A DNA stretch of 64,000 bases from a plasmid, in sequence record NZ_CP102839.1; one strand, 5' to 3'. Below, piece by piece: positions 1 through 64,000 of this stretch. How positions within the stretch are numbered: position 1 is the first letter of the stretch; every line of letters begins with the position of its first letter. The translations under genes and the position numbers were made by a program. The notes below the pieces were generated by a model that saw only the letters and a list, made by a program, of their open reading frames with translations, did not search any database and had not been told where the DNA came from.

Positions 1-382
1 TTTCCTTCAGTAAGGCTCGTTCAAACTGGCTGAATGCCGACATCATGTGCAGCTGCAGTTCCTGCATCGGATTGTTTGTGCCGGCGCTGAACGTCAGCTG
101 CTCTTTCAGAAAAATAAGGGTAACGCCCTGGTCACGAAGCCGGGTGGTGACAGCGCACATATCCGACATATTCCGGCAAAGGCGATCGATGGAATGAACC
201 AGAAGCGTATCACCAGGGCGTAATTGCCCCAGGAGTTCCTGTAACCCCGGGCGGTTTGTGTCCTTCGCGCTGGCATGCTCAACACAAATTTTATCAGGCT
301 GAAAACCCGCCTTTGACAATGCCTCTTCCTGACGGGCCGTATTCTGATCGGCCGAGCTTACCCTGATGTAGGCATATTGCAC
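1..382 (-). CDS. serine recombinase (resolvase/invertase), N-terminal part; runs off the window edge
   Basis: Reverse-strand translation from a GTG at 382 gives VQYAYIRVSSADQNTARQEEALSKAGF...GDTLLVHSIDRLCRN, the catalytic-Ser motif of small serine recombinases. A GGAGG RBS is present (complement of 389-395). It is not in the ORF track because it is cut by the window start. Confidence 0.7.
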   Translation of the reverse strand, partial: MQYAYIRVSSADQNTARQEEALSKAGFQPDKICVEHASAKDTNRPGLQELLGQLRPGDTLLVHSIDRLCRNMSDMCAVTTRLRDQGVTLIFLKEQLTFSAGTNNPMQELQLHMMSAFSQFERALLKE

Positions 383-518
383 GCAAAACCTCCGGAAGGT
401 CTTTAAACATCATAGAGATTTAAAGAATAATCCATAAACACTGATTTAGGGAGGTTTATAGACATTTTTTCGGGGATCTGAGAGGCATGCTGAAAACGTA
501 TACCTTTATAGACATCAG

Positions 519-1109
519 TCAGCGACGACGGCCCAGCCAGATAACTTCAGGCTCCAGTACCGGAGATGCAAGGTCGAGCCTGCTCAGTTGCCGGTTGATT
601 TTGTGGCGGTTGAACCTGACAGCATCCAGGTCGTCAGCAAAAGGGCGGATCTCGCCGACCGTTGTTTCATCATCCGCATTAACGATAGCTTCAAGAAACG
701 CCAGGGTTTTATCGAACTCATCCGCAGCTGTGGCTCCGGGCATACCATGGCCGCTTATACAAAACGGCGCTTTCAGCGTAGAGTTTTCATAAATGGCCTC
801 AACACGAATGTCATGAAGCCAGTGCTCAAAGAAATTGTATTCATAGGTAAAGCGATCGCCAGCATCAAAAGCAAAATCATCAATCACGACCCGGAACGGA
901 TTATCGACAAAACCGATGCCTCCTTCGTAGGAGATACCGTAATCTTTGCCATAAATGTGAAATTGATGGAGATGGTCGTCCCCCCAGCCCTGCACTATCT
1001 GGAAAATGAAGTGAAGCGCGGCCAGTGACGTGTCGGCAGCAATTCTCAGCCGACGCCAGACCATCGGACTGACTCCATGAACTGCTATTTTGATGACGTA
1101 GATCTTCAT
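519..1109 (-). CDS. plasmid pRiA4b ORF-3-like family protein
   Basis: 196-aa ORF MKIYVIKIAVHGVSPMVWRRLRI... matches the conserved N-terminus of pRiA4b_ORF3-type plasmid proteins. The overlapping + strand ORF 588-1028 is antisense noise. Confidence 0.5.
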   Translation of the reverse strand: MKIYVIKIAVHGVSPMVWRRLRIAADTSLAALHFIFQIVQGWGDDHLHQFHIYGKDYGISYEGGIGFVDNPFRVVIDDFAFDAGDRFTYEYNFFEHWLHDIRVEAIYENSTLKAPFCISGHGMPGATAADEFDKTLAFLEAIVNADDETTVGEIRPFADDLDAVRFNRHKINRQLSRLDLASPVLEPEVIWLGRRR

Positions 1110-1201
1110 AGTCAGCAGGTATTGTTATGAAATGATGGTGGTTATTTTAACCCCTGTAGATGGCATCATTCGATGGCTGCCCCGAGGTTTTTCATGCTCT
1201 C

Positions 1202-1735
1202 CAAATTGTCGTCTCCAGGTCATTTGGTGAGCGTGTAACCAGCTTTCAGGAAATGCAGATGGCCATCACCGGCTTTGCTGCGCGGGCAGGAGAAAAGCTG
1301 CGTCAGGAAAAGCAGCACTGTCGTGCGATCAGTGTCTTTATCCGAACCAGCCCGTTTTCACCCCGGGATGCGCCCTGTGCCAGCCAGGCGACGGAGACGC
1401 TACTGGTAGCCACTCAGGACAGCCGGGACATCATTGCCGCTGCCCAGCGTGCGCTTGCGCGCATCTGGCGTGATGGCTACCGGTACGCAAAGGCTGGTAT
1501 CATGCTGGCCGATTTTTCCGGCCGCGAGGCACAACTTAATCTGTTTGATGAATGTGCTCCCCGTCCTGACAGCGAAGCCCTGATGAATGCCGTCGATCGG
1601 ATTAACCGCGCCGGTAAGGGCCGCATTTTTTTTGCCGGCCAGGGGATCAATGTGGGGTTCGCGATGCGCAGGGAAATGCTGAGTCCGGAATACACGACAG
1701 ACTGGAACGCCTTGCCGCGTGCTTTCATGAGATAA
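1202..1735 (+). pseudogene. umuC: umuC (Y-family polymerase V) C-terminal fragment
   Basis: Translation ...VVSRSFGERVTSFQEMQMAITGFAARAGEKLRQEKQHCRAISVFIRTSPF...YRYAKAGIMLADF...QLNLFDE...MLSPEYTT aligns to UmuC residues about 245 to the end. The reading frame enters at 1202 with no N-terminal polymerase domain. The missing N-terminal half is at 57139-57876. Confidence 0.75.
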
Positions 1736-1881
1736 GCGATATCTGGATTTTATAGATGTAAAATCATATGGTTACATTATTAACGTATGGTTCTTCCCCA
1801 TTGGGCTTCAGACCTCCTGTACCGCGTTTTCCTGTTGAGACAACACCTACCCGGCGAAAACTAAAACCGGGTAGGATGTCA

Positions 1882-2163
1882 TCAGTACAGGGCAATGACA
1901 GGTTTTTTGATGCCGCAGGCGTGAGCGTAGCGGGTCAGAGTGTCGATGCTGGCTTTGGTGATGTTGTTTTCCAGGCGGGAAATAACCGGAGGTGTAACCC
2001 CCATGCGTTCAGCAACCTGCGCTTTTGTCAGGTTGTCATGTTTACGCCATTCCGCAAGTAGCTCTCTGAGCTTCTCCTTGCGTTCTTCTTCCTGCCATGC
2101 AGCGCGATATTCGTCGTCCTGCATCCACTCGTTATGCAGTTCTTTATGGCTTACCAGTTTCAT
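1882..2163 (-). CDS. higA: HigA-type antitoxin (XRE HTH)
   Basis: 93 aa containing ...LTKAQVAERMGVTPPVISRLENN..., an XRE-family HTH. It overlaps the upstream toxin gene by 20 nt. Confidence 0.7.
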   Translation of the reverse strand: MKLVSHKELHNEWMQDDEYRAAWQEEERKEKLRELLAEWRKHDNLTKAQVAERMGVTPPVISRLENNITKASIDTLTRYAHACGIKKPVIALY

Positions 2164-2474
2164 TAAGTACCTCCGCTAACCGCTTTTTGGCGAGATCGAT
2201 TTCTTTCGCTGGCGTTTTCTGTGACTTCTTGATGAAAACCCGGAGCATGATGATGGTATTGCCTTTGTGGTATACCCAGATGCCCCTGGCTATGTCCGTC
2301 CCCATCGTGCGGATCTCAAAAAGTCCATCGCCCAGGGGCTTCGTGTCCGGCTCCCGCAGTAATCGGGCATCATACTCCAGTTTGCCGATGAGACGGTCAA
2401 ACTTCACCCTGATTTTTACGGGTAATGCTGTGGCTTCTTCCCTGGCTTCCGGGTGATAAACAACGCTAAACATG
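2144..2474 (-). CDS. higB: HigB-like toxin (RelE/ParE superfamily, Gp49/DUF891 type)
   Basis: MFSVVYHPEAREEATALPVKIRVKFDRLIGKLEYDARLLREPDTKPLGDGLFEIRTMG...MLRVFIKKSQKTP. Conserved GLFELR and F-KK-QKTP motifs. The toxin-before-antitoxin order is typical of higBA. Confidence 0.6.
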
Positions 2475-2708
2475 TGACCTCCCATTTCCATTAATATTAA
2501 CCTATAGGCTAATGTTAGGCAAGGTGAAAATTAACCTGTAAGCTAATTTTTAGGGAGGGGTATGCGACCAGCTATGACACGGACCCAGCATTGACAAAAG
2601 GCTCTAAAATTGTATTTTTTAACTTTTACGTTCCTTTTTACATCAGTGCCTTAACATTTTTTCTATGTACTGAACGAAGGGATAATTTTGAGACAAGGAT
2701 ACAATTAT

Positions 2709-3350
2709 ATGAAAGTGAATTATCTGGCACCGTTATTATGTATTGGCGTGTTGGCGCTGACCGGTTGTAACGATCCAAAGAAACCCTCCGAAAGTAATTT
2801 CAAAGAAGCCGCACAGCAGTATCTGGATACTGTATACCCGGCATGTTATATCAAAGCTAATTTCCCTTACAAAACAGATGGTTTCAACATTAACAACATG
2901 CCAGAAATATTGCATGCAATGGCAGAAAAAGGGTTGTTAACTGAAACAGAATTATCGCGTAAACATATTGATGCCACATGGGGGATTAAAGAACGAGATA
3001 TAGTCGTTAACAGTTATGACCTGACGGAAGAAGGGAAAAAATACTACAAGCAAGATGCGGCTAAAAATATGCGAGGTGAGAATCTTGGTGGATTCTGCTT
3101 TGGAAAAGCAACAGTAACAGACGTCAGTAATTTCACTGAACCATCTGATGCAATGGGGCAGAAAATTTCCCGAGTGACTTTTACATATAAAGTTAGTGAT
3201 ATACCTGACTGGGCAAAATCACCTGAGATTCTGAATGCCGACCGTCAGATAAAAAAAGACGTAAACTCAGAACATGATGGTGTGAAAGTGACCAATGTTT
3301 TCCTCCTGACTAATAACGGATGGATACATCAAAAGTTATTTGGTAAATGA
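2709..3350 (+). CDS. putative lipoprotein
   Basis: MKVNYLAPLLCIGVLALTGCNDPKK gives a signal peptide plus LTGC lipobox. There is no recognisable catalytic domain. Confidence 0.5.
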   Translation: MKVNYLAPLLCIGVLALTGCNDPKKPSESNFKEAAQQYLDTVYPACYIKANFPYKTDGFNINNMPEILHAMAEKGLLTETELSRKHIDATWGIKERDIVVNSYDLTEEGKKYYKQDAAKNMRGENLGGFCFGKATVTDVSNFTEPSDAMGQKISRVTFTYKVSDIPDWAKSPEILNADRQIKKDVNSEHDGVKVTNVFLLTNNGWIHQKLFGK

Positions 3351-3489
3351 TTAACCCTAAGTGATAGGGCGTGTTTTGAGATAGTTAGCGAAGATGAGGC
3401 ACTTGCGGTTATCTGGCCGTGAGTGCCTGGACGGTACGTTCACCTCTGAAAAAACAGGCCTGCCGCTCTGACGAGGCCTGTTTTAATTC

Positions 3490-3774
3490 TCAGATATAAA
3501 CTGTCCAGAAAATGGCGATGGCAGTAAAGAAAATCGCCATTTTAAACGATGCTCTGGTTTTCCTTTCCTCCGCAGAAATCATCGCGTGGAGTGCTTCTTT
3601 TTTATCATGTATGGTTAAACTGCCAGGCAGTTCAGGCCACCTTTTCTGTAACTGCATGGTTTCCAGTTTCTTCAGTGAGGACTGATTATAAACCCCGTAC
3701 GCCCACAGCAGTAATGCCAGTCCCGGCGGCGTGAGCTTAATGAATAAATTAAAAATATCAGTTTCTTGGGTCAT
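3490..3774 (-). CDS. small membrane protein (hypothetical)
   Basis: 94-aa ORF with two hydrophobic segments. The opposite-strand ORF is not convincing. Confidence 0.3.
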   Translation of the reverse strand: MTQETDIFNLFIKLTPPGLALLLWAYGVYNQSSLKKLETMQLQKRWPELPGSLTIHDKKEALHAMISAEERKTRASFKMAIFFTAIAIFWTVYI

Positions 3775-3845
3775 CTGATTTCCTTTGTCTTCGTCAGGCA
3801 GTACAGGACTCTATAATAGAGGGATTCTGACGACGGACAACCATC

Positions 3846-4055
3846 CTACCGTGGTGCATAACCCTCTTCCGCCAGTGCTTTCATGAGCTGATTGATACCA
3901 TCCATCATCAGGTATGCCTCAATATCAGACGTTGCCAGCCGGCGGCAGTCACTGAATCCCTGCCGCTTGACCAGCTGTGCGAGCGCCTGTGCTTCCCTGT
4001 GCGTCAGCTGCAGATTCACCTCAACGGGTTTTTCATGGCGTATTTCATCATTCAT
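3846..4055 (-). CDS. hypothetical 69-aa protein, downstream partner of the RHH-HTH fusion gene
   Basis: Overlaps the upstream gene stop by 8 nt, which suggests translational coupling. Charged helical protein. Confidence 0.4.
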   Translation of the reverse strand: MNDEIRHEKPVEVNLQLTHREAQALAQLVKRQGFSDCRRLATSDIEAYLMMDGINQLMKALAEEGYAPR

Positions 4056-5106
4056 CGTCAGACTCCTGTTCTGTCGTACCGGTGTGGGTGGCGAGCCTGT
4101 AACGGGAACGTTGTTCGTCCATCCCGAAAGAGTAGCGCGTCAGCATCTCCAGGTCGTCCTTATCCATCAGACGTTGCTTCTCCTTCAGGTGCGCCATGAC
4201 CCTATTGATAATCTCCCGATCGTCCGGCCAGAAATACCCGCCGTTGCGTTCCGGATTGCGCTTACCCAGCATTTCTTCGTGCCAGATATCCTCCCACCAG
4301 ATGTTTTCCCGGCCGCAGCGTTTTGTGATCAGCAGCGGGTGACAGTCGTTCTCTTCAAATTCATACTTCAGCCGTCCCCGGGCGATATCGTAACTTTTCA
4401 CGAACACATCGTTAATGGTATAGAAAATATACAGCTGCTCGAGCATGGCGAAAAAATCGCACAGATCGTGAAAACCGGTATTGCCGACGTGTTCGCTCAG
4501 GTGGAGGTTAGTCCAGAAGATCTCCGCCTGCAGGCTGTTGCGGAACTCACGCAGGATGAGAATACTCCCCTCCGGGGAGTCTTCGCGGATGAGGCTGATC
4601 TTATAGACCGGATTGCCGGCGGCGTCTGGCGTCAGCAGGGCGCGCGCATCGTCATACGCGCTGCCGTGGCCGTTAAGGCGTCGCTGCGAACCGAACGCGA
4701 ACGGGCGTCCCTCGCCGAATTTCAGCCAGCGTGCGGAACAGCCCAGGTAAGTGGCCAGACGGTCGGCCTGCTCAAAATCCGGGACGTCGTGGCCGGAAAA
4801 CCAGTTCATCACCGCCAGTGGGTTGGCCTCACCGAGGCGCTCCGCCAGGGCGGCCGCGTCCATCGGCGGCTGGTAATTGGGGCCGGGGCGGGAGGCCGCT
4901 TCGTTGACCAGGGGTAACAGGTGCCTGAGGCGGGCGCTCAGCTCCCGGCGGTAACGATCGGCGCCGGTAAGAGCTGCTTCACGCTGCACGGACTGTGCGA
5001 TCACAAAACGGGCGTGCGCCTCGGTGCTGCGCTCCTGGCGGGCGGCTTCCTGCTCAAACTGCCTGTAGATTTCATCTGGGATGTTGCGGACGTTCAGACG
5101 CTGCAT
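4048..5106 (-). CDS. fusion protein: FitA/Arc-like ribbon-helix-helix N-terminus + XRE-like HTH + unknown 220-aa C-terminal domain
   Basis: N-terminus MQRLNVRNIPDEIYRQFEQEAARQERSTEAHARFVI resembles the FitA/VapB-type RHH antitoxin fold. The middle region ...LAVMNWFSGHDVPDFEQADRLATYLGCSARWLKFGEG looks like an HTH. The antisense 341-aa ORF 3892-4917 is R/V-rich noise. Confidence 0.55.
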   Translation of the reverse strand: MQRLNVRNIPDEIYRQFEQEAARQERSTEAHARFVIAQSVQREAALTGADRYRRELSARLRHLLPLVNEAASRPGPNYQPPMDAAALAERLGEANPLAVMNWFSGHDVPDFEQADRLATYLGCSARWLKFGEGRPFAFGSQRRLNGHGSAYDDARALLTPDAAGNPVYKISLIREDSPEGSILILREFRNSLQAEIFWTNLHLSEHVGNTGFHDLCDFFAMLEQLYIFYTINDVFVKSYDIARGRLKYEFEENDCHPLLITKRCGRENIWWEDIWHEEMLGKRNPERNGGYFWPDDREIINRVMAHLKEKQRLMDKDDLEMLTRYSFGMDEQRSRYRLATHTGTTEQESDDE

Positions 5107-5890
5107 GGCGTTCTCCTGGCTGACTGATTTTCAGTCACTATGCCTGTCAGAATGCAATGAGTCAATATGTGATCGTTTGGTGTTTTTTGGTGTCTTCATA
5201 TGGTGATCATTTTGATGTCATCTTTATCAGGGAGTGTCGTTTTGCGGTCCGTTGCGGTTTAGCGGTATTCTCCGCAGCGCCGCCACTTATCCACCGTTTC
5301 TGTGGATAACGCTATATGTAGTGGCTCCGTCAGCTGAGAACGGCACAAGATATGGTGTCCGCGCCGGCAGCCGCGCGGCCGCTCCCCTGCCTTCCTTCCC
5401 CTGTTGATTTCGCTTTTCACGGTATTTACGTTTTTTCCGCAATTGTGGCACCGGCCAAAAGGTATTTTCCGGTGGTTGCGGGCGTAAAAGTCACAGGGTG
5501 AAAAAATAAGGGGGCAAATTATCAGCCGGCCTGATGTGTGAAGCCCGGCAGGGTTATACAGGGCAGGTGAAAAGGGACAGGGAGAAGCATCATGAAGACG
5601 CCAGGCATGCTGTTTGTGCTGCAGCTGTGCGCCGGGTTCCTGACGGGCCGTGATATCAGACAGGAAGTGCGCGTGAAAAAGACGACGAGTCCATTTTGCC
5701 CTTCAGTGCCTGTTTAACCGCCTCAAATGCTTCCTGATGTTTGATATCCATCGCGTCTCCTGTTGTGTTTACGGCGGATTTAGTGTTTTAATATGCATTA
5801 AAATGTTCAAATATGAACATTTTCAGACTGTAAACACAGGCGGAATATAACAAACTAATCCACCCGTACAGAGCATGGGAGTGCGGCGAA

Positions 5891-6139
5891 TTGACCGGAT
5901 TTGACTTGATCCTTTGGCGACGGGGCCTGAACTGGACCCAGGAACGCGCCGCGGCAGAGCTCGGCATCAGCCGTACCAGCCTGGTAAAATATGAGGACGG
6001 TGAGGCTGTGCCCCGGACGATACAACTTGCCACCGCTGCACTCACGCTGAAAGCGGAATGGCCAACAATGAAGACCATGAGCAAAGACAGGCTGCTGCGG
6101 CAGCTGAAGAACGAAGTGCTGAGGCTCAGTAATGAATGA
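5891..6139 (+). CDS. XRE-family HTH transcriptional regulator
   Basis: ...LNWTQERAAAELGISRTSLVKYEDGEAVP is a classic HTH_XRE. Confidence 0.55.
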   Translation: MTGFDLILWRRGLNWTQERAAAELGISRTSLVKYEDGEAVPRTIQLATAALTLKAEWPTMKTMSKDRLLRQLKNEVLRLSNE

Positions 6140-6223
6140 GTCCATCCCTGTTATCGGCTCTTTTATCCCGTATCCGGGATCCCGGCTGCCGGCAGAAATG
6201 GTTCATCCTCAACAGGAGATTAT

Positions 6224-6709
6224 ATGAAACTAAAAGGATACGTCACCGCTCTGCCGGTGCTGCTGCTGACAGGGTGCGCTGTGCTACCCGGACAACCCAC
6301 CGATTATGGGCGCTTCTGTAACGTATCAGGCATCGCCAGCCACGGTGAAACCTACCGTGTCAGTGACAGCCAGGATTTCTGGTTAACCCCGAACGGCCGC
6401 TATCTCAGCCAGGCTGAGTACAGCAGCCCGGCAGATACGCTTCAGAAACTGACGGGTGTGGTCAGTGGTGAAGATCCTGACCAGGCGCGGAAGAAGGCTG
6501 TCAGGGTACGGGTGTTCCGAGTCGAAAGTGAGAGCGCGAGTAAAGGTGCGTGCCTGCCCGTGCGTTATGACGACAACAACGCACGGCGGAAAATGGATTC
6601 GCTGACTAACGGCCGGCGTATGAAGGTGTACAGTGAAGATGCTGGTCAGTCCGGCCAGCAGATTTACGATAACAGTCGCGGTGCCGGCTTCAGTTACAGG
6701 TTACTATGA
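6224..6709 (+). CDS. putative lipoprotein
   Basis: MKLKGYVTALPVLLLTGCAV gives a signal peptide plus lipobox. Confidence 0.5.
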   Translation: MKLKGYVTALPVLLLTGCAVLPGQPTDYGRFCNVSGIASHGETYRVSDSQDFWLTPNGRYLSQAEYSSPADTLQKLTGVVSGEDPDQARKKAVRVRVFRVESESASKGACLPVRYDDNNARRKMDSLTNGRRMKVYSEDAGQSGQQIYDNSRGAGFSYRLL

Positions 6710-6775
6710 GCCGGTTTCGGCAAAAAACACTTTAAAATTCAGCCTCCTGCCGGCTGATTACCGGATTTTAAAAAA

Positions 6776-7516
6776 TTGAACACTTTTCCCCTGCAAATTC
6801 CTCAGAATTCACGTAGCGACGCCATCGAGACCGGGCGCGTGGCATACGTCTACTTCGATTATGCCGATGCACTGGCGCTGCGGGAGATGGCCAGCCAGGC
6901 TGATTTACCCAAATACCTGCTGGCCCCGGAGGTGTCGTTATTTCTGCGATATGTGCCTGACCTGCGCCAGCAGGTCCTTTTCGACACCCTCTGGAACACG
7001 GGCGCACGCATTAATGAGGCGCTGGCGCTGACCGGCGCCAGCTTTCAGCTTGACGGTTCCCGGCCGTTTGTCCGGCTGAAGACGCTTAAACAGCGTCAGC
7101 GCGGGCGTGGGAGACCCGGGAAGGATGAGGCGGTGTTCCGTATTGTTCCTCTGACCGATCCTCAATATGTCAGAAAGGTGCGTGAGTTTCTGACCACCCT
7201 GCGTATTGGCAAACAGCAGCTGCTCTGGCCGGTGCAGAGTGATAACACGCCGCGTAACTGGATCAGGAAAGCGCTGGACCTCGCAAAACGTGACTCTGTC
7301 ACTTTTAGTATCCCCGTCACCTGCCACACGTTCCGGCACAGCTTCTGTATGCACCTGATCCAGCATGGGGTTCCTCTGAAAGTTGTGCAGGCCTACGCCG
7401 GGCATTCCCGGCTGGAAACCACTGAAACCTACACGCGCGTGTTTGCGCTCGATGTCGGGCGTCAGTATGGCGTCCGATTCAGCCTTCCTGACAGTCATTT
7501 AACACTTCCGGAATAA
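6776..7516 (+). CDS. tyrosine site-specific recombinase (plasmid resolvase/integrase family)
   Basis: C-terminal ...HTFRHSFCMHLIQHGVPLKVVQAYAGHSRLETTETYTRV carries the R-H-R-Y catalytic tetrad signature (HxxR...Y). The exact start is uncertain. Confidence 0.75.
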   Translation: MNTFPLQIPQNSRSDAIETGRVAYVYFDYADALALREMASQADLPKYLLAPEVSLFLRYVPDLRQQVLFDTLWNTGARINEALALTGASFQLDGSRPFVRLKTLKQRQRGRGRPGKDEAVFRIVPLTDPQYVRKVREFLTTLRIGKQQLLWPVQSDNTPRNWIRKALDLAKRDSVTFSIPVTCHTFRHSFCMHLIQHGVPLKVVQAYAGHSRLETTETYTRVFALDVGRQYGVRFSLPDSHLTLPE

Positions 7517-7519
7517 TCC

Positions 7520-7756
7520 TCATTCCATCCTTATATTTCCATATAAATCTAAATTAATCCTTAATGTTTCTTTATCAGGCCGTTTGCAGGACGGTCTGGC
7601 CCTCGTTTGTTGGTTTTTGTTCGTTATTTTTCTGTATTTTTCTACATTAGTGCGTCTTTTTGTCTTTACACGCAAACCCGGATACGTAATAATCCATTTG
7701 AATGTTGTATTTTTCCTGATGGATACGGTTTTTTTCTAAATAATGTGAGGTTTGAA
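7520..7756. promoter_or_regulatory. putative parC centromere/promoter region upstream of parM
   Basis: AT-rich non-coding region immediately upstream of parMR. I could not resolve clear iterons by eye. Confidence 0.3.
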
Positions 7757-8731
7757 ATGCGTATTTTTGTTGACGACGGTTCCACCAATATCAAACTGGC
7801 ATGGGTGGCAGACGGTGAAGTGAAAACGTTGATCAGTCCGAACAGCTTTAAACCAGAATGGTCCATGACGCTGCTGACTGATTCAACGGGGCCGGCTTCC
7901 GCCAACTATGAAATTGACGGGGAAAAGTACAGCTTTGACCAGCTGAGCCCTGATGCCGTGCGCACCACGGAAACCCGCTATCAGTACAGTGATGTGAATG
8001 TAGTCGCTATCCACCACGCGCTGATGCAGTCCGGCATTGAACCGCAACCGGTTGACATTGTTGTGACGCTGCCGCTGGGCGAGTATCTGGATGAGAACGA
8101 TCAGCCTGATATGGCCAAAATCGAGCGGAAAAAAGCGAACGTGAAACGCGCGGTGACCGTTCAGGGGCATGAGAGCTTTACCGTGCGTAAAGTCAGTGTG
8201 CTGCCAGAGTCGGTCCCTGCAGGCTTCAGTGTGCTGAAGGATCTGGACGATCTGGACTCCCTGCTGATTGTCGATATCGGTGGAACGACGCTGGATATCG
8301 CGCACGTTCGCAGCAAAATGTCCGGGTTCACCAAGACGCATTGCGATCCTAAAACCGGCGTATCCATCATCACCGAGGCCGTAAAACACGCACTGGATAC
8401 CAGCGTGAGTACCCGTACCAGTTCATATTTTGCCGACCGTCTGATCCAGGCGCGAAATGACGATAGTTTTCTTTCCCGTTATCTTCAGAACGCTGACCAG
8501 CGGGCCCAGGTAATGAAGGTGCTGCACGAGCGTGAAAAAGCCCTGACGCACCGCGTCACCGATTCAGTTGGCCGCTTTGCCGGCTTCACACACGTCATGG
8601 TTGTCGGGGGCGGCGCCAGCCTGGTCGCCAGCGCAGTGAAGCAGGCCACGGGGGTGAGTGACGATCGCTTCTTCGTCAGCGATAACCCGCAGTTCGATCT
8701 GGTATTGGGCATGGTGGCAATGAAGGGCTGA
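7757..8731 (+). CDS. parM: ParM/StbA actin-like plasmid segregation ATPase
   Basis: MRIFVDDGSTNIKLAWVADGE...NSF...YSFD..SPDAV.TT...QYSDVNVVA.HHAL...IERKKANV...DIGGTTLDI...HVMVVGGGA closely parallels R1 ParM. The ORF-track start at 7607 is an upstream in-frame extension. The true start is ATG 7757. Confidence 0.9.
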   Translation: MRIFVDDGSTNIKLAWVADGEVKTLISPNSFKPEWSMTLLTDSTGPASANYEIDGEKYSFDQLSPDAVRTTETRYQYSDVNVVAIHHALMQSGIEPQPVDIVVTLPLGEYLDENDQPDMAKIERKKANVKRAVTVQGHESFTVRKVSVLPESVPAGFSVLKDLDDLDSLLIVDIGGTTLDIAHVRSKMSGFTKTHCDPKTGVSIITEAVKHALDTSVSTRTSSYFADRLIQARNDDSFLSRYLQNADQRAQVMKVLHEREKALTHRVTDSVGRFAGFTHVMVVGGGASLVASAVKQATGVSDDRFFVSDNPQFDLVLGMVAMKG

Positions 8732-8733
8732 GT

Positions 8734-9177
8734 ATGACTGATAACCGTAAGTGCTCGTTTTATATCTATCCGGATCGCAATGCGGCGGACCGGGTAGCCG
8801 ACGGATTTCTTGAGAAACTGCCTCAGAAAGAGCGCGGCCGCGCGATGCGCGCCATGATGCTCTGTGGTGCCGCGCTGATGAAACAGGACGAACGCCTGCC
8901 GTTCCTGATCGCTGAATTTCTGACGGAAGGCACCTCGATGCAGGATATTCAGCGGATCATCAGCAGTACGCTGCCGCAGCAGGATACAGGAGAGATGGCG
9001 CGTCTGTTTGAGGCGTTTCTGCAGGCCACCGGCGGCGCCAGTAATACGTTACCGCCGACAGGCGGATCAAGGCCGGAAAACAGCCCTGCCGTGACTCCCG
9101 AACCGGCGGCACCGGAGGATAAGAATCTGGAAGAAACCCGTAAGAACGTCCAGCATCTGTTCCCGGATGATGACTAA
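8734..9177 (+). CDS. parR: ParR/StbB centromere-binding adaptor
   Basis: Immediately follows parM. ...PQKERGRAMRAMMLCGAALMKQDERLPFLIAEFLTEGTSMQDIQRIISS parallels R1 ParR. Confidence 0.75.
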   Translation: MTDNRKCSFYIYPDRNAADRVADGFLEKLPQKERGRAMRAMMLCGAALMKQDERLPFLIAEFLTEGTSMQDIQRIISSTLPQQDTGEMARLFEAFLQATGGASNTLPPTGGSRPENSPAVTPEPAAPEDKNLEETRKNVQHLFPDDD

Positions 9178-9281
9178 GGTGAACTTCCGCGCCATCGCTG
9201 ACAGCTCTAATGTGGAAAATGTGGTGCTGATCAGCGGTGTGCCTGCAGCAGCGGCAGACACTCTGCCGCCGGCAATTTAAC

Positions 9282-9357
9282 TTGATTATATGGCTCATTC
9301 GCCGTATTGTTAAGGCTCATTTTTCGGTAGCGCCCCGCCTGGCGAAGGAGTAAAACC
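9282..9357 (+). promoter_or_regulatory. leading-region promoter/leader cassette, degenerate copy 1
   Basis: TTGATT at 9282, then ggctcatt core, then gGTAGCGCCCCGcCTGGCGaAGGAG block ending 6 nt before ATG 9358. Confidence 0.5.
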
Positions 9358-9864
9358 ATGCAATCATTCCCCCTGTTCGTTTCCCGTGCTGTACCGGTGA
9401 TCATCAGTGACCATTGCCTGCGGCAGCAGCGCAGCTCCCTGCACCACACGTCATGCCAGATTAACCTGAGTTCAGGAAGTCACCTGCGCTCATGGCCTTT
9501 CTGCACGCTATCCAGGCGGGAAATAAGCGACCGGCAACCGGCTAAGCCCCGCGGTTACTGGTTCAGTCACTGTGGCCGGGATGTCATGTTTACGGGGCAT
9601 ATCGATGAGGCAGATCCTATGAAACAGGTCTACTACAACGAAGGCTGGAGCGGTTCGAGCAAGTATACGTTTGAAGTTTATCAGCAGGAGAACGGGAGTT
9701 ACCGGGCGCTGGTCCGCAAATGGAATGGCAAAATCAATAAGGTGCAGCAGGAAACACAGTACCTGTCTGACACGCGAGAGGGACTGAAACTCCAGGACTA
9801 TCCCCGCACGCGCCAGGTGAAAATATTTCTGAATTCTGACTTCTGGGAGAAGGGTGATGATTAA
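9358..9864 (+). CDS. hypothetical protein, first ORF of the leading-region array
   Basis: The start is fed directly by the conserved GGAG leader block. 168 aa with no recognisable domain. An internal alternative start MKQVYYNEG at 9619 has a GAGG RBS. Confidence 0.45.
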   Translation: MQSFPLFVSRAVPVIISDHCLRQQRSSLHHTSCQINLSSGSHLRSWPFCTLSRREISDRQPAKPRGYWFSHCGRDVMFTGHIDEADPMKQVYYNEGWSGSSKYTFEVYQQENGSYRALVRKWNGKINKVQQETQYLSDTREGLKLQDYPRTRQVKIFLNSDFWEKGDD

Positions 9865-10354
9865 GATGGTTAGCGTCGTTCCGCAGCCGGAAACGGTGAA
9901 GATGCTCCGGGGAAAAATGGGCATGACTGAAACCGCATTAGGGGCCGTCATGGGGTATGAACTGCGCGCCTGGCAGCGTAAGGAAGCCATCAGCGACGAC
10001 CTCAGTCAGTACAACAAGACCAGTCTTCGGCCGGGCGAATATAACATGCTGATGCTGATCGCCGGCGTGCATCCTGATTACCGCCTGAACAGGACATTCA
10101 GCCCGGATGATATGGTTAAAGAGCCTGCCACGGCCGAAGACGTTCGCCGCCTGCGTCTGGCGCTGGGGCTGAAACACGCAGAAATTGCAGCGCTGTTTGG
10201 CTATAAGCCGGCGTCATGGCAGACCAAAGAGAAGGCCGCACAGCGTGGCGTGAAGCTCAAGACCGGGGAATTCAACTTCCTGTTACTGCTGGCCGGTGAG
10301 CATCCGTCACTGCAGCTGGTTGAAAAAGTGAAACAAGATCAGCTGCCGACCTGA
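9854..10354 (+). CDS. tandem-HTH DNA-binding protein (internal duplication)
   Basis: Two homologous halves, each with an HTH-like segment ending ...LIAGVHP and ...LLAGEHP. There is no similarity to a known regulator that I can name. Confidence 0.5.
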   Translation: MMIKMVSVVPQPETVKMLRGKMGMTETALGAVMGYELRAWQRKEAISDDLSQYNKTSLRPGEYNMLMLIAGVHPDYRLNRTFSPDDMVKEPATAEDVRRLRLALGLKHAEIAALFGYKPASWQTKEKAAQRGVKLKTGEFNFLLLLAGEHPSLQLVEKVKQDQLPT

Positions 10355-10471
10355 TAAAAGCCCGTTAATTCTGGTTTTTTTATAAAATACTGTATTTACA
10401 TATAGGACAAAATGTCCTAATATATATTTGTGGCCGGGCAAGGTGCTCAGGTCCCCTACCGAGGGAAATAT

Positions 10472-10921
10472 ATGAAATTTTCAGCAGAAGAACTCAACAT
10501 TATCCGCCAGGCGGATGCCATTATTGCCAGCAAAATTACCACCACGGATTTTATTACCGGTGCAGACGCCGCGCGTTCCTTGCTGCGGTTTCGTCTTGCT
10601 GCAGAACCACGCGAATCATTCTGCGCGTTCTTTCTCAACAGTCAGAATGGCGTGATCGCCTTTGAAGAACTGTTTCAGGGAACTATCAACAGTGTCACCG
10701 TTCATCCGCGTATCGTCCTGCAACGCGCCCTGCATCATAATGCCGCCGCCGTGGTACTGGCGCATAACCATCCTTCCGCTTTCACTGAACCCAGTCAGGC
10801 TGACAAGCTGATCACCGAGCGTCTGGCGCAGGTGCTGGGGATGGTTGACGTCAAAGTCCTCGATCACCTGATTGTGGGCGGCTGCGATATTTTCTCTTTT
10901 GCTGAACATGGTCTGATTTGA
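10472..10921 (+). CDS. RadC-like JAB/MPN domain protein (UPF0758)
   Basis: ...AVVLAHNHPSAFTEPSQADKLIT... is the JAMM-like H-x-H-x7-S-x2-D motif of the RadC/YeeS family, which is common in plasmid leading regions. RBS GAGGGA before ATG 10472. Confidence 0.8.
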   Translation: MKFSAEELNIIRQADAIIASKITTTDFITGADAARSLLRFRLAAEPRESFCAFFLNSQNGVIAFEELFQGTINSVTVHPRIVLQRALHHNAAAVVLAHNHPSAFTEPSQADKLITERLAQVLGMVDVKVLDHLIVGGCDIFSFAEHGLI

Positions 10922-10965
10922 CAACCGCGGCCGCACAGTGGTGCGGCCGGCTCTGGAGGCTTGCT

Positions 10966-11232
10966 ATGGGCAATAAATATACCGTGCCACTGAACGTGGG
11001 CGCAATCCGCGAAAGCTGTTTCCGTCCCGCTGACAAATGGACCCCGCCGACGGGGGATGAACTCCGCTATTTGCTGGAAAATGTGCTCAACCTGAGTCAG
11101 GAGGGGCTTGCGCGACATGTTGGCGTTAACGGCAGAACGGTGCGCCGCTGGGTGAACGGAGAAAGCGACATCGCGTATTCCGTCTGGTGCATCCTTTGCA
11201 TCGATGCCGGCTTACCGCCGATCTGGAAATAG
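10966..11232 (+). CDS. small HTH-domain protein
   Basis: MGNKYTVPLN...LSQEGLARHVGVNGRTVRRWVNGES is an HTH. GGAGG RBS. Preceded by a GC hairpin. Confidence 0.5.
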   Translation: MGNKYTVPLNVGAIRESCFRPADKWTPPTGDELRYLLENVLNLSQEGLARHVGVNGRTVRRWVNGESDIAYSVWCILCIDAGLPPIWK

Positions 11233-11779
11233 CAGCGCAAAACACCGGCGCGAAAATGTGCTTCCTGAAGAGAAGCTGAAGGGCTTGTGCAACTGCGAAC
11301 CGCAGTACCGAACATCGGTACTGGAATCCAGTGAGGGGCTGAGCCGCTATCTGGCCGGGGCTGAAAACTGAGAAGGTGGCCGCCTCCTGCAGGGGCTGTA
11401 CGGGCATTAAACCTGTATTGCTCTGAAACGCGCTGTACGCCTCTCTGAGTGCTTCTTTAAAAAAGCTGCAACCTTCTCGCATTAATCGCTTTGACGTGTC
11501 CAGGCGCGCATTCAGCCCCATTCTGATTTGATTTCGGCCTGGTATTTGCCAGTGAGCCTACTTTAGATATCCGCAGAGCGTTTCCTTCCTGTTCATTTCA
11601 GGTCAGTTGCCGTCATTCCCTGGTGGCTCCACCGTTCCCTCAGCGGGTTCAGGCTATCGCGGGTGTCTGATGCCTGGACCTCTGCACCATGCCGGCAAAG
11701 TGCCGCCATCTGGATCTAAAAGCAATATTTACAGGGACAGGCGTCAAGGGAAAAACAAAGAAAAGTAATCATATAATGC

Positions 11780-11874
11780 TTGCTTTATATGGCTCATTAG
11801 ACGTATAATAATCACATCGAAAGGCAATGAGGCTTTTCGCGGTAGCGCCCCGACTGGCGCAGGAGTAAAAAATT
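11780..11874 (+). promoter_or_regulatory. leading-region promoter/leader cassette, copy 2
   Basis: TTGCTT at 11780, 18-nt spacer, TATAAT at 11804, hairpin (ggctcatt/aatgaggc), GTAGCGCCCCGACTGGCGCAGGAG, then ATG 11875. Confidence 0.7.
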
Positions 11875-12054
11875 ATGAGTAAAGCACTGACCCCTTCCCA
11901 GCTTAAAGCTGAACTGGACACGCAGAAAGATGCGCTGCTGAAGGCGTGCCTGTATGCCCTCAACGAAATCCCTAACCGCCGTTTAAGTGGTCCATATTCA
12001 TCCACGTATGCGCTGGCCGCGCAGGTCAGTAAACTGCTCCAGAGCTGCAAATAA
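11875..12054 (+). CDS. hypothetical 59-aa protein (below the ORF-track cutoff)
   Basis: MSKALTPSQLKAELDTQKDALLKACLYALNEIPNRRLSGPYSSTYALAAQVSKLLQSCK sits directly behind cassette copy 2. It is followed by a GC hairpin at 12063-12081. Confidence 0.45.
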   Translation: MSKALTPSQLKAELDTQKDALLKACLYALNEIPNRRLSGPYSSTYALAAQVSKLLQSCK

Positions 12055-12094
12055 TCATTGAAGGGCTGGCATTACCAGCCCTGTTCAACCCTTA

Positions 12095-12126
12095 CGGTAG
12101 CGCCCCGCATGGCGCAGGAGTCTGAA
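12095..12126 (+). promoter_or_regulatory. partial cassette, 3' leader block only
   Basis: cGGTAGCGCCCCGcaTGGCGCAGGAGtctgaa then ATG 12127. Confidence 0.5.
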
Positions 12127-12987
12127 ATGTCATCTAAAAATACTCTCCCGTCAGTCGATCTGATGTACTGCCAGCATGGCGGTGAAGTGATCCCGTCCAT
12201 TGCTATTGAGCGCATCATCTCGTTGCGGGATGAAGGTATCCGCGTCTATCTCGACGGCATAGACAAGCTGCGAAAAGCGCGCGATCTGATGCAGCAGGCC
12301 GGAGGCTGCCAGTACCTCTATGACTACGACAAAGCCGTAGAGAGCGCCATCAAATGGAGCGACACCACGCCAGATCAGGCCGAAACGGCTATTTCCCGCG
12401 TTATCGACGGAAAAATCTGGGATCGGCTGATGACGGAAACCGGTATGTATACGCTGATGAGCAACAAGCAACGTCAGGAATGGGATCGGCAGGTGGCAGG
12501 CAAAGAAATGCCGCCGATAACGCTGGATAACGTTATGAGTACGTTCCGGCACCTGAACGCAAGCAAGGCTGATACCTTCACGCAAGGGCTGATTGATATC
12601 TTTAAATCCCTGTCGTGGGATTATAAAACCAATAACCCCTGCATGTTTGGCAAGCGTATCATCATCGCGCCGTTGCTCGATGTCTGGCGCAGTGGCTGGG
12701 TGCGCTTCAGCTCAGACGGGCACACCAAAATTGACGATCTGGCGCGGCCGTTCTACGTGCTGGACGGGCGTAACGTGCCTGATTACCGCGTTTCTGACGG
12801 TGCCAGACTGGATGCCTTTTTCAGTGAAAACCAGTTCAACGGTAAGGTGTTCGAGTGTGATTACTTCAGCGTGCGATATTACAAAAAGGGCAGCGCCCAC
12901 ATTACGTTTAAACGCCCGGAGCTGGTTGAGAAGATCAATAATCTGGTTGCCAGTCACTATCCCGGAATGTTACCCCCTCGCGTGTAA
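12127..12987 (+). CDS. hypothetical 286-aa leading-region protein
   Basis: MSSKNTLPSVDLMYCQHGGEV... is fed by the leader block. It is the largest unknown ORF in the array and has no recognisable motif. The ORF-track start 12058 is an upstream extension. Confidence 0.6.
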   Translation: MSSKNTLPSVDLMYCQHGGEVIPSIAIERIISLRDEGIRVYLDGIDKLRKARDLMQQAGGCQYLYDYDKAVESAIKWSDTTPDQAETAISRVIDGKIWDRLMTETGMYTLMSNKQRQEWDRQVAGKEMPPITLDNVMSTFRHLNASKADTFTQGLIDIFKSLSWDYKTNNPCMFGKRIIIAPLLDVWRSGWVRFSSDGHTKIDDLARPFYVLDGRNVPDYRVSDGARLDAFFSENQFNGKVFECDYFSVRYYKKGSAHITFKRPELVEKINNLVASHYPGMLPPRV

Positions 12988-13082
12988 TGCAGACGGCAGG
13001 CCGCATTTGCGGCCTGAAATATAAACAGGGAAAGGAAGTATTCCCCGGCCTGAGAAAATCATGCCGGGCATGTATTTATTGC

Positions 13083-13176
13083 TTGAATAATATGGCTCAT
13101 TAGACGTATAATGATCACATCGAAAGGCAATGAGGCTTTTCGCGGTACCGCCCCGACTGGCGCAGGAGTAATAAAC
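13083..13176 (+). promoter_or_regulatory. leading-region promoter/leader cassette, copy 3
   Basis: TTGAAT 13083, 18-nt spacer, TATAAT 13107, hairpin, GTAcCGCCCCGACTGGCGCAGGAG, then ATG 13177. Confidence 0.7.
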
Positions 13177-13515
13177 ATGGCTATTCAATCCCTTCAGTTC
13201 CGTAACGGCTCCGTTTCTCTTGGTGATGTTTTTGTTTCCAGCTGGGGTTATGAGCAGACAAATACCTGTTTTTATCAGGTGATCGCCCTGCGCGGTAAGA
13301 AAACCGCTGTACTGCGCCGCATCGCTGCGCAGCAGGTGAAAGCAGACAGTGCAATGTCTGGCGAGTTAAAGCCGGTATTGAACGACTTTAAAGGCGAACC
13401 CGTGACCCGTCGCATCTGTGAAAACCATGAGCATCCGTCTGTCAGCATTGACGAGTACGAACAGGCTTATAAGACCGATCCTAACGAAAGCCATTTTTAC
13501 AGCACCTGGGGCTGA
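13177..13515 (+). CDS. hypothetical 112-aa protein
   Basis: MAIQSLQFRNGSVSLGDVFV... sits behind cassette copy 3. Confidence 0.55.
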   Translation: MAIQSLQFRNGSVSLGDVFVSSWGYEQTNTCFYQVIALRGKKTAVLRRIAAQQVKADSAMSGELKPVLNDFKGEPVTRRICENHEHPSVSIDEYEQAYKTDPNESHFYSTWG

Positions 13516-13612
13516 CCGCCTGCCACGCCCCGCAAGGGGCGTATAGTCGAAGACTTATTCAACCAAAACGTGAATACTATGCGAAATAACAAGGCGCTCA
13601 GGACGCAGATAC

Positions 13613-13843
13613 ATGGCGGAAACAGTTTATCAGGCGCGGAGGCGTTTTTACCTTCTCCGTTTTCGGCGCAGTCGTAACCCGGACACACTGGAAAAAATGT
13701 ACGAATCCATGCGGGATCGTGGACAGGTGCCGGAGGAGGACACCGCGGCTTTTGAGGCTGCCGCCGACCATCGCCGCGCAGAGCTGGCATCGGGATGCAT
13801 CTGGGATAAGATCCCGCCGCATGTCTGGCAGTATGTAAAATAA
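13613..13843 (+). CDS. hypothetical 76-aa protein
   Basis: MAETVYQARRRFYLLRF... has no cassette upstream and only a weak RBS. It is followed by a rho-independent terminator. Confidence 0.4.
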   Translation: MAETVYQARRRFYLLRFRRSRNPDTLEKMYESMRDRGQVPEEDTAAFEAAADHRRAELASGCIWDKIPPHVWQYVK

Positions 13844-13848
13844 TCACA

Positions 13849-13873
13849 GCGCCCCCACGAGGGGCGTTTTTTT
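13849..13873 (+). terminator. rho-independent terminator
   Basis: gcgcccccacgaggggcg stem followed by T7. Confidence 0.6.
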
Positions 13874-13903
13874 GCTTGCGCATATGTCTCATTAGACGTA
13901 TAA
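13870..13903 (+). promoter_or_regulatory. partial cassette, promoter half only
   Basis: TTGCTTgcgcatatgtctcattagacgTATAAT. The leader half is replaced by unrelated sequence. Confidence 0.45.
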
Positions 13904-13954
13904 TGTTTTTACTGATTCAAATCAGTACCTTCCTAAATAGCCTTACAGGTGCAT

Positions 13955-14068
13955 TATGACCTCTTCTGAAATCCTCCATAACCTCCCTCAGATTATCACG
14001 GCCGTGGCCGCCCTCATTACTGCCATTACCGGGCTGATTAAAGTCATGAAGGATAAGGGTAAGGACTG
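13955..14068 (+). CDS. putative 37-aa single-helix membrane peptide
   Basis: MTSSEILHNLPQIITAVAALITAITGLIKVMKDKGKD: hydrophobic core with a basic tail. Lies behind the partial promoter copy and is followed by a GC hairpin. Confidence 0.3.
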
Positions 14069-14104
14069 AACCGCCGCAGGGGGCGACAGCCCCCTGCATC
14101 CCTA

Positions 14105-14141
14105 ACCGGCAGCGCCCCGACTGGCGCAGGAGTAAAAAAAA
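14105..14141 (+). promoter_or_regulatory. partial cassette, 3' leader block only
   Basis: ccGGcAGCGCCCCGACTGGCGCAGGAGtaaaaaaaa then GTG 14142. Confidence 0.5.
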
Positions 14142-14378
14142 GTGACAACGCTGCATATTCAAGACATTCCCACTGATGGCGCGCCGCCTGTTTGTGCAGG
14201 CCGCTCAATCTCAGATGATGACCTTTGCGCCTCATGCCAGCATCTCGACTATCGCCCTGGGCACCTCAGCGCCTGCCTGCTGTCAGGTTGCGGGCGTGAC
14301 GACTGGCCTTCAGAACTGGATGCAAACGGCTACAGCGTTGCCTGTAGCGGCTATGAGCGTGAAAAATCGCTTGATTAA
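14142..14378 (+). CDS. hypothetical Cys-rich 78-aa protein (GTG start)
   Basis: ...CAGRSISDDDLCASCQHLDY...CLLSGCG...VACSGYE has at least 7 Cys, so it is possibly metal-binding. Confidence 0.45.
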   Translation: MTTLHIQDIPTDGAPPVCAGRSISDDDLCASCQHLDYRPGHLSACLLSGCGRDDWPSELDANGYSVACSGYEREKSLD

Positions 14379-14462
14379 CATGGCTCATTAGACGTACAAT
14401 AATTACATCGAAAGGCATCCGGTCTTTCGCGGCAGCGCCCCGTCTGGCGCAGGAGTTTTACA
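14371..14462 (+). promoter_or_regulatory. leading-region promoter/leader cassette, copy 4
   Basis: TTGATT 14371, 18-nt spacer, TACAAT 14395, hairpin, GcAGCGCCCCGtCTGGCGCAGGAG, then ATG 14463. Confidence 0.65.
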
Positions 14463-14873
14463 ATGCACGGTAACGTAAATGAAATTTGCGCAAGGCTTCT
14501 CGACAGTTTTGATCCACAGCAGCGGATCAGCCTGCTGATCTGGACTGCTGAAGATGTCCATGACTGCACCAGTGATATGAACCTCACTGACGATGAGGCC
14601 GAAGCCGTTCTGGCAGAAATCGCGGAATGCAGTTCACACAGCCGTTATGGCGTCGGAAAAGATACCGTCTGGAGCCTGGCAAAGCAGGTGCGCGAAGATG
14701 CCGCCCGCGATCGAAAAATAGAGGTCAATGCCGAGGCGCTGCAAAAAGTCGTGGCGCTGGCGGCGCAGTTTATCCGGCTGGAAGAAATCCAGTCTGGTGA
14801 AGGAGCTGCACGCCGACTTTATCCGCAGGAGTCTGAGGCGCTGGAGTGCATCACGAAGGTGATTAACGGCTAA
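14463..14873 (+). CDS. hypothetical acidic 136-aa protein
   Basis: MHGNVNEICARLLDSFDPQQ... is strongly acidic (D/E-rich), which is compatible with a DNA-mimic but unproven. Confidence 0.55.
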   Translation: MHGNVNEICARLLDSFDPQQRISLLIWTAEDVHDCTSDMNLTDDEAEAVLAEIAECSSHSRYGVGKDTVWSLAKQVREDAARDRKIEVNAEALQKVVALAAQFIRLEEIQSGEGAARRLYPQESEALECITKVING

Positions 14874-14900
14874 TTCACGCAGTAACGCAGCGAACTTTCA

Positions 14901-14934
14901 CAGTAGCGCCCCGACTGGCGCAGGAGGAAAAAAC
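14901..14934 (+). promoter_or_regulatory. partial cassette, 3' leader block only
   Basis: caGTAGCGCCCCGACTGGCGCAGGAGgaaaaaac then ATG 14935. Confidence 0.5.
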
Positions 14935-15240
14935 ATGTCCCAGAATGAAGCCTATTACGACACGCTGGCCCTGATTGAAAAGGGGCAATGGTGTTTCGGC
15001 AGTATGGACGAAGAAAACGAAGAGCGGGCAATCAAGGCCGCTAAGGCGCTGGCGCTGTTTGCGCGCCTGAATGAGCAGGACTGCGACGGACACCCGGTTT
15101 CCGAAATCATCGTTGATTTTATCGCTAACCTGATGCACCTGGGGGAAGCGATAAATTTTCGTGTGCTCGATGAGGAAAGCGCGGTGATCCCGTTGGTCAG
15201 GATCGCAGCCGTACACTTTAACGCTGAAACAACGTCATAG
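14935..15240 (+). CDS. hypothetical acidic 101-aa protein
   Basis: MSQNEAYYDTLALIEKGQWCFGSMDEENEE... sits behind the leader block. Confidence 0.55.
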   Translation: MSQNEAYYDTLALIEKGQWCFGSMDEENEERAIKAAKALALFARLNEQDCDGHPVSEIIVDFIANLMHLGEAINFRVLDEESAVIPLVRIAAVHFNAETTS

Positions 15241-15307
15241 TAATCATGTGAATCAGAAGGGGGCAGGCGTGATCCTGCCCCCAAAAATGGACAGGGGAAA
15301 GAGTTCT

Positions 15308-15343
15308 CCCGCCTGAAAATATTCAGGCAGGCGGGAATATTTT
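15308..15343 (+). terminator. rho-independent terminator
   Basis: cccgcctg...caggcggg stem followed by a T-rich run, immediately before cassette copy 5. Confidence 0.55.
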
Positions 15344-15345
15344 GC

Positions 15346-15439
15346 TTGATTAATATGGCTCATTAGACGTATAATAATCACATCGAAAGGCAATGAGGCT
15401 TTTCGCGGTAGCGCCCCGACTGGCGCAGGAGTACAGAAA
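15346..15439 (+). promoter_or_regulatory. leading-region promoter/leader cassette, copy 5
   Basis: TTGATT 15346, 18-nt spacer, TATAAT 15370, hairpin, GTAGCGCCCCGACTGGCGCAGGAG, then ATG 15440. Confidence 0.7.
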
Positions 15440-15880
15440 ATGTCTACTGAACTGAATCAACCCGCCATCACTGCACGCATTATCCCCAATAACCGCCGCA
15501 TGGCCTTTCTGCCACGCCTGTTCGGCGCCTGGTATCTCACAGGTGAGGCCGGTGTCTACAACCACGCACGTTCTCTCTGCGCCGATTATCAAGGCGGTTC
15601 CTGGGAGTTCGCCGAACTGTCTTGCGGTAGCGGCTTCATGTACCCACTGAGCGCAGAGCGCTTCACGGTATCGGTTAGCGGTAACTGGTTCGAAGGGGAA
15701 CTGTCCGCAGAAGCTACCGGTATCGTGCTGACCCTGTTCACCCTGAACCACATGATCTGGCACGCACATGATGCCGGCTATGAGCACATCTGCGACATGC
15801 TGATCACCCAGCAGGAAAAGCTCAAATTATATGCCGACCAGCACGCCGAAGCCGGTTTGATTTACCGCGCGATTGACTGA
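15440..15880 (+). CDS. ArdB/KlcA-family antirestriction protein
   Basis: ...AFLPRLFG...GEAGVY...LCADYQGGSWEFAEL..GSGFMYPL...GNWFEGELSAEATGIVLTLFTLN...LIYRAID matches the conserved KlcA/ArdB pattern (FLP..FG, LC..Y.GG.W, GF.MAP, GELSA.AAGIV.TLFAL, IYRAID). Confidence 0.8.
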   Translation: MSTELNQPAITARIIPNNRRMAFLPRLFGAWYLTGEAGVYNHARSLCADYQGGSWEFAELSCGSGFMYPLSAERFTVSVSGNWFEGELSAEATGIVLTLFTLNHMIWHAHDAGYEHICDMLITQQEKLKLYADQHAEAGLIYRAID

Positions 15881-15923
15881 AGCGGCGGCCCCCGCGAGGG
15901 GGCCAATACTGACAGGGGGAAAA

Positions 15924-16208
15924 ATGTTAACACTAACTGATATTCGCGCCAGCAATACGGTGCTGGTTACGGAATTTGACGGCGTGCGTGCTGTGCATTT
16001 CTGTCTGCATGAAAAATTAAGCGGTAGCGACAACGATCTGTGGTTTCCGCTTGCCAATGGGGCCGACCTGTTCGAGGCACTGGAAAGCATTATGTGCATC
16101 AATTTTGCCGCTGCTAACGTTGTCTCGCTGGAGTTCCTGCGGCAGAACGGGAAGTGCAAAGACTACCGGATCACCTACAACAAGGCCAAATTCAAGCCAT
16201 TATGTTAG
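15924..16208 (+). CDS. hypothetical 94-aa protein
   Basis: MLTLTDIRASNTVLVTEFDG... has a GGGGGA RBS. The ORF-track start 15873 is an upstream extension through a GC hairpin. Confidence 0.5.
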   Translation: MLTLTDIRASNTVLVTEFDGVRAVHFCLHEKLSGSDNDLWFPLANGADLFEALESIMCINFAAANVVSLEFLRQNGKCKDYRITYNKAKFKPLC

Positions 16209-16271
16209 ATATCTGACATCATTAAATGTTCATATTTGAACAAAATTAAATTAAAAAATACGTCTGATAAG

Positions 16272-16364
16272 TTGATAAAATGGCTCATTAGACGTATAAT
16301 TATTACATCGAAAGGCAGTTGAGCCTTTCGCGGTAGCGCCCCGACTGGCGACGAGGTAAAAAAA
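16272..16364 (+). promoter_or_regulatory. leading-region promoter/leader cassette, copy 6
   Basis: TTGATA 16272, 17-nt spacer, TATAAT 16295, hairpin, GTAGCGCCCCGACTGGCGacGAGG, then ATG 16365. Confidence 0.7.
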
Positions 16365-16598
16365 ATGGAACTCAATGATACTGCAAAATTACCTGACTCT
16401 GATGCACGGAAAATTAACGCCGTAGCGTCTCAGGCATACCCTCTTGGCCTCCTGCCTAATCTGAAAATTAACTTCTACTCTATTGACGCCATTCAACTTG
16501 AACTGCGTGACAACAGTGGTGATCTTATCTGGCGAGATTTCACGTTCTCCCGCGATTTTATCAACGGTTTTATGCCTTATATCAGACCAATAAATTAG
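16365..16598 (+). CDS. hypothetical 77-aa protein
   Basis: MELNDTAKLPDSDARKINAV... sits behind cassette copy 6. Confidence 0.5.
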   Translation: MELNDTAKLPDSDARKINAVASQAYPLGLLPNLKINFYSIDAIQLELRDNSGDLIWRDFTFSRDFINGFMPYIRPIN

Positions 16599-16651
16599 CA
16601 CTGAATATCGACGGGAGCGGGGGAGAAACTCCCCCGGAAGGAGATTAAGAA

Positions 16652-16972
16652 ATGGTATTAACCGGTATTGAAACAGTAAAGGTAGCGGTGATCTGTACAG
16701 GCCACGTCAGCCATCAAGATTCAGAGATTATCCCTGAGTTTCTCTGGAACAACTGGAAAGAATCCGGAGAGTTCTGGATAAGCAGTACTGCTCACGGTTG
16801 GTTATTTCGGTTGTGTGCTCTGCCCGATGAATGGGAGGAGCGTCTGAAAAATTTTGGAGTAAGTGATGGCTGCATATCAAATCTTAGAGTGCTGGAATGT
16901 GAAGGATATGACTGGGTTCATTTCCAGGCTGATGCACCCATCGTGGAGGAGCTTCAGCACTGGGACTGGTAA
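16652..16972 (+). CDS. hypothetical 106-aa protein
   Basis: MVLTGIETVKVAVICTGHVSHQDSEIIPEF... has a GGAGA RBS preceded by a gggagcgggggagaaactcccccgg hairpin. Confidence 0.5.
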   Translation: MVLTGIETVKVAVICTGHVSHQDSEIIPEFLWNNWKESGEFWISSTAHGWLFRLCALPDEWEERLKNFGVSDGCISNLRVLECEGYDWVHFQADAPIVEELQHWDW

Positions 16973-17074
16973 AAATCTGGAACACTAAAGGGGGTTTAAA
17001 AAGCAGAGAAAAAAAGGGAGCCGGATTGCGAGAACAATCCGGCAGGTTGACAAAAGAAAATGTGAGGTTTGCTT

Positions 17075-17206
17075 ATGTCATTATCCATTCTACAGCTTGC
17101 CGAGGATCTTGCAAAGGGTAAGCGAATGAGAGTACCACCGATGAACGGACCGGAGTGGCGACACTTCTGTTTCTGGCTTGAATATTACATGGGATACAGT
17201 ATGTAA
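17075..17206 (+). CDS. putative 43-aa ORF
   Basis: MSLSILQLAEDLAKGKRMRVPPMNGPEWRHFCFWLEYYMGYSM is followed 10 nt later by a + strand terminator. It competes with the antisense ORF 17073-17267, and the terminator polarity favours the + strand. Confidence 0.3.
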   Translation: MSLSILQLAEDLAKGKRMRVPPMNGPEWRHFCFWLEYYMGYSM

Positions 17207-17215
17207 AGTAACGAA

Positions 17216-17243
17216 CGGCGCTCATGGAAGCGCCGTTTTTTTT
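17216..17243 (+). terminator. rho-independent terminator closing the leading-region array
   Basis: ggcgctcatggaagcgcc stem followed by T8. Confidence 0.65.
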
Positions 17244-17263
17244 AACTTTCAGCAGGGGGAATT

Positions 17264-17605
17264 TCACGCCTGGACTGGCGTTTTATCATCAGTAGATGAA
17301 GAGACCCGCTTTCTCTGACGTGTTCTTTTTCCTTCAGTAATCTCTTTTAAATCTTTAAGCGTCACGTCATGAAAACCAAAGTTTTTAAGGTGCTCAAGGA
17401 TTTCGCTGAGTGTGTATCCCTTGTTTTTAATCAGCGTCTCAATATCACTTTTCAGGGAATCAAGTACATCTCGTTTCTGTAATCTTTCTTGCGTCACATC
17501 TGGGAGTTCAGCCAGCTGACCTCGAATAGATTCGATGTCTGTTGTGCTGTACAGCTTCGATTTTTTGGCAACCATTCTGGAATCCTCCACCGGAAAATTT
17601 TTCAT
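17264..17605 (-). CDS. hypothetical Lys-rich protein adjacent to oriT
   Basis: MKNFPVEDSRMVAKKSKLYSTTDIESIRGQLAELPD... has a basic C-terminus. The ORF-track start 17683 is an upstream extension. Confidence 0.4.
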   Translation of the reverse strand: MKNFPVEDSRMVAKKSKLYSTTDIESIRGQLAELPDVTQERLQKRDVLDSLKSDIETLIKNKGYTLSEILEHLKNFGFHDVTLKDLKEITEGKRTRQRKRVSSSTDDKTPVQA

Positions 17606-17689
17606 TGTATCTACCGAAAAAATCATTACAAGCAGAGCAGAATTTTCTGCGTAAAAATTTGGATAACCAGCTCCGGAAATCATAATCCC

Positions 17690-17972
17690 TTAGCGTTAGA
17701 GGAAGCGTAGCCTATCCCGTTCTCTGTGAAACACAGGCGATGATGTGCCTTGCATGAATATCAATATACCTGAACTAGCGCAGCGTACTCCCTTTGTCAT
17801 CTGGCATACAGGTTGCAAATTTGCTAAACTCATTCGCGAAGTTCAAAAGCGGGACAGGATATGTTTTGTATTACCGCCACCACGGTGGCAGCAATCCAAA
17901 ACTCCTGGTCAGGGCGAAGCCCCGACACCCCAGACTGTGCTAACTGTTGGACTGAAAGGAAGATTTAGCGTC
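17690..17972. promoter_or_regulatory. putative oriT / nikA promoter region
   Basis: Non-coding region immediately upstream of nikA, where oriT lies in R64-type systems. Contains the palindrome gccaccacggtggc around 17870-17885. The nick site is not identifiable by eye. Confidence 0.3.
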
Positions 17973-18284
17973 ATGAGTAAGAGTGAGCGACGTAACAGAA
18001 CAGCCACTCTTCCGCCGGTAAGGTGCCTTCCGGAAGAGCGGGATGAGATACGTCAAAAGGCGGAGGATGCGGGTCTCAGCATAGGTGCATTTATGCTTAG
18101 GGCTGCGTTAGGAAGGAAGATTGCTCCGCAGACAGATCACAAGCTCATTAACGAACTCTCACGTCTTGGCGGTTTACAGAAGCATCTCTTTAAAGAAGGG
18201 AACGGGGTCGGCAGTAAGGAGTACGCAGAGATACTGCAGGCCATCAAGGCAGCCATTTTCAGGATAGAGCAAAAGAACGACTAA
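17973..18284 (+). CDS. nikA: NikA-like ribbon-helix-helix relaxosome accessory protein
   Basis: MSKSERRNRTATLPPVRCLPEERDEIRQKAEDAGLSIGAFMLRAALGRKI..TDHKLINELSRLGGLQKHLF..G...GSKEYAEILQAI parallels R64 NikA (RHH core, TD...L.EL.RLG..QKHLF, KEYAE). The ORF-track start 17745 is an upstream extension. AAGGAAG RBS. Confidence 0.75.
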   Translation: MSKSERRNRTATLPPVRCLPEERDEIRQKAEDAGLSIGAFMLRAALGRKIAPQTDHKLINELSRLGGLQKHLFKEGNGVGSKEYAEILQAIKAAIFRIEQKND

Positions 18285-18286
18285 AT

Positions 18287-20215
18287 ATGAACGCCATCAT
18301 TCCACCCAAACGTCGCGACAGAAAGTCCAGCTTTGTTCAGCTGGTCGCGTATGTTTCCGTGCGTGATGATGTTCCGTTAAAAGACGAGCTGAAAGAAGAC
18401 GAGCGTTTCCAGCGTCCGTCGCGTTCCCGCCAGGCCATTTTTGATCGCCTTGTTGACTACATGAACCGTAGTGAAGGAACGATCATTGAACAGATTTCTG
18501 ATATGACTCCTGAAGGTGATATACGCTGTTCTGTTGACGGTGTTATCTGCCAGCATAACCTGATGTCAGTTGAAACAGCTGCAATGGAGATGAACAGCAT
18601 TGCCATGCAGAACACGCATGTTAAGGACGCGGTTTATCACTATATCCTGAGCTGGCAGGAAGATGAAAATCCATCTGACGATCAGGTTTTTGACAGTGTT
18701 AAACACTCACTCAAACGCCTGGGTATGGAAGAGCACCAGTACGTAGCGGCGATTCACCGTGACACGGATAATCTGCATGTTCATATTGCTGCTAACCGCG
18801 TTCACCCGGTTTCTTATCGCGCGGCTAATGTCTGGAATGACGCGGATAAACTTCAGCGTACCTGCCGGGAACTGGAACTGAAGCACGGATTTAAAGTGGA
18901 TAACGGAAGCTGGGTTCGTGATGCTGACAACAACATTGTGCGGGCCAGAAAAGGGTATCGCAATGCACCACGTTCAGCGCGACAGCTTGAACACTTCTCT
19001 GATAAAGAGTCCCTTCATCATTTTGCAGTCCAGCATGTTCGTAAGCCTGTTAATGCCATGTTCCGTGAGAAGAACGCGTCATGGGAAAAACTGCATCAGG
19101 TCATGAATGATGCTGGTTTAATGTTAGAGACTTCCGGCAAAGGGCTGATCGTGCGTGATGTGTGTGGCGACGAGAAACTGGCCGTTAAATCATCGCGGGT
19201 TCACCCTGGTATGACGCTTTCCCGTCTTGAGCCTGCGCTGGGAACCTTTGTTCCCTCACCACGTTCTGCGGAAATGGTTAAGCAAAGTGTTCAGACGTCT
19301 TACAGTGACAAACTGCATGTCCGCGATCGTGGTGCCCGTGCGGAGCGCCGGCAGGCACGCGCTGACGCCCGTATCGATTTGCGCGAACGCTACGAGAAGT
19401 ACCGCAACGCCTGGAAAAAACCTGACCTTCATGCCGCTGAACGATTCCGGGCTGTGTCCGCTGCATTTAAAGAACAGAAGACCCATATCCGGGATAACGA
19501 GAAAGACGCGCATATGCGTAAGCTCATGTACCACATCGTGGAGTTTGAACGTGAGAAGTCGATGGCAGCGCTGCGTATTGCACTGAAGGCAGAACGCCAG
19601 AAGTTGTATGACGAGGGCATGATGCGGCCGCTGACCTACCGTGCCTGGACCGAACAACAGGCGCTTCACGGCGATCAGGCTGCGCTCAGTCAGTTGCGTG
19701 GCTGGTCTTACCGACAGAATCGTAAAAACCGGACACCGCAGGCCTCTGACAATATTATTTACTGTGCACCTGCAGATGACACCTCGTTGCTCAAAGCAGA
19801 TGGTTACGAGGCCCGCCTGCATCGTGACGGCGCGGTTGTCTATTCCCGCCAGGGGCAGGATGCCATCATTGATCGGGGAGACCGCGTTGAAGTCATTAAT
19901 CCGTATGATGACGGTGACCTCAACACGCGCATTGCCGTTGACATGGTGGCCTGGAAATCAGGCGAGCGTGTCGAATTCAGCCGGGATGGCAGTTTCGCTT
20001 ATGCTGCCGGCGATGCGGTGGCTGCACACAACCTGCATCATCGTGACAGTATCATCGTGCCGAGTGACCGGGAACAATACGACTATACGCGGGAGAAGTT
20101 TAACCAGCTGAAAGGCCGGTATACGGACAGTGAACGGGAAGCACTTCGTCAGCAATATGACGATCGTTATTACGACGATGTTCGCCACAATGACGACAGT
20201 AGTTATAAGCCATAA
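18287..20215 (+). CDS. nikB: MOBP-family relaxase (NikB-like)
   Basis: ...AIHRDTDNLHVHIAANRVHP... is the 3-His HxDxDNxHxH relaxase motif. It sits directly after nikA. 642 aa, shorter than R64 NikB at roughly 900 aa. Confidence 0.8.
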   Translation: MNAIIPPKRRDRKSSFVQLVAYVSVRDDVPLKDELKEDERFQRPSRSRQAIFDRLVDYMNRSEGTIIEQISDMTPEGDIRCSVDGVICQHNLMSVETAAMEMNSIAMQNTHVKDAVYHYILSWQEDENPSDDQVFDSVKHSLKRLGMEEHQYVAAIHRDTDNLHVHIAANRVHPVSYRAANVWNDADKLQRTCRELELKHGFKVDNGSWVRDADNNIVRARKGYRNAPRSARQLEHFSDKESLHHFAVQHVRKPVNAMFREKNASWEKLHQVMNDAGLMLETSGKGLIVRDVCGDEKLAVKSSRVHPGMTLSRLEPALGTFVPSPRSAEMVKQSVQTSYSDKLHVRDRGARAERRQARADARIDLRERYEKYRNAWKKPDLHAAERFRAVSAAFKEQKTHIRDNEKDAHMRKLMYHIVEFEREKSMAALRIALKAERQKLYDEGMMRPLTYRAWTEQQALHGDQAALSQLRGWSYRQNRKNRTPQASDNIIYCAPADDTSLLKADGYEARLHRDGAVVYSRQGQDAIIDRGDRVEVINPYDDGDLNTRIAVDMVAWKSGERVEFSRDGSFAYAAGDAVAAHNLHHRDSIIVPSDREQYDYTREKFNQLKGRYTDSEREALRQQYDDRYYDDVRHNDDSSYKP

Positions 20216-20496
20216 AAACCGCTTCGGTGCAGCATTAAAACGACAGAGCATCTGAGGGGATGTCAGGGTATTTGACTTTGCTGTCGCAGGCGGATCTGAA
20301 GGGAATTTCCCCCTGTCCCCACAAGCGTACGCTGATGGCCAGACAGGGAGTGCCAGGAAAAGTTATAATTGTCGCTGAAAGTAATGACCATCCGCCATTC
20401 TTTATGGGGGCGGGTAGGATCGTTGCCTTACACTAAACTGCCCCCCCCAGGAAAATCATTTACGGATACAATGCTGGCCTTGATTTTGTGTCCGAA

Positions 20497-22191
20497 CTAT
20501 TTATCTGAATATATTTTCTCGATACTTTTTCGTATATCATTAAGCCTGACTGGTTTTGTAAGAAGCTCAACCCCATCAACTGGACTCTCGCTGGAGTAAG
20601 CGCTGATGAAAATAAATGGCGTTTGTGTGTTGGGACCTGAGCCTGTTTTTACTGCCATATAAAGCTCGTCGCCATTCATGATTGGCATTTGCAGGTCACT
20701 AAGCACAAGATCGTATGGTTTACGTCGCAACTTCTCCAGCGCCCTTTCCGGAGATGAGGTATATTCTACTTGAAATATACCCTGTAAAATTGATGCGAGC
20801 GACTCACAAACCAACTCATCATCATCAATTATCAATATGCTGAGGTCGTTAGCCGTAAAACCTTCATTTCGAATAACATCGGAAATAGCCAATTCTTCTT
20901 TAGTCGATTTTTTTACAGGCAGCGTTATTCTGAATAGACTTCCAAGCCCTAACTCACTTTTGACACTTATACGTCCATTCATTGTTTTGACAACCCCCAT
21001 AACAATGGCAAGCCCCATACCAAATCCGGGGACTTTTACTCCATCAGCTACTCGTATGAAAGGGAGGAATATCGATTTTAGTTTATCCTTTGGGATGCCT
21101 CTTCCTGTATCTTCAACCTCTATGACAAGTGTTCTATCACCTTCTAAAAAAGCATTTATAGTTATGTGACCTTTGTCGGTGTACTTTATGGCATTAGTTA
21201 CTAAGTTTTCTGTGATCTGTGCAATCCTGAAAGGGTCGCTTATTATATGACTATCGCTAATATTGCCTATTCTAATATCAATAGAATGTTTATTGGAAAT
21301 TGATTCACATTCGCTAACTGTATCTTTTATAAGTTTGGCAAGATTGAATGATATGTTGTTTACCACTATATTTCCATTGTCAACCTTAGCGAACTCTGCC
21401 AGGTCTTTCATCTGGTTTTCCATCCTCTTCGCGGCATTCTCCAGTCTTTCAATATGTTTTGAATCCAATTCTGAGTTTTTTAAGGATATTATTTCAATTG
21501 AAGATGTGATTGCCTGTAGAGACGTTTTTAATTCATGGCCTAATGCACCCAAAAAAGCATTTTTATTATTAAATGCAGCTTTTTCAGCTTCTAATAATTT
21601 ATTGGTTTTATATAGCTGAAAAGCTACTATGATAAACATAGCAAAGATTAAAACTGTTACGATTGCCAGCAAAATAATAAGGCTTTGCCTTTTTTCTTTA
21701 AAATCCTCAAGGGCTTTTGTTCTTTGATTGACCTCCGCATGGTCTGCTATATTGTTCAATGATTTTGAGTCTGGCTCGATTTTATTGACTAACTCAATAA
21801 CTTTTTCAATGTTTGGGTTAGGGGTGTTTATATACGAGTCTACCGCTTTTATTTTGTAATAAATAGAATCAATAATCTGCTTGTACCCCTCTTGATTATA
21901 TAAAGGCTCTGTCGACTCACTCCTTGCTCTAATAACATGAATGCGGGAATAAAGGATATCTAGCTTTAATCGGATTTTATCCATATCTTTGTCTTCGCTC
22001 TTAACAAGAGAGTAAAACTCAGACAATTGGATTGAAAACTTTGCAATAGCCCATGCATAGTTTTCCTGAGTGCCGCTTATGGCATAAAAAGACTTGTCAG
22101 ACAACATAGAATCGTATCTAACTATTGTCGATACAACAAAAGTTAATGTAACTGCCATTCCAGACAAAAGAATAAGGAATTTCTTTTTCAT
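20497..22191 (-). CDS. hybrid sensor histidine kinase (2 TM + periplasmic sensor, HisKA-HATPase-REC)
   Basis: H-box LGALGHELKTSLQAI, N-box LVTNAIKYT, G-boxes DTGRGIP and GFGMGLA, and a C-terminal receiver ILIIDDDELV...LVLSDLQMP. Two hydrophobic segments flank a roughly 150-aa periplasmic region. Local GC is about 30%. Confidence 0.8.
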   Translation of the reverse strand: MKKKFLILLSGMAVTLTFVVSTIVRYDSMLSDKSFYAISGTQENYAWAIAKFSIQLSEFYSLVKSEDKDMDKIRLKLDILYSRIHVIRARSESTEPLYNQEGYKQIIDSIYYKIKAVDSYINTPNPNIEKVIELVNKIEPDSKSLNNIADHAEVNQRTKALEDFKEKRQSLIILLAIVTVLIFAMFIIVAFQLYKTNKLLEAEKAAFNNKNAFLGALGHELKTSLQAITSSIEIISLKNSELDSKHIERLENAAKRMENQMKDLAEFAKVDNGNIVVNNISFNLAKLIKDTVSECESISNKHSIDIRIGNISDSHIISDPFRIAQITENLVTNAIKYTDKGHITINAFLEGDRTLVIEVEDTGRGIPKDKLKSIFLPFIRVADGVKVPGFGMGLAIVMGVVKTMNGRISVKSELGLGSLFRITLPVKKSTKEELAISDVIRNEGFTANDLSILIIDDDELVCESLASILQGIFQVEYTSSPERALEKLRRKPYDLVLSDLQMPIMNGDELYMAVKTGSGPNTQTPFIFISAYSSESPVDGVELLTKPVRLNDIRKSIEKIYSDK

Positions 22192-22694
22192 TTTAGCACC
22201 GTAATTTTGTTAACCTGCCAAATGAATCTTGATAAATACAATGGGTTGTTTATCTCACTAGCGTGCTCATCGAGTGGGTATATAACGAAGTAAGGACCAA
22301 AATTTCTTACTTTAAGTTTTTTACCATTCATTTTGTAAGCAAAAATGATGTTGTAATTTTCAACATCTGAGACAGGGATATCTATTGAGTAATCATTTAG
22401 TGCGATCATTCTTAATGTTCTCCCTTGAGCACCGACTAACTTTAATATGTCTTTAACTCTAACACCCTCAAAATCTACTTTAGTTTTTGGTTTCGTCCAC
22501 GGTGTCGTTGTCTTTATGTGTGCCATTGGCATTTTAATAAAGTCATTGAATGTGAGTGTGTATCCAATGTCATTGTTTTTATGGCTAATCATTCCGTCAA
22601 TATTTATATCTTCAGTCGCAGCCATTGTTTGAGAGGTCACAAACAAAATCGTGGCGAAAAATGAAAGTTGAAACTTATGCATAAAATTCCTCAA
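22188..22694 (-). CDS. secreted periplasmic protein of unknown function
   Basis: MRNFMHKFQLSFFATILFVTSQTMAATED is a signal peptide. The stop overlaps the kinase start (ATGA), so the two are translationally coupled. Confidence 0.5.
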   Translation of the reverse strand: MRNFMHKFQLSFFATILFVTSQTMAATEDINIDGMISHKNNDIGYTLTFNDFIKMPMAHIKTTTPWTKPKTKVDFEGVRVKDILKLVGAQGRTLRMIALNDYSIDIPVSDVENYNIIFAYKMNGKKLKVRNFGPYFVIYPLDEHASEINNPLYLSRFIWQVNKITVLK

Positions 22695-23661
22695 ATTCTT
22701 TATTTAATACTTCCAGCATATAATCATCTTCGCTGCAATGAACACCTGCGGTATGGTTATTTCCGATATAAATTGATTCACATTTAGTATAGTAAAGACT
22801 ACGCAACTCAGGTTTGACGGTGGTAAATATACACCTTGTGGGTATATTAAAGCCTGCTCCTAAATGAAGCGCAGAAGAATCGCAGGTATACAAAAAACAT
22901 GCATGTTTTATGATTCCTGCGAAAGATAACGTATCACTGGATATGTTGCTTATATTAAAGAAATTAGGGTGATCTACGTCATTGAAACCTAATACTTTAA
23001 CGCCGAACTCGTGGCTCAATTCTTCAACAATTTCAACATGAAATCGTGAGGGGATGCTTCTTATCTTTGTACTCGCGTTAGGACAAAACAGTATATACTC
23101 CCCCAGATCAAAATCTGGTACATCTGTGTTTAAAAGCCAGGAGTTATTTTTGATGTTATCATTAATGCTTTTGGGGTTGATTCCAAGATTAGTTAGAAAA
23201 AAATCATGCATCTCGATGCTATCAAAATCTTCCCAATAAAGCTGATTTCCCATATCTATATTAACGTCTGTATGGTTGATTTTAGAGATGTCGAAAGGTA
23301 AGTATAATAACTTATCAATAATGCCTGATGCCATGTGATAAATTTGTTCGACATAGTCCTGGCAATGCTCCGGCCTAATCAATGTTATATGAATATCCGG
23401 ATTTATAGATTTAATTGCATGTAGAGCAGAGATTCCAATGATTGAATCTCCAAGGGTTACCCCTAATCCATTAATTATGGTGACTTTTTTTATTTTTTTA
23501 TAATCAACCTTAACCTTGTTTAATGCATTGTTATATACTGTTTTATATGCCAATGGTGCAAGATCACCAACAGGCTTTTTTTTATTCACTCCATAGGGAG
23601 ACACGATGTATCTCCCATTCAACAGAAGACTACCTGTATATTCTAATAAGCATCTGTTCAT
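22675..23661 (-). CDS. glycosyltransferase family 9 (heptosyltransferase-like)
   Basis: ...IINGLGVTLGDSIIGISALHAIK... and ...CDSSALHLGAGFNIPT... resemble the GT9 ADP-heptose:LPS heptosyltransferase signatures. Confidence 0.6.
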   Translation of the reverse strand: MNRCLLEYTGSLLLNGRYIVSPYGVNKKKPVGDLAPLAYKTVYNNALNKVKVDYKKIKKVTIINGLGVTLGDSIIGISALHAIKSINPDIHITLIRPEHCQDYVEQIYHMASGIIDKLLYLPFDISKINHTDVNIDMGNQLYWEDFDSIEMHDFFLTNLGINPKSINDNIKNNSWLLNTDVPDFDLGEYILFCPNASTKIRSIPSRFHVEIVEELSHEFGVKVLGFNDVDHPNFFNISNISSDTLSFAGIIKHACFLYTCDSSALHLGAGFNIPTRCIFTTVKPELRSLYYTKCESIYIGNNHTAGVHCSEDDYMLEVLNKEFEEFYA

Positions 23662-23663
23662 GG

Positions 23664-24509
23664 CTATTTGTTTGGAAAAAACTTATCTACATTTGATTTT
23701 ATAACGAAAGATTTTATAGGCTTTTCATAGGGGCCAATAATATCAAGTTCGTTAATAGCTCTTGAGATCTCGCTATCAACTGCCCCGGATAACTGTCCTG
23801 TTAAAACCATAACCATCGCATGCTTATTTCCTGATGATCTGATTTTTTTAATTGTATTGAAAACGGTTTTATTATCTACAATCCAATCTAATATGTATGC
23901 ATCGAACGGGGTTTGTTCGATAGCATCATCTAATTCATCTATACTATAGAATTCCTTTATTGTGTATCTATCCCCTTCAAGAAGAGATGATAGGCTCTGA
24001 ACGATATTTTTATCGTCATCAAGCACAGCAATTCTATGCTTTTCTTTGTCTATTTTTTTGGGAATAATTTCGATTAAATCAATATTCATTTTTGATTCAA
24101 ATAGCACATCATCACGGATACTGCTTGTTTTAACAACATGCCACACATCATTTATTTTTAATGCAGAGTAATTTGTCGGTTCCGATGGGTTTTCAGAAAT
24201 ATAGATCTTACAGGGCTCATTCAATTCCCCATCGCTCCAAACTGCCTCATGAACTTCAACATCCTTATTAGATTGTTCCTGATAGTAAAGTCGAAAAAAA
24301 TCATCCAGCCTCATACCAACGGAATGCACAACTTCAAGCAGCTGCTGAACTCGCCATTCACTTCCTCCTGCCAATTTTTTAGTGGCCGCAGTAGAAGACA
24401 TCTCAAGGACATGCCCCACATGCATTGAATGTTTCTTCTCCGGTACGCCACCACTCGTTAGAACTTTTGCAACCAGATCTCCGACCCAGTTTGTGTTGTT
24501 ATTCATCAC
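23664..24509 (-). CDS. atypical response regulator: N-terminal HTH + C-terminal receiver domain
   Basis: N-terminus ...HVGHVLEMSSTAATKKLAGGSEWRVQQL looks like an HTH. C-terminus RIAVLDDDKNIV...AYILDW...MVLTG looks like a REC domain. The domain order is inverted relative to classical OmpR/NarL-type regulators. Confidence 0.55.
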   Translation of the reverse strand: MMNNNTNWVGDLVAKVLTSGGVPEKKHSMHVGHVLEMSSTAATKKLAGGSEWRVQQLLEVVHSVGMRLDDFFRLYYQEQSNKDVEVHEAVWSDGELNEPCKIYISENPSEPTNYSALKINDVWHVVKTSSIRDDVLFESKMNIDLIEIIPKKIDKEKHRIAVLDDDKNIVQSLSSLLEGDRYTIKEFYSIDELDDAIEQTPFDAYILDWIVDNKTVFNTIKKIRSSGNKHAMVMVLTGQLSGAVDSEISRAINELDIIGPYEKPIKSFVIKSNVDKFFPNK

Positions 24510-25115
24510 TTTTCACCTCTTGTTTGGAGCGTCACGCATAAAGTAACTACAGGTATAAGGCAGAGGCATTTTATCAGTAAAAACAATCTTTTCCGATAAC
24601 TTTACTCCTAAAGGTTTTAACCTGAGGTTGTGAATTAGCTGTTTATCTCAACCACAGGTTGACATGTACAGATGGTTCTATAACATATGCGTTAGAGTTA
24701 CACATATGCACAACCTGGGGTTGGTTTGTTGCTGTGGCTATAAAACAGCGCCTGGGAAGGGGTGAGCTCGAAGTTCAAAAAGGGATGTAAGTCAGTAGCT
24801 ATTACGCCGTGGCTTGCCCATCACTTTTTTGTATACGCAACAATGTTGGTTTTTTTAAATTGCTCTTTAACAATGTGTAAAATCGAATTGATACAGAGTT
24901 CCTATTTAGACCCCTACGCAAAAATGCGACGTATCAAGCGGGACGATCTGTCGCTTGAGAAGGTTACCTCTGCGAAAGCAGACGTGGAACGGGCAACACT
25001 GATACGGTAAACGAAGTATCTAGCGTAATTATAAAGTATTGATTAAAGCCCACTGAAGAGTGGGCTTTGCTTAATCACTTTTATATGCCTTCCGGCAAAA
25101 GCAAGAGGAGAAATA

Positions 25116-25343
25116 ATGGCAATTAATGCGCCGCCTGAAAAAAGAAAAAACCGTACATCAGATAATGTCATTTACATTGGTGCTGAACGTAAAGATAGAA
25201 TAGATCAAATGACTATTGAGATTTCTTACAGTACCAAGAAGAAAGTCTCTACAGCTCGTTTTTTCCAATTTTTAATTGATCATTATGGAGAAAATGCAAA
25301 GAATGAATTTATTGAAGCGATAATAAAGTCGGATGATTCCTGA
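25116..25343 (+). CDS. hypothetical 75-aa protein (AT-rich)
   Basis: Strong RBS AGGAGAAATAATG. MAINAPPEKRKNRTSDNVIYI... A small DNA-binding or RHH-like role is possible. Confidence 0.4.
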   Translation: MAINAPPEKRKNRTSDNVIYIGAERKDRIDQMTIEISYSTKKKVSTARFFQFLIDHYGENAKNEFIEAIIKSDDS

Positions 25344-25456
25344 CCTTATCTAAGTTTCCGTCTAGCACCTTTCCTGACGTATCTATGTATATTACTTTGT
25401 TTTCTATCAAGTTAAGTGTTTCTGTCTAATACCCCCGTTTCATCGGAGCCATCATT

Positions 25457-26062
25457 ATGAAACATCTACTTCCAGGGCTGCTTATCCCCGCAGTTCTGGC
25501 TGGCTGTGTCTCACACTCAGCCAGCACTGACGCCCCTGCCAGCATATACATCGATGGTCTAATCGCAGACAGCGCTCAGACTATCAGCCAGGCCCAGACA
25601 GGCCTTCACCAGACAGGACCGAATCCGGCCCGACCGGTATCCCCTACTGCACTGATTAAACCGTTACCACCTTCAACGCCTGTCAGACCAGGAGTGATCG
25701 AACCTTACCGAAGCCCGTCCCTTCCGGTATCGCAAAACGTTCAGCTGCCGGCACTGAGCCATGTTTCCTACAACGGGCGCCCGGGACCTTTATCATTCCC
25801 GCAACGCGCTGGTTACGCCCGGAACATTACCGTTCAGGATGCCGCACAACGCATCATTCCTGTCGGCTGGTCAGTCAACTGGTCCCCGGGTCTGGAAAAA
25901 GTGCGCCGGCAACGGGTGAACCTGTCTCTTAACGATCAGTGGCCGCGCGTACTCAATAATCTGGTCTCGGCGAAGTCGCTCTACGCGACGGTTGAATGGG
26001 GACAGTCACGAATCACGATAACCTCATACAGCCCCCGACCTCGTCTCTTCAGCCATCAGTAA
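25457..26062 (+). CDS. lipoprotein, first gene of the type IV secretion block
   Basis: MKHLLPGLLIPAVLAGCVSH gives a signal peptide plus lipobox. Confidence 0.5.
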   Translation: MKHLLPGLLIPAVLAGCVSHSASTDAPASIYIDGLIADSAQTISQAQTGLHQTGPNPARPVSPTALIKPLPPSTPVRPGVIEPYRSPSLPVSQNVQLPALSHVSYNGRPGPLSFPQRAGYARNITVQDAAQRIIPVGWSVNWSPGLEKVRRQRVNLSLNDQWPRVLNNLVSAKSLYATVEWGQSRITITSYSPRPRLFSHQ

Positions 26063-26074
26063 CGGGAGGGGTCC

Positions 26075-26554
26075 ATGAAACTGCCGGCAATTTTTCTTTG
26101 CTCCCTGCTTTTTCTGCCCCAGGCGCAGGCCTACTGTTTTAACTATGCCGCATCGAAGTACAACCAGAACCCGCTCGTCGTTGAATCCATCGCAATCTGG
26201 GAAAGCAGCCTCCGCCCTGACGCTGTCGGCCGTAACTACGATAAAGCCGGCAGGCTGCTCAGCTCTGATTATTGCCTCATGCAAATCAATACGGCGAACG
26301 TCCGGGCGCTGGTATCGATGGGTGTCATTTCTTCTGCTGACGATCTGTTAAAAGACCCGTGCTTATGTGTTCAGGCCGGCGCCTGGGTGCTTGCAAAACA
26401 CCTGAAAAAATGTGGTAACACCTGGCGTTGTCTCGGCTCCTATAACGCCGGTTTCTCAGATGACCCGAAACAGGAAATAAAACGTCAGAACTACGCCGCA
26501 GAAATCCGCTCCATCTACGAACGCCTGTACGCCAGGCAGCACCGTGCCAGTTAA
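26075..26554 (+). CDS. lytic transglycosylase (SLT domain)
   Basis: ...IAIWESSLRPDAV...SDYCLMQINTANV... shows the SLT catalytic ES and LMQIN signatures. Has a signal peptide. Confidence 0.8.
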   Translation: MKLPAIFLCSLLFLPQAQAYCFNYAASKYNQNPLVVESIAIWESSLRPDAVGRNYDKAGRLLSSDYCLMQINTANVRALVSMGVISSADDLLKDPCLCVQAGAWVLAKHLKKCGNTWRCLGSYNAGFSDDPKQEIKRQNYAAEIRSIYERLYARQHRAS

Positions 26555-26576
26555 ACCGCACAGACTGAGGTTCCCC

Positions 26577-37039: not shown

Positions 37040-37573
37040 ATGGTTGATGCCCTGACGGCACTGGTCAACCTGGCCAGTGCGATCCACACCAGTGGTAACC
37101 GGTTCATCTTCGCCCTGGCTGTTGTGCTTGGCATTTATGGGGTGATGTTCGCACTGACCAAAGAGGCCCGACTGGCCCGCCAAGTGCCGGGCCACAACGG
37201 TACGGGAAAAATCATCGGCGTCGTCATTCTCGGCGGCATGCTGGTAGGGCTGTCCCAGATAATCAATGCCGGGGCCGCCCAGCTCGGCTGGTCTGATGTC
37301 ACCTTTGATGAGGTCTCGTATGTTTCCACCGACACCTTTGGTCAGGGTGCCGATGCGGCCAATGCCCTGTTGACGCTTCTCCAGACGCTGGGTATAGCCT
37401 ATGCACTGTCCGGCACACAGCGCATTAAACGTTCACTGAAAGACGGCCACACCGGTCTGTCAGCCGGTGAAGATGTGGGAACCGGCGCCGTGAAATTCAT
37501 TACCGGGGTGTTTCTTATCTGCGCCCCGACACTGCTCGATGCTATCCAGACCAGCCTCGGTCTGTCTCTCTAG
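37040..37573 (+). CDS. TraQ-like polytopic membrane protein
   Basis: 177 aa and hydrophobic. Confidence 0.45.
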   Translation: MVDALTALVNLASAIHTSGNRFIFALAVVLGIYGVMFALTKEARLARQVPGHNGTGKIIGVVILGGMLVGLSQIINAGAAQLGWSDVTFDEVSYVSTDTFGQGADAANALLTLLQTLGIAYALSGTQRIKRSLKDGHTGLSAGEDVGTGAVKFITGVFLICAPTLLDAIQTSLGLSL

Positions 37574-37628
37574 TCTGTCCTCCGCTCTCGCGGAACATTT
37601 AAACCAAAACTACCTGTAAGGAGACGTT

Positions 37629-38030
37629 ATGTCTGCAATCTTCGATCGTGTCTTAAAAGCTTCCATCACTGCACATGAGCTGCGCCATTCCATGAAACGT
37701 AAATTCACTGCCGGTATGGCAAGCCTGGTGGCGTTAACCCCGCTCAGCGCGCTGGCTGACGGTACCCTGACCGACATGGTTGATGAGGGTGCGAGCGGGA
37801 TGAGCGATGTGGAAAAAGACGCGCTGGTTTTCGCCGAAGGGGTCGGTGTACTGATCGTGTTTGCGACCATCATTGCCATGAAGAACAAGGAGAAAAGTCC
37901 GCACATCACCACCAAAGGCATCATTATCGGCTGGGTTGTCGGGATCTTCCTCATCGGGCTGGGTGAAATCGTTCGCCGTTCGCAGAGCCAGGTGGGCCTG
38001 ACCGAAGTCACCGTCGGTTCCGGTAGCTAA
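37629..38030 (+). CDS. TraR-like small membrane protein (IcmD-like)
   Basis: 133 aa with a signal/TM segment plus two further TM segments. Confidence 0.45.
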   Translation: MSAIFDRVLKASITAHELRHSMKRKFTAGMASLVALTPLSALADGTLTDMVDEGASGMSDVEKDALVFAEGVGVLIVFATIIAMKNKEKSPHITTKGIIIGWVVGIFLIGLGEIVRRSQSQVGLTEVTVGSGS

Positions 38031-38073
38031 TCATCACAACGGGCAGCCTTCGTGCTGCCCTCCGGAGGTCTCA

Positions 38074-38637
38074 GTGACACAAAAAGGTGTTGATGATGTC
38101 GCCTGGCTGGATGTCAGCGGTGATGACACGCCGCCCTCACCGGTTCAGGTAAATGCTGAATGTTGCTCACGGTGCCGGTGGCCCGCCCGGCGGCTTTTCC
38201 GGCTCCGTGAAGCAGAGAACGACGCGGTTTGTGCAGTCTGCTGGATAAGCCACAACCTGGACACGGCCTCAGCACACCAGGGCGACCTGTGCTGGTTACC
38301 GGGGCTTCATGCCGCCGACGTCGTGAACCTGCAACGGATCGCCTGTATCGCGACCATCGCCGGCAACAGTCACGCGAAAAAACAGGGGCAGCGGGTACTT
38401 CTATGGATGCGCCGCCACAAACGGGAAACCGAACGCGCCTGGGATACGTCCCGCCCGGCTGAATTTGCGGCAGTGATGTCACGCTTACACCCGGACGACC
38501 GGCGGGCATTCCGTCAGCGACTGGCAGGCTGTCATCTGGTCCTGCCGGCCACCGTGTTCAGCGATCTCACATTGCTGCTGCCTGCCGGCATGGACGCGGA
38601 CACCCTGCTGAACACTCTCACACTCCCCAGGCTGTAG
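38074..38637 (+). CDS. Cys-rich protein (IcmJ/DotN-like?)
   Basis: CCSRCRWP...CAVCW cysteine cluster in a roughly 190-aa protein lying before the DotO-like ATPase. Confidence 0.35.
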   Translation: MTQKGVDDVAWLDVSGDDTPPSPVQVNAECCSRCRWPARRLFRLREAENDAVCAVCWISHNLDTASAHQGDLCWLPGLHAADVVNLQRIACIATIAGNSHAKKQGQRVLLWMRRHKRETERAWDTSRPAEFAAVMSRLHPDDRRAFRQRLAGCHLVLPATVFSDLTLLLPAGMDADTLLNTLTLPRL

Positions 38638-38646
38638 GAGCTATAC

Positions 38647-41600
38647 ATGTCATTAATGAATGCGGTTGAAGATTTCATCACCTCGGTCAGCCGGCACACG
38701 GTTTCGAATGCCATGCCGGACTACTGCGACCTGCGGACCATCGTCAATCTGACGGAGTCAGATCGCAACTTCTATCCGGATATGCAGGTCCCCTTTATCG
38801 CCGTTACCGACGCCGGCCATTATGCCTCTACCTTTGAGGTACAGGGTGGCTTCTGTGAAATGGACGAGGACGCCCCCGCCAGTCAGAAATTCAGTTTTGA
38901 CGGGTTTATCAATAAAGTGGCTACGGCAATGGCCACGGATTTTAAATCGACGGGCCACAAAATCTCGATGGTGATGGAGAATGACCCCAACCAGGGCAAG
39001 GCGGAACTGAAGCGCCTGCTGGCACACCAGTACCGCTCCATTGCCCGCACCGGTGTGGGCATGGCGGACATTCTGGATGAAAAGATCGCCAAAATTTCCC
39101 CGTGGGTCAGCCGTGAACGCGTCTGGCTGACCTGCTGGACGGGGCGAGAAACCCTTTCGCCTCAGGAGCTGAAAGGCGACATGCGTCGGATCAGCGGACT
39201 CGTCAGTAAAGCGCCCGGCACGCAGTTTGGCCAGGTCCCCGCGTTCTCCGAACTGACAGGGCTGAAAATTCGCCATGACGCCTTTCTCAACACGATAAAA
39301 ACCGCCCTTTTTGACGGGGGGGATGGTCAGCTTATCGACCTGATGGATGTCCATCAGCTCGGTCGGGAAATTCGCCGCCAGGTGGACAGAAAGGGCACCG
39401 ATGAAACTTACCGGCCGGTACTGGCGTCCGATCGCGTCAGGCCTCACGGAAAACGTAACCGGGAAGACGCTTCACCGCTCTTCGCCCCCTGGCTGAACTA
39501 CCAGCTCATGGGCGTGGATGCCGACGCCGAAAACAACTTCATTAACATTAACGGCATGTGGCACGCCACGCTCTCCGTGTCGATGGGCCCGCAGCAGCTA
39601 TTAACCTTCGCCCAGCTGAAAGCCCGCATCCCCCGCTCCGTGCCGTACCGTATTCGCATGGACGTCATGCCGGGAGGACTGAAGAGTCTGTCGTGGAAAG
39701 GCACCCTGCTCACGTATACCGCTTATATCCCGCCACTGCGCCCCATCTGGGAAGCGGTGGAAGAACTGAAGAAGCGCGACAGTCACGATCCGGTCTGTGT
39801 GATGACGATAGTGGCTTCAACCTGGGGAGAAACGAAGGAAGAGGCAACGCTGAACCTCACCCTGCTGACCAAAGCGTTTCAGGGCTGGGGCGTCTGTGAG
39901 GTGACCAGTACGTTTGGTAATCCCTACCGTGCCTGGGCGTCAACGTTACTGGCGGCCCGGACCGGTGGTGGTCCACACAACCTGTATCCACCGCTGAAAG
40001 ATGCGCTCAGCCTGCTGCCGTTAAGCCGGCCCGCGTCAGCCTGGTCCGATGATGCCTCGATTGTTTTCCCGACCCCTGACGGCAAAATCATTCCGGTGGG
40101 GCTGGCGTCAGCTAAGCAGAATAAGCACACCGAGGTGATTGTCGGTGAACCCGGTTCGGGTAAGTCGCTCATCATGAACATGCTCAGCAATGCTATTGTG
40201 TGCAACGCCCAGCAAAAACTGCCCTTTATCGCGGTTGTCGATAAGGGCTACAGCGCCCAGGGACAAATCCAGCTTATCCGGGACAGCCTGCCCCCGGAAC
40301 GCAAGGATGAAGCCATCGGCTGGGCACTGCGCAATCACAGCGATCACTGCCGCAATATGTTTGACATCCAGCTGGGTGCCCGTTACCCCATCGCCCCGGA
40401 ACTAACCTGGATGAAAAGCATGCTGACCGCGATGTGTATTGACTCCAACACCGGTCTGCCGCCTAACTCCCGCGATATCGACGTCCTGCTGGAGCGGGTG
40501 ATTACGATGGCCTATCGCGATAAGGATGAAACCAGCCCCAATAAGTTTTCAGACGGCGCATCGCCGGAGATCACCCGGGCGTTAAAAGCGTCCGGCCTCT
40601 GGACCCGGTATGACGAGGAATGGTGGGACGACTGTCCCTGGTATGACGTCCGCGACATGCTGTTCAGCGCCGGCTACGTGAAAGAGGCCCAGCTGGCACA
40701 GTTCCTCGCCGTACCGGAACTCTCCGACATGAGCGAGTACATCAACAGCCCGGAGATCAAAGCGAGCTTCGGCAACGTCTGTCGTGATAACTCCCAGGAG
40801 CTGCTGACAGAGTATGTCGCCCGCGTGATCGGCCAGGCTTGTAACACTTATAAAATGCTGGCCGGCCGGACCCGGTTCATTATTAACCCGGCCACCCGCA
40901 TTATTGCCATCGACCTGAATAATGTCGTCGGGGATAAAAGTGCCGAAGGGCAGTTGCGTACTGGCATCATGTACCTCTTCGCCGGCCAGGTGAGCGGCGG
41001 AGACTTCATCCTGCCGCAGTACCGTAAAGAGCTGATGGCCGCGGTACCGGAGATGTACCGGCCGATGCACATGGAAAAACTGGATCAGCTTGACCAGGAA
41101 GTGAAGTCGAAATACTACGACGAACTCCACAACGCTTCGGACGTGCCGTTCATCTTCCCGATGCTGGAAACGCAGGACCGTGAACAGCGTAAATTTGGTA
41201 TCCGTACCGTGTTGTGCTCACAGTACCTGACCGACTTCCCTGACACGATCCTGAAATCGGCCAACTCGGTGTATCTCATGCACTGCCGCCCCGAAGATGA
41301 GCGGGCGCTTGTCGATCACTTCCAGGTACCGGAAGTCACCATCCGGAAGTTCATGCAAATACCGAAAGGCCCGGCCGCTGATGGCAGCGGGACGAGCTTT
41401 CTTGCCGTATTCCGCACGAAAGCCGGTCGCATCGCCCACATTCTGAAAAACACCGCGGGCCCGAAAGAACTCTGGGCGCTGAGTTCATCGCCGGGCGACA
41501 CCGCCCTTCGGGATTATCTGTATGAGGAACTGGATGGCGCCACCGCGCGCGACATTCTGGCGGAAAACTTTGAGCACGGTTCGGCTCAGCGTGTCATTGA

Positions 41601-41694
41601 ATTCCGTCGCAAGAAGGCCGGCGAACAGGACGCCGGGAACGTCACCCGCCATCTCGCCCGGGAAATTATCGAAAAACGCGGTTACCGCCTCTGA
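38647..41694 (+). CDS. traU: DotO/IcmB/TraU-like VirB4-family ATPase
   Basis: 1015 aa. Walker A VIVGEPGSGKS. Length matches R64 TraU. Confidence 0.85.
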   Translation: MSLMNAVEDFITSVSRHTVSNAMPDYCDLRTIVNLTESDRNFYPDMQVPFIAVTDAGHYASTFEVQGGFCEMDEDAPASQKFSFDGFINKVATAMATDFKSTGHKISMVMENDPNQGKAELKRLLAHQYRSIARTGVGMADILDEKIAKISPWVSRERVWLTCWTGRETLSPQELKGDMRRISGLVSKAPGTQFGQVPAFSELTGLKIRHDAFLNTIKTALFDGGDGQLIDLMDVHQLGREIRRQVDRKGTDETYRPVLASDRVRPHGKRNREDASPLFAPWLNYQLMGVDADAENNFININGMWHATLSVSMGPQQLLTFAQLKARIPRSVPYRIRMDVMPGGLKSLSWKGTLLTYTAYIPPLRPIWEAVEELKKRDSHDPVCVMTIVASTWGETKEEATLNLTLLTKAFQGWGVCEVTSTFGNPYRAWASTLLAARTGGGPHNLYPPLKDALSLLPLSRPASAWSDDASIVFPTPDGKIIPVGLASAKQNKHTEVIVGEPGSGKSLIMNMLSNAIVCNAQQKLPFIAVVDKGYSAQGQIQLIRDSLPPERKDEAIGWALRNHSDHCRNMFDIQLGARYPIAPELTWMKSMLTAMCIDSNTGLPPNSRDIDVLLERVITMAYRDKDETSPNKFSDGASPEITRALKASGLWTRYDEEWWDDCPWYDVRDMLFSAGYVKEAQLAQFLAVPELSDMSEYINSPEIKASFGNVCRDNSQELLTEYVARVIGQACNTYKMLAGRTRFIINPATRIIAIDLNNVVGDKSAEGQLRTGIMYLFAGQVSGGDFILPQYRKELMAAVPEMYRPMHMEKLDQLDQEVKSKYYDELHNASDVPFIFPMLETQDREQRKFGIRTVLCSQYLTDFPDTILKSANSVYLMHCRPEDERALVDHFQVPEVTIRKFMQIPKGPAADGSGTSFLAVFRTKAGRIAHILKNTAGPKELWALSSSPGDTALRDYLYEELDGATARDILAENFEHGSAQRVIEFRRKKAGEQDAGNVTRHLAREIIEKRGYRL

Positions 41695-41703
41695 GGTGAA
41701 TCC

Positions 41704-42900
41704 ATGAAACGAAAACTTTTAGCCGCCGCATTGTCCATCGCATGCGGACAGGCTCTTGCTGCCTACCCGGTTAGCGTTGTTTCCAGTGTGCCGATCACAA
41801 GCCAGGTTGTGCCCCATCTGACAACGATGCAAACCACGCTGGCAGAAATCCTGACCACCAACACGGAAATCGGCAGCGCCATTACCCAGGCGAGCGATAA
41901 AAACACGGCGACCCTGACAGAAGGCTTCCAGGCACAACGTCAGGCGGACAATTTCGGCCGTGAAACCGAACGTCTGGAAAAGGCACGCGCCAGCTTTAGC
42001 GTGCCGGACAGCATCTGCAGCGAATCGGCGTCCGGCGTGGCGCATCAGGTTCATAATACTGCCCGGGCCACCGCGTCCTCTCTGGCGTCAGGAAGCGGGA
42101 TCAGCAACTCGGCCATTCAGAAAGCCGTGGCTTCCGCGCCGGTTCTCCCCGCGCAGGATGATTACCGCAGCGCCGCCATTCACGCGAATTACTGCACCAG
42201 TGCCGAATACGCGGTGTATGGCGGCACCGCGCTGTGCCAGTCGGTGTCCTCCGACATGCCTGGCGGTGACATCCAGGTCCAGTCGCTCTATGACGGTGCC
42301 GGCGCCGCGGGTAAAGAGCCGGAACTCACCTTCAGTGATGACCAGATCGATGCCGGGATGGCGTACATGCGGAACAGCGCGAAACACAGTCCCGGGCGCA
42401 CGCTCGGCAAGGGAGAAATCAAGAATGAAACCGGCTGGCAGTACCAGGGCCTGCTGACGCAGTACAAGGCGATTCAGAGTGCCGCCCAGCAACCGCAGTT
42501 ATCGATGATTGCGGACAGTAAACCCAACAGCAGCACGACCACCGCGCTGAAAGAAGCGCTGGAAAATGCATCCGCCAGGTCGTATTTCGATGACACCGCG
42601 TCAGATCTGGCCAAAAGTAACTACCAGATGTCAGCCCGCGAGTTTGAAAGTTTCGAAGTCGGCCGCCGGTATGCCAATACCGATTACCAGGAAGACCTGC
42701 AGGCAATGGATGGCGATAACCTGATGCGCGAACTGATCCGGGTACAGTCACTGTCAAATTATCTGCAGCTCGGCATTAAGAACCAGCTCAGGGAAAGCAA
42801 CATTATCGCCGGCCAGCAACTCGCCCTGGCGGCTGACCGGGAATATCGCCCGCAGCTGCAGGCACTGATGCAGGAAATCAGCGGAGGCGTCGCCAAATGA
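41704..42900 (+). CDS. lipoprotein (TraW-like)
   Basis: MKRKLLAAALSIACGQALA lipobox. 398 aa. Confidence 0.5.
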   Translation: MKRKLLAAALSIACGQALAAYPVSVVSSVPITSQVVPHLTTMQTTLAEILTTNTEIGSAITQASDKNTATLTEGFQAQRQADNFGRETERLEKARASFSVPDSICSESASGVAHQVHNTARATASSLASGSGISNSAIQKAVASAPVLPAQDDYRSAAIHANYCTSAEYAVYGGTALCQSVSSDMPGGDIQVQSLYDGAGAAGKEPELTFSDDQIDAGMAYMRNSAKHSPGRTLGKGEIKNETGWQYQGLLTQYKAIQSAAQQPQLSMIADSKPNSSTTTALKEALENASARSYFDDTASDLAKSNYQMSAREFESFEVGRRYANTDYQEDLQAMDGDNLMRELIRVQSLSNYLQLGIKNQLRESNIIAGQQLALAADREYRPQLQALMQEISGGVAK

Positions 42901-43478
42901 CACACAATGCCCATGATGACCAGACCGAAGCGGCCGGACAGGCGCCGCGTTCAACGGCAGTAAAAAGGGCCCGCAAGGCCCTTTCCTTGTCGGTCTCGAT
43001 TTTTACGCCCATTAACGACATGCGCCGTATGGGGTCGGACGTCAGCCAGTCCGTGAAGACCAGTATCTCCCGGCTGAAGGCCTTCCGGCGTCAGGCGCGC
43101 GAGGAAAAACGCGAGAAGCTGACATTTGAACAGGCTGTCCAGGCCAGTGGCTACAGTCTGCCGCAGCTGCTGTGGAAGTATCGTTTTCTCAAGCGACTGT
43201 GGTGGGTGGTCGCCGGACTGTTCCTGGTCCTGACGCCCGTACTGATGAGTATGATATTGCTGACGGCGTCCACCCTGCCCCCGATGACGTTCTGGCGGGC
43301 GATTATTTTTGTGGTGATCTTCGCTGCGCTGGCCAGTCTGGCGGCACTGAAAGTGGTGATATGTCAGTACCGCCTCTGGCAGCTGCAGCAACGCCGCGTC
43401 AGTGACGAAGAAGGCGGACGCTTCAGCGATTTCCTCCACCACGCACACTGGATCAAAGACGCCCTGAACCCTGTCTGA
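42897..43478 (+). CDS. membrane protein (TraX-like)
   Basis: 193 aa with two TM segments. Overlaps the previous stop. Confidence 0.4.
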   Translation: MTHNAHDDQTEAAGQAPRSTAVKRARKALSLSVSIFTPINDMRRMGSDVSQSVKTSISRLKAFRRQAREEKREKLTFEQAVQASGYSLPQLLWKYRFLKRLWWVVAGLFLVLTPVLMSMILLTASTLPPMTFWRAIIFVVIFAALASLAALKVVICQYRLWQLQQRRVSDEEGGRFSDFLHHAHWIKDALNPV

Positions 43479-43519
43479 ACGGGTCCCTCTGTTCTTACTC
43501 ATTTACGCGCAGGCTTTCT

Positions 43520-45664
43520 ATGAAACTATTTAAGCAGCCCCTGCAGGGTCTGTTGCTGCTGCTCATCTCGTTGCCGGCCCTGGCCGATGACGTGACGTAC
43601 AGCACCATTCGTGACGCTGCTGAAAATTCAAGTGACCTCTCCCGCCAGGCGTTGGTTACCATCTTTGGCGACGTGGTGACGTCGCCCTTTACTTCAACGG
43701 ATACCACCGTCATCGGTTCCCTGTTCGGCATCCTGAACGGCGTTATCTGTGCCATTGCTCTGTTCTGGTTTCTGACTGTCACCCTCAAAAGCATTGTCAA
43801 AGCGGGTAATGCCGGCAAAGTCTTCGGCAGTACGCGCACCGCGATGGCGCCCCTCATGTCCTTTGTCGGGTTCATCACTCTGGTACCGACAACGAGCGGC
43901 TGGTCGCTTTCGCAGCTGGTCATGCTCTGGGCGGCCTCCATCATGGGGGTGGGCGGCGCCAACCTGCTGACAAACAAAGCTGTGGATATGATGGATGACG
44001 GGTATTCACTGGTCACGCAACCCGTCGCCAGCTCGACGCGGGATGCAGCCCAGCAGATTTTTGAGATGAACCTGTGCAAGTATGCCATCAACGAACAGCT
44101 CAGCGGCTTCTACGACGATGCCGGCTCGGCGAGCACGTCAGAGATGAGCACCTCCGGCAGTGACGGCAGTTATGAAACCAGCAACGGCAGCGCCTATTGT
44201 GGGACCGCGAAAATCCCCACGACCACGCGCAGCAGCAGCTGGTCGGTCTTGTTTGATTCCGATGTGGATACTGACGCCATCGTCAGCGCACAGAAGTCCG
44301 CACTGGATACCATGCAGACGACCCTCGACAGCGCCGCACAGACGTTTGTCAGTACCTATATCAGCAAACGTGATGATGACTCCGGTACGCTGACCGATGC
44401 CGAAACCACCATCCAGAATGCAGCAACCGCCTATGAGAACACCATTAACTCCGCGCTCAATCAGATTGACTATGAAGACACCCTGCAGAGCAGTCTGACC
44501 AGCAACATGAAAACCTACGGCTGGATCGCCCTGGGTGCCTGGTATCAGACGTTTGCGACCGCGAACGCCAAGACCTCCGACGTAGGTAAATCAGCACCGA
44601 CCGTCAGCGGGCCGACAGGACTGGGGGAAATGGGCAACACCGACCTCTACCAGCAGGTGTTCGCTGCCTACAACGCCCAGCTGCAGAACAGCAGCTACAC
44701 TGCAGCACTCGGCACCCAGACCAGCAAGAAAGACATCGAAACGGGGCGGGCAAAAGATCCGAAATCGGTGTTCGTCGGGCTGTTTAACAGCCCGATGCAA
44801 AAATTGACCAACTATATTGCGACGAAAAATATCGGACAAACCGATAACAGCAGTGAACAGGTTAATCCATTGCTTAAGATGAAAGCCATCGGGGACTACA
44901 CCCTAGACACGGTCGGCACGGCCCTGACGGCCTATGTGACCATTCAGGGGTCGATTGCATGGAGCGGTAATAATATCGTGGGACGAATCACGAACGGACT
45001 GACCGGCTGGAAAGCTACAGTCGCGGCGGTGGTGCAGGCGCTGTCCCCTCCGTTCTACTTCCTGCTGCTGATCCTGTTCTCGGCGGGCTTCAGCCTGTCT
45101 GTGTTGCTGCCGGCGATCCCGTTCATCTACTGGATGACCGGCGTTCTGAACTGGTCCGTCAGCGTGCTGGTTGGCTGTGCCGCCGGCCCGATGTGGTCCG
45201 CCACGCACCTGGGCACCGAAGAGGATCGGGGAAGCCGCGCGGCCTACGGCTATGTCTTTCTTATCGACATGATGCTGCGCCCCAGCCTGATGGTGCTGGC
45301 CTTCTTTTTTGCCTCTGTAGCTATCGTGGCGGCCGGTACGATCCTGAACCTGCTGTTTGCCTCGGCACTGGCCAACGCACAGATTGACTCCTGGACCGGC
45401 CTGTTTACCGCCGTCGGTTGGCTGCTTATCTATGCCAGGATTTGCACCACCGTGGCCACCAAGGTGTTCTCGATGCTGGTCGTCATTCCGGATTACGTCA
45501 TCGGCTTCCTGGGCGGGCGTGAAGGGGCCTCACTGTTCAGCGGCCTGAGCGATTCGGTCTCGAATATCTTTGCCGGCGTCGGGCGTACGGTTAACCCTGG
45601 CCGTATCCCGGGAATGGATGCTAAAGAGCGTACTCCCGGGGACAAAAATGGATTTAAGGGGTGA
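43520..45664 (+). CDS. traY: DotA/TraY-like polytopic inner-membrane protein
   Basis: 714 aa. Signal peptide, a large Ser/Thr-rich periplasmic domain and multiple C-terminal TM segments. Confidence 0.55.
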   Translation: MKLFKQPLQGLLLLLISLPALADDVTYSTIRDAAENSSDLSRQALVTIFGDVVTSPFTSTDTTVIGSLFGILNGVICAIALFWFLTVTLKSIVKAGNAGKVFGSTRTAMAPLMSFVGFITLVPTTSGWSLSQLVMLWAASIMGVGGANLLTNKAVDMMDDGYSLVTQPVASSTRDAAQQIFEMNLCKYAINEQLSGFYDDAGSASTSEMSTSGSDGSYETSNGSAYCGTAKIPTTTRSSSWSVLFDSDVDTDAIVSAQKSALDTMQTTLDSAAQTFVSTYISKRDDDSGTLTDAETTIQNAATAYENTINSALNQIDYEDTLQSSLTSNMKTYGWIALGAWYQTFATANAKTSDVGKSAPTVSGPTGLGEMGNTDLYQQVFAAYNAQLQNSSYTAALGTQTSKKDIETGRAKDPKSVFVGLFNSPMQKLTNYIATKNIGQTDNSSEQVNPLLKMKAIGDYTLDTVGTALTAYVTIQGSIAWSGNNIVGRITNGLTGWKATVAAVVQALSPPFYFLLLILFSAGFSLSVLLPAIPFIYWMTGVLNWSVSVLVGCAAGPMWSATHLGTEEDRGSRAAYGYVFLIDMMLRPSLMVLAFFFASVAIVAAGTILNLLFASALANAQIDSWTGLFTAVGWLLIYARICTTVATKVFSMLVVIPDYVIGFLGGREGASLFSGLSDSVSNIFAGVGRTVNPGRIPGMDAKERTPGDKNGFKG

Positions 45665-45729
45665 GAAACTTACTCAGGATCAACAGGTTATGATATAATT
45701 TAACCATGAATTAACAATGAGGACTGCTT

Positions 45730-46353
45730 ATGGCAAGCCAGCGGGAACGTACCGGCATGGAGACCTTCGTGTCACTGTTAAAATTCTGGGCCGCGATGAT
45801 TTATCTCCCGATATGCCTGTTTTTTGCCTTCTTCCACACGATTTCTTCAGAAGATGGTGATGGGGAAATAGCGCTAATATTTTGGGCTCTTTTTGTCGCA
45901 CCGTTCATCATTCGGCAGTTTACCCTGCAAAAACGCCGCCGCGCCCTGAACAGCGTGGTGGAGGCCGTCAGTGGTGAGGAGTTTATGCCGCAGAAAGGGA
46001 ACGTCATCATCTCGGGCAACCGGACCTATCTGGGTGTGGATGCCATCCGGGGAACCCTGCTCTACGTCAGTATGCGCCGCAAGGGAGAATACGATGTGAT
46101 GGGGATGGACATGTCCAGCTGGACGCGGGTGGCGTATAAGGGCGATGTCATCACCCTCAAAACCAAAAACCCGGAACTCCCCAGCGTCAGCGTCGATGCA
46201 CCGGGCGGTGAGAAATATTCTGCCGCGCTGTATGACGTCATCTGTGCGATGGAGCACCGGCAGTATGCCGACCTGCAGTTCCCTCAGAAGGCCCATGAGC
46301 GTGCCCGTACCGCCCGCAAAGAGACCGGTCTGACGGTGTTCAGCTACACCTGA
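45730..46353 (+). CDS. putative entry-exclusion protein (ExcA-like position)
   Basis: 207 aa with two N-terminal TM segments. Lies between traY and trbA, as excA does in R64. Confidence 0.4.
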   Translation: MASQRERTGMETFVSLLKFWAAMIYLPICLFFAFFHTISSEDGDGEIALIFWALFVAPFIIRQFTLQKRRRALNSVVEAVSGEEFMPQKGNVIISGNRTYLGVDAIRGTLLYVSMRRKGEYDVMGMDMSSWTRVAYKGDVITLKTKNPELPSVSVDAPGGEKYSAALYDVICAMEHRQYADLQFPQKAHERARTARKETGLTVFSYT

Positions 46354-46454
46354 TACCCCGTCGCGTTAACGTCCCCTCTGCCATACCGCCCCCGGTTCCC
46401 GGGGGCTTTCAGTTTCTGCATCTCTGATCCGCTTATCGTGTTAATGAGGTCCCT

Positions 46455-47774
46455 ATGTCTCAGAACCGTCAGGCCACTTCCGGCCATGATGACGCCTACG
46501 GCTTTCTGCTGATCCCTGCCGCCCTCGTGATTATCTGCTGGCTGTGGTTCAGTAAATTTGTATGGGTATCGTGCCTGCTGCTCTACTGGCTCTGGGGGAT
46601 GGTCGATTTTCAGCGTATCCATCCCTGGGTCGCGGAAAAAATCAACCTGCTGGCCCGTACCGGCAATCACGCCCAGTCTATCTCCTGGCATGACTGGTTC
46701 GCCGTGATGAATGAAACGTCCGGCATCCTGCTGATTTTTCTTCTCCCCATCGCCATCAGTGCGCTGGTCGGCATCAAAAACCATCCGTCCCGGCCCATGA
46801 AGAGCAAGCGTATCGTCAATATCCACACGCTGCCGCAGATCATGAGCAAATGGTCGCCGGCCATTGTGCCGGTGCTGGCAGAAAGCCGGTCGCCGGACCT
46901 GTTAATGAACGATGACGGCCCGGAACGCCGCTGGGCGGAAAAACCGGAAGAGTTCGCCGCCAGGCATGGTCTTATCGCCTCGCGCATACTGGACCGGGAA
47001 AAAGCCCGTGACGTTTTTATCTCTCAGCTGGGTACACGGTTGTCTGCCTCTCCGGACACATTGCAGGATTATGAGAAAGCCCTGTTTGCCGTGTTCGGCC
47101 TGCAGGTGTTGATGAATGACCGTAAGGCTGCCAAAAAACTGCTGGATGATCTGAACCGCAGCTGCCTCCCGCGCAACCGTAAAGAACGTAAGCGCACGAA
47201 AAATCTGTACCGTCCTGATTTTTCCCGAGCAGAAAAAGCCTTTCTGACGGTCTGGCAGGCGGAGGGGATGAAAGAAATCCATGCCACACACCAGTACGTC
47301 AGAACGGCTCTCAGCGGCCTGCTGGGCCACGATATTCGCCTACCGCCGTCACAGTATCTCTGGCTGAAGCCCATCGATCGCACGCTCTGGTATGCCCTGC
47401 ACGGTGCCGATACCGCCAGCGTGTTTGTGGAGGGGGCAGGCGTCATTGCTCAGACGCGTTTTGAAATCGTGGTACGAAAAGAGAAGCTGCCATTGCAGAT
47501 CGATTATGTCGAATCCGCCATCGACGGGCTGCAGTACGAGCTGGAAGGGCTGGGTCTGGTGCATGAGCGACGCGTGAAAAAAACCGAACGCCGGAAGAAA
47601 GCACCTGACTGGTTACCCCCGACGCTCAGCCAGGACAGCTTTACTGACCTCCAGGGCGATGAACCGGAACCTGCAGAAGCAGAACAGCCTGAAGATAATG
47701 CTGCTGCAGCGGAGGCGCATCCCGACCAGGACGCCGGGAGACACACCGGGCCGTCCACTCCCCCCCCTCACTGA
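46455..47774 (+). CDS. trbA: TrbA/DotM-like inner-membrane protein
   Basis: 439 aa. N-terminal TM hairpin. Lies upstream of trbB/trbC. Confidence 0.5.
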   Translation: MSQNRQATSGHDDAYGFLLIPAALVIICWLWFSKFVWVSCLLLYWLWGMVDFQRIHPWVAEKINLLARTGNHAQSISWHDWFAVMNETSGILLIFLLPIAISALVGIKNHPSRPMKSKRIVNIHTLPQIMSKWSPAIVPVLAESRSPDLLMNDDGPERRWAEKPEEFAARHGLIASRILDREKARDVFISQLGTRLSASPDTLQDYEKALFAVFGLQVLMNDRKAAKKLLDDLNRSCLPRNRKERKRTKNLYRPDFSRAEKAFLTVWQAEGMKEIHATHQYVRTALSGLLGHDIRLPPSQYLWLKPIDRTLWYALHGADTASVFVEGAGVIAQTRFEIVVRKEKLPLQIDYVESAIDGLQYELEGLGLVHERRVKKTERRKKAPDWLPPTLSQDSFTDLQGDEPEPAEAEQPEDNAAAAEAHPDQDAGRHTGPSTPPPH

Positions 47775-47821
47775 TACCGCCTCAGCTGCCGTATCGACCG
47801 TTACCACACCTCACGTATCAC

Positions 47822-48976
47822 ATGACGCCGCAGCCTGTGAGGCGACGGACGACGATGAACCTGCTTTTATATAAGGCCCCAACGATGATGACTCCGACAT
47901 TTAATGCCCGTATCTCCGGTAATCACCTGATTGCTTCACTGAATGACGACACACCGATTTTTTCCCTCAATGTGAGTGAGGACCCGAGTTTCTGGATCGA
48001 AGGGGGCACGCTGATGGTCAGCCTGAATACCGACAGTAGCCATCCGGTATACCGGGCGCTGGACTACAAAGAGGCAGAACAACTGCTGTCTGTCATTACA
48101 CGGGTACTCAGCGATCGTAAGCCGAAAATAAAGTGGAAGAAAACCCTCCTGCCCGCGGCTGCGCTGCTGGTTAGCTGTTTTGCCGTCTGGCGTTTTGCGC
48201 CTGCAACACCCTCAGCGGGCATGCCGCCGTTCGGACAGGAAGAGCCCCGGAATGCCTCGGAGGAAACAGCCGCAGCGCGCTTCCAGGGACTACCGGAGCT
48301 GCGCAACCCTGCGCCGGGTAATCCCTATTTTGGCAACCACACAACACCGAATGCCGACAATGGCCAGCCGATGCCGACAGCTTCCCCTGTCCGGCCCTCA
48401 GCAACCCGGCCGGTTTCCGTGGCCAGTCAGGAAACGCTGAGCCCACACATTATGCAGAACCTGCAGAAAGCAGCAGGCCGCGGCTATTTCACCGTCCCCC
48501 TGTCTTCCGGACACGAACGGACACTGTACGTTTTTGCCGATCCGGAGTGCCCTAACTGCAAAAACTGGGAGCCGGTCGTCGAAGCATTAGGTAATGAATA
48601 CAACGTGGTGGTCTTCCCCGTCTCTGCGATTGGTAAAGAGAAATCTGTCCGGAAAATCCAGTCTGTCCTGTATCTGGAGACGGCGCACCGCGCTGCGGCC
48701 TGGAAGAAACTGTTTTCGGTTGACGAGGGCATGCTCACCATTGGCAAAAAGAAAACCGGTGACGATCAAAAAGAAGCCCCGGTACAACCCGATTATAAAC
48801 GCTGGAAAATCGCCGGCGAGGCGCTGGCCATTAACGATGTCGCGTTCAGGCAATACCGTATCCCCGGCACGCCCTGGGTCATTGCCGACGACGGCCGCCA
48901 TGTACCGCAGTCAACGATGAAAGATCCGGCCACCCTGCGCGCCTTCATGACAGAGCACAGCAACGCGGAGAACTGA
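47822..48976 (+). CDS. trbB: TrbB thioredoxin-fold disulfide isomerase
   Basis: ...YVFADPECPNCKNWE... is a CxxC motif in a DsbC/G-like context. Confidence 0.6.
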   Translation: MTPQPVRRRTTMNLLLYKAPTMMTPTFNARISGNHLIASLNDDTPIFSLNVSEDPSFWIEGGTLMVSLNTDSSHPVYRALDYKEAEQLLSVITRVLSDRKPKIKWKKTLLPAAALLVSCFAVWRFAPATPSAGMPPFGQEEPRNASEETAAARFQGLPELRNPAPGNPYFGNHTTPNADNGQPMPTASPVRPSATRPVSVASQETLSPHIMQNLQKAAGRGYFTVPLSSGHERTLYVFADPECPNCKNWEPVVEALGNEYNVVVFPVSAIGKEKSVRKIQSVLYLETAHRAAAWKKLFSVDEGMLTIGKKKTGDDQKEAPVQPDYKRWKIAGEALAINDVAFRQYRIPGTPWVIADDGRHVPQSTMKDPATLRAFMTEHSNAEN

Positions 48977-48977
48977 T

Positions 48978-51170
48978 ATGCAACAGAAGCAGAAACCGGT
49001 CGATGCCGCCCGGCTGCAGCGTCAGGTACATCAGAGCATGGTCGAAGAGATGGCGTATCGCACCGGCCCCCTGCTGCTCGCCATTATCGCCATATTTGGT
49101 GCGGCAATAGTCTGGCCTGTCCTTCTGTGGGCGGCCATTCCGGTCATGCTGGTCTGGGTCCCGATGTTCATGCTGAATGAATTCCGAATGCCGGCGAGGA
49201 TGCCAATGGACATGGACAGGCTGGATCCGTCAACGGAAACCATGCGACCCGGCAAACTGCTGGGCTTTCTGCCCGTCACTAAGCTTAACCGGCATATGGA
49301 AAAGGCGGCGGGCGTGTTCTATACCGGATACGAACGCACGCTCGATGGCGGCCGTGAGATATGGCTGCGCATGGATGACCTGACGCGCCATCTCATTCTT
49401 ATGGCCACCACCGGTGCCGGCAAAACCGAGATGTTGCTTGGTTTTGTGTTAAATGCACTGTGTTGGGCGAAAGGGCTGATCTTCTCTGACGGTAAGGCCC
49501 AGAATGACGTCTGGTTTGCTGTCGCCTCCCTGTCCCGCCGCTTTGGCCGTGAAGACGATCTGCGGTTGCTGAACTACATCACCGGCGGCCAGAGCCGCTC
49601 TCAGCGCCTGCTGGAGAATGACAAATCACGCCAGCAGTCCAATAACACGAACCCGTTTGCGCTGGCCCAGGAAACCTACATCACGCAGCTGATGGATTCC
49701 ATGATGCCGGAAGCCGGCAACGACCGTACCTGGCAGGAGAAAGCCAAGGGGATGAACCAGGTCCTGACAAAGGCCCTGATTTACAAAAGCCGCAAGGAAC
49801 AAAAGGTGATGTCGCAGCGGCTGATCCAGGAGTACCTCTCCCTGGATAAGTTCGCGGAGCTCTATCTGCAGGCTGAAGCTGAGGAATGGCACGAAGAAAT
49901 TCGAACCGGGCTGCGTAATTATCTCTCAACCAGCGTGCCGGGCTTTGATATGAGCCTGATCACCAAGCCATCAGAGTGGTCGCAGGAGGCGCGTAACCAG
50001 CATGGTTATCTGACGAGCCAGTACAACCGTATGCTGTCACTCTTCAGCGATACCTATGGCCACGTGTTTTCATCCGGCGCCGGCGATATTGACCTGCGGG
50101 ATGTGGTCCACAATGACCGTATTCTCGTCATCCTTATCCCGGCACTGGAGCTCTCCGCGTCAGAAGCGCTCACGTTGGGGCGGCTGACAACCTCCCAGCT
50201 GGCGATGATCCTGAGCCAGGACCTGGGCGAAAGGATGGAGGGGAAAGCGGAAGACATACTGGTTATCAAAAAATTCAGGGACCGCTTTCCCTTTTTATGG
50301 CTGGCAGATGAGGTCGGTTCGTACTACTCCGATACCATCGGTCAGCTGGCCACCCAGGTCCGCTCCCTCGGCTATGCGCTCGTTCTGGCAGGTCAGGACC
50401 TGCAGAAGCTCAAAACGGCCGTGGGGGATAAGCTCTGGACGCTGCTCGGCAACATGTTCACCCGCATCTTCGGGACCATCATCGATCCAACTGAAACCGC
50501 AGAGTTCGCCGCGAAATCAGCCGGGATGGAATACCAGGCCATTCAGGACAGTATGGAATACCGCGCCGGCGCGATCGGGGGGAGCTATGCCGATACCGGG
50601 CGCGTTACGGTCCAGGAGAAACCGAAACTGCCCTTTGATGAACTGCAGGCTTTAAACCAGGGGGAGCAGGCCACGGTCTTCAAAGGGGCCGTCATCCGGA
50701 ACAACGCCCTGTACATCGCGGATGACGACAAAATCACCGACAAGGACGTCCGCATCAACCGGTTTGTTGAGGTGGAATGGCCAACGTATGACAGCCTGTC
50801 TCACCTGCTGCCGGCAAAAGTCCGCCGTGACCGCCCTCGTCCGGCCAGTATCAACCGCATTATGGCCATCGTGAAAAATGACAAGATCAGGCACGCCCCT
50901 GACAGCATGATCATTCAGGATGGCGTGCTGTATGCCATTGCAGATGAGGCCATGTATTTCGACGAAGTCGCACCCACGCCCCCCAATACAGTCCAGCGCG
51001 CGACGCAGCTGCTCAGCCTCGCCGCCGCTGTACTGACCGAGACCAGAGGCCGTTACCGCGTCGAATACCCGGAGCCGGAAAAACTGTCCGTCAAAAAGGA
51101 TGAGCTGGAAAAATACCAGCACATTCACCAGTCGGCCGTCACTCAACAGGCTGACGGTTTCTCTTACTGA
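48978..51170 (+). CDS. trbC: TrbC/DotL type IV coupling protein
   Basis: Two N-terminal TM segments, Walker A LILMATTGAGKTE. 730 aa. Confidence 0.8.
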   Translation: MQQKQKPVDAARLQRQVHQSMVEEMAYRTGPLLLAIIAIFGAAIVWPVLLWAAIPVMLVWVPMFMLNEFRMPARMPMDMDRLDPSTETMRPGKLLGFLPVTKLNRHMEKAAGVFYTGYERTLDGGREIWLRMDDLTRHLILMATTGAGKTEMLLGFVLNALCWAKGLIFSDGKAQNDVWFAVASLSRRFGREDDLRLLNYITGGQSRSQRLLENDKSRQQSNNTNPFALAQETYITQLMDSMMPEAGNDRTWQEKAKGMNQVLTKALIYKSRKEQKVMSQRLIQEYLSLDKFAELYLQAEAEEWHEEIRTGLRNYLSTSVPGFDMSLITKPSEWSQEARNQHGYLTSQYNRMLSLFSDTYGHVFSSGAGDIDLRDVVHNDRILVILIPALELSASEALTLGRLTTSQLAMILSQDLGERMEGKAEDILVIKKFRDRFPFLWLADEVGSYYSDTIGQLATQVRSLGYALVLAGQDLQKLKTAVGDKLWTLLGNMFTRIFGTIIDPTETAEFAAKSAGMEYQAIQDSMEYRAGAIGGSYADTGRVTVQEKPKLPFDELQALNQGEQATVFKGAVIRNNALYIADDDKITDKDVRINRFVEVEWPTYDSLSHLLPAKVRRDRPRPASINRIMAIVKNDKIRHAPDSMIIQDGVLYAIADEAMYFDEVAPTPPNTVQRATQLLSLAAAVLTETRGRYRVEYPEPEKLSVKKDELEKYQHIHQSAVTQQADGFSY

Positions 51171-51215
51171 TCTTCGGCCGCCTGCCCGGGTGGCCACGTT
51201 CTCAAAGGTATATCC

Positions 51216-51749
51216 ATGTTTAAAAAAATACTGGTAGCAGCCGTGATGGCCACCACACTCTCTTCGTCCCTGTCAGCTATCGCCGCCCCTTCCGTGCAGG
51301 TCGGTTTCAGTCCGGAAGGGACCGCACAGGAACTGGTACTGAAGACCATTAACAATGCACAAAGCTCTGTGCGTATGTTGGGATATAACCTTACGGCTGC
51401 GGATATTGCGAAAGCACTGGCGTCCGCCAGTCGGCGTGGTGTGGACGTTAAAGTCATCCTGGATAAGAGAGAAAACCAGAACAAATATTCGAAAGCCGCA
51501 CTCAATATACTGGTGAATGCCGGCGTGAAAGTCCGTCTGACGGATGCCTATAAAATCCACCATGACAAAGTCATCATCATCGACCAGAACACGGTTGAAA
51601 CCGGCTCGTTCAACTTCACCAAAGCAGCGGAATATACGAATTCAGAAAATGCACTGGTTCTGAATGATATGCCACAGGTGGCCAGCGTCTATCTGGAACA
51701 CTGGAAGTCCCGCTGGGACACAGGACGTGACTGGAAATCGACGTATTAA
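51216..51749 (+). CDS. nuc: phospholipase-D-family endonuclease (Nuc)
   Basis: Signal peptide plus the ...KIHHDKVIIID... HxK(x)4D motif. Confidence 0.8.
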   Translation: MFKKILVAAVMATTLSSSLSAIAAPSVQVGFSPEGTAQELVLKTINNAQSSVRMLGYNLTAADIAKALASASRRGVDVKVILDKRENQNKYSKAALNILVNAGVKVRLTDAYKIHHDKVIIIDQNTVETGSFNFTKAAEYTNSENALVLNDMPQVASVYLEHWKSRWDTGRDWKSTY

Positions 51750-51760
51750 CAAAGGCAGTT

Positions 51761-52012
51761 ATGTCTGAAAACACACAAAGAAAAAATCCCTGCCGTCATA
51801 ACGATGTGCAAATCAGGACGCGCGAGTTTGCGCTCATGCTGGGAGTACCAGAGCATGAACTCGGTGTCGCCGCATCCACCACTAATATATTTCGCGGAAT
51901 ACCATTACCGGCGCCGGTAAGTCAGTTAAAGGGAAAGACAAGGCAGTTCTGGCTGTCTGACTGTCTGGATTTTGCCGAACAGTTAAAAGGAACATCCGCA
52001 GAAAATAAATAA
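51761..52012 (+). CDS. hypothetical 83-aa protein
   Basis: ORF followed by a terminator. Confidence 0.3.
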   Translation: MSENTQRKNPCRHNDVQIRTREFALMLGVPEHELGVAASTTNIFRGIPLPAPVSQLKGKTRQFWLSDCLDFAEQLKGTSAENK

Positions 52013-52017
52013 GCTTA

Positions 52018-52048
52018 GGCCGTCTGATTATTCAGGCGGCCTTTTTTT
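52018..52048 (+). terminator. rho-independent terminator
   Basis: ggccgtctga...tcaggcggcc stem followed by T7. Confidence 0.6.
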
Positions 52049-52517
52049 ATGGCTTGATAGTGTTACAACACACAGTGCTGCTATCGGCAGCGTGGTACAC
52101 TGACTTGCCTATAGAAACAGGGACTTCAATACGATCTTGAATGCGTTCAGGACTTAGCACTGCAGATTTTTTTGTGAGAAATCATATATATGCGATTATG
52201 TCATATATTGCATATATGCGTGGTTTTATTGTGAGCGATCATTCACGGATCTCCTTTTATAAATTGATCCTTGCTACGCAACATGGTAGTTTACAACGGT
52301 TTGTAGGAATTACTTGGGTGGGACGTTCCCGGAATAGCGTCCAAAGGGAAGGGGTGATGAATTTACGGCCCCTGAATGCAAAAACCCCCTGAAATCTGCT
52401 ATCAACTTGGCGGTGGATTCAGAAATCAGGGGGTCCAAAAGCAGGCGCTGGCCTGTGAAGGATTATAGCAAATGCAGATTCTAACACAACCCCCACTCGC
52501 CATAAGTTCGGGCGGGT

Positions 52518-53213
52518 GTGACTGAAACAAGTCTCCATCTTAAAACCCGGCCTACGGGCATACCCAATCAGACCCCTTGCTATAACGTGGCTTCGCGCCG
52601 CCGCCGCCGGTTCCTGAACCGGTTGATCCGGTCACTGGCCACGCCTGCGGGGCGTCTGAAAATCACAGCAGAACTGCGCCGCCGCATCCGGTATAACAAG
52701 TATTGGGTCAATGAGGCAAACCGGTTCGGACTGGAAACGCTGTGTGAACTGTTGCTGGCCATCCTTGACGATCTTGATTTTAGAGACTGGCAAACCAGAC
52801 ACAACCTGGAAACGCTGGCCGAACGTGCCGGCTTGGCCACGCGCAGTCAATCCGGCCATGTGTCGATCTCCCGTGCCAGCCGGGGCTGTGACCGCTTGGT
52901 CTGGCTCAACGCTATCATTACAGAAAAAGCCCCCTTCAATCCTTATGACGCCCGCTGTGCCTGTAAGCACATCGAGGTCACAGAAGATTTCTTTGCCATT
53001 CTCGGCGTTCCGCTCAAGCAGGTTTACCGGGAGCGCGCACGGCTGCTGAACGTCGATCAGAATGAAGTCATCCACTCTGGTGATCAGCGGTTAATTGCGA
53101 TCAAGGTTGAAAACTGGATGCGTAAGGCCGCTGCCGGGTTAGCCAGGATGAAATCAAAGCGTGACGCCGCACGCCAGCTAAAACAAGCCTACTACGCTCT
53201 TACACCCGCCTGA
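52518..53213 (+). CDS. repA: RepA replication initiator (IncFII/IncI RepA family), GTG start
   Basis: ...ETLAERAGLATRSQSGHVSISRASRGCDRLVWLNAIITEKAPFNPYDARCACKHIEVTEDFFAILGV parallels the IncFII RepA1 core ...TLAIECGLATESAAGKLSITRATRALTFLSELGLI... At 231 aa it is shorter than typical RepA1/RepZ. Confidence 0.6.
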   Translation: MTETSLHLKTRPTGIPNQTPCYNVASRRRRRFLNRLIRSLATPAGRLKITAELRRRIRYNKYWVNEANRFGLETLCELLLAILDDLDFRDWQTRHNLETLAERAGLATRSQSGHVSISRASRGCDRLVWLNAIITEKAPFNPYDARCACKHIEVTEDFFAILGVPLKQVYRERARLLNVDQNEVIHSGDQRLIAIKVENWMRKAAAGLARMKSKRDAARQLKQAYYALTPA

Positions 53214-53419
53214 TTGTTCACGCGAACAACCGCCTTAACTGGCGGGAACTCTGCACGTCTGCAATAAAACCCAGTACAAAAAAACACCATCCAACGGAAA
53301 CTATTGCCAGCTACCAGGTGAATTTCCCTGCCGGCAGTAACCGGTTTGGCCACATTTGTGTTGCGATGGCCGATAACTGCTGTATACCTTGTGGGTAAGT
53401 TACAGTGAAGTGCAAACGG

Positions 53420-53520
53420 TTCGGTGCAATTACTCTTTTGGTTTATCTTTTAATTACTTACGTAATATAAAAGATAAAACCAAATAAAAAGACATTACTG
53501 TTATTCCCTTTGAAAAGTGA
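53420..53520. promoter_or_regulatory. putative oriV AT-rich element with a near-perfect palindrome
   Basis: ttttggtttatctttta...taaaagataaaaccaaa inverted repeat in a roughly 100-bp AT-rich stretch about 200 bp downstream of repA. Confidence 0.35.
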
Positions 53521-54119
53521 ATAACCAGAACCAATCGGCGCAAGCGCCTCATAAGTAGCACCCCACGCTCACGCGCGGGGCAAGTGGCTCAGAGCTGAGA
53601 TCTGCCAGCAGGAAGCGAACCCACCACTGAAAAGCGCCGCCGCCCCCGGCCACAGGCCGGGGAACACCATCGCTTTTAATGATGGATGTTGTAACTAGAT
53701 TCCTGGACCGCTGTAAGTTCGACTGCGGTAAGCCAGGAATACACGCTCGTAAGCGGCCCTGACGGCCCGCTAACGCGGAGATACGCCCCGACTGCGGCTT
53801 CGCCTTGTCGTGACCACTCCGACCGCGCACAGAAGCCTCTATGCCGTATTTAGCGGGTATGGCTTAACAGGGCGAGGGATGGGATAGGTAGAACCTTTCA
53901 AAACGGTAACCGGCTTCGCCGGGCGACGGCGCCACTAACCGACTGAGCCCTGCTTAAATTCATCTGGCGCCTCCATGCCGCAAAGCGGCATTCAGAAGAC
54001 TGGCTGCGCACTGCTCGCCAGTCCGGGCCTGATGTTCAATCCGGGGTCAACGGTTCCGGATAAGACCCGCTTCCGGTTAAGATATATTCATTCCCCTGAA
54101 CAAAGGAAAAAAGCCCGCG

Positions 54120-54734
54120 GTGAATCAGTCAGGAAAATCGGCCCATCTGGCGTGGTGTGCCCTGGTGGCGCTGGCCTTAGCCAGGCAGAACGGTGACGTG
54201 GTGTCACCGGCACAGGAAAATCTCTTTCTCACCCGCTGGCTGGCGACCGCGCTGAGACAACGTCGTTTTTCGCGCGATGTCGCTTCCGACATTGAGTGGC
54301 TGCTTAAACAGGGCCGTCAGCTGGGCGTCAATGCGCAGCTGGCCAGTAAGCTGAATTACCTGTGGCATTCCTGTACCGGCGAGTTGTCTGAGCAAAATGA
54401 TCTGTTCCGGCTGAACCATGCGCTGGAGGCAGCGAAGGCTATGAACTGGAATTACCGTGTGTTAAGCGACCGGGAATGGTCCGGCCGGAATGCCGTAACC
54501 CTGAATGCCGGCGTGAACGGCATTTATCTTTCACGCTCCAGTCTCGATGCCGCATTTGACGACGACGGCCGACAGATAAATCCTTTGTTGGTGCGTCTGA
54601 CAGGGAATGTACCGGGACTGGTGACGCTGTTTATCCGCAGTGACTGGCAGGTGCAGCCTGAAGGTGATGCCTCCCTGACTTATCTGCACCGATTGTTGGC
54701 CCGATCGGCTAAGCCGCGCGACAGCGCACCTTAG
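54120..54734 (+). CDS. hypothetical protein
   Basis: 204 aa with no recognisable motif. Confidence 0.35.
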   Translation: MNQSGKSAHLAWCALVALALARQNGDVVSPAQENLFLTRWLATALRQRRFSRDVASDIEWLLKQGRQLGVNAQLASKLNYLWHSCTGELSEQNDLFRLNHALEAAKAMNWNYRVLSDREWSGRNAVTLNAGVNGIYLSRSSLDAAFDDDGRQINPLLVRLTGNVPGLVTLFIRSDWQVQPEGDASLTYLHRLLARSAKPRDSAP

Positions 54735-54766
54735 CCCCACCTTCCCCCTTCGCTAAAACTGTATAT

Positions 54767-54784
54767 ACTGTTTATATGTACAGT
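54767..54784 (+). promoter_or_regulatory. LexA (SOS) box
   Basis: aCTGTttatatgtACAGt fits CTGT-N8-ACAG. It lies where the umuDC operator should be, but it is separated from umuD by the intron. Confidence 0.6.
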
Positions 54785-56705
54785 GTGCGCCGGGAGACCG
54801 GTTAGAGATCAAGGGGTGAAAGTCCCCGACCATTGAAGGACCAGCAATCCACAAGGTCCCCGAGTCATGCGTTGCATACCGCGAGGTATGGGGCGAAGCG
54901 TTGACAGGGGTGTTGACAGGCCAGCCATTGAGCCACGAAATGTATATTAAATTACCGGGTGCCGACGTTGTACTGTTAACGGAAGGCAACATCATAGGGT
55001 GCGATACTGCGAGTGCCACATGGACCCGGCGGGGTCTGAGACCCTGGCATGTCAATACGATCTCTACGCGGGAACCGGGAGATCTCCCCTCTGACCATCT
55101 GCCAGTGTCGGAGATGGCCCGCACCGGGAAGACGAGGAGTCATAGCCGGTGATGTACGGAGAGGAGAAGTCGGACTCGCTCATAGTAGCGGCGAAGCAGG
55201 CGAACAACCCGAAAGGAGCGGAGTCAGTGGAGCGAAGGAGCGGGGCCAAGGGGAACGCGGAACAGCCACACATGCGCCGGACACAGAGCCGGGAAAGCAT
55301 GTCACAGAGGCTGTCACGCGTGCGGGAAGCTGCGAAGCAGCGGAAGAAAGAACGGTTTACAGCATTGTTCCACCTGCTGACAGTCGAAGCACTGGAAGCC
55401 GCATTCCTCTCCCTGAGCAGGAAAGCGGCCGCCGGAGTGGATGGCATCAGGTGGATGGACTACGCCGGAAACATGAAGAACAACATAACAGATCTGCACC
55501 GGAGGCTACATCAGGGCAGCTACAGGGCGCAGCCCGGCAGGCGTCACTACATCCCAAAAGCGGATGGAAAACAACGCCCGCTCGGCATCGCCTCGCTGGA
55601 GGACAAGATCGTCCAGTATGCGCTGGTGAAAATCCTGAACGCAGTCTATGAAAACGACTTTATGGGGTTCTCATACGGGTTCAGACCCGGGCGAAGCCAG
55701 CACGATGCACTGGACGCACTGGCCACAGGGCTGGTACGCACTAACGTAAACTGGGTACTGGATGCCGACATCAGTCAGTTCTTCGACAGGGTGAGCCACG
55801 AATGGCTGATCAGGTTCACAGAGCATCGGATCGGCGACCGGAGGGTAATCAGGCTCATACGTAAGTGGCTCACAGCCGGGACGTCGGAGGAGGGTCAATG
55901 GCGAGCAACGGAGGAAGGCACCCCACAGGGTGCGGTCATCTCACCGCTGCTGGCAAACATATACCTCCACTACGTCTTCGATCTGTGGGCGCATCAGTGG
56001 CGACGTCGCTATGCCACAGGCAATGTGGTAATGGTCAGATACGCCGATGACATCGTCATCGGGTTCGACAAACGATACGATGCCCGGCGCTTCCGTATAG
56101 CCATGCAGCGCAGACTGAGGGAGTTCGGACTCACGGTTCACCCGGAGAAAACCCGTCTGATGGAGTTCGGCCGCTTCGCTGCCGAAAACCGTGCCATCAG
56201 GGGAAAAGGCAAACCAGAAACGTTCAACTTCCTCGGGTTCACGCACATCAGCGGGAAAGATCGCAACGGCAGGTTCATGCTGATACGAAAGACCCGCCGG
56301 GATCGGATGACGGCAACTCTGAAAGCCATCAAAGACGGTCTGCGAAGGCGCTGGCATTACTCAATCCCCGAACAGGGAAAATGGCTCAGGAGAGTGGTTC
56401 AGGGATACCTGAACTATCACTCGGTACCGGGCAACTTCCCCACCATGCAGAAGTTCAGGACACACGTAACAAACCTCTGGCGCCGGGCGCTCAGGCGCAG
56501 GAGCCAGAAGGATGATACGACCTGGACGAAAGCAAACAAACTGGCAGCCGCATGGCTACCAAGGGTTCGGGTTCTTCATCCATGGCCTGTGGAGCGGTTC
56601 ACCGCCAGACACCCGAGGCAGGAGCCCGGTGCGTAAATCGCGCACGCCGGGATCTGTGCGGGGGGTATCCGGTAACGGGTATCCCTACCGCGACAAAGAG
56701 GAGGG
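54785..56705 (+). mobile_element. bacterial group II intron with an intron-encoded RT/maturase
   Basis: 5' end GTGCGCCGGGAGACCGGUUAGAG... (GUGCG consensus). It encodes an RT/maturase. A domain-V-like hairpin with a GUAA tetraloop (gggtatccgGTAAcgggtatccc) lies at 56650-56675. The exact 3' boundary was not determined. Confidence 0.7.
55149..56636 (+). CDS. group II intron reverse transcriptase/maturase
   Basis: RT blocks including ...VRYADDIVIGF... (YADD) plus a maturase X domain. 495 aa. Confidence 0.9.
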   Translation: MMYGEEKSDSLIVAAKQANNPKGAESVERRSGAKGNAEQPHMRRTQSRESMSQRLSRVREAAKQRKKERFTALFHLLTVEALEAAFLSLSRKAAAGVDGIRWMDYAGNMKNNITDLHRRLHQGSYRAQPGRRHYIPKADGKQRPLGIASLEDKIVQYALVKILNAVYENDFMGFSYGFRPGRSQHDALDALATGLVRTNVNWVLDADISQFFDRVSHEWLIRFTEHRIGDRRVIRLIRKWLTAGTSEEGQWRATEEGTPQGAVISPLLANIYLHYVFDLWAHQWRRRYATGNVVMVRYADDIVIGFDKRYDARRFRIAMQRRLREFGLTVHPEKTRLMEFGRFAAENRAIRGKGKPETFNFLGFTHISGKDRNGRFMLIRKTRRDRMTATLKAIKDGLRRRWHYSIPEQGKWLRRVVQGYLNYHSVPGNFPTMQKFRTHVTNLWRRALRRRSQKDDTTWTKANKLAAAWLPRVRVLHPWPVERFTARHPRQEPGA

Positions 56706-56713
56706 TGTATGAC

Positions 56714-57139
56714 ATGCTTACTATCATTGAGCCCCGACCCGACACGCTGCTGCCGGGCCGGCCGATCTATACAGAACGCATTCCTGCAGGTTTTCCATCT
56801 CCTGCAGCTGGATATGAAAAGCAGGATCTGAACCTGCATGAATATTGCGTCAGACATCCCTCTGCAACCTATTTTCTGCGTGTGGAAGGCAACAGCATGG
56901 AAGACGCCCGGATTCACGATGGCGACGTACTGGTTGTCGATCGCGCCCTGGAGCCTGAGCACGGCAGTATTGTGATTGCCGCCGTGGACAATGAATTTAC
57001 CGTGAAGCGACTGCTGCTGCACCCCCGCCCCTGCCTGATGCCAATGAATCCTGCCTACAGCCCGCTCTATTTCGATCCTGACAGTGACACCGTGCAGCTG
57101 TGGGGCGTTGTCAGCCATTCTGTGATGAGACATCTGTAG
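56714..57139 (+). CDS. umuD: UmuD (LexA-like self-cleaving protease subunit of Pol V)
   Basis: MLTIIEPRPD...FPSPAAGYEKQDLNLHEY...FLRVEGNSMEDARIHDGDVLVVDR has the Ser-Lys dyad context and a C-G cleavage-site region. The ORF-track start 56552 lies inside the intron. Confidence 0.85.
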   Translation: MLTIIEPRPDTLLPGRPIYTERIPAGFPSPAAGYEKQDLNLHEYCVRHPSATYFLRVEGNSMEDARIHDGDVLVVDRALEPEHGSIVIAAVDNEFTVKRLLLHPRPCLMPMNPAYSPLYFDPDSDTVQLWGVVSHSVMRHL

Positions 57140-57876
57140 TGTTTGCCCTCATTGATGTAAACGGCATGTATGCCGCCTGTGAGAGTGCCTTCCGGCCTGA
57201 CCTGGCCAGCCGTGCGGTATGTTGCCTCAGCAACAACGACGGGGCGATCGTGGCCCGGAACCGGCTTGCAAAACTGGCAGGACTGAAAATGGGGGAACCC
57301 TATTTCAAAGCGAGGCCGCTTATTGAAGCGCATAACGTGGCCGTATTCAGTTCAAACTACACCCTGTATGCCTCCATGTCAGCGCGTTTTGCGGCGGTAG
57401 TGGAATCGCTGTCTTCCCGTGTGGAGCAGTATTCAATTGACGAACTCTTTGTGGACTGTCGTGGGATGGAAACGGCAATGAACCTGGAGGCATTCGGGCA
57501 TCAGCTGCGGCGTGAAGTGCAACGTCATACGACGCTGACCTGTGGAGTGGGCGTCAGTTTTACCAAAACGCTGGCAAAACTGTGTAATCACGCCGCCAAG
57601 ACCTGGCCAGCCACCAGGGGCGTGGTTGCCCTGACTGACGAGCGCAGACTGCATAAACTGATGGCCATTCTGCCTGCGGCCGAAGTCTGGGGAGTGGGAA
57701 GGCGCATATCAGCGCGGCTTGAAACGATGGGGATCAGAACGGCGCTGGATCTGATGCGGGCTGATACCCGGTTTATCCGGAGTAATTTCAGTGTGACGCT
57801 GGAAAGAACGGTGCGGGAGTTACGTGGCGAAATCTGCTTTGGCCTCGATGAAAACCCGGCAACCAAACAGCAAATT
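57139..57876 (+). pseudogene. umuC: umuC N-terminal fragment, truncated by a Tn1721-like inverted repeat
   Basis: The GTG overlaps the umuD stop (TAGTG). VFALIDVNGMYAACESAFRPDL...SNNDGAIVARN... aligns to UmuC residues 1 to about 245. The frame continues into the IR and stops after a nonsense tail. Confidence 0.75.
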
Positions 57877-57914
57877 GGGGGAACCGCAGAATTCGGAAAA
57901 AATCGTACGCTAAG
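57877..57914 (+). repeat. Tn1721/Tn501-group 38-bp terminal inverted repeat
   Basis: GGGGgAACCGCAGAATTCGGAAAAAATCGTACGCTAAG is near-identical to the Tn1721 IR (GGGGAGCCCGCAGAATTCGGAAAAAATCGTACGCTAAG, from memory). Confidence 0.6.
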
Positions 57915-58065
57915 CTAACGGTGTTCTCGTGACAGCTCTTTGACTAGGCTTTCTAAGGCCATTCTGATAGCCCTGACTTCCTGAAAAGCCATGGCTAAAA
58001 TTTGTGCGGCTAAAAGGGATAACCGATGGTAAAGTAAGTTATCCCTGTCGAGATACTGAAAAGCG

Positions 58066-59583
58066 TTATCCTCGTTTTTCCCAAAACTGTTTTGCCAGTT
58101 CGCTCAGAGCGCTAGTTAACTGAGCGACAGATTTCGCACTTTGCAAATTATTCTGCCCGGTCTGTACATTGGTATCAGCAGCATCGCGTATATTGATAAT
58201 ACTGCGGTTTATGTCTTCACTTACTGCTCCCTGCTGCTCGACCGCAGTCGCTATTTGCGCGTTCATGTCGGTAATTTCGTTAACGCGTTGGCCAATTCCA
58301 TCAAGAGCTGTAGCTGCTTCCTCTGCGTGAGCTACACTCGTGTGCGCTTGCCGACTACTTTGCTCCATGACTGTAACAGCGGATTGCGCTCGCTCTTGTA
58401 GAGCGCTGATCATGCTTTGAATATCCGTTGTCGATTGCTGTGTGCGAGCAGCAAGACTGCGAACCTCATCGGCGACAACAGCAAAACCACGCCCCTGCTC
58501 ACCAGCACGCGCGGCCTCAATTGCTGCGTTGAGTGCCAACAAATTCGTTTGCTCGGCGATCCCTCGTATAACGTCAAGAACTTTTGATATCTCGTTACTT
58601 TGACCTTCAAGCTCATGAATAACCTGAGTGGCTTGCCTAATTTCACCTTCAAGGGCAGTGATTGACTGGCTTGTGTGGGCTACCAGACGCTGGCCAGATG
58701 CCGTCTCAGTGTCTGCTCTTCCGGCCGCATCTGCAGCATGCTGTGCATTGCTCGCAACCTCTTGAATGCTTGCCACCATTTGGTTTACTGCCGTTGCTAT
58801 TTGATCTGTCTCTGCCTGCTGCTCAACTGTAAGTACATTGCTTGACTCAATATCCTTTAGTAGGCCTCGGGTGTGTTCGCTAAGCCGATTTGATGCATCA
58901 CCTATGCGACCTACTATGGCGCCTGTTTCAGCTTGCATCATTCGTAAAGCAAACTCTATTTGGCCAAACTCATCGGTGCGCCCAGTGTAGAGGGATTGAC
59001 TTAATGGGTTATTGGAAATATTCCTGGCTCTTTCAACCAGTCTTCCAAGAGGAGAGAGAATAGCCAAAACACTAACAGAGCTTAAGCTTCCTGACATTAA
59101 AGTGGCTAACAATAAGCTGCTTATTGATGTATCAGTAAGCATGCCGGCAGCCATTGCGCTTGATATAATACTACCCCATATGAGCAAGAGTATTTTCACG
59201 GAAAAGCTAGCAGCCAATTTCGGCCTCGCGGCCTTCCCGCTTCTCAATTGAGCATATAATTTTTCCGCAGCCAAAACCTGCTCAGGTTCAGGCTTGGTCC
59301 TTACAGACTGGTATTCAACAATCGAACCATTCTTAGCTATTGGCGTTACATAAGCACTTACCCAATAGTGGTCGCCATTTTTACAGCGATTTTTTACTAG
59401 CCCCATCCATGAGCGGCCAGATTTTAATGTACTCCACATATGCTCAAATGCAGCAGGCGGCATATCTGGGTGTCTTACGATGTTGTGAGGCTGGCCTAAT
59501 AGTTCTTCCTCAGTGAAACCACTGATTTTAATGAAGTCAGGATTAACGTACGTGATATGGCTTTGAGGGGAGGTAGTCGAAAG
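58066..59583 (-). pseudogene. methyl-accepting chemotaxis protein remnant (PAS + HAMP + MCP signalling domain), Tn1721 orfI/mcp-like, 5'-truncated by IS26
   Basis: The MCP highly conserved domain ...[35 protein letters not shown]... and a PAS-like N-terminal region. The 702-aa ORF in the track is an artefactual fusion with the antisense ORF inside IS26. Confidence 0.7.
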
Positions 59584-60403
59584 GGCACTGTTGCAAATAG
59601 TCGGTGGTGATAAACTTATCATCCCCTTTTGCTGATGGAGCTGCACATGAACCCATTCAAAGGCCGGCATTTTCAGCGTGACATCATTCTGTGGGCCGTA
59701 CGCTGGTACTGCAAATACGGCATCAGTTACCGTGAGCTGCAGGAGATGCTGGCTGAACGCGGAGTGAATGTCGATCACTCCACGATTTACCGCTGGGTTC
59801 AGCGTTATGCGCCTGAAATGGAAAAACGGCTGCGCTGGTACTGGCGTAACCCTTCCGATCTTTGCCCGTGGCACATGGATGAAACCTACGTGAAGGTCAA
59901 TGGCCGCTGGGCGTATCTGTACCGGGCCGTCGACAGCCGGGGCCGCACTGTCGATTTTTATCTCTCCTCCCGTCGTAACAGCAAAGCTGCATACCGGTTT
60001 CTGGGTAAAATCCTCAACAACGTGAAGAAGTGGCAGATCCCGCGATTCATCAACACGGATAAAGCGCCCGCCTATGGTCGCGCGCTTGCTCTGCTCAAAC
60101 GCGAAGGCCGGTGCCCGTCTGACGTTGAACACCGACAGATTAAGTACCGGAACAACGTGATTGAATGCGATCATGGCAAACTGAAACGGATAATCGGCGC
60201 CACGCTGGGATTTAAATCCATGAAGACGGCTTACGCCACCATCAAAGGTATTGAGGTGATGCGTGCACTACGCAAAGGCCAGGCCTCAGCATTTTATTAT
60301 GGTGATCCCCTGGGCGAAATGCGCCTGGTAAGCAGAGTTTTTGAAATGTAAGGCCTTTGAATAAGACAAAAGGCTGCCTCATCGCTAACTTTGCAACAGT
60401 GCC
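59584..60403 (+). mobile_element. IS26 (IS6 family), copy 1
   Basis: 820 bp bounded by the 14-bp IRs GGCACTGTTGCAAA and TTTGCAACAGTGCC. It is identical in sequence to copy 2. Confidence 0.95.
59629..60351 (+). CDS. tnpA: IS26 transposase Tnp26
   Basis: [54 protein letters not shown]... (240 aa including the leader as called). Confidence 0.95.
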
Positions 60404-60909
60404 CCAACTGTCATTTCAGGATCAGCAAGTAAGATTCTAATTTGTTTAACATCTTCTTCAGAAAGTGACGGTTTTCTCCCTCCCACACGGCCCCTTGCGC
60501 GTGCAGCTGCAAGGCCTGAGCGCGTTCTTTCAATATTGCGGTTGCGTTCAAAGCTAGAGAATATCGCCATCAGATGAGTATAGATTTCCCCTATAACTGG
60601 CGCATTTGTGTCTATTCTGTCCTTGATGGCTATGAAAGTTATTCCGCGTTTCTTCAGGTCGTCGAGTAAAGTAATGACTTGACCCAATGAACCGCCGAGC
60701 CGATCTAGTGCCCAAACTACTAGGGTATCTCCCTCGCGCAATGCTTTCAGGCAGTTCTCCAGTTCCGGCGCACCTTTTTTGTCGCGCTTTGGGCCGCTAC
60801 GTGAGGTCTGATCCTGATAGATTTGCTCACATCCAGCTTTTGTTAGTTCGTCAACCTGGTGCGCCACATCCTGAAGATGCGTAGATTTACGTGCATAGCC
60901 GATTTTCAT
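60385..60909 (-). CDS. serine resolvase, 3'-truncated by IS26 (the last codons and the stop are IS26-derived)
   Basis: MKIGYARKSTHLQDVAHQVDE...GDTLVVWALDRLGGS... is a serine recombinase catalytic domain. The C-terminal HTH is cut at the IS26 IR. Confidence 0.65.
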   Translation of the reverse strand: MKIGYARKSTHLQDVAHQVDELTKAGCEQIYQDQTSRSGPKRDKKGAPELENCLKALREGDTLVVWALDRLGGSLGQVITLLDDLKKRGITFIAIKDRIDTNAPVIGEIYTHLMAIFSSFERNRNIERTRSGLAAARARGRVGGRKPSLSEEDVKQIRILLADPEMTVGALLQS

Positions 60910-61099
60910 TCTTTTCTCGCTAATTAGTTATGGGGTTATTGTTATGTTGATACAGTAACGAGTTTTGTTACATGAGGGGAGTCATTTTTCGGGAGAAGTC
61001 AGGACTTTTCAAGACTGTCACAAAAACCATCGTTTTTGATACATTAATTTAACCAATAGGTTGCAGATCAAATCGCCTGTAACAGCCTTTCTGGCTGTT

Positions 61100-61124
61100 T
61101 GTCGTTTTCAGAAGACGGCTGCAC
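61100..61124 (+). repeat. class 1 integron IRi (25-bp inverted repeat)
   Basis: TGTCGTTTTCAGAAGACGGCTGCAC at the intI1-distal end of the 5'-CS. Confidence 0.6.
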
Positions 61125-61301
61125 TGAACGTCAGAAGCCGACTGCACTATAGCAGCGGAGGGGTTGGATCCATCAGGCAACGACGGGCTGCTGCCGGCCA
61201 TCAGCGGACGCAGGGAGGACTTTCCGCAACCGGCCGTTCGATGCGGCACCGATGGCCTTCGCGCAGGGGTAGTGAATCCGCCAGGATTGACTTGCGCTGC
61301 C

Positions 61302-62315
61302 CTACCTCTCACTAGTGAGGGGCGGCAGCGCATCAAGCGGTGAGCGCACTCCGGCACCGCCAACTTTCAGCACATGCGTGTAAATCATCGTCGTAGAGAC
61401 GTCGGAATGGCCGAGCAGATCCTGCACGGTTCGAATGTCGTAACCGCTGCGGAGCAAGGCCGTCGCGAACGAGTGGCGGAGGGTGTGCGGTGTGGCGGGC
61501 TTCGTGATGCCTGCTTGTTCTACGGCACGTTTGAAGGCGCGCTGAAAGGTCTGGTCATACATGTGATGGCGACGCACGACACCGCTCCGTGGATCGGTCG
61601 AATGCGTGTGCTGCGCAAAAACCCAGAACCACGGCCAGGAATGCCCGGCGCGCGGATACTTCCGCTCAAGGGCGTCGGGAAGCGCAACGCCGCTGCGGCC
61701 CTCGGCCTGGTCCTTCAGCCACCATGCCCGTGCACGCGACAGCTGCTCGCGCAGGCTGGGTGCCAAGCTCTCGGGTAACATCAAGGCCCGATCCTTGGAG
61801 CCCTTGCCCTCCCGCACGATGATCGTGCCGTGATCGAAATCCAGATCCTTGACCCGCAGTTGCAAACCCTCACTGATCCGCATGCCCGTTCCATACAGAA
61901 GCTGGGCGAACAAACGATGCTCGCCTTCCAGAAAACCGAGGATGCGAACCACTTCATCCGGGGTCAGCACCACCGGCAAGCGCCGCGACGGCCGAGGTCT
62001 TCCGATCTCCTGAAGCCAGGGCAGATCCGTGCACAGCACCTTGCCGTAGAAGAACAGCAAGGCCGCCAATGCCTGACGATGCGTGGAGACCGAAACCTTG
62101 CGCTCGTTCGCCAGCCAGGACAGAAATGCCTCGACTTCGCTGCTGCCCAAGGTTGCCGGGTGACGCACACCGTGGAAACGGATGAAGGCACGAACCCAGT
62201 GGACATAAGCCTGTTCGGTTCGTAAACTGTAATGCAAGTAGCGTATGCGCTCACGCAACTGGTCCAGAACCTTGACCGAACGCAGCGGTGGTAACGGCGC
62301 AGTGGCGGTTTTCAT
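61302..62315 (-). CDS. intI1: class 1 integron integrase IntI1
   Basis: 337-aa [53 protein letters not shown]... is the canonical IntI1. Confidence 0.95.
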
Positions 62316-62461
62316 GGCTTGTTATGACTGTTTTTTTGTACAGTCTATGCCTCGGGCATCCAAGCAGCAAGCGCGTTACGCCGTGGGTCGATGTTTGATG
62401 TTATGGAGCAGCAACGATGTTACGCAGCAGGGCAGTCGCCCTAAAACAAAGTTAACCCAGG
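62316..62461 (+). promoter_or_regulatory. attI1 / cassette-expression region of the 5'-CS
   Basis: Sequence between the intI1 start and the first cassette. The Pc promoter lies within the intI1 5' end. Confidence 0.45.
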
Positions 62462-62944
62462 ATGAGAACCTTGAAAGTATCATTGATGGCTGCGAAAGCG
62501 AAAAACGGCGTGATTGGTTGCGGTCCAGACATACCCTGGTCCGCGAAAGGGGAGCAGCTACTTTTTAAAGCATTGACCTACAATCAGTGGCTTCTGGTGG
62601 GTCGCAAGACGTTTGAATCTATGGGCGCACTCCCCAATAGGAAATACGCGGTCGTTACCCGCTCAGGTTGGACATCAAATGATGACAATGTAGTTGTATT
62701 TCAGTCAATCGAAGAGGCCATGGACAGGCTAGCTGAATTCACCGGTCACGTTATAGTGTCTGGTGGCGGAGAAATTTACCGAGAAACATTACCCATGGCC
62801 TCTACGCTCCACTTATCGACGATCGACATCGAGCCAGAGGGGGATGTTTTCTTCCCGAGTATTCCAAATACCTTCGAAGTTGTTTTTGAGCAACACTTTA
62901 CTTCAAACATTAACTATTGCTATCAAATTTGGAAAAAGGGTTAA
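62462..62944 (+). CDS. dfrA14: trimethoprim-resistant dihydrofolate reductase cassette (dfrA5/dfrA14 group)
   Basis: ...[64 protein letters not shown]...[12 protein letters not shown] likely TTG start at 62471 would give 157 aa. Choosing between dfrA5 and dfrA14 requires a database comparison. Confidence 0.85.
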
Positions 62945-63034
62945 CAAAGCTATGCAATCGACGGCAAAAAGCTTCGTTCGCTTCGCGCACTACGCCTTTT
63001 CCGCGATTGATAGCGACGTTATGTGAATATTGAA
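62945..63034 (+). other. probable attC (59-be) of the dfrA cassette
   Basis: Begins GTTAACAAAGC immediately after the stop codon. It is imperfectly palindromic, and the distal end is not confidently placed. Confidence 0.35.
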
Positions 63035-63127
63035 ATGAGCATTCCAAAGAAAGGAAGTAGAAAAATTATCGTGGGCGAAAATGAGTTTTTGTGGCTCATT
63101 AGGTCAAAACTCACATATTCGCAGGAC
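63035..63127 (+). pseudogene. 5' fragment of an ORF (MSIPKKGSRKIIVGENEFLWLIRSKL...) cut by IS26
   Basis: The reading frame runs into the IS26 left IR at 63128. It may correspond to the mobC-like remnant seen in dfrA14-IS26 contexts, which I cannot confirm. Confidence 0.3.
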
Positions 63128-63947
63128 GGCACTGTTGCAAATAGTCGGTGGTGATAAACTTATCATCCCCTTTTGCTGATGGAGCTGCACATGAACCCAT
63201 TCAAAGGCCGGCATTTTCAGCGTGACATCATTCTGTGGGCCGTACGCTGGTACTGCAAATACGGCATCAGTTACCGTGAGCTGCAGGAGATGCTGGCTGA
63301 ACGCGGAGTGAATGTCGATCACTCCACGATTTACCGCTGGGTTCAGCGTTATGCGCCTGAAATGGAAAAACGGCTGCGCTGGTACTGGCGTAACCCTTCC
63401 GATCTTTGCCCGTGGCACATGGATGAAACCTACGTGAAGGTCAATGGCCGCTGGGCGTATCTGTACCGGGCCGTCGACAGCCGGGGCCGCACTGTCGATT
63501 TTTATCTCTCCTCCCGTCGTAACAGCAAAGCTGCATACCGGTTTCTGGGTAAAATCCTCAACAACGTGAAGAAGTGGCAGATCCCGCGATTCATCAACAC
63601 GGATAAAGCGCCCGCCTATGGTCGCGCGCTTGCTCTGCTCAAACGCGAAGGCCGGTGCCCGTCTGACGTTGAACACCGACAGATTAAGTACCGGAACAAC
63701 GTGATTGAATGCGATCATGGCAAACTGAAACGGATAATCGGCGCCACGCTGGGATTTAAATCCATGAAGACGGCTTACGCCACCATCAAAGGTATTGAGG
63801 TGATGCGTGCACTACGCAAAGGCCAGGCCTCAGCATTTTATTATGGTGATCCCCTGGGCGAAATGCGCCTGGTAAGCAGAGTTTTTGAAATGTAAGGCCT
63901 TTGAATAAGACAAAAGGCTGCCTCATCGCTAACTTTGCAACAGTGCC
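63128..63947 (+). mobile_element. IS26, copy 2 (direct orientation relative to copy 1)
   Basis: Same 14-bp IRs and an identical internal sequence. Confidence 0.95.
63173..63895 (+). CDS. tnpA: IS26 transposase Tnp26
   Basis: Protein identical to the copy at 59629-60351. Confidence 0.95.
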   Translation: MLMELHMNPFKGRHFQRDIILWAVRWYCKYGISYRELQEMLAERGVNVDHSTIYRWVQRYAPEMEKRLRWYWRNPSDLCPWHMDETYVKVNGRWAYLYRAVDSRGRTVDFYLSSRRNSKAAYRFLGKILNNVKKWQIPRFINTDKAPAYGRALALLKREGRCPSDVEHRQIKYRNNVIECDHGKLKRIIGATLGFKSMKTAYATIKGIEVMRALRKGQASAFYYGDPLGEMRLVSRVFEM

Positions 63948-64000
63948 AGCTGCGGGCCGCTCCCGCCGCGAAGGACGTGCTCGACGCCATCGAGGTGCTG

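Follow-up and report, generated by a model that had tools for sequence, protein, structure and literature searches.

A recurring cassette of roughly 100 nt, in which a predicted sigma-70 promoter (Box P) is joined to a structured leader (HP1, HP2, AGGAG), organises a gene block next to oriT in the 64,000-nt plasmid window analysed here (NZ_CP102839.1). Taken as a whole, the block is probably best explained as a leading-region establishment island of an IncL/M-type (MOBP, MPF_I) plasmid backbone, whose 18 genes, all on one strand, fall into at least eight transcription units that mostly start with this cassette, and which was recombined here onto a different oriT-relaxase module. It also appears somewhat better than an even bet that the island is a CUP-like regulon subject to zygotic induction in repressor-free recipients, with Orf20 as the candidate repressor.

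All annotated genes of the island (9282-17244, beside oriT-nikAB) lie on the + strand. This agrees with the initial annotation, since 16 of 16 CDS, from 9358 to 16972, share this strand in the block bordered by parMR (7757-9177) and oriT. To these we added two conserved small ORFs of 37 and 43 aa (Table 1), the latter with 40% identity to a 43-aa Serratia plasmid ORF (E 8e-14) and tblastn matches in 690 plasmids. Downstream of several genes lie stem-loops or terminator-like sites (22 found, 10.7 expected), as had been claimed. KlcA/ArdB, RadC and the HTH proteins were confirmed, but they are not the only recognisable products: Hha, DUF4942, DUF1380 (weak), DUF5983, a family reported downstream of CbtA toxins (PMC10790755), and KorC had been missed. 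Likewise, ssb, psiB and ardA are indeed not annotated in the block; however, the absence of ssb is lineage-specific, as pOXA-48 carries orf32-ssb-orf33 at the place of the genes at 16365 and 16652.

The block is placed in the leading region by a MOBP-type nic motif, TATCCTG/T (predicted nic at the slash; consensus YATCCTG/Y), on the minus strand, with the inverted repeat GCCACCGTGGTGGC located 5' of it. The pCTX-M3 nic sequence ACATCTTGT occurs unchanged in pOXA-48, at the equivalent place and in equal orientation (PMC8125031). Furthermore, pCTX-M3 orf35, homologue of the first gene on the island side of nic, was termed a leading-region gene and represses nikA-nikB-traH (PMC6112013). These observations support the earlier view that the block enters first and the relaxase genes last, and that the + strand island genes are read from the transferred strand as template. 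The orf35/YggA-type protein is 52% identical to its pOXA-48 homologue, NikB only 34%.

The implied novelty of the island was overstated. Many Klebsiella plasmids carry it with 100% identity, and 9242-16351 shares 92-97% identity with the intensively studied pOXA-48 (IncL); it is thus a first-to-enter island of a known kind, already sequenced in pOXA-48-type resistance plasmids. A recombination junction lies inside the cassette before 16365, with pOXA-48-like DNA to 16351 and pIncFII_3846-like DNA from 16270. The DGQHR gene, of which a non-coding remnant is found here, is present in pOXA-48, split by IS1. Coding DNA is about 73-76% identical to an Erwinia relative (L008) over most of the island.

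What departs most from randomness in the block, a pair of repeated boxes, had been overlooked. Box P occurs seven times (six copies at <=3 mismatches and one variant) and Box U nine times (eight at <=3 mismatches and one more), exclusively on the + strand and inside the island, while chance alone would give 0 matches in 64 kb. Box P shows canonical duplex -35/-10 geometry (TTGnnn, 17-18 nt spacer, TATAAT), and a 13-nt core, GGCTCRTTAGWCG, abuts the -10 and is invariant among cassettes except for the variant copy at orf19-orf20. Judged from its sequence, Box P is a putative duplex sigma-70 promoter with the core as its presumed operator. The variant core and its HP1-less leader recur at orthologous sites in pOXA-48 (L003 6012) and the Erwinia relative (9439). 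Between orthologous cassettes of the window and this relative, the core is 92% and the -10 93% identical, against 48% upstream, 57% in the -35 and 66-69% in the flanks; since cassette copies are paralogous, gene conversion could inflate identity within a plasmid, a concern that such cross-lineage comparison lessens yet does not remove.

The full leader runs from the 5'-proximal HP1 through HP2, AGGAG and an A-rich spacer to the ATG, with a fixed distance from box to start codon; three of the nine HP2-SD copies lack a promoter. Both hairpins covary: 91% of the cells are paired, five pairs are changed on both sides and 0/500 shuffles reach the observed score, compared to 34-47% paired cells in slid controls. 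A further compensatory variant, CACC..GGUG, exists in relative L010. Eight cells form G.U pairs in the + sense. However, in HP2 only one G.U cell favours RNA, and covariation in an inverted repeat could also stem from a palindromic DNA site.

Table 1. Features of the island and its oriT side (positions in the window)
Feature	Position	Strand	Remarks
Variant Box P + HP2-SD leader without HP1	9282-9357	+	drives orf19-orf20 (predicted); TTGATT-N17-TATTGT, core variant GGCTCATTCGCCG
orf19, 168 aa	9358-9864	+	no domain; homologue of pOXA-48 orf19/DNDJGHEP_0013
orf20, 165 aa	9857-10354	+	tandem Xre-type HTH; candidate repressor of Box P promoters
RadC-korC promoter	10395-10423	+	KorC-type palindrome TAGGACAAAATGTCCTA (10403-10419) between -35 and -10
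RadC-like JAB protein (pOXA-48 orf24)	10472-10921	+	Pfam RadC, E 1.3e-40
KorC homologue, 88 aa, HTH	10966-11232	+	weak HTH matches; 94% nucleotide identity to pOXA-48 korC region
Non-coding remnant	11270-11627	.	76% identity to 3' end and downstream of DGQHR gene
Full cassette (Box P, HP1, HP2, SD)	11780-11874	+	before 11875
Basic protein, 59 aa	11875-12054	+	no family match
HP2-SD leader alone, no promoter	12095-12126	+	before 12127
Stand-alone DUF4942 protein, 286 aa	12127-12987	+	
Full cassette	13083-13176	+	before 13177
112-aa protein	13177-13515	+	sole match: PHROG family of unknown function
Hha/YmoA-family protein	13613-13843	+	Pfam HHA, E 2.7e-15, and annotation; alternative start 13697
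Box P promoter, different leader	13876-13955	+	before 13956 ORF; own hairpin ACTGAT..ATCAGT, no Box U
Hydrophobic peptide gene, 37 aa, unannotated	13956-14069	+	synonymous changes vs pOXA-48 and Erwinia L008
HP2-SD leader alone	14107-14141	+	before 14142
Acidic protein, 78 aa, 6 Cys	14142-14378	+	
Full cassette	14371-14462	+	before 14463
Acidic DUF1380-like protein, 136 aa	14463-14873	+	Pfam E 9e-5, below cut-off; pI 4.6
HP2-SD leader alone	14901-14934	+	before 14935
Acidic protein, 101 aa	14935-15240	+	
Full cassette	15346-15439	+	before klcA
KlcA/ArdB-family antirestriction protein	15440-15880	+	Pfam Antirestrict, E 2.4e-24
94-aa protein	15924-16208	+	no family match
Full cassette	16272-16364	+	before 16365; recombination junction
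77-aa protein	16365-16598	+	31% identity to pOXA-48 orf32
DUF5983 protein, 106 aa, acidic	16652-16972	+	Pfam E 2.4e-16
Conserved ORF, 43 aa, unannotated	17075-17206	+	oriT-proximal end
Bidirectional terminator-like hairpin	17213-17238	.	closes array
orf35/YggA-type protein, first gene after nic	17264-17683	-	probable start Met37, giving 17264-17575
oriT core	17854-17889	-	inverted repeat (17889-17876) and nic motif (17861-17854); putative nic position
nikA	17973-18284	+	Pfam NikA-like; transferred last
nikB, MOBP relaxase	18287-20215	+	Pfam Relaxase; transferred last

Orf20 contains an internal duplication (34% identity, E 4e-14), and its AF2 model (pLDDT 86.9) comprises two HTH domains, which individually resemble Aca1/Aca2/Aca10, HipB, HigA and C-proteins with weak Foldseek E-values. 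In pOXA-48, orf20 and korC are essential for maintenance with no targets assigned, and transconjugants become elongated and cease to divide when the incoming plasmid lacks orf20 (PMC12365149; PMC12361523). Deletion of orf19 gave no phenotype there, Tn insertions in it being polar on orf20 (PMC12365149). Across lineages, promoter core and Orf20 differ together: with an 87% identical Orf20 (L008) the core is the same as here, with 46% identity (L005) it is ATGTCTTTTGTCG in 5/5 copies, and with 42% (L010) it is TATCAAACGATG in 3/3, while the leader stays the same. We favour Orf20 over KorC and Hha as candidate repressor because L005, devoid of korC and hha, keeps an Orf20 homologue and the cassettes, and because a variant Box P precedes the regulator operon in three lineages. 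In the Serratia lineage, this operon is preceded by HP2-SD yet by no Box P copy, thus autoregulation would not be universal. The palindrome TAGGACAAAATGTCCTA corresponds to the one KorC site reported in pOXA-48 (PMC12365149).

[quoted passage not shown] With the repressor absent from the recipient, all Box P promoters would fire together (zygotic induction by derepression), and the leaders may make the mRNAs of KlcA and of the unknown proteins stable and efficiently translated. Tandem-HTH Orf20, encoded at the island's far end in the operon with the variant Box P, would then accumulate and shut the Box P promoters, its own included. If Orf20 were lost, the regulon would stay on, which would account for the essentiality of orf20 in pOXA-48. 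Comparable behaviour is known for RP4 klcA, which is induced ~120-fold in transconjugants through derepression (PMC7314908), and the layout of IncN CUP/ArdK is analogous (PMC6289460), the repeats of R46 being visible in its sequence.

One might instead regard the cassettes as strong constitutive modules (promoter, mRNA stabiliser, insulated RBS) without dedicated repressor, their spacer invariance resulting from concerted evolution or a need for promoter strength and their silencing from H-NS/Hha or KorC. We consider this unlikely. It fits to the Hha encoded within the island, the H-NS-like protein of IncL/M plasmids (PMC8125031), the reported adaptation of leading regions to efficient translation (PMC13478746), the repeats having recombined at 16270-16351, and the core, which lacks dyad symmetry, being no palindrome and without evident half-sites. 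However, the core stays conserved across lineages far beyond its flanks (48-69%), yet switches wholesale where Orf20 diverged, and the cassettes persist in L005 without hha and korC. The KorC operator is single and located at its own promoter, and keeping seven consensus-like promoters unrepressed would be costly, orf20 loss being toxic (PMC12365149). Less probable still is that Box U (HP2) exerts the main control, as a translational operator or processing site for an RNA-binding protein, small RNA or ribosome, so that expression of the array, internal cistrons included, would be set post-transcriptionally. Three promoterless cistrons are preceded by HP2-SD, HP2 directly abuts the SD, its hairpin carries compensatory changes, and Box U, with its CCG loop and the CGG ahead of it, is retained where promoter cores differ. 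On the other hand, Box U matches no Rfam family, no antisense copy exists elsewhere in the 64-kb window, the fold-energy z-scores are unremarkable, and the conserved promoter core would be left unexplained. Control through Box U is compatible with, and not exclusive of, regulation by Orf20.

The initial annotation had envisioned early expression from incoming ssDNA. In such a model, Frpo/ssi-type promoters like those of F and ColIb-P9 would direct transcription from the entering strand. All island genes have the transferred strand as their template, and new classes of ssDNA promoter were recently described ahead of klcA and ardA on IncI1 and F plasmids (PMC12672017; PMC13478746), which leaves room for classes not yet recognised. 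Nevertheless, this model seems very improbable, as no Frpo-like ssDNA promoter was found in the island. Minus-strand folds of six cassettes gave small local hairpins only, with -35/-10 pairing in none, and no inverted repeats with arms >21 nt within 300 nt, hence no long promoter-rebuilding hairpin, occur in 9000-18000. The two largest intergenic regions hold terminator-like hairpins only or show folding no stronger than that of shuffled sequences (z -1.2). The conserved G.U pairs also count against it, since they work in the mRNA sense only and become A.C mismatches on the transferred strand, and the promoters have duplex geometry.

The idea of an anti-defence array, itself already published (PMC11541004), held for KlcA/ArdB, which belongs to a known anti-restriction family and is the sole recognised anti-defence gene of the island. 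It found little support elsewhere: the remaining proteins gave no anti-defence match in Pfam, NCBIfam, PHROGs or PDB. On other plasmids, klcA/ardB deletions did not detectably change restriction (PMC11602122). Any anti-defence role past KlcA homology would thus be putative. The first sequence reports of pCTX-M3 and pEL60 may already mention the repeats; the new element is that most genes of the island stand behind copies of one promoter and RNA-leader cassette, which offers a testable regulatory variant.

The leading-region island (9282-17244), which lies between parMR and the oriT/nikA/nikB module, carries a repeated promoter-leader cassette of about 100 nt that the initial annotation overlooked. 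Two boxes recur in the island, always on the + strand, and nowhere else in the 64-kb window, where 0 chance matches are expected. Box P is a sigma-70 promoter (TTGnnn, 17-18 nt, TATAAT) with copies before 11875, 13177, 13956, 14463, 15440 and 16365 and a variant copy before orf19-orf20. Each of these seven copies precedes a start codon, and the leader sets the distance between the two (~55-75 nt). Box U reads CGGTAGCGCCCCGACTGGCGCAGGAG and is followed by 5-9 nt, often A-rich, and then by the start codon. It comes after five of the six standard Box P promoters and after the variant one, and it stands alone before 12127, 14142 and 14935. Between promoter and Box U a first hairpin is found (HP1, CGAAAGGC..GCCUUUCG), while a second one within Box U (HP2, GCGCC-CCGACU-GGCGC) ends right at the SD. 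Only three copies allow the promoter core (GGCTCATT) to pair with the HP1 loop (AATGAG), and this pairing was thus taken as coincidence. An earlier description of the repeats was not found in the literature searched, with the original sequence papers of pCTX-M3 (PMC2151408) and pEL60 (PMC535195) outside that search.

The genes behind these cassettes all point the same way. From 9358 to 16972 there are 16 annotated ones on the + strand and zero on the opposite strand; with two unannotated ORFs the count is 18/18 from 9358 to 17206, which bears out the unidirectionality proposed before. The initial annotation had recognised only the KlcA/ArdB, RadC-like and HTH proteins. These identifications stand, while Pfam adds four further families, one of them weak (see table). 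Seven proteins (9358, 11875, 13177, 14142, 14935, 15924, 16365) have no Pfam family, three of which match only PHROG families of unknown function, and sequence searches of the uncharacterised island proteins against NCBIfam, PHROGs and PDB delivered nothing functional past DUF names. Genes 14142, 14463, 14935 and 16652 encode acidic proteins (pI 4.4-4.6). Of the two unannotated ORFs, the one for a 37-aa hydrophobic peptide is conserved in pOXA-48 and an Erwinia contig (L008), where it shows synonymous changes. It has its own Box P promoter and a leader with a different hairpin, and at the equivalent position in pOXA-48 PGAP calls an opposite-strand ORF instead; the product may be a small membrane peptide or toxin. 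The 43-aa ORF shares 40% identity (E 8e-14) with an ORF of equal length that is located correspondingly in the Serratia plasmid L010. By tblastn it was detected in 690 plasmids, among them IncX4 mcr-1 plasmids, and is almost never annotated there. Judged by conservation, both are real genes.

Features of the island and Rfam matches in other parts of the window
Feature	Position	Strand	Basis
HTH proteins	gene starts 9857 (Orf20), 10966	+	Pfam
KorC-type palindrome, TAGGACAAAATGTCCTA	10403-10419		
RadC	gene start 10472	+	Pfam
DUF4942	gene start 12127	+	Pfam
Hha	gene start 13613	+	Pfam
Unannotated 37-aa hydrophobic peptide gene	13956-14069	+	conservation
DUF1380 (weak)	gene start 14463	+	Pfam
KlcA/ArdB	gene start 15440	+	Pfam
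DUF5983	gene start 16652	+	Pfam
Unannotated 43-aa ORF, MSLSILQLAEDLAKGKRMRVPPMNGPEWRHFCFWLEYYMGYSM	17075-17206	+	conservation
repBA pseudoknot of IncL/M-type replication control	52383-52507		Rfam
Group II intron D1-D4 domain	54819-55044		Rfam
AAC_AAD leader/attI site of integron	62405-62477		Rfam

The most conserved part of the promoter, apart from the -10, is one for which sigma-70 has no need. Across 24 cassettes of the window, pOXA-48 and the Erwinia contig, the 13-nt core abutting the -10 (GGCTCRTTAGWCG) is roughly on a par with the -10 in information content. Between orthologous cassettes of the window and Erwinia, the core is 92% and the -10 hexamer 93% identical, compared with 48% upstream of the -35, 57% in the -35 region and 66-69% in the flanks; coding DNA is ~73-76% identical across most of the island. 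A sigma-70 spacer requires no fixed sequence. Since the core is conserved all the same, the pattern points to a bound factor, and the core behaves like a candidate operator.

The core also changes together with Orf20, the tandem-HTH protein (9857-10354) that we regard as candidate repressor of the Box P promoters. In the Erwinia contig, where Orf20 is 87% identical to the window protein, the core is the same as in the window. In pIncFII_3846 (L005) Orf20 is 46% identical and the core reads ATGTCTTTTGTCG in 5/5 cassettes, while in Serratia Rep3/MPF_T plasmids (L010-L012) Orf20 is 42% identical and the core reads TATCAAACGATG in 3/3. Box U is nearly unchanged across all of them. Plasmid pIncFII_3846 is without korC and hha and retains the Orf20 homologue. 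In the window, pOXA-48, the Erwinia contig and pIncFII_3846, the regulator operon is headed by a Box P variant of its own, with a leader that lacks HP1; in the Serratia lineage HP2-SD is present there and Box P is absent. At 10800-11850 of L010, the Orf20 homologue is accompanied by three TATCAAACGATG-TATAAT promoters with the same HP2-SD leader, and these cassettes precede a J-domain protein gene and small ORFs, adjoining the relaxase. In the orf19-orf20 promoter (9305-9335) the core 8-mer GGCTCATT is found again 21 nt downstream, just past the -10, in the window and in pOXA-48, not in the Erwinia contig; it might be a second site.

The two halves of Orf20 are 34% identical (E 4e-14), which marks it as an internal duplication. 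The protein is confidently modelled as two Xre-type HTH domains (pLDDT 86.9, pTM 0.84), and its single domains resemble Aca1, Aca2, Aca10, HipB, HigA and C-proteins, with weak E-values in Foldseek. That such a pseudo-dimeric protein suits a non-palindromic site is an argument of plausibility only. A search of genome contigs with the Orf20 alignment gave only 3 loci; plasmid pKPN-068, a candidate for cassettes without orf20, turned out to be only split by an IS26 resistance region and has no bearing on this question. Each Orf20 half matches single-domain proteins of ~80 aa in ~2900 other plasmids, which are mostly annotated as hypothetical and whose hosts include plasmids of sizes typical of IncX3 and IncX4. 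In pOXA-48, orf20 and korC cannot be lost and their silencing destabilises the plasmid, while recipients of orf20-deleted pOXA-48 elongate and stop dividing (PMC12365149; PMC12361523). These two 2025 studies reported the targets of both regulators as unknown, apart from one KorC site. We propose that the toxicity of orf20 loss arises because seven to ten near-consensus promoters are derepressed at once, which would account for it.

Fifteen leaders from the window, pOXA-48, the Erwinia contig and pIncFII_3846 were aligned and pairs were counted for the two-hairpin structure. Among these copies, which are paralogues and whose HP2 alone is also readable as a DNA palindrome, standard pairs fill 91% of cells, both sides have changed in five pairs (e.g., G-C to C-G, A-U to G-C, G-C to U-A), and the observed covariation score was reached by 0/500 shuffles. 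Sliding the 3' partners by 1-3 columns drops pairing to 34-47%. In eight cells a G.U pair is found in the + sense, where the T-strand (the transferred strand) would have A.C mismatches, and the Serratia lineage contributes an extra compensatory HP2 variant, CACC..GGUG. This pattern argues that the leader works as RNA. No Rfam family matched the repeated leader at the gathering threshold or at E up to 1 (9000-18000).

On the minus strand (17889-17854), the inverted repeat GCCACCGTGGTGGC-GGTAATACAAAACA is followed by the MOBP nic consensus TATCCTG|T at 17861-17854. With 13 matches vs 7.7 expected, the eight-base motif is not rare by itself, and so the argument is carried by its location between orf35 and nikA and by the repeat beside it. 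The nic sequence of pCTX-M3, ACATCTTG|T (PMC8125031), occurs in pOXA-48 once, with zero mismatches, on the same strand and in the same place. Furthermore, the gene adjoining nic (17264-17683, minus strand) encodes a protein 52% identical to the orf35-type protein of pOXA-48; an orf35-type gene adjoins oriT there and in pCTX-M3 as well, and in the latter orf35 is a leading-region gene that represses nikA-nikB-traH (PMC6112013). Motif, repeat and place, together with these parallels, indicate a nick, which we infer, that would make the minus strand the T-strand, so that the island would enter first, with the T-strand as template for all 18 + strand genes. With the island 0.6-8.6 kb from the nic motif and nikAB on the other side, it lies among the first ~30 ORFs from oriT, opposite the relaxase. 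The initial annotation had read the block as a leading region templated by the transferred minus strand, and these observations agree with it.

It had further expected the genes to be expressed early from the incoming single strand. The island is like the leading regions of F and ColIb-P9, which have Frpo/ssi ssDNA promoters, in being oriT-adjacent, in its T-strand template, in its ArdB/KlcA-family gene and in the small size and uncharacterised nature of most of its genes. However, minus-strand folds of six cassettes and the two largest gaps gave only small hairpins and terminator-like stems, with -35 and -10 never paired, and inverted repeats with arms >21 nt within 300 nt are found nowhere in 9000-18000. 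A long imperfect T-strand hairpin that rebuilds -35 and -10, as in Frpo/ssi, was not detected. Expression from the incoming strand is therefore not supported, while further ssDNA promoter classes may exist (PMC12672017). Unlike F and ColIb-P9, the island has duplex sigma-70 promoters in place of ssDNA-promoter-like hairpins, and this plasmid is without psiB, ardA and ssb. The cassette would define a CUP-like regulon, argues for derepression over ssDNA transcription and nominates Orf20 as the candidate repressor.

A CUP-controlled regulon with ArdK as repressor was reportedly described for the IncN plasmids pKM101/R46 by Delver and Belogurov in 1997. ArdK binds CUP, and ardA, ardB and ccg genes are controlled through repeated CUP elements (PMC6289460), which carry promoter and repressor site and precede ardB and the regulator's own gene. 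The seven Box P copies are likewise repeated upstream promoter elements before several leading-region genes, as an architectural analogy. Homology was rejected: the R46 repeats, seen directly in its sequence, are unrelated, Orf20 gave no BLASTP alignment with ArdK and nothing significant with ArdR. In addition, the unit measures ~100 nt in the island vs 300-450 nt in CUP, and it has a covarying two-hairpin mRNA leader, which is also placed promoter-free before internal cistrons. Repressor binding is reported for ArdK. For Orf20, the Box P variant before orf19-orf20 and the core that changes with the regulator are only indirect evidence of possible binding and autoregulation.

Along with CUP, the kil-kor regulon of RP4 (IncP-1), where KorA/KorB/KorC control klcA, kle and kla, is a precedent for the proposed mechanism, and it is similar in having klcA and establishment neighbours on the transferred-strand side. 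In RP4, plasmid repressors silence the establishment genes, which burst in transconjugants, and klcA rises ~120-fold there for lack of Kor repressors (PMC7314908). The island encodes a KorC homologue, and RadC-korC has a separate promoter with the KorC-type palindrome between the -35 (TTTACA) and the -10 (TAATAT), as is typical of an autoregulated KorC; this placement matches the description for pOXA-48 (PMC12365149). Unlike in RP4, a single KorC operator is found at its own promoter and none at klcA (PMC12365149), and what klcA shares upstream with the other units is Box P instead of a Kor operator. Aca-controlled anti-CRISPR operons share the strong promoter, the early burst and the shut-off by a small Xre-type HTH repressor of the same locus. 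Single Orf20 domains align best with Aca10, Aca1 and Aca2, yet at Foldseek E 0.35-1, which is fold-class resemblance only. In contrast to Aca operons, Orf20 has two domains in tandem and a putative site that is non-palindromic, and an anti-CRISPR gene was not identified in the island. The Box U pattern is absent from the IncX4 plasmid pGMI17-001_2, although the 43-aa ORF and single-domain Orf20 relatives are present. On its leading side, proximal to taxA/taxC, this plasmid has two 99%-identical 300-nt repeats (5675-5974 and 7755-8054) that precede the gene for a J-domain protein and one more small gene. Elements of this kind, repeated upstream of genes in leading regions, seem to be found in plasmid group after plasmid group.

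Anti-defence islands of plasmid leading regions were reportedly described by Samuel et al. in 2024, and the island had been put forward as a candidate anti-defence or establishment array. Family searches (Pfam, NCBIfam, PHROGs, PDB) gave KlcA/ArdB (Pfam PF03230, 85.7 bits vs a gathering cut-off of 25) as the sole match to a known anti-defence family; for psiB, ardA and acr families no match was obtained among the island proteins (Pfam, NCBIfam, PHROGs). An anti-defence role of the island would hence rest on one homologue, and to call it a prime place to look for such functions is reasonable but generic.

The island itself is already known. It is 100% identical in >25 Klebsiella and other Enterobacterales plasmids; 1222 plasmid records match, with at least 80% of the query covered in 733. 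From 9242 to 16351 it is 92-97% identical to pOXA-48 (IncL), and the leading regions of pOXA-48 and pCTX-M3 (IncM) have the same genes in the same order: orf19-orf20, RadC-korC, DUF4942, Hha, DUF1380 and klcA genes (orf19, orf20, orf24 for RadC, korC and klcA after PMC12365149), together with the Box P/Box U cassettes, of which Box P has 10 copies in pOXA-48. By blastn the cassette is present in ~1170 plasmids, all of IncL/M type or this relative, mostly with 5-7 copies each. A metagenome scan yielded 82 Box U units, of which almost all precede genes of the same families and most are on IncL/M-like contigs, and it added one further lineage (L046/L048); single rhizosphere matches to Box U were dismissed as chance, being inside high-GC genes.

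In contrast to pOXA-48, the oriT-proximal end (from ~16270), orf35, nikA and nikB belong to another lineage. From 16270 on, the DNA shares 91.5% identity with pIncFII_3846. The NikB proteins of this plasmid and pOXA-48 share only 34%, the respective nic motifs read TATCCTG|T and ACATCTTG|T, and the replicon is typed as IncFII (MOB-suite). The plasmid is a mosaic. The orf32-ssb-orf33 of pOXA-48 are replaced by 16365 (an orf32 homologue, 31% identical), 16652 and the 43-aa ORF. The reported absence of ssb, psiB and ardA is correct for this plasmid, while ssb is missing because its position belongs to the other lineage here. Since pOXA-48 homology ends and pIncFII_3846 homology begins inside one repeated cassette (16270-16351), recombination at the repeat has swapped the island between backbones, and the repeats are thus points at which such swaps take place. 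The orf21-23 and DGQHR genes of pOXA-48 are absent from the window. Within the 642-nt gap upstream of 11875, non-coding DNA (11270-11627) matches pOXA-48 at the 3' end of its DGQHR-domain gene region, at only 76% identity, and resembles what a gene deletion in this lineage would leave behind. In pOXA-48 the tra genes directly follow nikB. In the window an AT-rich block (20497-25000, GC 0.34-0.40) with a hybrid sensor histidine kinase/response regulator and a molybdopterin oxidoreductase-like gene on the minus strand comes in between, starting just past nikB, and looks like a foreign insertion.

We put forward tentatively, as a possibility of somewhat under even likelihood, that Orf20 is the master repressor of an undescribed regulon, CUP-like and not homologous to CUP, over the whole IncL/M-type leading region including that of pOXA-48; that lethal derepression of seven to ten identical promoters explains why orf20 is essential; and that the two-hairpin leader (Box U) is a new RNA element that acts in cis to set stability or translation for all establishment genes. 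OXA-48 carbapenem resistance is carried mainly by plasmids of the pOXA-48 type. The repeated promoter core provides a candidate target set for Orf20, consisting of klcA and about ten uncharacterised genes, and the cassette marks which small ORFs are real, including the two missed by annotation. If true, the regulon would explain the toxicity of orf20 loss, would show how the timing of establishment genes is achieved without ssDNA promoters, and would make Orf20 a route to making the plasmid poison its host.

Follow-up and report, generated by a model that had tools for sequence, protein, structure and literature searches.

Organization of the Leading Region

The window analyzed here (64,000 nt of plasmid record NZ_CP102839.1) comprises a leading region like that of pOXA-48 and IncL/M plasmids joined to a pIncFII_3846-type backbone, and the plasmid is a resistance plasmid related to pOXA-48. 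All leading-region genes are oriented toward oriT/mobA and their cargo includes a KlcA/ArdB-type antirestriction gene, DUF4942 and DUF1380 genes, and an Hha homologue. The region also carries orf19C and orf20 (table 1). Orf20 is 97% identical to Orf20 of pOXA-48 (DNDJGHEP_0014), a protein that is essential for plasmid maintenance and whose deletion causes recipients of the plasmid to filament (PMC12365149, PMC12361523). The AF2 model of Orf19C (pLDDT 93) has a four-stranded sheet and two helices. A candidate nick site adjoins an inverted repeat. It was recognized by a published nick consensus (PMC8125031) and by the nick regions of IncI1 and IncP oriT. Because the site is on the − strand, this strand is predicted to be the transferred strand (T-strand) and the template for all cassette genes described below.

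Table 1. Cassette copies and associated features of the window.
Feature	Position	Strand	Details
Truncated cassette	9282..9357	+	−35 TTGATT 9282–9287; 17-nt spacer with motif ATGGCTCATTCGCCG; weak −10 TATTGT 9305–9310; hairpin 1 absent; box 9327–9350; ATG 9358; serves orf19–orf20 operon
orf19C	9619..9864	+	Conserved 81-aa protein, orf20 partner
orf20	9857..10354	+	165 aa, tandem Xre-type HTH domains; candidate cassette repressor
KorC-type palindrome TAGGACAAAATGTCCTA	10403..10419		radC–korC promoter; unique in window
Full cassette 1	11780..11874	+	−35 TTGCTT 11780–11785; −10 TATAAT 11804–11809; hairpin 1 11818–11839; box 11842–11865 (stem 11845–11849/11856–11860); SD 11861–11865; ATG 11875
Box alone	12097..12120	+	Within operon, upstream of DUF4942 gene, ATG 12127; GC hairpin 12063–12081 stands upstream
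Full cassette 2	13083..13176	+	−35 TTGAAT; −10 13107–13112; box 13145–13168; ATG 13177
Promoter alone	13876..13926	+	Promoter 13876–13904: −35 TTGCGC; spacer ATATGTCTCATTAGACG; −10 13899–13904; other 5′-terminal hairpin ACUGAUUCAAAUCAGU 13911–13926; drives 37-codon ORF 13956–14069
Box alone	14109..14132	+	Upstream of GTG start 14142; preceded by hairpin GCAGGGGGCGACAGCCCCCTGC
Full cassette 3	14371..14462	+	−35 TTGATT; −10 TACAAT 14395–14400; hairpin 1 loop AUCCG; box 14432–14455; ATG 14463 of DUF1380 gene
Box alone	14903..14926	+	Within operon, upstream of ATG 14935
Full cassette 4	15346..15439	+	−35 TTGATT; −10 15370–15375; box 15408–15431; ATG 15440 of KlcA/ArdB-type antirestriction gene (PF03230)
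Full cassette 5	16272..16364	+	−35 TTGATA; −10 16295–16300; hybrid box 16333–16356 (GCGCC..GGCGA CGAGG); ATG 16365
oriT nick-region-like sequence CATATCCTG|TCCCGC	17849..17863	−	Adjoins inverted repeat

A Repeated Promoter and Leader Cassette

Most genes of this region are preceded by copies of a cassette that is a near-consensus sigma70 promoter for double-stranded DNA combined with a portable 5′ untranslated region (UTR). Full cassettes are ∼95 nt long and consist of a −35 element, 17–18 nt, TATAAT, a first hairpin (hairpin 1), a 24-nt box, and the Shine-Dalgarno sequence (SD). Their 5′ UTR of ∼60 nt begins with hairpin 1 and ends with the stem-loop of the box, which abuts a consensus AGGAG. 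With up to three mismatches allowed, the box (GTAGCGCCCCGACTGGCGCAGGAG) has eight + strand sites in the window, those starting at 9327 to 15408 in table 1, compared with none in 100 shuffles; the hybrid copy (GGCGACGAGG) brings the count to nine versus zero expected by chance. The promoter-spacer motif TGGCTCATTAGACGTAT has seven sites in 64 kb, all at claimed promoters (0.06 expected). These belong to five full cassettes, one truncated cassette, and one promoter alone, all on the + strand and immediately upstream of starts. A preliminary description of this DNA had placed the module at six genes; five have it in full and the sixth, starting at 9358, has only the truncated form. The box-only copies and the isolated promoter half, which it had put near 13870, were found as described, as was the distance of 6–9 nt between AGGAG and the start codon; this spacer is A-rich. 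The cassette is modular and common to genes of the island, and its submodules also occur apart.

Both Leader Hairpins Are RNA Structures

Alignment of the copies and a test of covariation support hairpin 1, formed by CGAAAGGC and GCUUUUCG. Across 25 distinct type-A leaders, picked without regard to pairing, base pairs form in 99% of cells, and four of eight pairs have compensatory changes on both sides (GC↔CG ×5, AU→GC ×1 and ×4, and GC/GU/AU), a covariation score reached by none of 500 shuffles. The 22 G·U cells place the structure on the sense strand. In the box stem, the inner four pairs are intact in 28–29 of 29 distinct copies from six lineages. One double change yields CACC/GGUG, and every one-sided change leaves a U·G or G·U pair when the sense strand is read; the structure is therefore in the mRNA. 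Taken singly, leaders have thermodynamic z-scores that do not stand out. Of the two leader hairpins originally proposed, the GC hairpin of the box stands, whereas the pairing of GGCTCATT with AATGAGGC is not a structure of the RNA. The 5′ arm of this pairing falls between the −35 and −10 elements, ahead of the predicted transcription start, and other copies (14366, 16266, and several of pOXA-48) have a different sequence in place of the 3′ arm.

Hairpin 1 may stabilize the 5′ end of the mRNA. An ompA-type stabilizer, reportedly described by Emory, Bouvet, and Belasco in 1992, is a 5′-terminal stem-loop with a second hairpin beside the ribosome binding site. Type-A cassettes resemble it: a stem-loop lies within 2–4 nt of the predicted 5′ end, another hairpin stands just before an exposed SD, and the unit is portable between genes. 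In types B, C, and E, however, ∼7 nt separate hairpin 1 from the predicted 5′ end. This distance is long for a 5′-end protector and counts against the role, and a stabilizer does not need a conserved box loop. The primary sequence of the box is strongly conserved, including the loop CCGA and the flank GGUA, and a purely structural role does not explain this. The box may hold the SD exposed and insulated from upstream cargo, which would explain why it alone precedes genes within operons, and it may also serve as an RNA operator.

Distribution across Plasmids

Analogous architectures, different in sequence, occur in seven diverged lineages: pIncFII_3846, Rosenbergiella, IncX-like Serratia plasmids, a metagenome plasmid, Erwinia, IncX1, and IncX3. 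All seven have an orf20 homologue in the leading region, mostly paired with orf19C. In PLSDB, the type-A cassette occurs in 1166–1168 records and Orf20-A (at least 90% identity) in 1162, and the type-B cassette and Orf20-B (each at least 99% identity) occur in 55 records each. Part of the co-occurrence of cassette and orf20 is trivial, because the two are linked in each plasmid lineage. In 5,426 complete Escherichia coli genomes, 609 of 620 places with the repeat are on plasmids. Metagenome matches are solely in leading-region contexts of plasmids, chance matches in GC-rich DNA aside, and Rfam has no match.

Cargo differs among related plasmids and its order is permuted in locus L016. Full cassette 5 contains a junction, at 16270–16351, between pOXA-48-like and pIncFII_3846-like DNA. 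These observations agree with the suggestion that cargo is swappable. Because units are identical, they may act as sites of homologous recombination that shuffle cargo.

A Candidate Operator in the Promoter Spacer

The spacer between −35 and −10 is conserved in ways that point to a bound regulator. Copies that have otherwise diverged keep its motif (9282 and 13876 of the window, and 9824 of locus L003). Spacers of IncX1 and IncX3 are perfect palindromes with 7-bp arms (ACCTGCA-AA-TGCAGGT and ACCATCA-TT-TGATGGT, respectively) that take up the whole spacer and reach into the −10 element, and both arms differ symmetrically between the two plasmids. These two plasmids have a single-domain regulator, whereas plasmids with the tandem-domain Orf20 have, in the corresponding place, a spacer that is conserved but asymmetric. 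Neither a clear repeat nor a clear palindrome defines an operator in the spacers of types A–E. Conservation of spacers within a plasmid could also come from gene conversion between copies. From the conserved spacer, the IncX palindromes, and the co-conservation of cassette and regulator, we infer that Orf20 binds the cassette spacer.

A Proposed Leading-Region Regulon

The repeat, its placement, two RNA hairpins with covariation, and conservation across several plasmid families are established here. We consider it probable that cassettes are Orf20-repressed units that are switched on when the plasmid enters a new cell. Each copy would be a self-contained expression unit for a leading-region gene of establishment or antidefense, and all cassette promoters would form one regulon with Orf20 occupying the conserved spacer. 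A new recipient would lack the repressor, and once the complementary strand is made, all units would fire at once, giving a burst of the antirestriction protein, DUF4942, DUF1380, Hha, and other cargo. Orf20 would then build up and shut the units off. We propose that orf20 is essential in pOXA-48 because its loss would derepress seven to nine strong promoters. Coordinated regulation, as suggested earlier, is plausible, with Orf20, acting at the promoter spacer and possibly on RNA, as the candidate in place of a CsrA/ProQ/FinO-like binder. Orf20 and Orf19C would be made from the weaker, truncated cassette and hence be autoregulated. The regulator operon is preceded by a cassette remnant with a weak −10 in types A and B, but Rosenbergiella regulator genes lack a cassette promoter, as do those of IncX1 as far as read, which counts against the proposed regulon. 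H-NS/Hha-type silencing or another regulator could alternatively control cassette promoters.

Alternative Explanations

Orf20, or Orf19C, may bind leader RNA in addition to DNA and block ribosome access, as in Aca2. The RNA target would be the box hairpin at the SD or hairpin 1, and internal and regulator-operon boxes would be translational operators. This dual control extends the Orf20 regulon rather than excluding it, and we regard it as possible, if rather unlikely. The layout matches that of Aca regulators, which have a DNA motif at the promoter, an RNA motif just past the transcription start, a start codon at a fixed position, more than one operon under each regulator, and further RNA motifs between genes of an operon (PMC13551039). 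In both sequence and fold, Orf20 domains match Aca10, Aca1, and Aca2 best, but these matches are weak (sequence E 0.04; Foldseek E > 0.3) and generic for Xre HTH domains, and RNA binding by Aca10 was not seen in vitro (PMC13551039). Box sequence, loop included, is conserved across lineages otherwise diverged throughout, and of all cassette parts only the box stands upstream of the regulator operon in types D and E; against this, the hairpin sequence at the box position differs in IncX1 and IncX3. The β-β-β-β-α fold modeled for Orf19C has weak similarity to Pur-α and PC4-like single-strand binders, but deletion of orf19 in pOXA-48 has no phenotype.

It is unlikely that cassettes are portable promoter/UTR units that are constitutive, or silenced just by H-NS/Hha, and that spread by duplication and homologous recombination while Orf20 has its target elsewhere. 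Whole-cassette identity within a plasmid is compatible with gene conversion, cassettes serve as recombination junctions, spacers of types A–E define no operator, and the region encodes an Hha homologue, with an H-NS-like gene on IncL/M plasmids (PMC8125031). However, the IncX palindromes, the motif retained in diverged copies, and the matching of cassette alleles to Orf20 alleles argue against unregulated units, as do the cost that nine unrepressed near-consensus promoters would carry and the need of pOXA-48 for orf20.

It is highly improbable that the ligand is KorC or a global RNA binder of the host (CsrA, ProQ, or Hfq). A conserved leader beside the SD could be a site of posttranscriptional control, but the only GGA is the SD itself, outside any loop, and there is no U-tailed terminator hairpin. 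Like orf20, korC is essential in pOXA-48. However, the KorC-type palindrome occurs once in 64 kb, at the promoter of korC itself, and therefore lies outside the cassette system, and L003 carries cassettes with no korC seen in its retrieved locus.

The preliminary description suggested that the cassette may be a functional counterpart of the Frpo/ssi single-strand promoters of F and IncI1 (PMC9849209, PMC11541004, PMC12672017). In such a role, the T-strand would fold and be transcribed or primed before synthesis of the complementary strand. Both share a leading-region location, the T-strand as template, and early expression of establishment genes, and the small hairpins would form in DNA too. 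Frpo is a hairpin of roughly 300 nt that forms a duplex −35/−10 in single-stranded DNA, whereas the ∼95-nt cassette has a promoter that is not self-complementary and hairpins on the RNA (sense) strand. The T-strand folds into two short hairpins plus neighboring terminator hairpins that leave −35 and −10 outside the duplex, so the promoter needs double-stranded DNA; G·U-only substitutions become C·A mismatches on the T-strand; and the 550-bp noncoding stretch upstream (11233–11780) has no significant fold. We find this role scarcely credible. Lastly, although a short GC palindrome recurs between genes, a generic REP/ERIC-like repeat unrelated to expression can be practically dismissed, as every copy is on the coding strand 6–9 nt from a start codon and contains the SD, the repeat is overwhelmingly plasmid-borne and, apart from chance matches, confined in metagenomes to plasmid leading regions, and Rfam has no match.

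Relation to Known Regulons

The Orf20 regulon appears analogous, not homologous, to CUP/ArdK of IncN plasmids. According to PMC6289460, CUP elements of pKM101/R46 are repeated promoter-bearing sequences upstream of leading-region genes (ardA, ardB, ccg, and others), and the ArdK/ArdR repressor binds these repeats and its own promoter (Delver and Belogurov 1997, cited therein). On that account, both systems have repeated promoter units, a repressor (here a candidate), joint expression of establishment and antirestriction genes, and repeats to which a role as recombination sites is ascribed. BLASTP shows no similarity of Orf20 to ArdK or ArdR of R46, and the box was not found in R46. The cassette, at ∼95 nt, is shorter than CUP, with a fixed two-hairpin 5′ UTR, its own SD, and a 3′ part that occurs alone within operons, and it is found in MOBP/MPF_I and IncX plasmids, whereas CUP belongs to MOBF/MPF_T IncN plasmids.

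The proposed regulon also resembles Aca-controlled antidefense operons (Aca2, Aca1, Aca10; PMC13551039, PMC9410881), with an Xre-type HTH repressor, an operator over a strong promoter, and an RNA motif after the transcription start (for the cassette, as predicted here), a start codon at a conserved distance, a single regulator shared by several neighboring antidefense operons, and, in the proposed logic, a burst on entry followed by shutoff. In contrast, Aca regulators are from phages and cassettes are in leading regions of conjugative plasmids, with no known acr gene among their cargo; in Orf20 two HTH domains are fused in tandem, and a conserved protein of 81 aa accompanies it; and the similarity is that of a generic Xre fold. 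In the kil-kor regulon of IncP/IncU, KorC operators are at klcA, kleA, and kleC (PMC12365149). There too, the host dies when the global repressor of the plasmid is lost, and a KlcA-type antirestriction gene belongs to the regulon, but here the palindrome is at radC-korC rather than at cassettes, and the klcA-like gene is cassette-driven. If cassettes are indeed an Orf20-controlled regulon, one essential plasmid repressor would switch the early genes on and off together.

Repeated Cassettes in the Leading Region

Promoter units (seven) and boxes (nine) lie upstream of genes between 9282 and 16364, a repetition of conserved promoter-bearing upstream elements like that of the IncN CUP/ArdK regulon. 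The box, GTAGCGCCCCGACTGGCGCAGGAG, occurs in eight copies when up to three mismatches are allowed, all on the + strand (shuffles 0/100), and a ninth box, at 16333, is a hybrid copy. The promoter-spacer motif, TGGCTCATTAGACGTAT, is present at seven sites and at no others in the whole 64 kb; the sequence of the spacer between the −35 and −10 hexamers is ATGGCTCATTAGACG. These counts bear out the preliminary description of one repeated module placed before a series of genes. In every copy, the box is on the sense strand and 6–9 nt upstream of a start codon. The same description took GGCTCATT...AATGAGGC to be a leader hairpin. It is not, because its 5′ arm sits between the −35 and −10 hexamers; its 3′ arm also varies among copies.

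Positions of cassettes and associated features (window coordinates unless a plasmid is named)
Feature	Position	Strand	Description
Full cassettes (n = 5)	starts 11780, 13083, 14371, 15346, 16272	+	−35, 17–18 nt spacer, TATAAT, hairpin 1, box with AGGAG, 6–9 nt to ATG
Truncated cassette	before 9358	+	without hairpin 1; weak −10 (TATTGT)
Box-only copies	before 12127, 14142, 14935	+	
Promoter-only copy	13876–13904	+	drives 37-codon ORF
37-aa ORF	13956–14069	+	unannotated, hydrophobic
Annotated orf19	9358–9864	+	168 aa; two-part
orf19C	9619–9864	+	81 aa
orf20	9857–10354	+	tandem Xre-type HTH protein
KorC-type palindrome	10403–10419		between −35 and −10 of radC(JAB)-korC operon
Non-coding stretch	11233–11780		550 bp, korC to first full cassette; crossing inverted repeats at 11370–11584
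GC-rich hairpins 3′ of cargo genes	12063–12081, 13520–13545, 13848–13868, 14078–14099, 15259–15282, 15885–15905		
oriT-like region	17849–17931	−	inverted repeat, then nick region
Nick region	17849–17863	−	IncI1-like
IncX1 cassettes (plasmid L004)	1632–1729, 2544–2641		98 nt
IncX3 blaNDM-5 cassettes (plasmid L143)	2725–2822, 4750–4847		98 nt
Metagenome plasmid L020, 37-aa ORF	13943–14046		conserved ORF in a diverged plasmid
IncX3 VirBR gene (plasmid L143)	5417–5674		85 aa

Many Klebsiella plasmids of 60–95 kb, typed as IncFII/MOBP/MPF_I, match the region at 100% identity. The cassette island (11619–16351) has 96.9% identity to pOXA-48 (IncL), which itself has 10 boxes and nine promoter units, and from 16270 on the window has a 92.2% match to pIncFII_3846. 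This switch in identity places the junction within the last cassette (16270–16351), and the box there combines the pOXA-48-like type (type A) with the pIncFII_3846 type (type B). By sequence comparison, the plasmid is thus a recombinant of a pOXA-48-like and a pIncFII_3846-like parent.

All cassette genes are oriented towards mobA/traI, and an IncI1-like nick region, CATATCCTG|TCCCGC, is on the − strand. Gene orientation and the nick-like site together identify the cassette island as a leading region in which, given the putative nick, the − strand would be both the transferred strand and the template for all cassette genes. The nick region, which resembles those of IncI1 and IncL/M plasmids, belongs to an oriT-like sequence in which it follows an inverted repeat, GGGTGTCGGGGCTTCGCCCTGACC.

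Cargo ORFs have matches to the Pfam families Antirestrict (KlcA/ArdB), DUF4942, DUF1380, HHA, DUF5983, and RadC, and several are without a family. GC-rich hairpins are located 3′ of nearly every cargo gene; some have a T-run and are terminator-like, and those without one may be 3′-end stabilizers inside operons. The hydrophobic ORF behind the promoter-only copy, MTSSEILHNLPQIITAVAALITAITGLIKVMKDKGKD, has its own 5′-terminal hairpin and is conserved in pOXA-48 and in a diverged metagenome plasmid. It is not the DqlB toxin, as dqlB sits between repA and trbC, and may encode a small membrane peptide that adds to toxicity on derepression.

Structure of the Leader RNA

Every leader folds as two hairpins that leave the Shine–Dalgarno (SD) sequence free. 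The preliminary description had called for the pairing to be checked by covariation, and hairpin 1, the first leader stem-loop, withstood this check. Across 25 distinct type-A leaders, anchored on the −10 hexamer and the box only, 99% of cells in hairpin 1 are paired and compensatory double changes are found in four of eight pairs, a level of covariation matched by none of 500 shuffles. Pairing falls to 39–49% when the 3′ partners are slid. The stem of the box (CGCC/GGCG) is mostly invariant, with rare changes to U·G, G·U, or the double change CACC/GGUG (the one row carrying this was misaligned by MAFFT), and its outer pair is GC, UA, AU, GU, or a mismatch. One-sided stem changes are all G·U on the sense strand, where the opposite strand would have C·A, which places the structures in the mRNA rather than in the transferred DNA. 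An Rfam cmscan of 8500–18500 returned no match at E ≤ 1.

Across lineages that have otherwise diverged, the primary sequence of the box is kept, including its loop (CCGA) and 5′ flank (GGUA). By analogy, this conservation fits an additional role as an RNA operator like those of Aca2 and Aca1 (PMC13551039).

Cassettes and Regulators across Plasmid Lineages

Searching other plasmids, as the preliminary description had proposed, showed that analogous cassettes recur. The same architecture with diverged sequence is present in pIncFII_3846 (type B), a Rosenbergiella plasmid (type C), IncX-like Serratia plasmids (type D), a metagenome plasmid (type E), and IncX1 and IncX3 blaNDM-5 plasmids, and variants of the type-A cassette are found in plasmids of Erwinia aeris and K. 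oxytoca. Cassettes of the IncX1 and IncX3 plasmids have a GCCC..GGGC hairpin set against a GGGAG SD and adjoin a gene for a single-domain Orf20 homologue. A scan of the genome collection with the −10/ITS pattern yielded only nine loci, approximately half of them chance matches, and both matches in a viral scan were due to chance. Matches to the box pattern in metagenomes were mostly chance occurrences in GC-rich soil contigs, and the real contexts were only type A and type D plasmids.

An Orf20 homologue (Xre-type HTH) is encoded in the leading region of every cassette lineage, and the 81-aa Orf19C is present in all lineages except IncX1, in which any similarity of the 81-aa neighboring gene to Orf19C is below detection (20% identity over 15 residues). 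Identities between lineages are 35–55%. In PLSDB, type B is represented by 55 cassette records and 55 Orf20-B records and type A by about 1167 cassette records versus 1162 of Orf20-A, a match in counts that is partly due to linkage within lineages.

The spacer between the −35 and −10 hexamers changes with the regulator. In IncX1 and IncX3, where the regulator has one HTH domain, a perfect palindrome occupies the whole spacer (ACCTGCA-AA-TGCAGGT and ACCATCA-TT-TGATGGT), and its 7-bp arms differ symmetrically between the two plasmids. Lineages in which Orf20 joins two different HTH domains have a conserved, asymmetric spacer at this position. Types A–E have no convincing palindrome or direct-repeat symmetry in the spacer: four to five of seven positions are symmetric in type A, and type B resembles TGTC-N4-TGTC. 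On this pairing of a single-HTH regulator with a palindrome versus a tandem-HTH regulator with an asymmetric spacer, we read the spacer as a candidate Orf20 operator.

Orf20 has two Xre HTH domains with weak Pfam/NCBIfam matches and an AF2 pLDDT of 87; its best PDB matches, also weak, include Aca10, Aca1, and Aca2 alongside other proteins of the Xre type. Two studies from 2025 that applied Tn-seq and CRISPRi to pOXA-48 found that orf20 (DNDJGHEP_0014) is essential for maintenance, that recipients of an orf20-deletion plasmid filament and stop dividing, and that deletion of orf19 is neutral, and they left the target of Orf20 open (PMC12365149, PMC12361523). VirBR of IncX3 plasmids is encoded by a separate gene and is not the Orf20 homologue.

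The annotated orf19 appears to consist of two parts, a poorly conserved 87-codon frame started by box-SD-ATG and the conserved Orf19C, which many records misname an 81–92 aa "sugar ABC transporter substrate-binding protein." Orf19C is predicted to fold as a sheet plus helix and weakly resembles Pur-alpha and PC4. Orf19C and Orf20 are unlikely to be a toxin/antitoxin pair of the RelE/MqsR type: the Orf19C fold is not RelE-like, and polar orf19 insertions are depleted even though deletion of the gene is neutral.

Relation to Known Systems

In architecture, the Aca-controlled anti-defense operon comes closest. As in that system, an HTH regulator, here Orf20, is encoded in or beside the regulated operons, and a DNA motif overlapping the promoter (the conserved spacer, palindromic in IncX1/IncX3) is combined with a covarying RNA hairpin directly downstream of the predicted transcription start (hairpin 1). 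A general family search of the cargo ORFs found no known acr family among their Pfam matches. The IncN CUP/ArdK regulon is the closest functional analogue, but its regulators are unrelated to Orf20. By BLASTP, Orf20 has no alignment to ArdK of R46 at E ≤ 100 and a best E of 0.89 over 14 residues to ArdR. R46 does not contain the box pattern (a single match, with one mismatch, vs. 1.9 expected).

The cassette had also been proposed as a counterpart of the Frpo/ssi single-strand promoters, a reading that its position in a leading region invites. Folding of the transferred strand as DNA (15245–15445, − strand) yielded only short cassette hairpins and neighboring terminator hairpins, with promoter hexamers unpaired except for a 6-bp AT stem; the −35 and −10 hexamers are thus not placed in a duplex. 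The fold of 11233–11790, which spans the 550-bp non-coding stretch, is not significant (z = −1.4). The suggested control by CsrA also finds no support in the leader, which has a single GGA, located in the SD, and loops of AAUGAG and CCGACU. KorC has a perfect palindrome, TAGGACAAAATGTCCTA, in the equivalent position of its own operon, but this occurs once in 64 kb even with up to three mismatches allowed, which argues against KorC as the cassette regulator. A REP/ERIC-type repeat is rejected because, in complete E. coli genomes, plasmids account for 609 of 620 box places, the box is on the sense strand only, and its distance to the start codon is fixed at 6–9 nt.

Proposed Mechanism and Significance

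We infer that the cassettes constitute one Orf20-repressed regulon that would be switched on upon entry into a repressor-free recipient, with Orf20 itself expressed from the weaker, truncated cassette. The ompA leader is known for protection of the mRNA 5′ end, and hairpin 1 would shield the end of cassette transcripts in the same manner. The box would present the SD and insulate it from upstream sequence, which would explain the lone boxes before internal genes.

The cassette is real and widespread, and its reading as a repeated, repressor-controlled promoter unit of the leading region, with Orf20 as the regulator, is plausible from sequence comparison. A more specific scheme is improbable on present evidence: cassettes, Orf20, and Orf19C may form a widespread and undescribed system of early-gene control, in which the tandem-HTH protein represses through the spacer and either Orf20 or Orf19C gates translation gene by gene at the box hairpin, a plasmid counterpart of the DNA- and RNA-binding Aca2. 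Were this unlikely scheme to hold, the system would span IncL/M (including pOXA-48), IncX1, and IncX3 (including blaNDM-5 plasmids) and their relatives in Serratia, Erwinia, Rosenbergiella, and Xenorhabdus, and repression at the spacer with gating at the box would explain why orf20 is essential.

Full-text searches with the cassette sequences found no paper on the repeated cassette; an earlier remark may stand in the papers that first reported the pCTX-M3 and pEL60 sequences, which lay outside these searches. The map of cassettes provides a concrete, testable orf20 regulon of seven to nine identical strong promoters at antirestriction and establishment genes, and with it a reason for the toxicity of orf20 loss. 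Recurrence in several plasmid families with matched variants of regulator and operator suggests a general strategy in which early genes are expressed from double-stranded DNA in a burst while repressor is absent, unlike the route through single-strand promoters in F and IncI1 plasmids. The repeated units would double as sites of cargo exchange, making cassettes the recombination points at which anti-defense genes are traded among plasmids. Being a compact promoter/UTR unit, the cassette could also be put to use as a portable part for gene expression. Plasmids of the pOXA-48 and IncX3 blaNDM-5 groups rank among the chief vehicles of carbapenem resistance, and derepression of the regulon is a possible means to destabilize them.

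Follow-up and report, generated by a model that had tools for sequence, protein, structure and literature searches.

Three small acidic proteins beside klcA form a leading-region module with a repeated CUP-like promoter cassette in an IncL/M-type conjugative plasmid

Three short open reading frames in a plasmid stretch of 64,000 nucleotides (record NZ_CP102839.1; this whole stretch is called the window below) are genuine genes of an IncL/M-type leading-region module. They encode, all on the + strand, a Cys-rich protein of 78 aa with a GTG start (14142..14378; ORF list, RefSeq), an acidic protein of 136 aa that is assigned to the DUF1380 family as a divergent member (14463..14873; Pfam, PHROG, tblastn) and an acidic protein of 101 aa (14935..15240; RefSeq, with a weak phrog_3963 match). 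These correspond to orf28, orf29 (DUF1380) and orf30 of the IncL plasmid pOXA-48. The genes make up two operons, one joining a 37-aa ORF to the Cys protein and the other joining DUF1380 to the 101-aa protein, and are followed by the klcA operon. Judged from the repeats, a single promoter/5'UTR cassette, present in several copies, drives all three operons, that of klcA included. The reading favored here, with a probability of about 60%, is that this is a leading-region "establishment" module of cassette-driven small acidic proteins, acting as accessories to KlcA or in parallel with it.

The window comes from an IncL/M-type conjugative plasmid, is 100% identical to Klebsiella pL22-4 and matches 1071 plasmids in PLSDB. 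Its backbone is typed MOBP/MPF_I, with nikA/nikB downstream of the three ORFs. It represents a sister lineage of the pOXA-48 group, with a DNA identity of 95-99% to most IncL/M records, and its replicon is typed IncFII-like by MOB-suite, unlike the IncL replicon of pOXA-48. An earlier note on this DNA had claimed the three ORFs and a leading-region location; the ORFs are present at the positions claimed, on the + strand, and the location is borne out by their position upstream of oriT/nikA-nikB, ~3 kb from oriT/nikA, with all of them oriented toward oriT. Equivalents of orf28-30 are also found in pCTX-M3, pNDM-HK and pEL60, and the gene order rmoA(Hha) - orf27.1 - orf28 - orf29 - orf30 - klcA is common with pOXA-48. 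Protein identity to the pOXA-48-type equivalents is 91-100% among the matches listed. The ORFs are regarded as real genes because RefSeq annotates them in copies of this plasmid (the 136-aa product as DUF1380 family, the 78- and 101-aa products as hypothetical), because pN/pS lies between 0.13 and 0.57, and because the Cys ORF begins with ATG in a relative. Measured against an IncL/M relative, pN/pS is 0.31 for the Cys ORF, 0.13 for DUF1380 and 0.57 for the 101-aa ORF, the last on few changes, and all three genes appear to be conserved or under purifying selection. The homologous start codon is GTG in the window but ATG in the IncL/M relative p24A17019_A_KPC; the GTG start proposed earlier is further supported by its register to the GGAG Shine-Dalgarno (SD) sequence, the same as that of the ATG of eight sister genes.

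The first operon begins with the hydrophobic 37-aa ORF (MTSSEILHNLPQIITAVAALITAITGLIKVMKDKGKD; 13956..14069, + strand), which was recognized from the sequence, is absent from the RefSeq feature table of the same plasmid and weakly matches phrog_3399 (E = 1.6e-4). Its product resembles a membrane peptide. Between this ORF and the Cys ORF lies a GC-rich hairpin without a T-run, GCAGGGGGC-GACA-GCCCCCTGC (14076..14097, + strand). Two more GC-rich hairpins, read from the sequence and visible in ssDNA folds, follow the 101-aa ORF (15259..15336, + strand) and probably mark the end of the DUF1380-orf30 operon; a terminator scan scored the first of them as terminator-like on the - strand only. The next operon begins with a KlcA/ArdB-family anti-restriction gene (15440..15880, + strand; PF03230, E = 2.4e-24), the product of which is 31% identical to ArdB of R46. 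This gene is the functional anchor of the surroundings, which are those of an anti-restriction region. None of the three ORFs itself matches the KlcA/ArdB (PF03230) profile.

The cassette reads as a sigma-70 promoter whose spacer is invariant; after it come two small 5' hairpins, a GGAG that is left exposed, and an A-rich spacer. There are 6-7 promoters and 8-9 leaders of this type between 9278 and 16368, all on the + strand, and every copy lies in a fixed register to the conserved ORF that follows it, 7-9 nt 5' of the start codon. Chance would give 0.01 copies of the 21-nt core in the window, where 8 are present, and 0 copies of the spacer/-10 motif, where 6 are present. The copy at the head of the first operon (13872..13906, + strand; repeat family D6) has a TTGC.. 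-35 region, the spacer ATGTCTCATTAGACG and TATAAT at 13899-13904, with the 21-nt spacer/-10 motif at 1 mismatch. A short leader directly before the Cys ORF (14101..14141, + strand; repeat families D2-D4) consists of the hairpin GCGCC-CCGACT-GGCGC, an AGGAG SD and an A-rich spacer; it contains the core motif at 14112-14132 with 0 mismatches, and the predicted RNA fold leaves its SD unpaired. The cassette for DUF1380 is complete (14366..14462, + strand), with a -35 box TTGATT at 14371-14376 that overlaps the stop codon of the Cys ORF, a -10 box TACAAT at 14395-14400, hairpin 1, hairpin 2 and the SD. The 101-aa ORF is preceded by hairpin 2 and the SD (14895..14934, + strand; from repeats, motif and fold), and the klcA operon by a promoter/5'UTR cassette with TTGATT-18-TATAAT (15341..15439, + strand; from repeats, motif and promoter scan). 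The earlier view that each ORF has its own leader block thus stands for DUF1380, while only the 3' part is found before the other two.

Transcription from the cassette has been demonstrated in published work on the IncM relative pNDM-HK (PMC5880898). Four RNAs of 53-55 nt, NDM-sR5a-d, were sequenced from four copies in that plasmid (Kong et al. 2018, PMC5880898), and their 5' ends place the predicted transcription start of the DUF1380 cassette at A14407. NDM-sR5c agrees with the window cassette 5'UTR in every base from ATCGAAAGG to GGAGTAA, the remaining three show a few base differences, and the RNA of the klcA-operon cassette matches NDM-sR5 nearly base for base. In the literature, the leader was located via these RNA sequences; a search there with leader DNA strings found nothing, and an Rfam scan of 9-19 kb gave no match at E <= 1, which puts the leader outside the curated RNA families. 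The RNAs had been read as stand-alone sRNAs of a stability region (PMC5880898), whereas in the window a conserved ORF follows every copy, which serves as its 5' leader. Could the repeated leader nevertheless be the functional unit, with the ORFs secondary and the 53-55-nt RNA acting in trans as an sRNA or as a protein sponge? Such a role would agree with the discrete RNAs ending just past the SD in the four pNDM-HK copies (PMC5880898), with a conservation of the leader far above chance and with the compensatory change that keeps hairpin 1 between IncN and IncL/M, but it would leave unexplained why all copies keep their register 7-9 nt before the start codons of conserved ORFs, which are themselves under apparent purifying selection. 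Furthermore, the short form also stands before internal cistrons that lack a promoter, which fits a translation-initiation/5'UTR cassette, the fold energies are no better than those of shuffles (z = -1.0 to +0.5), and no complementary copy is present on the opposite strand of the window at <= 3 mismatches. A trans-acting leader is therefore considered very improbable, and the cassette is taken as the expression unit of the ORFs. The same search of the minus strand spoke against an antisense regulator that would pair with the leader, and this idea was rejected.

CUP elements, with the regulon that they define in the IncN plasmids pKM101/R46, were reportedly described by Belogurov et al. in 1993 and by Delver and Belogurov in 1997. 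The cassette appears to be their IncL/M counterpart. Both are repeated leading-region cassettes composed of a promoter and a conserved 5'UTR, found in IncN before ard and ccg genes, and both have a truncated form in which the 3' part stands before promoterless genes, namely ccgC in R46 and the Cys ORF and orf30 in the window. When the cassette is aligned with the 3' parts of the R46 CUP elements, 25 of 85 columns are invariant, and hairpin 1 undergoes A-U to G-C double changes between IncN and IncL/M, with 95% of cells paired versus 34-52% when the partner is slid. A CcgAI homologue (56% identity over 45 aligned residues) heads one of the window cassettes. The promoter half of the cassette has no blastn similarity to R46. 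ArdK binding sites are CUP sequences, at which ArdK represses (PMC6289460); tblastn at E <= 0.01 found neither an ArdK nor an ArdR homologue in the window, so the regulator may differ from that of the CUP regulon. The two systems also differ in their genes, as there is no ArdA gene in the window, and the leading region of R46 lacks homologues of the Cys protein, DUF1380 and orf30. The Frpo/ssi promoters of F and IncI1 likewise belong to leading-region genes oriented toward oriT, but the window cassette has no long stem-loop to restore the -35 and -10 boxes and therefore probably needs double-stranded DNA. An Frpo-like ssDNA promoter was rejected after the - strands of five cassette copies folded into short hairpins only (z = -0.3 to -4.4).

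The Cys-rich protein had been credited with seven Cys; it has six (C18, C29, C32, C45, C50 and C68) and three His. Its domain follows the pattern SISDDDLCxxC..YRPG..S.C..WP..D.NGY..C. Among 145 sequences (144 relatives and the query), C29, C32, C45 and C68 are kept in 99-100% in a CxxC...C...C arrangement, whereas C18 and C50 are not conserved. The zinc binding suggested in the earlier note is thus plausible, given four invariant Cys across ~145 relatives, and the protein is best described as a putative Cys4 module of ~50 residues that probably holds zinc. The family comprises 333 representatives (clusters) at E <= 1e-3 and 133 at E <= 1e-10. No model in Pfam, NCBIfam or PHROG matches the Cys domain in the 61 members scanned, and a literature search for the motif SISDDD/ISDDDLC found nothing; by its sequences, the protein would define a family so far unannotated and new in this analysis. 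Of 5426 complete E. coli genomes, 2592, about half, contain DNA of the family, which is often unannotated there.

In 28 of 43 species loci, the gene immediately downstream of the Cys gene encodes a KlcA/ArdB homologue, and the shared gene order is DUF932-Cys-KlcA-RadC-DUF987-CbeA-CbtA-DUF5983-DUF4942. The Cys family is therefore a conserved upstream neighbor of klcA/ardB-type genes in Enterobacterales integrative elements, and the KlcA/ArdB family, including YfjX/LfgA and YafX of E. coli, shares one genomic module with it. This habit makes it most likely that the Cys protein and KlcA work in one pathway. The two genes need not occur together, since CP4-57 of E. coli K-12 has kept a klcA-type gene and lacks the Cys ORF. 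The K-12 gene ypjI was considered as the Cys ORF and rejected. A bolder proposal is that the Cys4 "SISDDDLC" protein founds an unrecognized family widespread in mobile elements of Proteobacteria, phage-like contexts included, as a dedicated partner of KlcA/ArdB (a cofactor, specificity subunit or regulator), with DUF1380 and orf30-like modules as interchangeable parts of the same system; this is put forward as speculation, and we think it quite unlikely in full.

The 136-aa protein is placed in DUF1380 by full-length homology: it falls slightly short of the Pfam cut-off (PF07128, residues 1-104, E = 9.1e-5, 23 bits against 26 bits), matches phrog_9024 (E = 5e-6), and in tblastn over residues 1-136 shows ~29% identity to DUF1380-annotated genes in IncI/IncF plasmids and 40% in Kosakonia. 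DUF1380 homologues were found in 4332 plasmids, of which 3545 are conjugative. In an IncI-type plasmid, the IncI-gamma pSD107, one DUF1380 copy adjoins klcA directly downstream and another lies within an orphan-methylase cluster; literature mentioning DUF1380 held nothing bearing on its function. The 101-aa protein is predicted to be all-helical by a low-confidence model, its close relatives are confined to IncL/M-type plasmids, and tblastn against phages gave no match. A connection to the Cys protein is suggested by P0177, a fusion of an orf30-like module with the Cys domain (phrog_3963, E = 2.3e-5), and by Dryocola, in which two ORFs, one orf30-like and the other with the Cys domain, overlap at the start of the latter; a methylase and a DUF1380 gene follow downstream. 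This orf30-Cys link consists of weak profile matches to the shared phrog_3963 (E = 2e-5, 2e-3 and 4e-4), and hhalign of the orf30 alignment against P0177 did not confirm it.

The earlier note had called the two larger proteins strongly acidic and had proposed them as DNA mimics. The first description is overstated: D+E amounts to 18.4% and 17.8% in the 136- and 101-aa proteins, with a net charge of -11 each and a pI of 4.63 and 4.42, and the Cys protein is just as acidic as these two (net -8, pI 4.42). ArdA of R46 has 21% D+E, a net charge of -27 and -0.16 per residue; the three proteins, with 17-18% D+E and -0.08 to -0.11 per residue, reach 50-70% of that charge density. A mimic of the ArdA/Ocr type, in which carboxylate arrays of the 136- and 101-aa proteins, and perhaps of the Cys protein, fill the DNA groove of Type I enzymes or other DNA-binding defense proteins, is nonetheless suggested by several features. 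These are small mobile-element proteins of pI 4.4-4.6 with net charges of -8 to -11, more acidic than every window ORF of at least 150 aa; acidity is kept within each of the three families; and the genes adjoin klcA in the leading region, just as ArdA is leading-region encoded and ArdA and Ocr are made early. Some databases name the Cys protein "antirestriction protein", and an "undefined" anti-restriction gene is listed on pOXA-48 (PMC11602122), both being names only.

Comparisons with known mimics point the other way. The absence of ArdA similarity, already claimed, was confirmed with no Pfam match at E <= 0.1 and no phmmer match to R46 ArdA at E <= 1. Pfam presumably holds both ArdA and Ocr models; for Ocr (T7 gp0.3), none of the three ORFs gave a Pfam or PHROG anti-restriction match. 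PADLOC and NCBIfam had no match to any of them, the Cys protein included, and PDB sequence searches with the profiles of all three families, that of the Cys family among them, returned chance-level matches only. AlphaFold2 models of the 136- and 101-aa proteins, built from shallow alignments of 4-5 sequences, are of low confidence (pLDDT 57.7 and 57.1). Foldseek against PDB gave nothing at E <= 0.001, although models of pLDDT ~57 are too poor for this to count as a negative, and no mimic was among the best 50 matches listed; stem cell factor, Sf6 small terminase and MazG were dismissed as noise (all E > 0.1, TM <= 0.46). Moreover, moderate acidity is common in small inhibitor proteins of mobile elements other than DNA mimics. 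With a charge density well below that of ArdA and no Pfam, PHROG, PADLOC or PDB link to a mimic, DNA mimicry is not supported and is judged distinctly improbable.

The preferred reading remains that orf28-30 are most likely early-establishment or anti-defense accessory proteins. In published Tn-seq of pOXA-48 in E. coli K-12, apparently without restriction challenge, orf28-30 were non-essential for maintenance and transfer (log2FC +0.85 to +1.26, not significant), and they were not among the significant genes in published plasmid-wide CRISPRi screens. An alternative is that the proteins serve the biology of the plasmid itself, as nucleoid or transcription modulators, as chaperone- or antitoxin-like partners, for example of the 37-aa peptide, or as factors of complementary-strand synthesis. 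Its appeal lies in the surroundings, with the Hha-family (RmoA) gene directly upstream, the Cys ORF co-transcribed with a small hydrophobic ORF like a membrane peptide, a CbtA/CbeA toxin-antitoxin pair and a RadC-like protease in the chromosomal islands of the Cys family, and the plasmid regulators korC and orf20 being essential. Yet the loss of orf28-30 without an effect on maintenance or fitness in Tn-seq and CRISPRi disfavors an antitoxin or an essential regulatory role, the strongest conserved neighbor is an anti-restriction gene rather than a toxin-antitoxin pair, and acidic proteins would be unlikely to bind DNA directly. This alternative is considered unlikely.

A model of establishment can be proposed in which the cassette promoters become active in the new cell after synthesis of the complementary strand, at a time when a plasmid repressor has yet to accumulate. 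The strong cassettes would then deliver a burst of small acidic cytoplasmic proteins, which may bind host proteins stoichiometrically and so allow the incoming plasmid to establish. Most probably they would be accessories to, or parallels of, the KlcA-type alleviation of restriction or other defense. The timing of expression, the mode of protein binding and the anti-defense role are all parts that we infer, with early expression of the cassette genes proposed by analogy. In fresh transconjugants of IncI1 pESBL and F, expression of the klcA and methylase operons rises strongly (PMC12672017). No restriction phenotype followed from deleting klcA or ardB in other plasmids (PMC11602122), so that even the role of KlcA is condition-dependent.

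The function of orf28-30 is now directly testable, since they form with klcA one module that appears co-regulated, and since the Cys family has the habit of lying upstream of klcA in many Enterobacterales chromosomes; a third finding that serves this end is the shared CUP-like promoter and leader, which links the leading regions of IncN and IncL/M. If the genes prove dispensable, a plausible-sounding "DNA mimic" label would at least be removed from annotation. OXA-48 carbapenem resistance is carried mainly by plasmids of the pOXA-48-type IncL/M group, and their leading-region genes decide plasmid survival on entry into a new host. In conclusion, these results also provide a reasoned choice of targets if the establishment of such plasmids is to be blocked.

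The three small ORFs at 14142-14378, 14463-14873 and 14935-15240 were found at the coordinates claimed for them, are all annotated in RefSeq, and correspond to orf28, orf29 and orf30 of pOXA-48, where the order in the nomenclature of Baffert et al. is rmoA(Hha) - orf27.1 - orf28 - orf29(DUF1380) - orf30 - klcA - orf31 - orf32 - ssb. The surrounding 1.7 kb is 100% identical to Klebsiella quasipneumoniae plasmid pL22-4 and matches 1071 PLSDB plasmids (1047 typed conjugative), mainly from Klebsiella, Enterobacter and Escherichia. For transfer, the backbone encodes a MOBP relaxase together with an MPF_I (IncI-like) system that includes traH-traY, excA, trbC and nuc. The 101-aa orf30 occurs in 978 plasmid records, every one at no less than 80% identity and only within this plasmid family, which includes the 63.6-kb pOXA-48 plasmids, so that the window belongs to an IncL/M-type plasmid. 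From about 9.3 to 17 kb every gene lies on the + strand and is directed toward oriT, and nikA (mobA) and the relaxase gene lie at 17973-18284 and 18287-20215. Such an orientation is typical for a leading region. The GTG start of the 78-aa Cys ORF (orf28) is credible: there is no in-frame ATG, the GTG stands 9 nt after GGAG in the register of the ATG of eight sister genes, and an IncL/M relative has ATG at the homologous position. Pairwise pN/pS against one IncL/M relative was 0.31 for the Cys ORF, 0.13 for DUF1380 and 0.57 for the 101-aa ORF. All three are real genes, and the observation in the earlier note is real with minor corrections, one being that its "7-Cys" mini-protein has 6 Cys, plus 3 His.

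Acidity is a conserved trait of all three families, with pI 4.4-4.8 in DUF1380 relatives, 4.3-4.5 in orf30 relatives and a median of 4.36 among 77 short Cys-family members. The Cys protein itself has a net charge of -8 and a pI of 4.42. The 136-aa protein (D+E 18.4%, net charge -11, pI 4.63) and the 101-aa protein (D+E 17.8%, net charge -11, pI 4.42) exceed all window ORFs of at least 150 aa, in which D+E reaches 16.2% at most. "Strongly acidic" is overstated all the same: both proteins fall clearly below a real DNA mimic, ArdA of the IncN plasmid R46 (D+E 21.3%, net charge -27), whose charge density of -0.16 per residue is higher than their -0.08 and -0.11. This speaks against mimicry of the ArdA or Ocr grade, as had been proposed for the two proteins, and no ArdA or Ocr resemblance was found for any of the three, in line with the lack of ArdA similarity noticed before. 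No PADLOC match was found for the three ORFs, nor a PDB sequence match for the 136-aa and 101-aa proteins. AlphaFold gave poor models from shallow alignments, four helices for orf30 (pLDDT 57.7) and a mixed alpha/beta fold for DUF1380 (pLDDT 57.1), and a Foldseek search of the PDB with these models of pLDDT ~57 returned nothing at E <= 0.001. DNA mimicry by these acidic proteins is possible but unsupported and rather improbable.

A promoter and leader cassette recurs upstream of the leading-region genes. Its 21-nt core GCGCCCCGACTGGCGCAGGAG has 8 copies in the window (<=3 mismatches) against 0.01 expected by chance, all eight on the + strand directly 5' of a start codon, and a ninth, further diverged leader copy stands before the gene at 16365. 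A second motif, ATGGCTCATTAGACGTATAAT (6 copies in the window against 0 expected), is the spacer and -10 box of a TTGATT-18-TATAAT promoter. The full cassette runs from the promoter through a ATCGAAAGGC..GCTTTTCG hairpin and a GCGCC-N6-GGCGC hairpin to AGGAG, an A-rich spacer and the start codon. This form stands upstream of ccgA1, orf27, DUF1380, klcA and the gene at 16365; the 37-aa ORF at 13956 has the promoter alone, and the Cys ORF, orf30 and DUF4942 have just the 3' part (hairpin 2 and SD). The claim of a leader block for each of the two acidic ORFs thus stands for DUF1380, with its full cassette, but not fully for orf30, which has only hairpin 2 and SD. This distribution indicates operons of the 37-aa ORF with the Cys ORF, DUF1380 with orf30, and klcA with orf31. 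At 14371-14378 the final codons of the Cys ORF, and its stop, overlap with TTGATT, the -35 hexamer of the DUF1380 promoter, so that the C-terminus of the Cys protein would be set by the cassette insertion point. In RNA folds of the leader the SD is unpaired, after two small hairpins; the fold energies were not better than those of shuffled sequences, and the cassette had no Rfam match. A Frpo-type ssDNA promoter was considered and rejected, as the long stem-loop did not form in the folds.

Seven promoter copies lie at 9278-16368 (+), near 9290, 11789, 13092, 13884, 14380, 15355 and 16280, and their invariant -35/-10 spacer ATGGCTCATTAGACG suggests a common operator. The cassette is also present at 96% identity over 97 nt, in 3-4 copies under no annotated gene, in large non-IncL/M Klebsiella plasmids (H88/H89, 233-263 kb), and may move between plasmid backbones. 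The unannotated 37-aa ORF (MTSSEILHNLPQIITAVAALITAITGLIKVMKDKGKD, 13956-14069, +), directly upstream of the Cys ORF and with its own promoter cassette, encodes a single hydrophobic helix with a basic tail and matches phrog_3399 weakly (E = 1.6e-4). Its product resembles a small membrane peptide or a type I toxin, and the ORF may be the orf27.1 of pOXA-48.

Judged by alignment, the cassette is related to the CUP (conserved upstream) elements known from IncN pKM101/R46. Between the -10 box and the ATG, the R46 regions 5' of ccgAI, ardA, ccgC, ccgD and ardB can be aligned with the window leaders, and 25 of 85 columns are invariant. Hairpin 1 is kept between the two by double changes (A-U to G-C) in two to three of its pairs, and 95% of its alignment cells are paired against 34-52% in slid controls, in what is essentially a single evolutionary comparison. 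A homologue of CcgAI ("CUP-controlled gene"), a 59-aa ORF at 11875-12054 (+) with 56% identity to IncN CcgAI over 45 aligned residues, links the leading regions of IncL/M and IncN plasmids, and the window ArdB homologue is 31% identical to R46 ArdB. The IncN CUP sequences are bound by the repressor ArdK (PMC6289460), whereas the window contains no homologue of ArdK or ArdR. We infer only that KorC (10966-11232) or the XRE-like Orf20 is a candidate cassette repressor; both are essential in pOXA-48, which might result from derepressed cassettes. The 53-55-nt RNAs NDM-sR5a-d, sequenced from IncM plasmid pNDM-HK and read by their authors as stand-alone sRNAs (PMC5880898), span AUCGAAAGGC to GGAGUAA, with one copy directly 5' of klcA and NDM-sR5c matching a window leader exactly. 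Since these RNAs were sequenced from pNDM-HK, the cassette promoters are active there, and from them we infer transcription to start at the A 7 nt after the -10 box.

Close relatives of the Cys protein are confined to IncL/M-type plasmids, and a profile of ten relatives retrieved 333 cluster representatives at E <= 1e-3 (133 at E <= 1e-10) from 1.84 billion proteins. The common part comprises ~50 residues, SISDDDLCxxCxxCxYxPGxxSxC...WPG..DxDGY...C, in which C29, C32, C45 and C68, like the DDD triad and S43 (SxC), are conserved in 99-100% of 145 sequences and G40 in 98%; C18 and C50 of the window protein are not conserved in relatives. No Pfam, NCBIfam or PHROG model matched the domain in 61 of 61 members scanned, and no PDB sequence matched the Cys protein. 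Occasional fusions join the domain to DUF6876, DUF3846 or other unannotated domains. Two metagenomic relatives lie on contigs of many short unannotated genes, one with a PAPS-reductase gene and the other with a sigma-factor gene, and both contigs look phage-like. Some databases name the Cys protein "antirestriction protein", a name for which no supporting experiment was found, and Dimitriu et al. list an "undefined" anti-restriction gene on pOXA-48.

A synteny scan with one genome per species found 43 Cys-gene loci, at 28 of which a KlcA/ArdB homologue starts 200-630 nt downstream of the Cys gene start, in the fixed order DUF932 - Cys - KlcA - RadC/JAB - DUF987 - CbeA - CbtA - DUF5983 - DUF4942. 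E. coli O121 is an annotated example, its Cys ORF labelled "hypothetical", and the E. coli version is present, frequently unannotated, in 2592 of 5426 complete genomes at 1-7 copies each. On the O121 chromosome (L053, 3980-4180) the ORF is flanked by the DUF932 gene and the klcA-type gene of a CP4-like island and ends after ..DRNG, losing the fourth Cys; Cys-domain ORFs of such islands are often unannotated or shortened. The Cys gene is lost from CP4-57 of K-12, where (L054, 7920-8869) the klcA-type yfjX is now lfgA and the RadC-like yfjY is now lfgB. LfgB is reported to be a protease cleaving the antitoxin MqsA (PMC10846083), and genes of the klcA-type module may therefore have roles beyond restriction. 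Since JAB/RadC (10472-10921), DUF4942 (12127-12987), KlcA (15440-15880) and DUF5983 (16652-16972) are all present in the window, the plasmid module and the chromosomal islands have much gene content in common. Cryptic-prophage-like E. coli islands with these families also carry the CbtA/CbeA toxin-antitoxin pair. The gene content suggests that the plasmid leading region and the islands derive from a common ancestral module.

The 136-aa protein scores 23 bits against Pfam DUF1380, just below the 26-bit cut-off, and can be aligned over its full length, at ~29% identity, to DUF1380 genes from IncI and IncF plasmids; a homologue is carried by 4332 plasmids. One DUF1380 gene of IncI-gamma pSD107 is directly 3' of a klcA-type gene, and a second belongs to an orphan-methylase cluster in the leading region, where ssb, psiB and ardA also lie. 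Operons with strong induction in new transconjugants of IncI1 pESBL and F include those of klcA and the methylase (PMC12672017). For orf30, no relatives below 76% identity were found by word-indexed search and none in phages by tblastn. Its residues 22-75 match phrog_3963 (E = 2e-5), which also matches a segment of P0177, a fused protein ending in a Cys domain (E = 2.3e-5), as well as the C-terminal portion of an ORF in Dryocola (E = 2e-3; pairwise BLASTP E = 4e-4). The latter ORF overlaps, at its stop, with the beginning of a Cys-domain ORF, and a methylase gene and a DUF1380 gene follow. A link of the orf30-like module to the Cys domain is suggestive only, since hhalign did not confirm the match to P0177. 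On the Dryocola clanedunensis contig (L012, 5327-8179) the genes after the two ORFs encode a DNA methylase, a phrog_4830 protein of 73 aa and the DUF1380 protein, the same families in an order different from the window.

Tn-seq of pOXA-48 scored orf28, orf29 and orf30 as "NE" (non-essential) in maintenance and post-conjugation libraries, with log2FC of +1.26, +0.85 and +0.96 (adjusted p 0.13-0.27), and CRISPRi screens in 13 clinical strains did not place them among the significant genes; both designs were apparently without a restriction barrier. Both the genes and the leader RNA had been catalogued before. In the literature searched, no description was found of the Cys protein's synteny at the family level or of the CUP relationship, nor any link of IncL/M plasmids to CUP elements. 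The best-supported reading is that orf28-30 are leading-region genes co-regulated through a CUP-like cassette, inside a klcA-centred anti-restriction neighbourhood conserved far outside this plasmid. In conclusion, the working mechanism, with a confidence of roughly 0.6 for its general outline, is that these small acidic proteins would be produced early after plasmid entry and bind proteins of the host or of partners, and that the Cys4 module would function in the KlcA pathway.

Follow-up and report, generated by a model that had tools for sequence, protein, structure and literature searches.

A low-GC island of a Klebsiella resistance plasmid of the IncFII-pKF727591 beta family carries a four-gene signalling cassette which, from its position and from the regulators whose place it takes on other plasmids, appears to be the regulatory module of the transfer genes of this plasmid; we give this reading a probability of about 0.6. 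The best reading of the cassette itself is a two-component module of the PruR-DTB/Air type, probably pterin-responsive, which was recruited as a conjugation regulator. The whole stretch of DNA analysed (64,000 nucleotides of record NZ_CP102839.1) is called the window, and its relevant features are the following.

18287-20215, plus strand: MOBP relaxase (NikB/TraI-like; Pfam Relaxase and TraI_middle, annotation), left boundary of the island
20497-22191, minus strand: hybrid sensor histidine kinase, 564 aa (Pfam HisKA, HATPase_c and Response_reg)
22188-22694, minus strand: predicted secreted PruR-family pterin-binding protein (SUOX-fold, cofactor-less), 168 aa (phmmer against the PDB)
22675-23661, minus strand: predicted GT-B glycosyltransferase, cytoplasmic, from a small and divergent clade of GT9, 328 aa (fold and motifs)
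23664-24509, minus strand: BetR-family response regulator, 281 aa (Pfam BetR, E=2e-11, and Response_reg)
24510-25115: control region separating the divergent regulator and transfer genes (promoter scan, repeats, comparison with Serratia ficaria)
about 24569-24606: conserved block 5' of the regulator gene, in the control region
24618-24630, 24649-24661 and 24711-24723: three copies of the palindrome CAAC(C)-N3-(G)GTTG
24659 (TTGACA) to 24686 (end of TAACAT), plus strand: sigma-70-like promoter (promoter scan), flanked by the palindromes
about 24860-24960: highly conserved non-coding block in a leader of about 420 nt
25038-25075: terminator-like hairpin, in the control region
25116-25343, plus strand: low-GC 75-aa ORF leading the transfer-gene block, conserved in the S. 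ficaria relative (70%)
25457-29024, plus strand: start of the I-type (Dot/Icm-like) T4SS block (ORFs, annotation of the identical plasmid pL22-4)

Between 20.3 and 25.4 kb, the window has a GC content of 32-37%, against 54-60% in the flanks. Followed by position, the GC fraction passes from 0.55-0.57 (19.2-20.2 kb) to 0.32-0.37 (21.0-24.2 kb), is 0.40-0.43 in the intergenic part (24.2-25.2 kb) and 0.35 at 25.0-25.4 kb, and reaches 0.54-0.59 from 25.4 kb. The compositional switch described in the sequence-only reading is thus sharp and real, and the value of about 30% given there was slightly low, the four-gene block having a mean of 0.36 and the remaining window one of 0.543. The same reading had recognized, between nikB and the T4SS genes, four co-directional minus-strand genes for a hybrid kinase with its periplasmic partner, for a GT9-like enzyme and for a regulator of the HTH-REC type. 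Pfam and Foldseek agreed with this anatomy, the tightly spaced ORFs covering 20497-24509. Since their junctions are a 4-nt overlap, a 20-nt overlap and a 2-nt gap, the four genes are packed like an operon. One correction concerns the 75-aa plus-strand ORF, likewise of low GC, which also belongs to the island. Neither terminal repeats nor an IS or integrase were found at the island edges. The plus-strand T4SS block, presumed to be the regulated target, reaches about 51.7 kb; its first genes encode a 201-aa lipoprotein, a lytic transglycosylase, DotD/TraH, TraI and the TraJ ATPase.

A homologue of the cassette was present on 306 PLSDB plasmids, 234 of which were typed conjugative. On unrelated elements, the four-gene cassette adjoins transfer genes: the present I-type plasmid and its S. 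ficaria relative, a VirB-type IncFII-Rep plasmid common in Klebsiella, pCVM19633_110-type VirB plasmids of Salmonella, E. coli and Shigella, an IncX-like VirB plasmid, F-type plasmids of Klebsiella and Serratia, Paraburkholderia VirB plasmids and Serratia ICEs, where it lies beside a TraI_2 relaxase and an integrase. The regulator gene is usually divergent from the T4SS operon, and it was so on every plasmid examined. Transfer genes were the sole recurrent neighbour found, in the form of the T4SS operon on plasmids and of relaxase and integrase on ICEs; that the ICE neighbours are not T4SS genes counts against the model. The same orientation recurs in at least six backbones from two proteobacterial classes, with 25-60% protein identity. 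In a comparison of cassettes from different backbones, the proteins were only 36-62% identical, and the enterobacterial cassettes all have 33-37% GC whatever the GC of the backbone. The S. ficaria copy is 59-79% identical to that of the window, a divergence similar to that of the T4SS genes (65-89%). The conservation of the cassette at this identity, with the same low GC, argues that the island is old. In a published study of this plasmid subgroup, the cassette was counted as backbone and members were found to conjugate in the laboratory (PMC6735626).

A further indication came from the slots that the cassette occupies. On F-type plasmids, it lies exactly between traM and traY, which is the slot of traJ. 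The alpha sister subgroup, represented by pB-3002cz, has T4SS proteins with 94-96% identity to those of the window; at its operon head, a NusG-family gene, followed by a 67-aa ORF homologous to the 75-aa ORF, stands where the window has the cassette; no NusG homologue was found in the 64-kb window. The 75-aa ORF itself had no match in Pfam, NCBIfam or PADLOC and no detectable similarity to TraY proteins. With TraJ (F-like plasmids) and with activators of the NusG/RfaH type (I-type and IncX transfer operons), the cassette shares a slot (traM-traY and operon head, respectively) and no sequence relationship. Both are single cytoplasmic activators, whereas the four genes of the cassette form a signal-transduction unit whose input is periplasmic, and one IncX-like plasmid has both the cassette and a NusG-type gene. 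TraB of R64 is a NusG/RfaH-type activator of the I-type transfer operon. PrfaH is likewise presented as a NusG/RfaH-type activator (PMC11880322). The control of transfer, which the sequence-only reading had mentioned as its second option, is therefore backed by comparative evidence, namely recurrent T4SS adjacency and slot replacement. As the cassette stands in the place of the transfer master regulator of other plasmids, it probably decides when this Klebsiella resistance plasmid spreads.

The periplasmic partner is predicted by homology to be a PruR-family pterin-binding protein. When the 168-aa protein was compared with the PDB by phmmer, it matched the K. pneumoniae PruR (7rkb, E=5.6e-28, 43% identity over 128 aa) and the A. 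tumefaciens PruR (7kos/7kou, E=4.6e-24); in Pfam, a partial Oxidored_molyb match was obtained. It has a Sec-type signal peptide, and P65-W66 stands at the position of the molybdenum-ligating cysteine. The pterin-pocket residues N100, Y102 and W159, with roles taken from PMC11194511, are all kept. Among the partner proteins of 9 cassettes, PW, N, Y and W are conserved, and neither the Moco cysteine nor a twin-arginine motif was found. Homology and pocket thus point to a pterin as the probable ligand.

In the kinase, hydropathy indicated hydrophobic segments at about residues 5-25 and 176-200, with a periplasmic domain of about 150 aa between them. The H-box (H219), the N, G1 and G2 boxes and a C-terminal receiver (D456-458, D499, K546) were recognized, and the best NCBIfam similarity was to the TorS kinase core, with a score far under the cut-off. 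The WX7E motif, described as the mark of periplasmic domains coupled to PruR, is absent and replaced by W47-X7-Q55. Its glutamate is missing from the kinases of all 10 cassettes aligned, which counts against the model; instead of the motif, these kinases have an invariant G-x-QENY block.

The regulator consists of an N-terminal five-helix HTH, a middle beta domain and a C-terminal receiver (Pfam BetR at residues 10-140, receiver at 160-240). The receiver residues D164/D165, the phospho-acceptor D208, T237 and K263 are invariant in the family alignment, and in the AF2 model (pLDDT 86) the receiver superposes on those of Spo0F, CheY and PhoP. The order of domains had been described as inverted; the HTH is indeed N-terminal and the receiver C-terminal, but this is not peculiar, being normal for the BetR family (36/36 relatives).

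The sensor half of the cassette has known relatives. The PruR-DTB class, a PruR protein with a kinase having a DcpA-like periplasmic domain, was defined bioinformatically (Greenwich et al. 2024, PMC11194511; reviewed in PMC13259868), with kinases often beside regulators (PMC11194511). Like the cassette, it combines a secreted SUOX-fold protein lacking the Moco cysteine, with the PW motif and the N/Y/W pocket, whose gene is directly upstream of and overlaps that of a two-TM sensor; this sensor combines about 150 aa of periplasmic domain with a TorS-like core and a receiver, and a regulator gene is adjacent. Unlike PruR-DTB, the cassette has the G-x-QENY block instead of WX7E, contains a GT9-clade glycosyltransferase as integral fourth gene, is borne by plasmids and ICEs and heads transfer operons. 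In both papers (PMC11194511, PMC13259868), no PruR-DTB system has an assigned output, and plasmids, conjugation and glycosyltransferases are unmentioned in this context. The antibiotic-induced response (Air) of Chromobacterium violaceum comprises the OxMoco protein AirM, the kinase AirS and the BetR-type regulator AirR, and the OxMoco protein is genetically required for signalling via the kinase to the regulator (PMC7240160). Air has the same three signalling parts, a likeness of components and layout rather than of compared sequences, and its convergent airMS/airR layout recurs in the cassettes of Paraburkholderia and S. fonticola; unlike the cassette of the window, Air is chromosomal, has three genes without a glycosyltransferase, and controls violacein and quorum sensing. 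In PruR-DcpA of Agrobacterium tumefaciens, a homologous pterin receptor (7kos, E=4.6e-24) targets the periplasmic domain of a neighbour-encoded protein, the output being a GGDEF-EAL enzyme (c-di-GMP, biofilm) instead of the phosphorelay to a DNA-binding regulator proposed here. We found neither a published description of the cassette nor a link between PruR-DTB or Air and conjugation or a GT9 gene. The earlier statement that the system is not a described one was thus about right for the whole cassette, but not for its sensor half, which falls in the PruR-DTB class (PMC11194511) and resembles Air (PMC7240160).

These relatives lend some weight to another explanation, which we consider unlikely, in which the cassette is accessory cargo, that is an Air-like pterin- or redox-responsive system for host chromosomal genes (biofilm, secondary metabolism, stress), lodged at an insertion-tolerant junction. 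Air, its one characterised relative, controls chromosomal genes and PruR-DcpA controls biofilm formation. A foreign-looking composition and the IS/Rpn insertions at the relaxase-kinase junction of some plasmids would suit such cargo, but mobile-element boundaries are absent and the cassette co-diverged with a backbone of which it is counted as a part (PMC6735626). Furthermore, a single orientation relative to the T4SS operon on so many backbones is hard to obtain by chance insertion, and the slot in which the cassette sits is exactly that of a known or likely master regulator. Serratia fonticola and S. aquatilis have a chromosomal four-gene version with no T4SS genes beside it, so that control of transfer is not intrinsic to the cassette; this counts against the model. 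Despite these relatives, it is not a common chromosomal operon hitchhiking on the plasmid, since plasmid and ICE copies occupy regulator slots.

For the reading as a conjugation regulator, the control region provides a candidate site of action. In the 64-kb window, only three matches to the palindrome were found, all within 105 bp of the control region. In S. ficaria, the palindrome arms and the promoter hexamers are kept, the spacers vary, and the 82-aa ORF of the control region is disrupted by indels. L004 and L100 have a similar palindrome in the equivalent region. The palindrome is missing from the control regions of more distant cassettes, which counts against the model, and it could bind a protein other than the BetR regulator. 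The fold of the leader RNA gave z=-2.4.

In the proposed scheme, the secreted PruR-type protein would bind a periplasmic pterin and, following the precedent of PruR-DcpA and in line with the overlapping gene pair, would modulate the periplasmic domain of the adjacent kinase. Phosphoryl groups would then reach D208 of the regulator. Residue inspection showed all phosphotransfer residues of the cassette proteins to be intact; the cassette encodes no HPt domain, as a canonical His-Asp-His-Asp relay would need, and this counts against the model. Finally, the regulator would bind the palindromes around the divergent promoter (24.62-24.72 kb), as their position, clustering and conservation suggest, and would control, at the level of transcription, the leader, the 75-aa ORF and a T4SS block of roughly 26 kb, as well as, probably, its own operon.

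The 328-aa protein had no Pfam match, even at E<=10, and is predicted to adopt a GT9-like fold. Its AF2 model (pLDDT 93.9) gave WaaC, WaaF, TibC and a Veillonella GT9 as top Foldseek matches, and the family profile, compared with the PDB, matched WaaF at exactly the two GT9 motifs. Both motifs (G67-VTLGD72-S and Y258-TCD261SSALH266) are present and invariant across the family, so that the enzyme looks catalytically competent. With WaaC, WaaF and TibC it shares the GT-B fold, the N-terminal LGD and the C-terminal D-S-x-x-x-H, at only 11-14% identity and TM-scores of 0.40-0.51. Unlike GT9 enzymes, it has no PF01075 match, carries an N-terminal extension of about 58 aa and belongs to a separate small clade (1326 representatives at E<=1e-3 among 1.84 billion); its gene lies in a signalling operon, those of the GT9 enzymes in a waa cluster or beside an autotransporter. 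In every arrangement seen (RR-GT-PE-HK, PE-HK-GT and GT-PE-HK), it is inside the sensor operon, and the enzyme thus appears to be an obligatory, integral member of the cassette, co-transcribed with the sensor genes. This position fits a component of the sensor unit rather than a regulated target. The transfer-regulator model gives no reason for needing a glycosyltransferase, which counts against it.

The enzyme was central to the main proposal of the sequence-only reading, a remodelling of the LPS core in response to a cue. Spelled out, an envelope cue would make the enzyme glycosylate the inner core of LPS, or else a different envelope glycan, with altered phage or mating-receptor properties; the proximity of the T4SS would then reflect a role in donor surface or self-exclusion rather than transcriptional control of transfer. 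The fold nearest to the LPS heptosyltransferases WaaC and WaaF, the invariant motifs and the obligatory presence of the gene speak for this, as do wider relatives, which match PF01075 and are fused to GT2 domains, and about 10 solo homologues of Burkholderiaceae near polysaccharide genes (ManC-like, initiating-transferase-like). Yet TibC, a protein heptosyltransferase, is structurally as close as WaaC, and therefore an LPS acceptor is not implied; the enzyme is too distant from canonical GT9 for a PF01075 match. Moreover, its gene is not a separate target in any of the three gene orders, the cassette is found with transfer systems of the I, F, T and G types, whose pili and receptors differ, and the replacement of traJ and NusG in their slots is left unexplained. 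With transfer genes as sole recurrent neighbour, an LPS-core output is unsupported and seems improbable. An anti-phage defence, exclusion or addiction function is very improbable: plasmid AT-rich islands often hold defence genes and a surface-modifying enzyme could block phage adsorption, but none of the 5 island proteins matches PADLOC models, the domains are those of signal-transduction proteins, and an IncI-type ExcA is already encoded in the trb region (related record).

In addition to its own regulator, the cassette is probably subject to H-NS/Hha silencing through its AT-rich composition, and a Hha-family protein is encoded on the same plasmid.

When GC content was computed along the window, it fell from 0.55-0.57 left of 20.2 kb to 0.32-0.37 at 21.0-24.2 kb and returned to 0.54-0.59 from 25.4 kb onwards. 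The abrupt compositional switch described in the sequence-only reading was thereby confirmed, the mean GC being 0.36 in the four-gene block versus 0.543 in the remaining window. The block contains four minus-strand ORFs, successively spaced by a 4-nt overlap, a 20-nt overlap and a 2-nt gap:

20497-22191, minus strand, hybrid kinase with HisKA, HATPase_c and receiver domains (Pfam/NCBIfam)
22188-22694, minus strand, small periplasmic-partner protein with a partial Oxidored_molyb match
22675-23661, minus strand, glycosyltransferase without Pfam match
23664-24509, minus strand, regulator with BetR (HTH) and receiver domains (Pfam/NCBIfam)

The low-GC stretch also takes in a 606-bp intergenic region and an ORF of 75 aa (25116-25343, plus strand), right of which the high-GC I-type T4SS genes start on the plus strand and run up to about 51.7 kb. 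No mobile-element boundaries (direct or inverted repeats) were found around the island, no Rfam match was obtained in window 20-26 kb at E<=0.1, no complete E. coli genome matched the island by megablast, and the five proteins gave zero matches to the PADLOC defence models. The T4SS block opens with a 201-aa proline-rich lipoprotein-like ORF (LAGC lipobox, 25457-26062), which is absent from the PLSDB gene table of pL22-4, a plasmid identical to the window, and is conserved (65%) in Serratia ficaria. Two proteins have an association with LPD7: the 642-aa relaxase (18287-20215), by a weak Pfam match below the cut-off (E=8e-4), and a 1137-aa ORF within the T4SS block (29305-32718), which is named LPD7-domain protein in the pL22-4 record.

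Dozens of Klebsiella plasmids of 60-130 kb share the island at 100% identity; they were typed by MOB-suite as carrying an IncFII replicon, a MOBP relaxase and MPF_I, and they include p675920-2, named as belonging to the IncFII-pKF727591 beta subgroup. Conjugation of a beta-subgroup member into E. coli has been demonstrated in a study that treats the island region as backbone and mentions neither a kinase nor a two-component system (PMC6735626). The T4SS of this group is labelled 'F-type' in the same paper; its genes are I-type (DotD/TraH, TraI, TraJ, IcmT, DotA/TraY, ExcA). In some plasmids, an ISNCY/Rpn-family transposase is inserted between the relaxase and kinase genes (for example at 11667-12608 in L003). 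In two plasmids at 99.1% identity, the kinase is annotated just as 'ATP-binding protein' and may be a truncated natural variant.

No other result of the analysis was as informative as the match of the periplasmic partner to PruR. When the PDB was searched with phmmer, this protein matched PruR of K. pneumoniae (7rkb, E=5.6e-28) and of A. tumefaciens (7kos, E=4.6e-24), as well as 7kp2 (E=1.2e-23) and 7kom (E=9e-21); its identity to K. pneumoniae PruR is 43% over 128 aa. PruR is a secreted, cofactor-less protein of the SUOX fold, in which the Trp of a PW motif stands in place of the molybdenum-ligating Cys; the pterin ligand is sandwiched by a Tyr and a Trp and hydrogen-bonded by an Asn. The adjacent gene encodes a protein whose periplasmic domain is under the control of PruR (PMC11194511). 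In the window protein, P65-W66 (TTTPW motif) is found at the position of the molybdenum-ligating Cys. Among nine cassettes, this Trp is invariant and the Pro variable, and a Cys after the signal peptide is absent from all the PruR-like proteins (9/9). Furthermore, N100 and Y102 (ALNDY) and W159 (IWQV) align with the pterin-pocket residues of K. pneumoniae PruR, the reference being N102, Y104 and W160 of the A. tumefaciens protein. The Asn/Tyr/Trp set is kept across the cassettes, except for an Asn to Asp change in one Paraburkholderia copy. With an N-terminal hydrophobic, Sec-type signal-like segment and no twin-arginine (Tat) motif, features shared by the nine cassettes, the protein is predicted to be secreted. 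We consider the chances that its ligand is a pterin to be about even.

PruR-DTB proteins form a large class, to which no function is assigned in the paper that describes it; the partner is a TorS/BaeS-like kinase, often encoded beside a regulator gene, and the defining sensor has two transmembrane segments and a TorS/BaeS-like kinase output, with a periplasmic domain about 140-190 aa long (PMC11194511). The cassette resembles this class in that the pruR-like gene lies directly upstream of the kinase gene with a 4-nt overlap, and in that the window kinase has two hydrophobic segments (about residues 5-25 and 176-200) around a periplasmic domain. The best NCBIfam match of the kinase core is the TorS model, below the cut-off of that model. 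However, the cassette differs from the class in the WX7E motif, which is described as an invariant hallmark of the sensor's periplasmic domain: the window kinase has W47-X7-Q55, a Glu at the +8 position was found in 0/10 cassette kinases, and one of these has Phe instead of Trp. The block conserved in the periplasmic domain of the cassette kinases is G-x-QENY.

The cassette also resembles the Air system of Chromobacterium violaceum, in which signalling via AirS to the BetR-type AirR depends on the OxMoco protein AirM (PMC7240160). When Pfam matches (Oxidored_molyb, HisKA/HATPase_c, BetR+Response_reg) were compared with the published domain description, both were seen to combine an OxMoco-type periplasmic protein, a membrane kinase and a BetR regulator, and Air is the only functionally studied system having these same three parts. 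All the phosphotransfer residues are present, namely H219 and D499 in the kinase and D164/D165, D208, T237 and K263 in the regulator. No HPt domain was detected in the four cassette proteins with Pfam and NCBIfam, and the kinase ends 7 residues past its receiver domain. The HPt step of a canonical multistep phosphorelay, in which the signal passes from hybrid kinase to HPt to regulator, is not encoded in the cassette.

The nature of the 328-aa glycosyltransferase was established solely by family alignment, AF2 modelling and Foldseek. The protein has no Pfam or NCBIfam match, and PF01075 is not matched even at E<=10. Its relatives are named GT9 by NCBI; a few of them (39-51% identity) match PF01075, as do more distant relatives fused to GT2 or TPR domains. 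In an alignment of 31 family members, the motifs G-V-T-L-G-D72-S and Y-T-C-D261-S-S-A-L-H266 are invariant, and the family profile aligns both of them exactly to WaaF (1psw). The AF2 model reached a pLDDT of 93.9, and the best 30 PDB matches found by Foldseek were WaaC, WaaF, the protein heptosyltransferase TibC and a Veillonella GT9. The protein displays a predicted GT-B fold, an N-terminal LGD with the catalytic Asp and a C-terminal nucleotide-sugar motif (DSGxxH in its GT9 form). On account of the invariant motifs, the WaaF alignment and the structural matches, it is plausibly a GT-B enzyme with activity, belonging to a small and divergent clade of GT9, of which 1326 representatives were found (E<=1e-3) among 1.84 billion. 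The heptosyltransferase-like GT9 assignment proposed earlier agrees with the GT-B fold and with the LGD and D261/H266 motifs, but not with the PF01075 profile. Homologues without the rest of the cassette occur in many Burkholderiaceae, Cedecea and Enterobacter; when the neighbours of 58 such solo genes were surveyed, with noise from spurious ORFs in high-GC DNA, no consistent partner was found, LysR genes occurring in 15 loci and polysaccharide genes in about 10. The proposal that the output of the system is remodelling of the LPS core was not supported.

The interpretation is decided by where else the cassette occurs. In a search for syntenic islands, the same four genes were found to adjoin transfer genes on several unrelated elements, with protein identities of 36-62% among enterobacterial copies and of 25-42% to the Paraburkholderia copy. 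On an I-type plasmid contig of Serratia ficaria, the layout is that of the window. On a VirB-type plasmid with IncFII RepA, very common in Klebsiella and gut metagenomes, the cassette adjoins a TraY-like gene; VirB plasmids of the pCVM19633_110 type carry it in Salmonella, E. coli, Shigella, Citrobacter and Edwardsiella; and on an IncX-like VirB plasmid it adjoins a NusG-family gene. In F-type plasmids of Klebsiella and Serratia marcescens (L013, L097 and L098), it is located exactly between traM and traY, which is the position of traJ. Paraburkholderia VirB plasmids have the order PruR-kinase-glycosyltransferase, with the regulator on the opposite strand and divergent from virB2. On all the cassette plasmids described, regulator gene and transfer operon are divergently oriented. 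In Serratia ICEs, where the cassette is found beside a TraI_2 relaxase and an integrase, the regulator gene diverges from these two genes and from a short ORF of 125 aa. When PLSDB was searched by tblastn with the glycosyltransferase, 306 plasmids were found, 234/306 being typed conjugative.

A replacement at this position was observed in pB-3002cz, from the alpha sister subgroup, whose T4SS proteins share 94-96% identity with their window counterparts. There, a NusG-family gene stands at the operon head, with a 75-aa ORF homologue behind it; no NusG homologue is present in the window. As judged from gene order, the cassette occupies the slot that transfer master regulators (TraJ, NusG/RfaH-type) have in related plasmids. 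The TraY-like gene of the VirB-type plasmid (L008, 8580-8783) and TraY of an F-type plasmid (L013, 8643-8891) are 65% identical over 49 aa. Both directly adjoin the cassette, and the arrangement suggests that cassette and TraY may have moved as a unit between T4SS types.

Four-gene versions with TetR, UPF0261 and Fic genes as neighbours, and no T4SS, are found on the chromosomes of Serratia fonticola and S. aquatilis. Since such copies and the solo glycosyltransferases exist, the cassette is a general signalling unit recruited by conjugative elements, not a T4SS component. Upstream of the S. fonticola copy, at a distance of 1 kb, is an IS605 OrfB/TnpB-like gene with a Cas12f-like TNB domain (L039, 7781-8911).

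We therefore propose, with a probability of about 0.6, that this two-component cassette of the PruR-DTB/Air type, probably responsive to pterins and with a GT9-clade enzyme as an integral part, is the regulatory module of conjugative transfer. Regulation of transfer, which had first been offered as the second choice, is supported by the position of the cassette and by slot replacement (the traJ slot, and the NusG slot in pB-3002cz). The initial impression that this is not a described system held as well: no publication describing the association of the cassette with transfer was found in the literature. A search for BetR, two-component or heptosyltransferase cassettes at plasmid traJ/traY gave nothing relevant, the cassette is not mentioned in 'Five shades of F', and the matching passages of PMC12196164, PMC9241548 and PMC8016931 concern other genes.

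To our knowledge, the triggers of conjugation of Enterobacterales resistance plasmids outside the laboratory are largely unknown, and we know of no inputs in most plasmid families other than cytoplasmic host factors. If our proposal is true, these plasmids have a periplasmic sensor of their own, with excreted pterins as a concrete candidate ligand class, and the large PruR-DTB class receives its first output. It would also give reason to consider drugs of the folate/pterin pathway (sulfonamides, trimethoprim) as modulators of plasmid spread. At least 306 sequenced plasmids carry the cassette, including the IncFII-pKF727591 beta group to which the window belongs, traJ-less F-type plasmids of Klebsiella and Serratia, and VirB-type plasmids of Salmonella, E. 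coli and Shigella.

A further reading assigns to the glycosyltransferase the synthesis of the signal itself, which would make the cassette a plasmid-encoded cell-cell circuit with a new class of autoinducer; we regard it as improbable. The enzyme would add a sugar to a host pterin, e.g. tetrahydromonapterin, which is excreted by enterobacteria, and the cognate PruR-like receptor would recognise this cassette-specific pterin glycoside in the periplasm. Donors could in this way gauge the density of element-carrying cells and adjust T4SS expression to match; control of transfer by carrier density has precedents in PhrI of ICEBs1 and TraR-AHL of Ti plasmids. In favour of such a circuit, the gene arrangement predicts that the glycosyltransferase is always co-transcribed with the receptor and the kinase, cyanobacteria have both pterin glycosides and a pterin glucosyltransferase, and the receptor (36-60% identity) and the enzyme (37-62%) show parallel divergence across backbones.

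Between S. ficaria and the window, cassette proteins are 59-79% identical and adjacent T4SS proteins 65-89%, so that the divergence of the cassette is similar or slightly greater. The GC of these two cassettes is 0.33-0.38 beside transfer genes of 0.50-0.58, and enterobacterial cassettes have 33-37% GC regardless of the backbone, the Paraburkholderia cassette having 56%. This old divergence and the steadily low GC across backbones argue that the island is not a recent acquisition and that its AT-richness is maintained. Silencing of the AT-rich cassette and control region by H-NS/Hha could occur and is consistent with these values. A gene of the Hha/YmoA family is carried by the same plasmid (13613-13843), and its product could act in such silencing alongside H-NS of the host.

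The control region was footprinted by conservation in the alignment of the window with S. ficaria, and a promoter scan was made:

24659 (TTGACA) to 24686 (end of TAACAT), plus strand, predicted promoter, conserved in S. ficaria
25038-25075, terminator-like hairpin, stem conserved and loop variable in S. ficaria

In the same alignment, a conserved block lies about 60-95 nt upstream of the regulator start, and three palindromes CAAC(C)-N3-(G)GTTG have conserved arms and varying spacers. They are the only three matches in the 64-kb window and all fall within 105 bp. A similar palindrome is found in the equivalent region of the Serratia ICE (L004) and of the IncX-like plasmid (L100) and is absent from more distant cassettes. 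The palindromes are candidate operators of the BetR regulator. No operator common to all cassettes was found: the CAAC-N5-GTTG palindrome is confined to the closer ones, and the sole feature with loose similarity throughout is an A/T-rich block that precedes the regulator start by about 60-100 nt.

The 75-aa ORF gave no family match, and a tentative identification of it as a TraY-like RHH protein was dropped when BLASTP against TraY of L008, L013 and L098 revealed no similarity. The only relative found was the 67-aa ORF of pB-3002cz (13260-13463), which directly follows the NusG-family gene there and matches at 38% over 58 aa (E=3e-9). Because this homologue follows a different regulator, the 75-aa ORF is a leader gene that this I-type T4SS operon conserves regardless of the regulator upstream. 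Between the predicted promoter and this ORF is a leader of about 420 nt (24693-25115), with a fold z-score of -2.4. A block of it, at about 24860-24960, is nearly identical in S. ficaria and is taken as non-coding because indels break an 82-aa ORF; the leader could be an attenuator or a cis-acting RNA.
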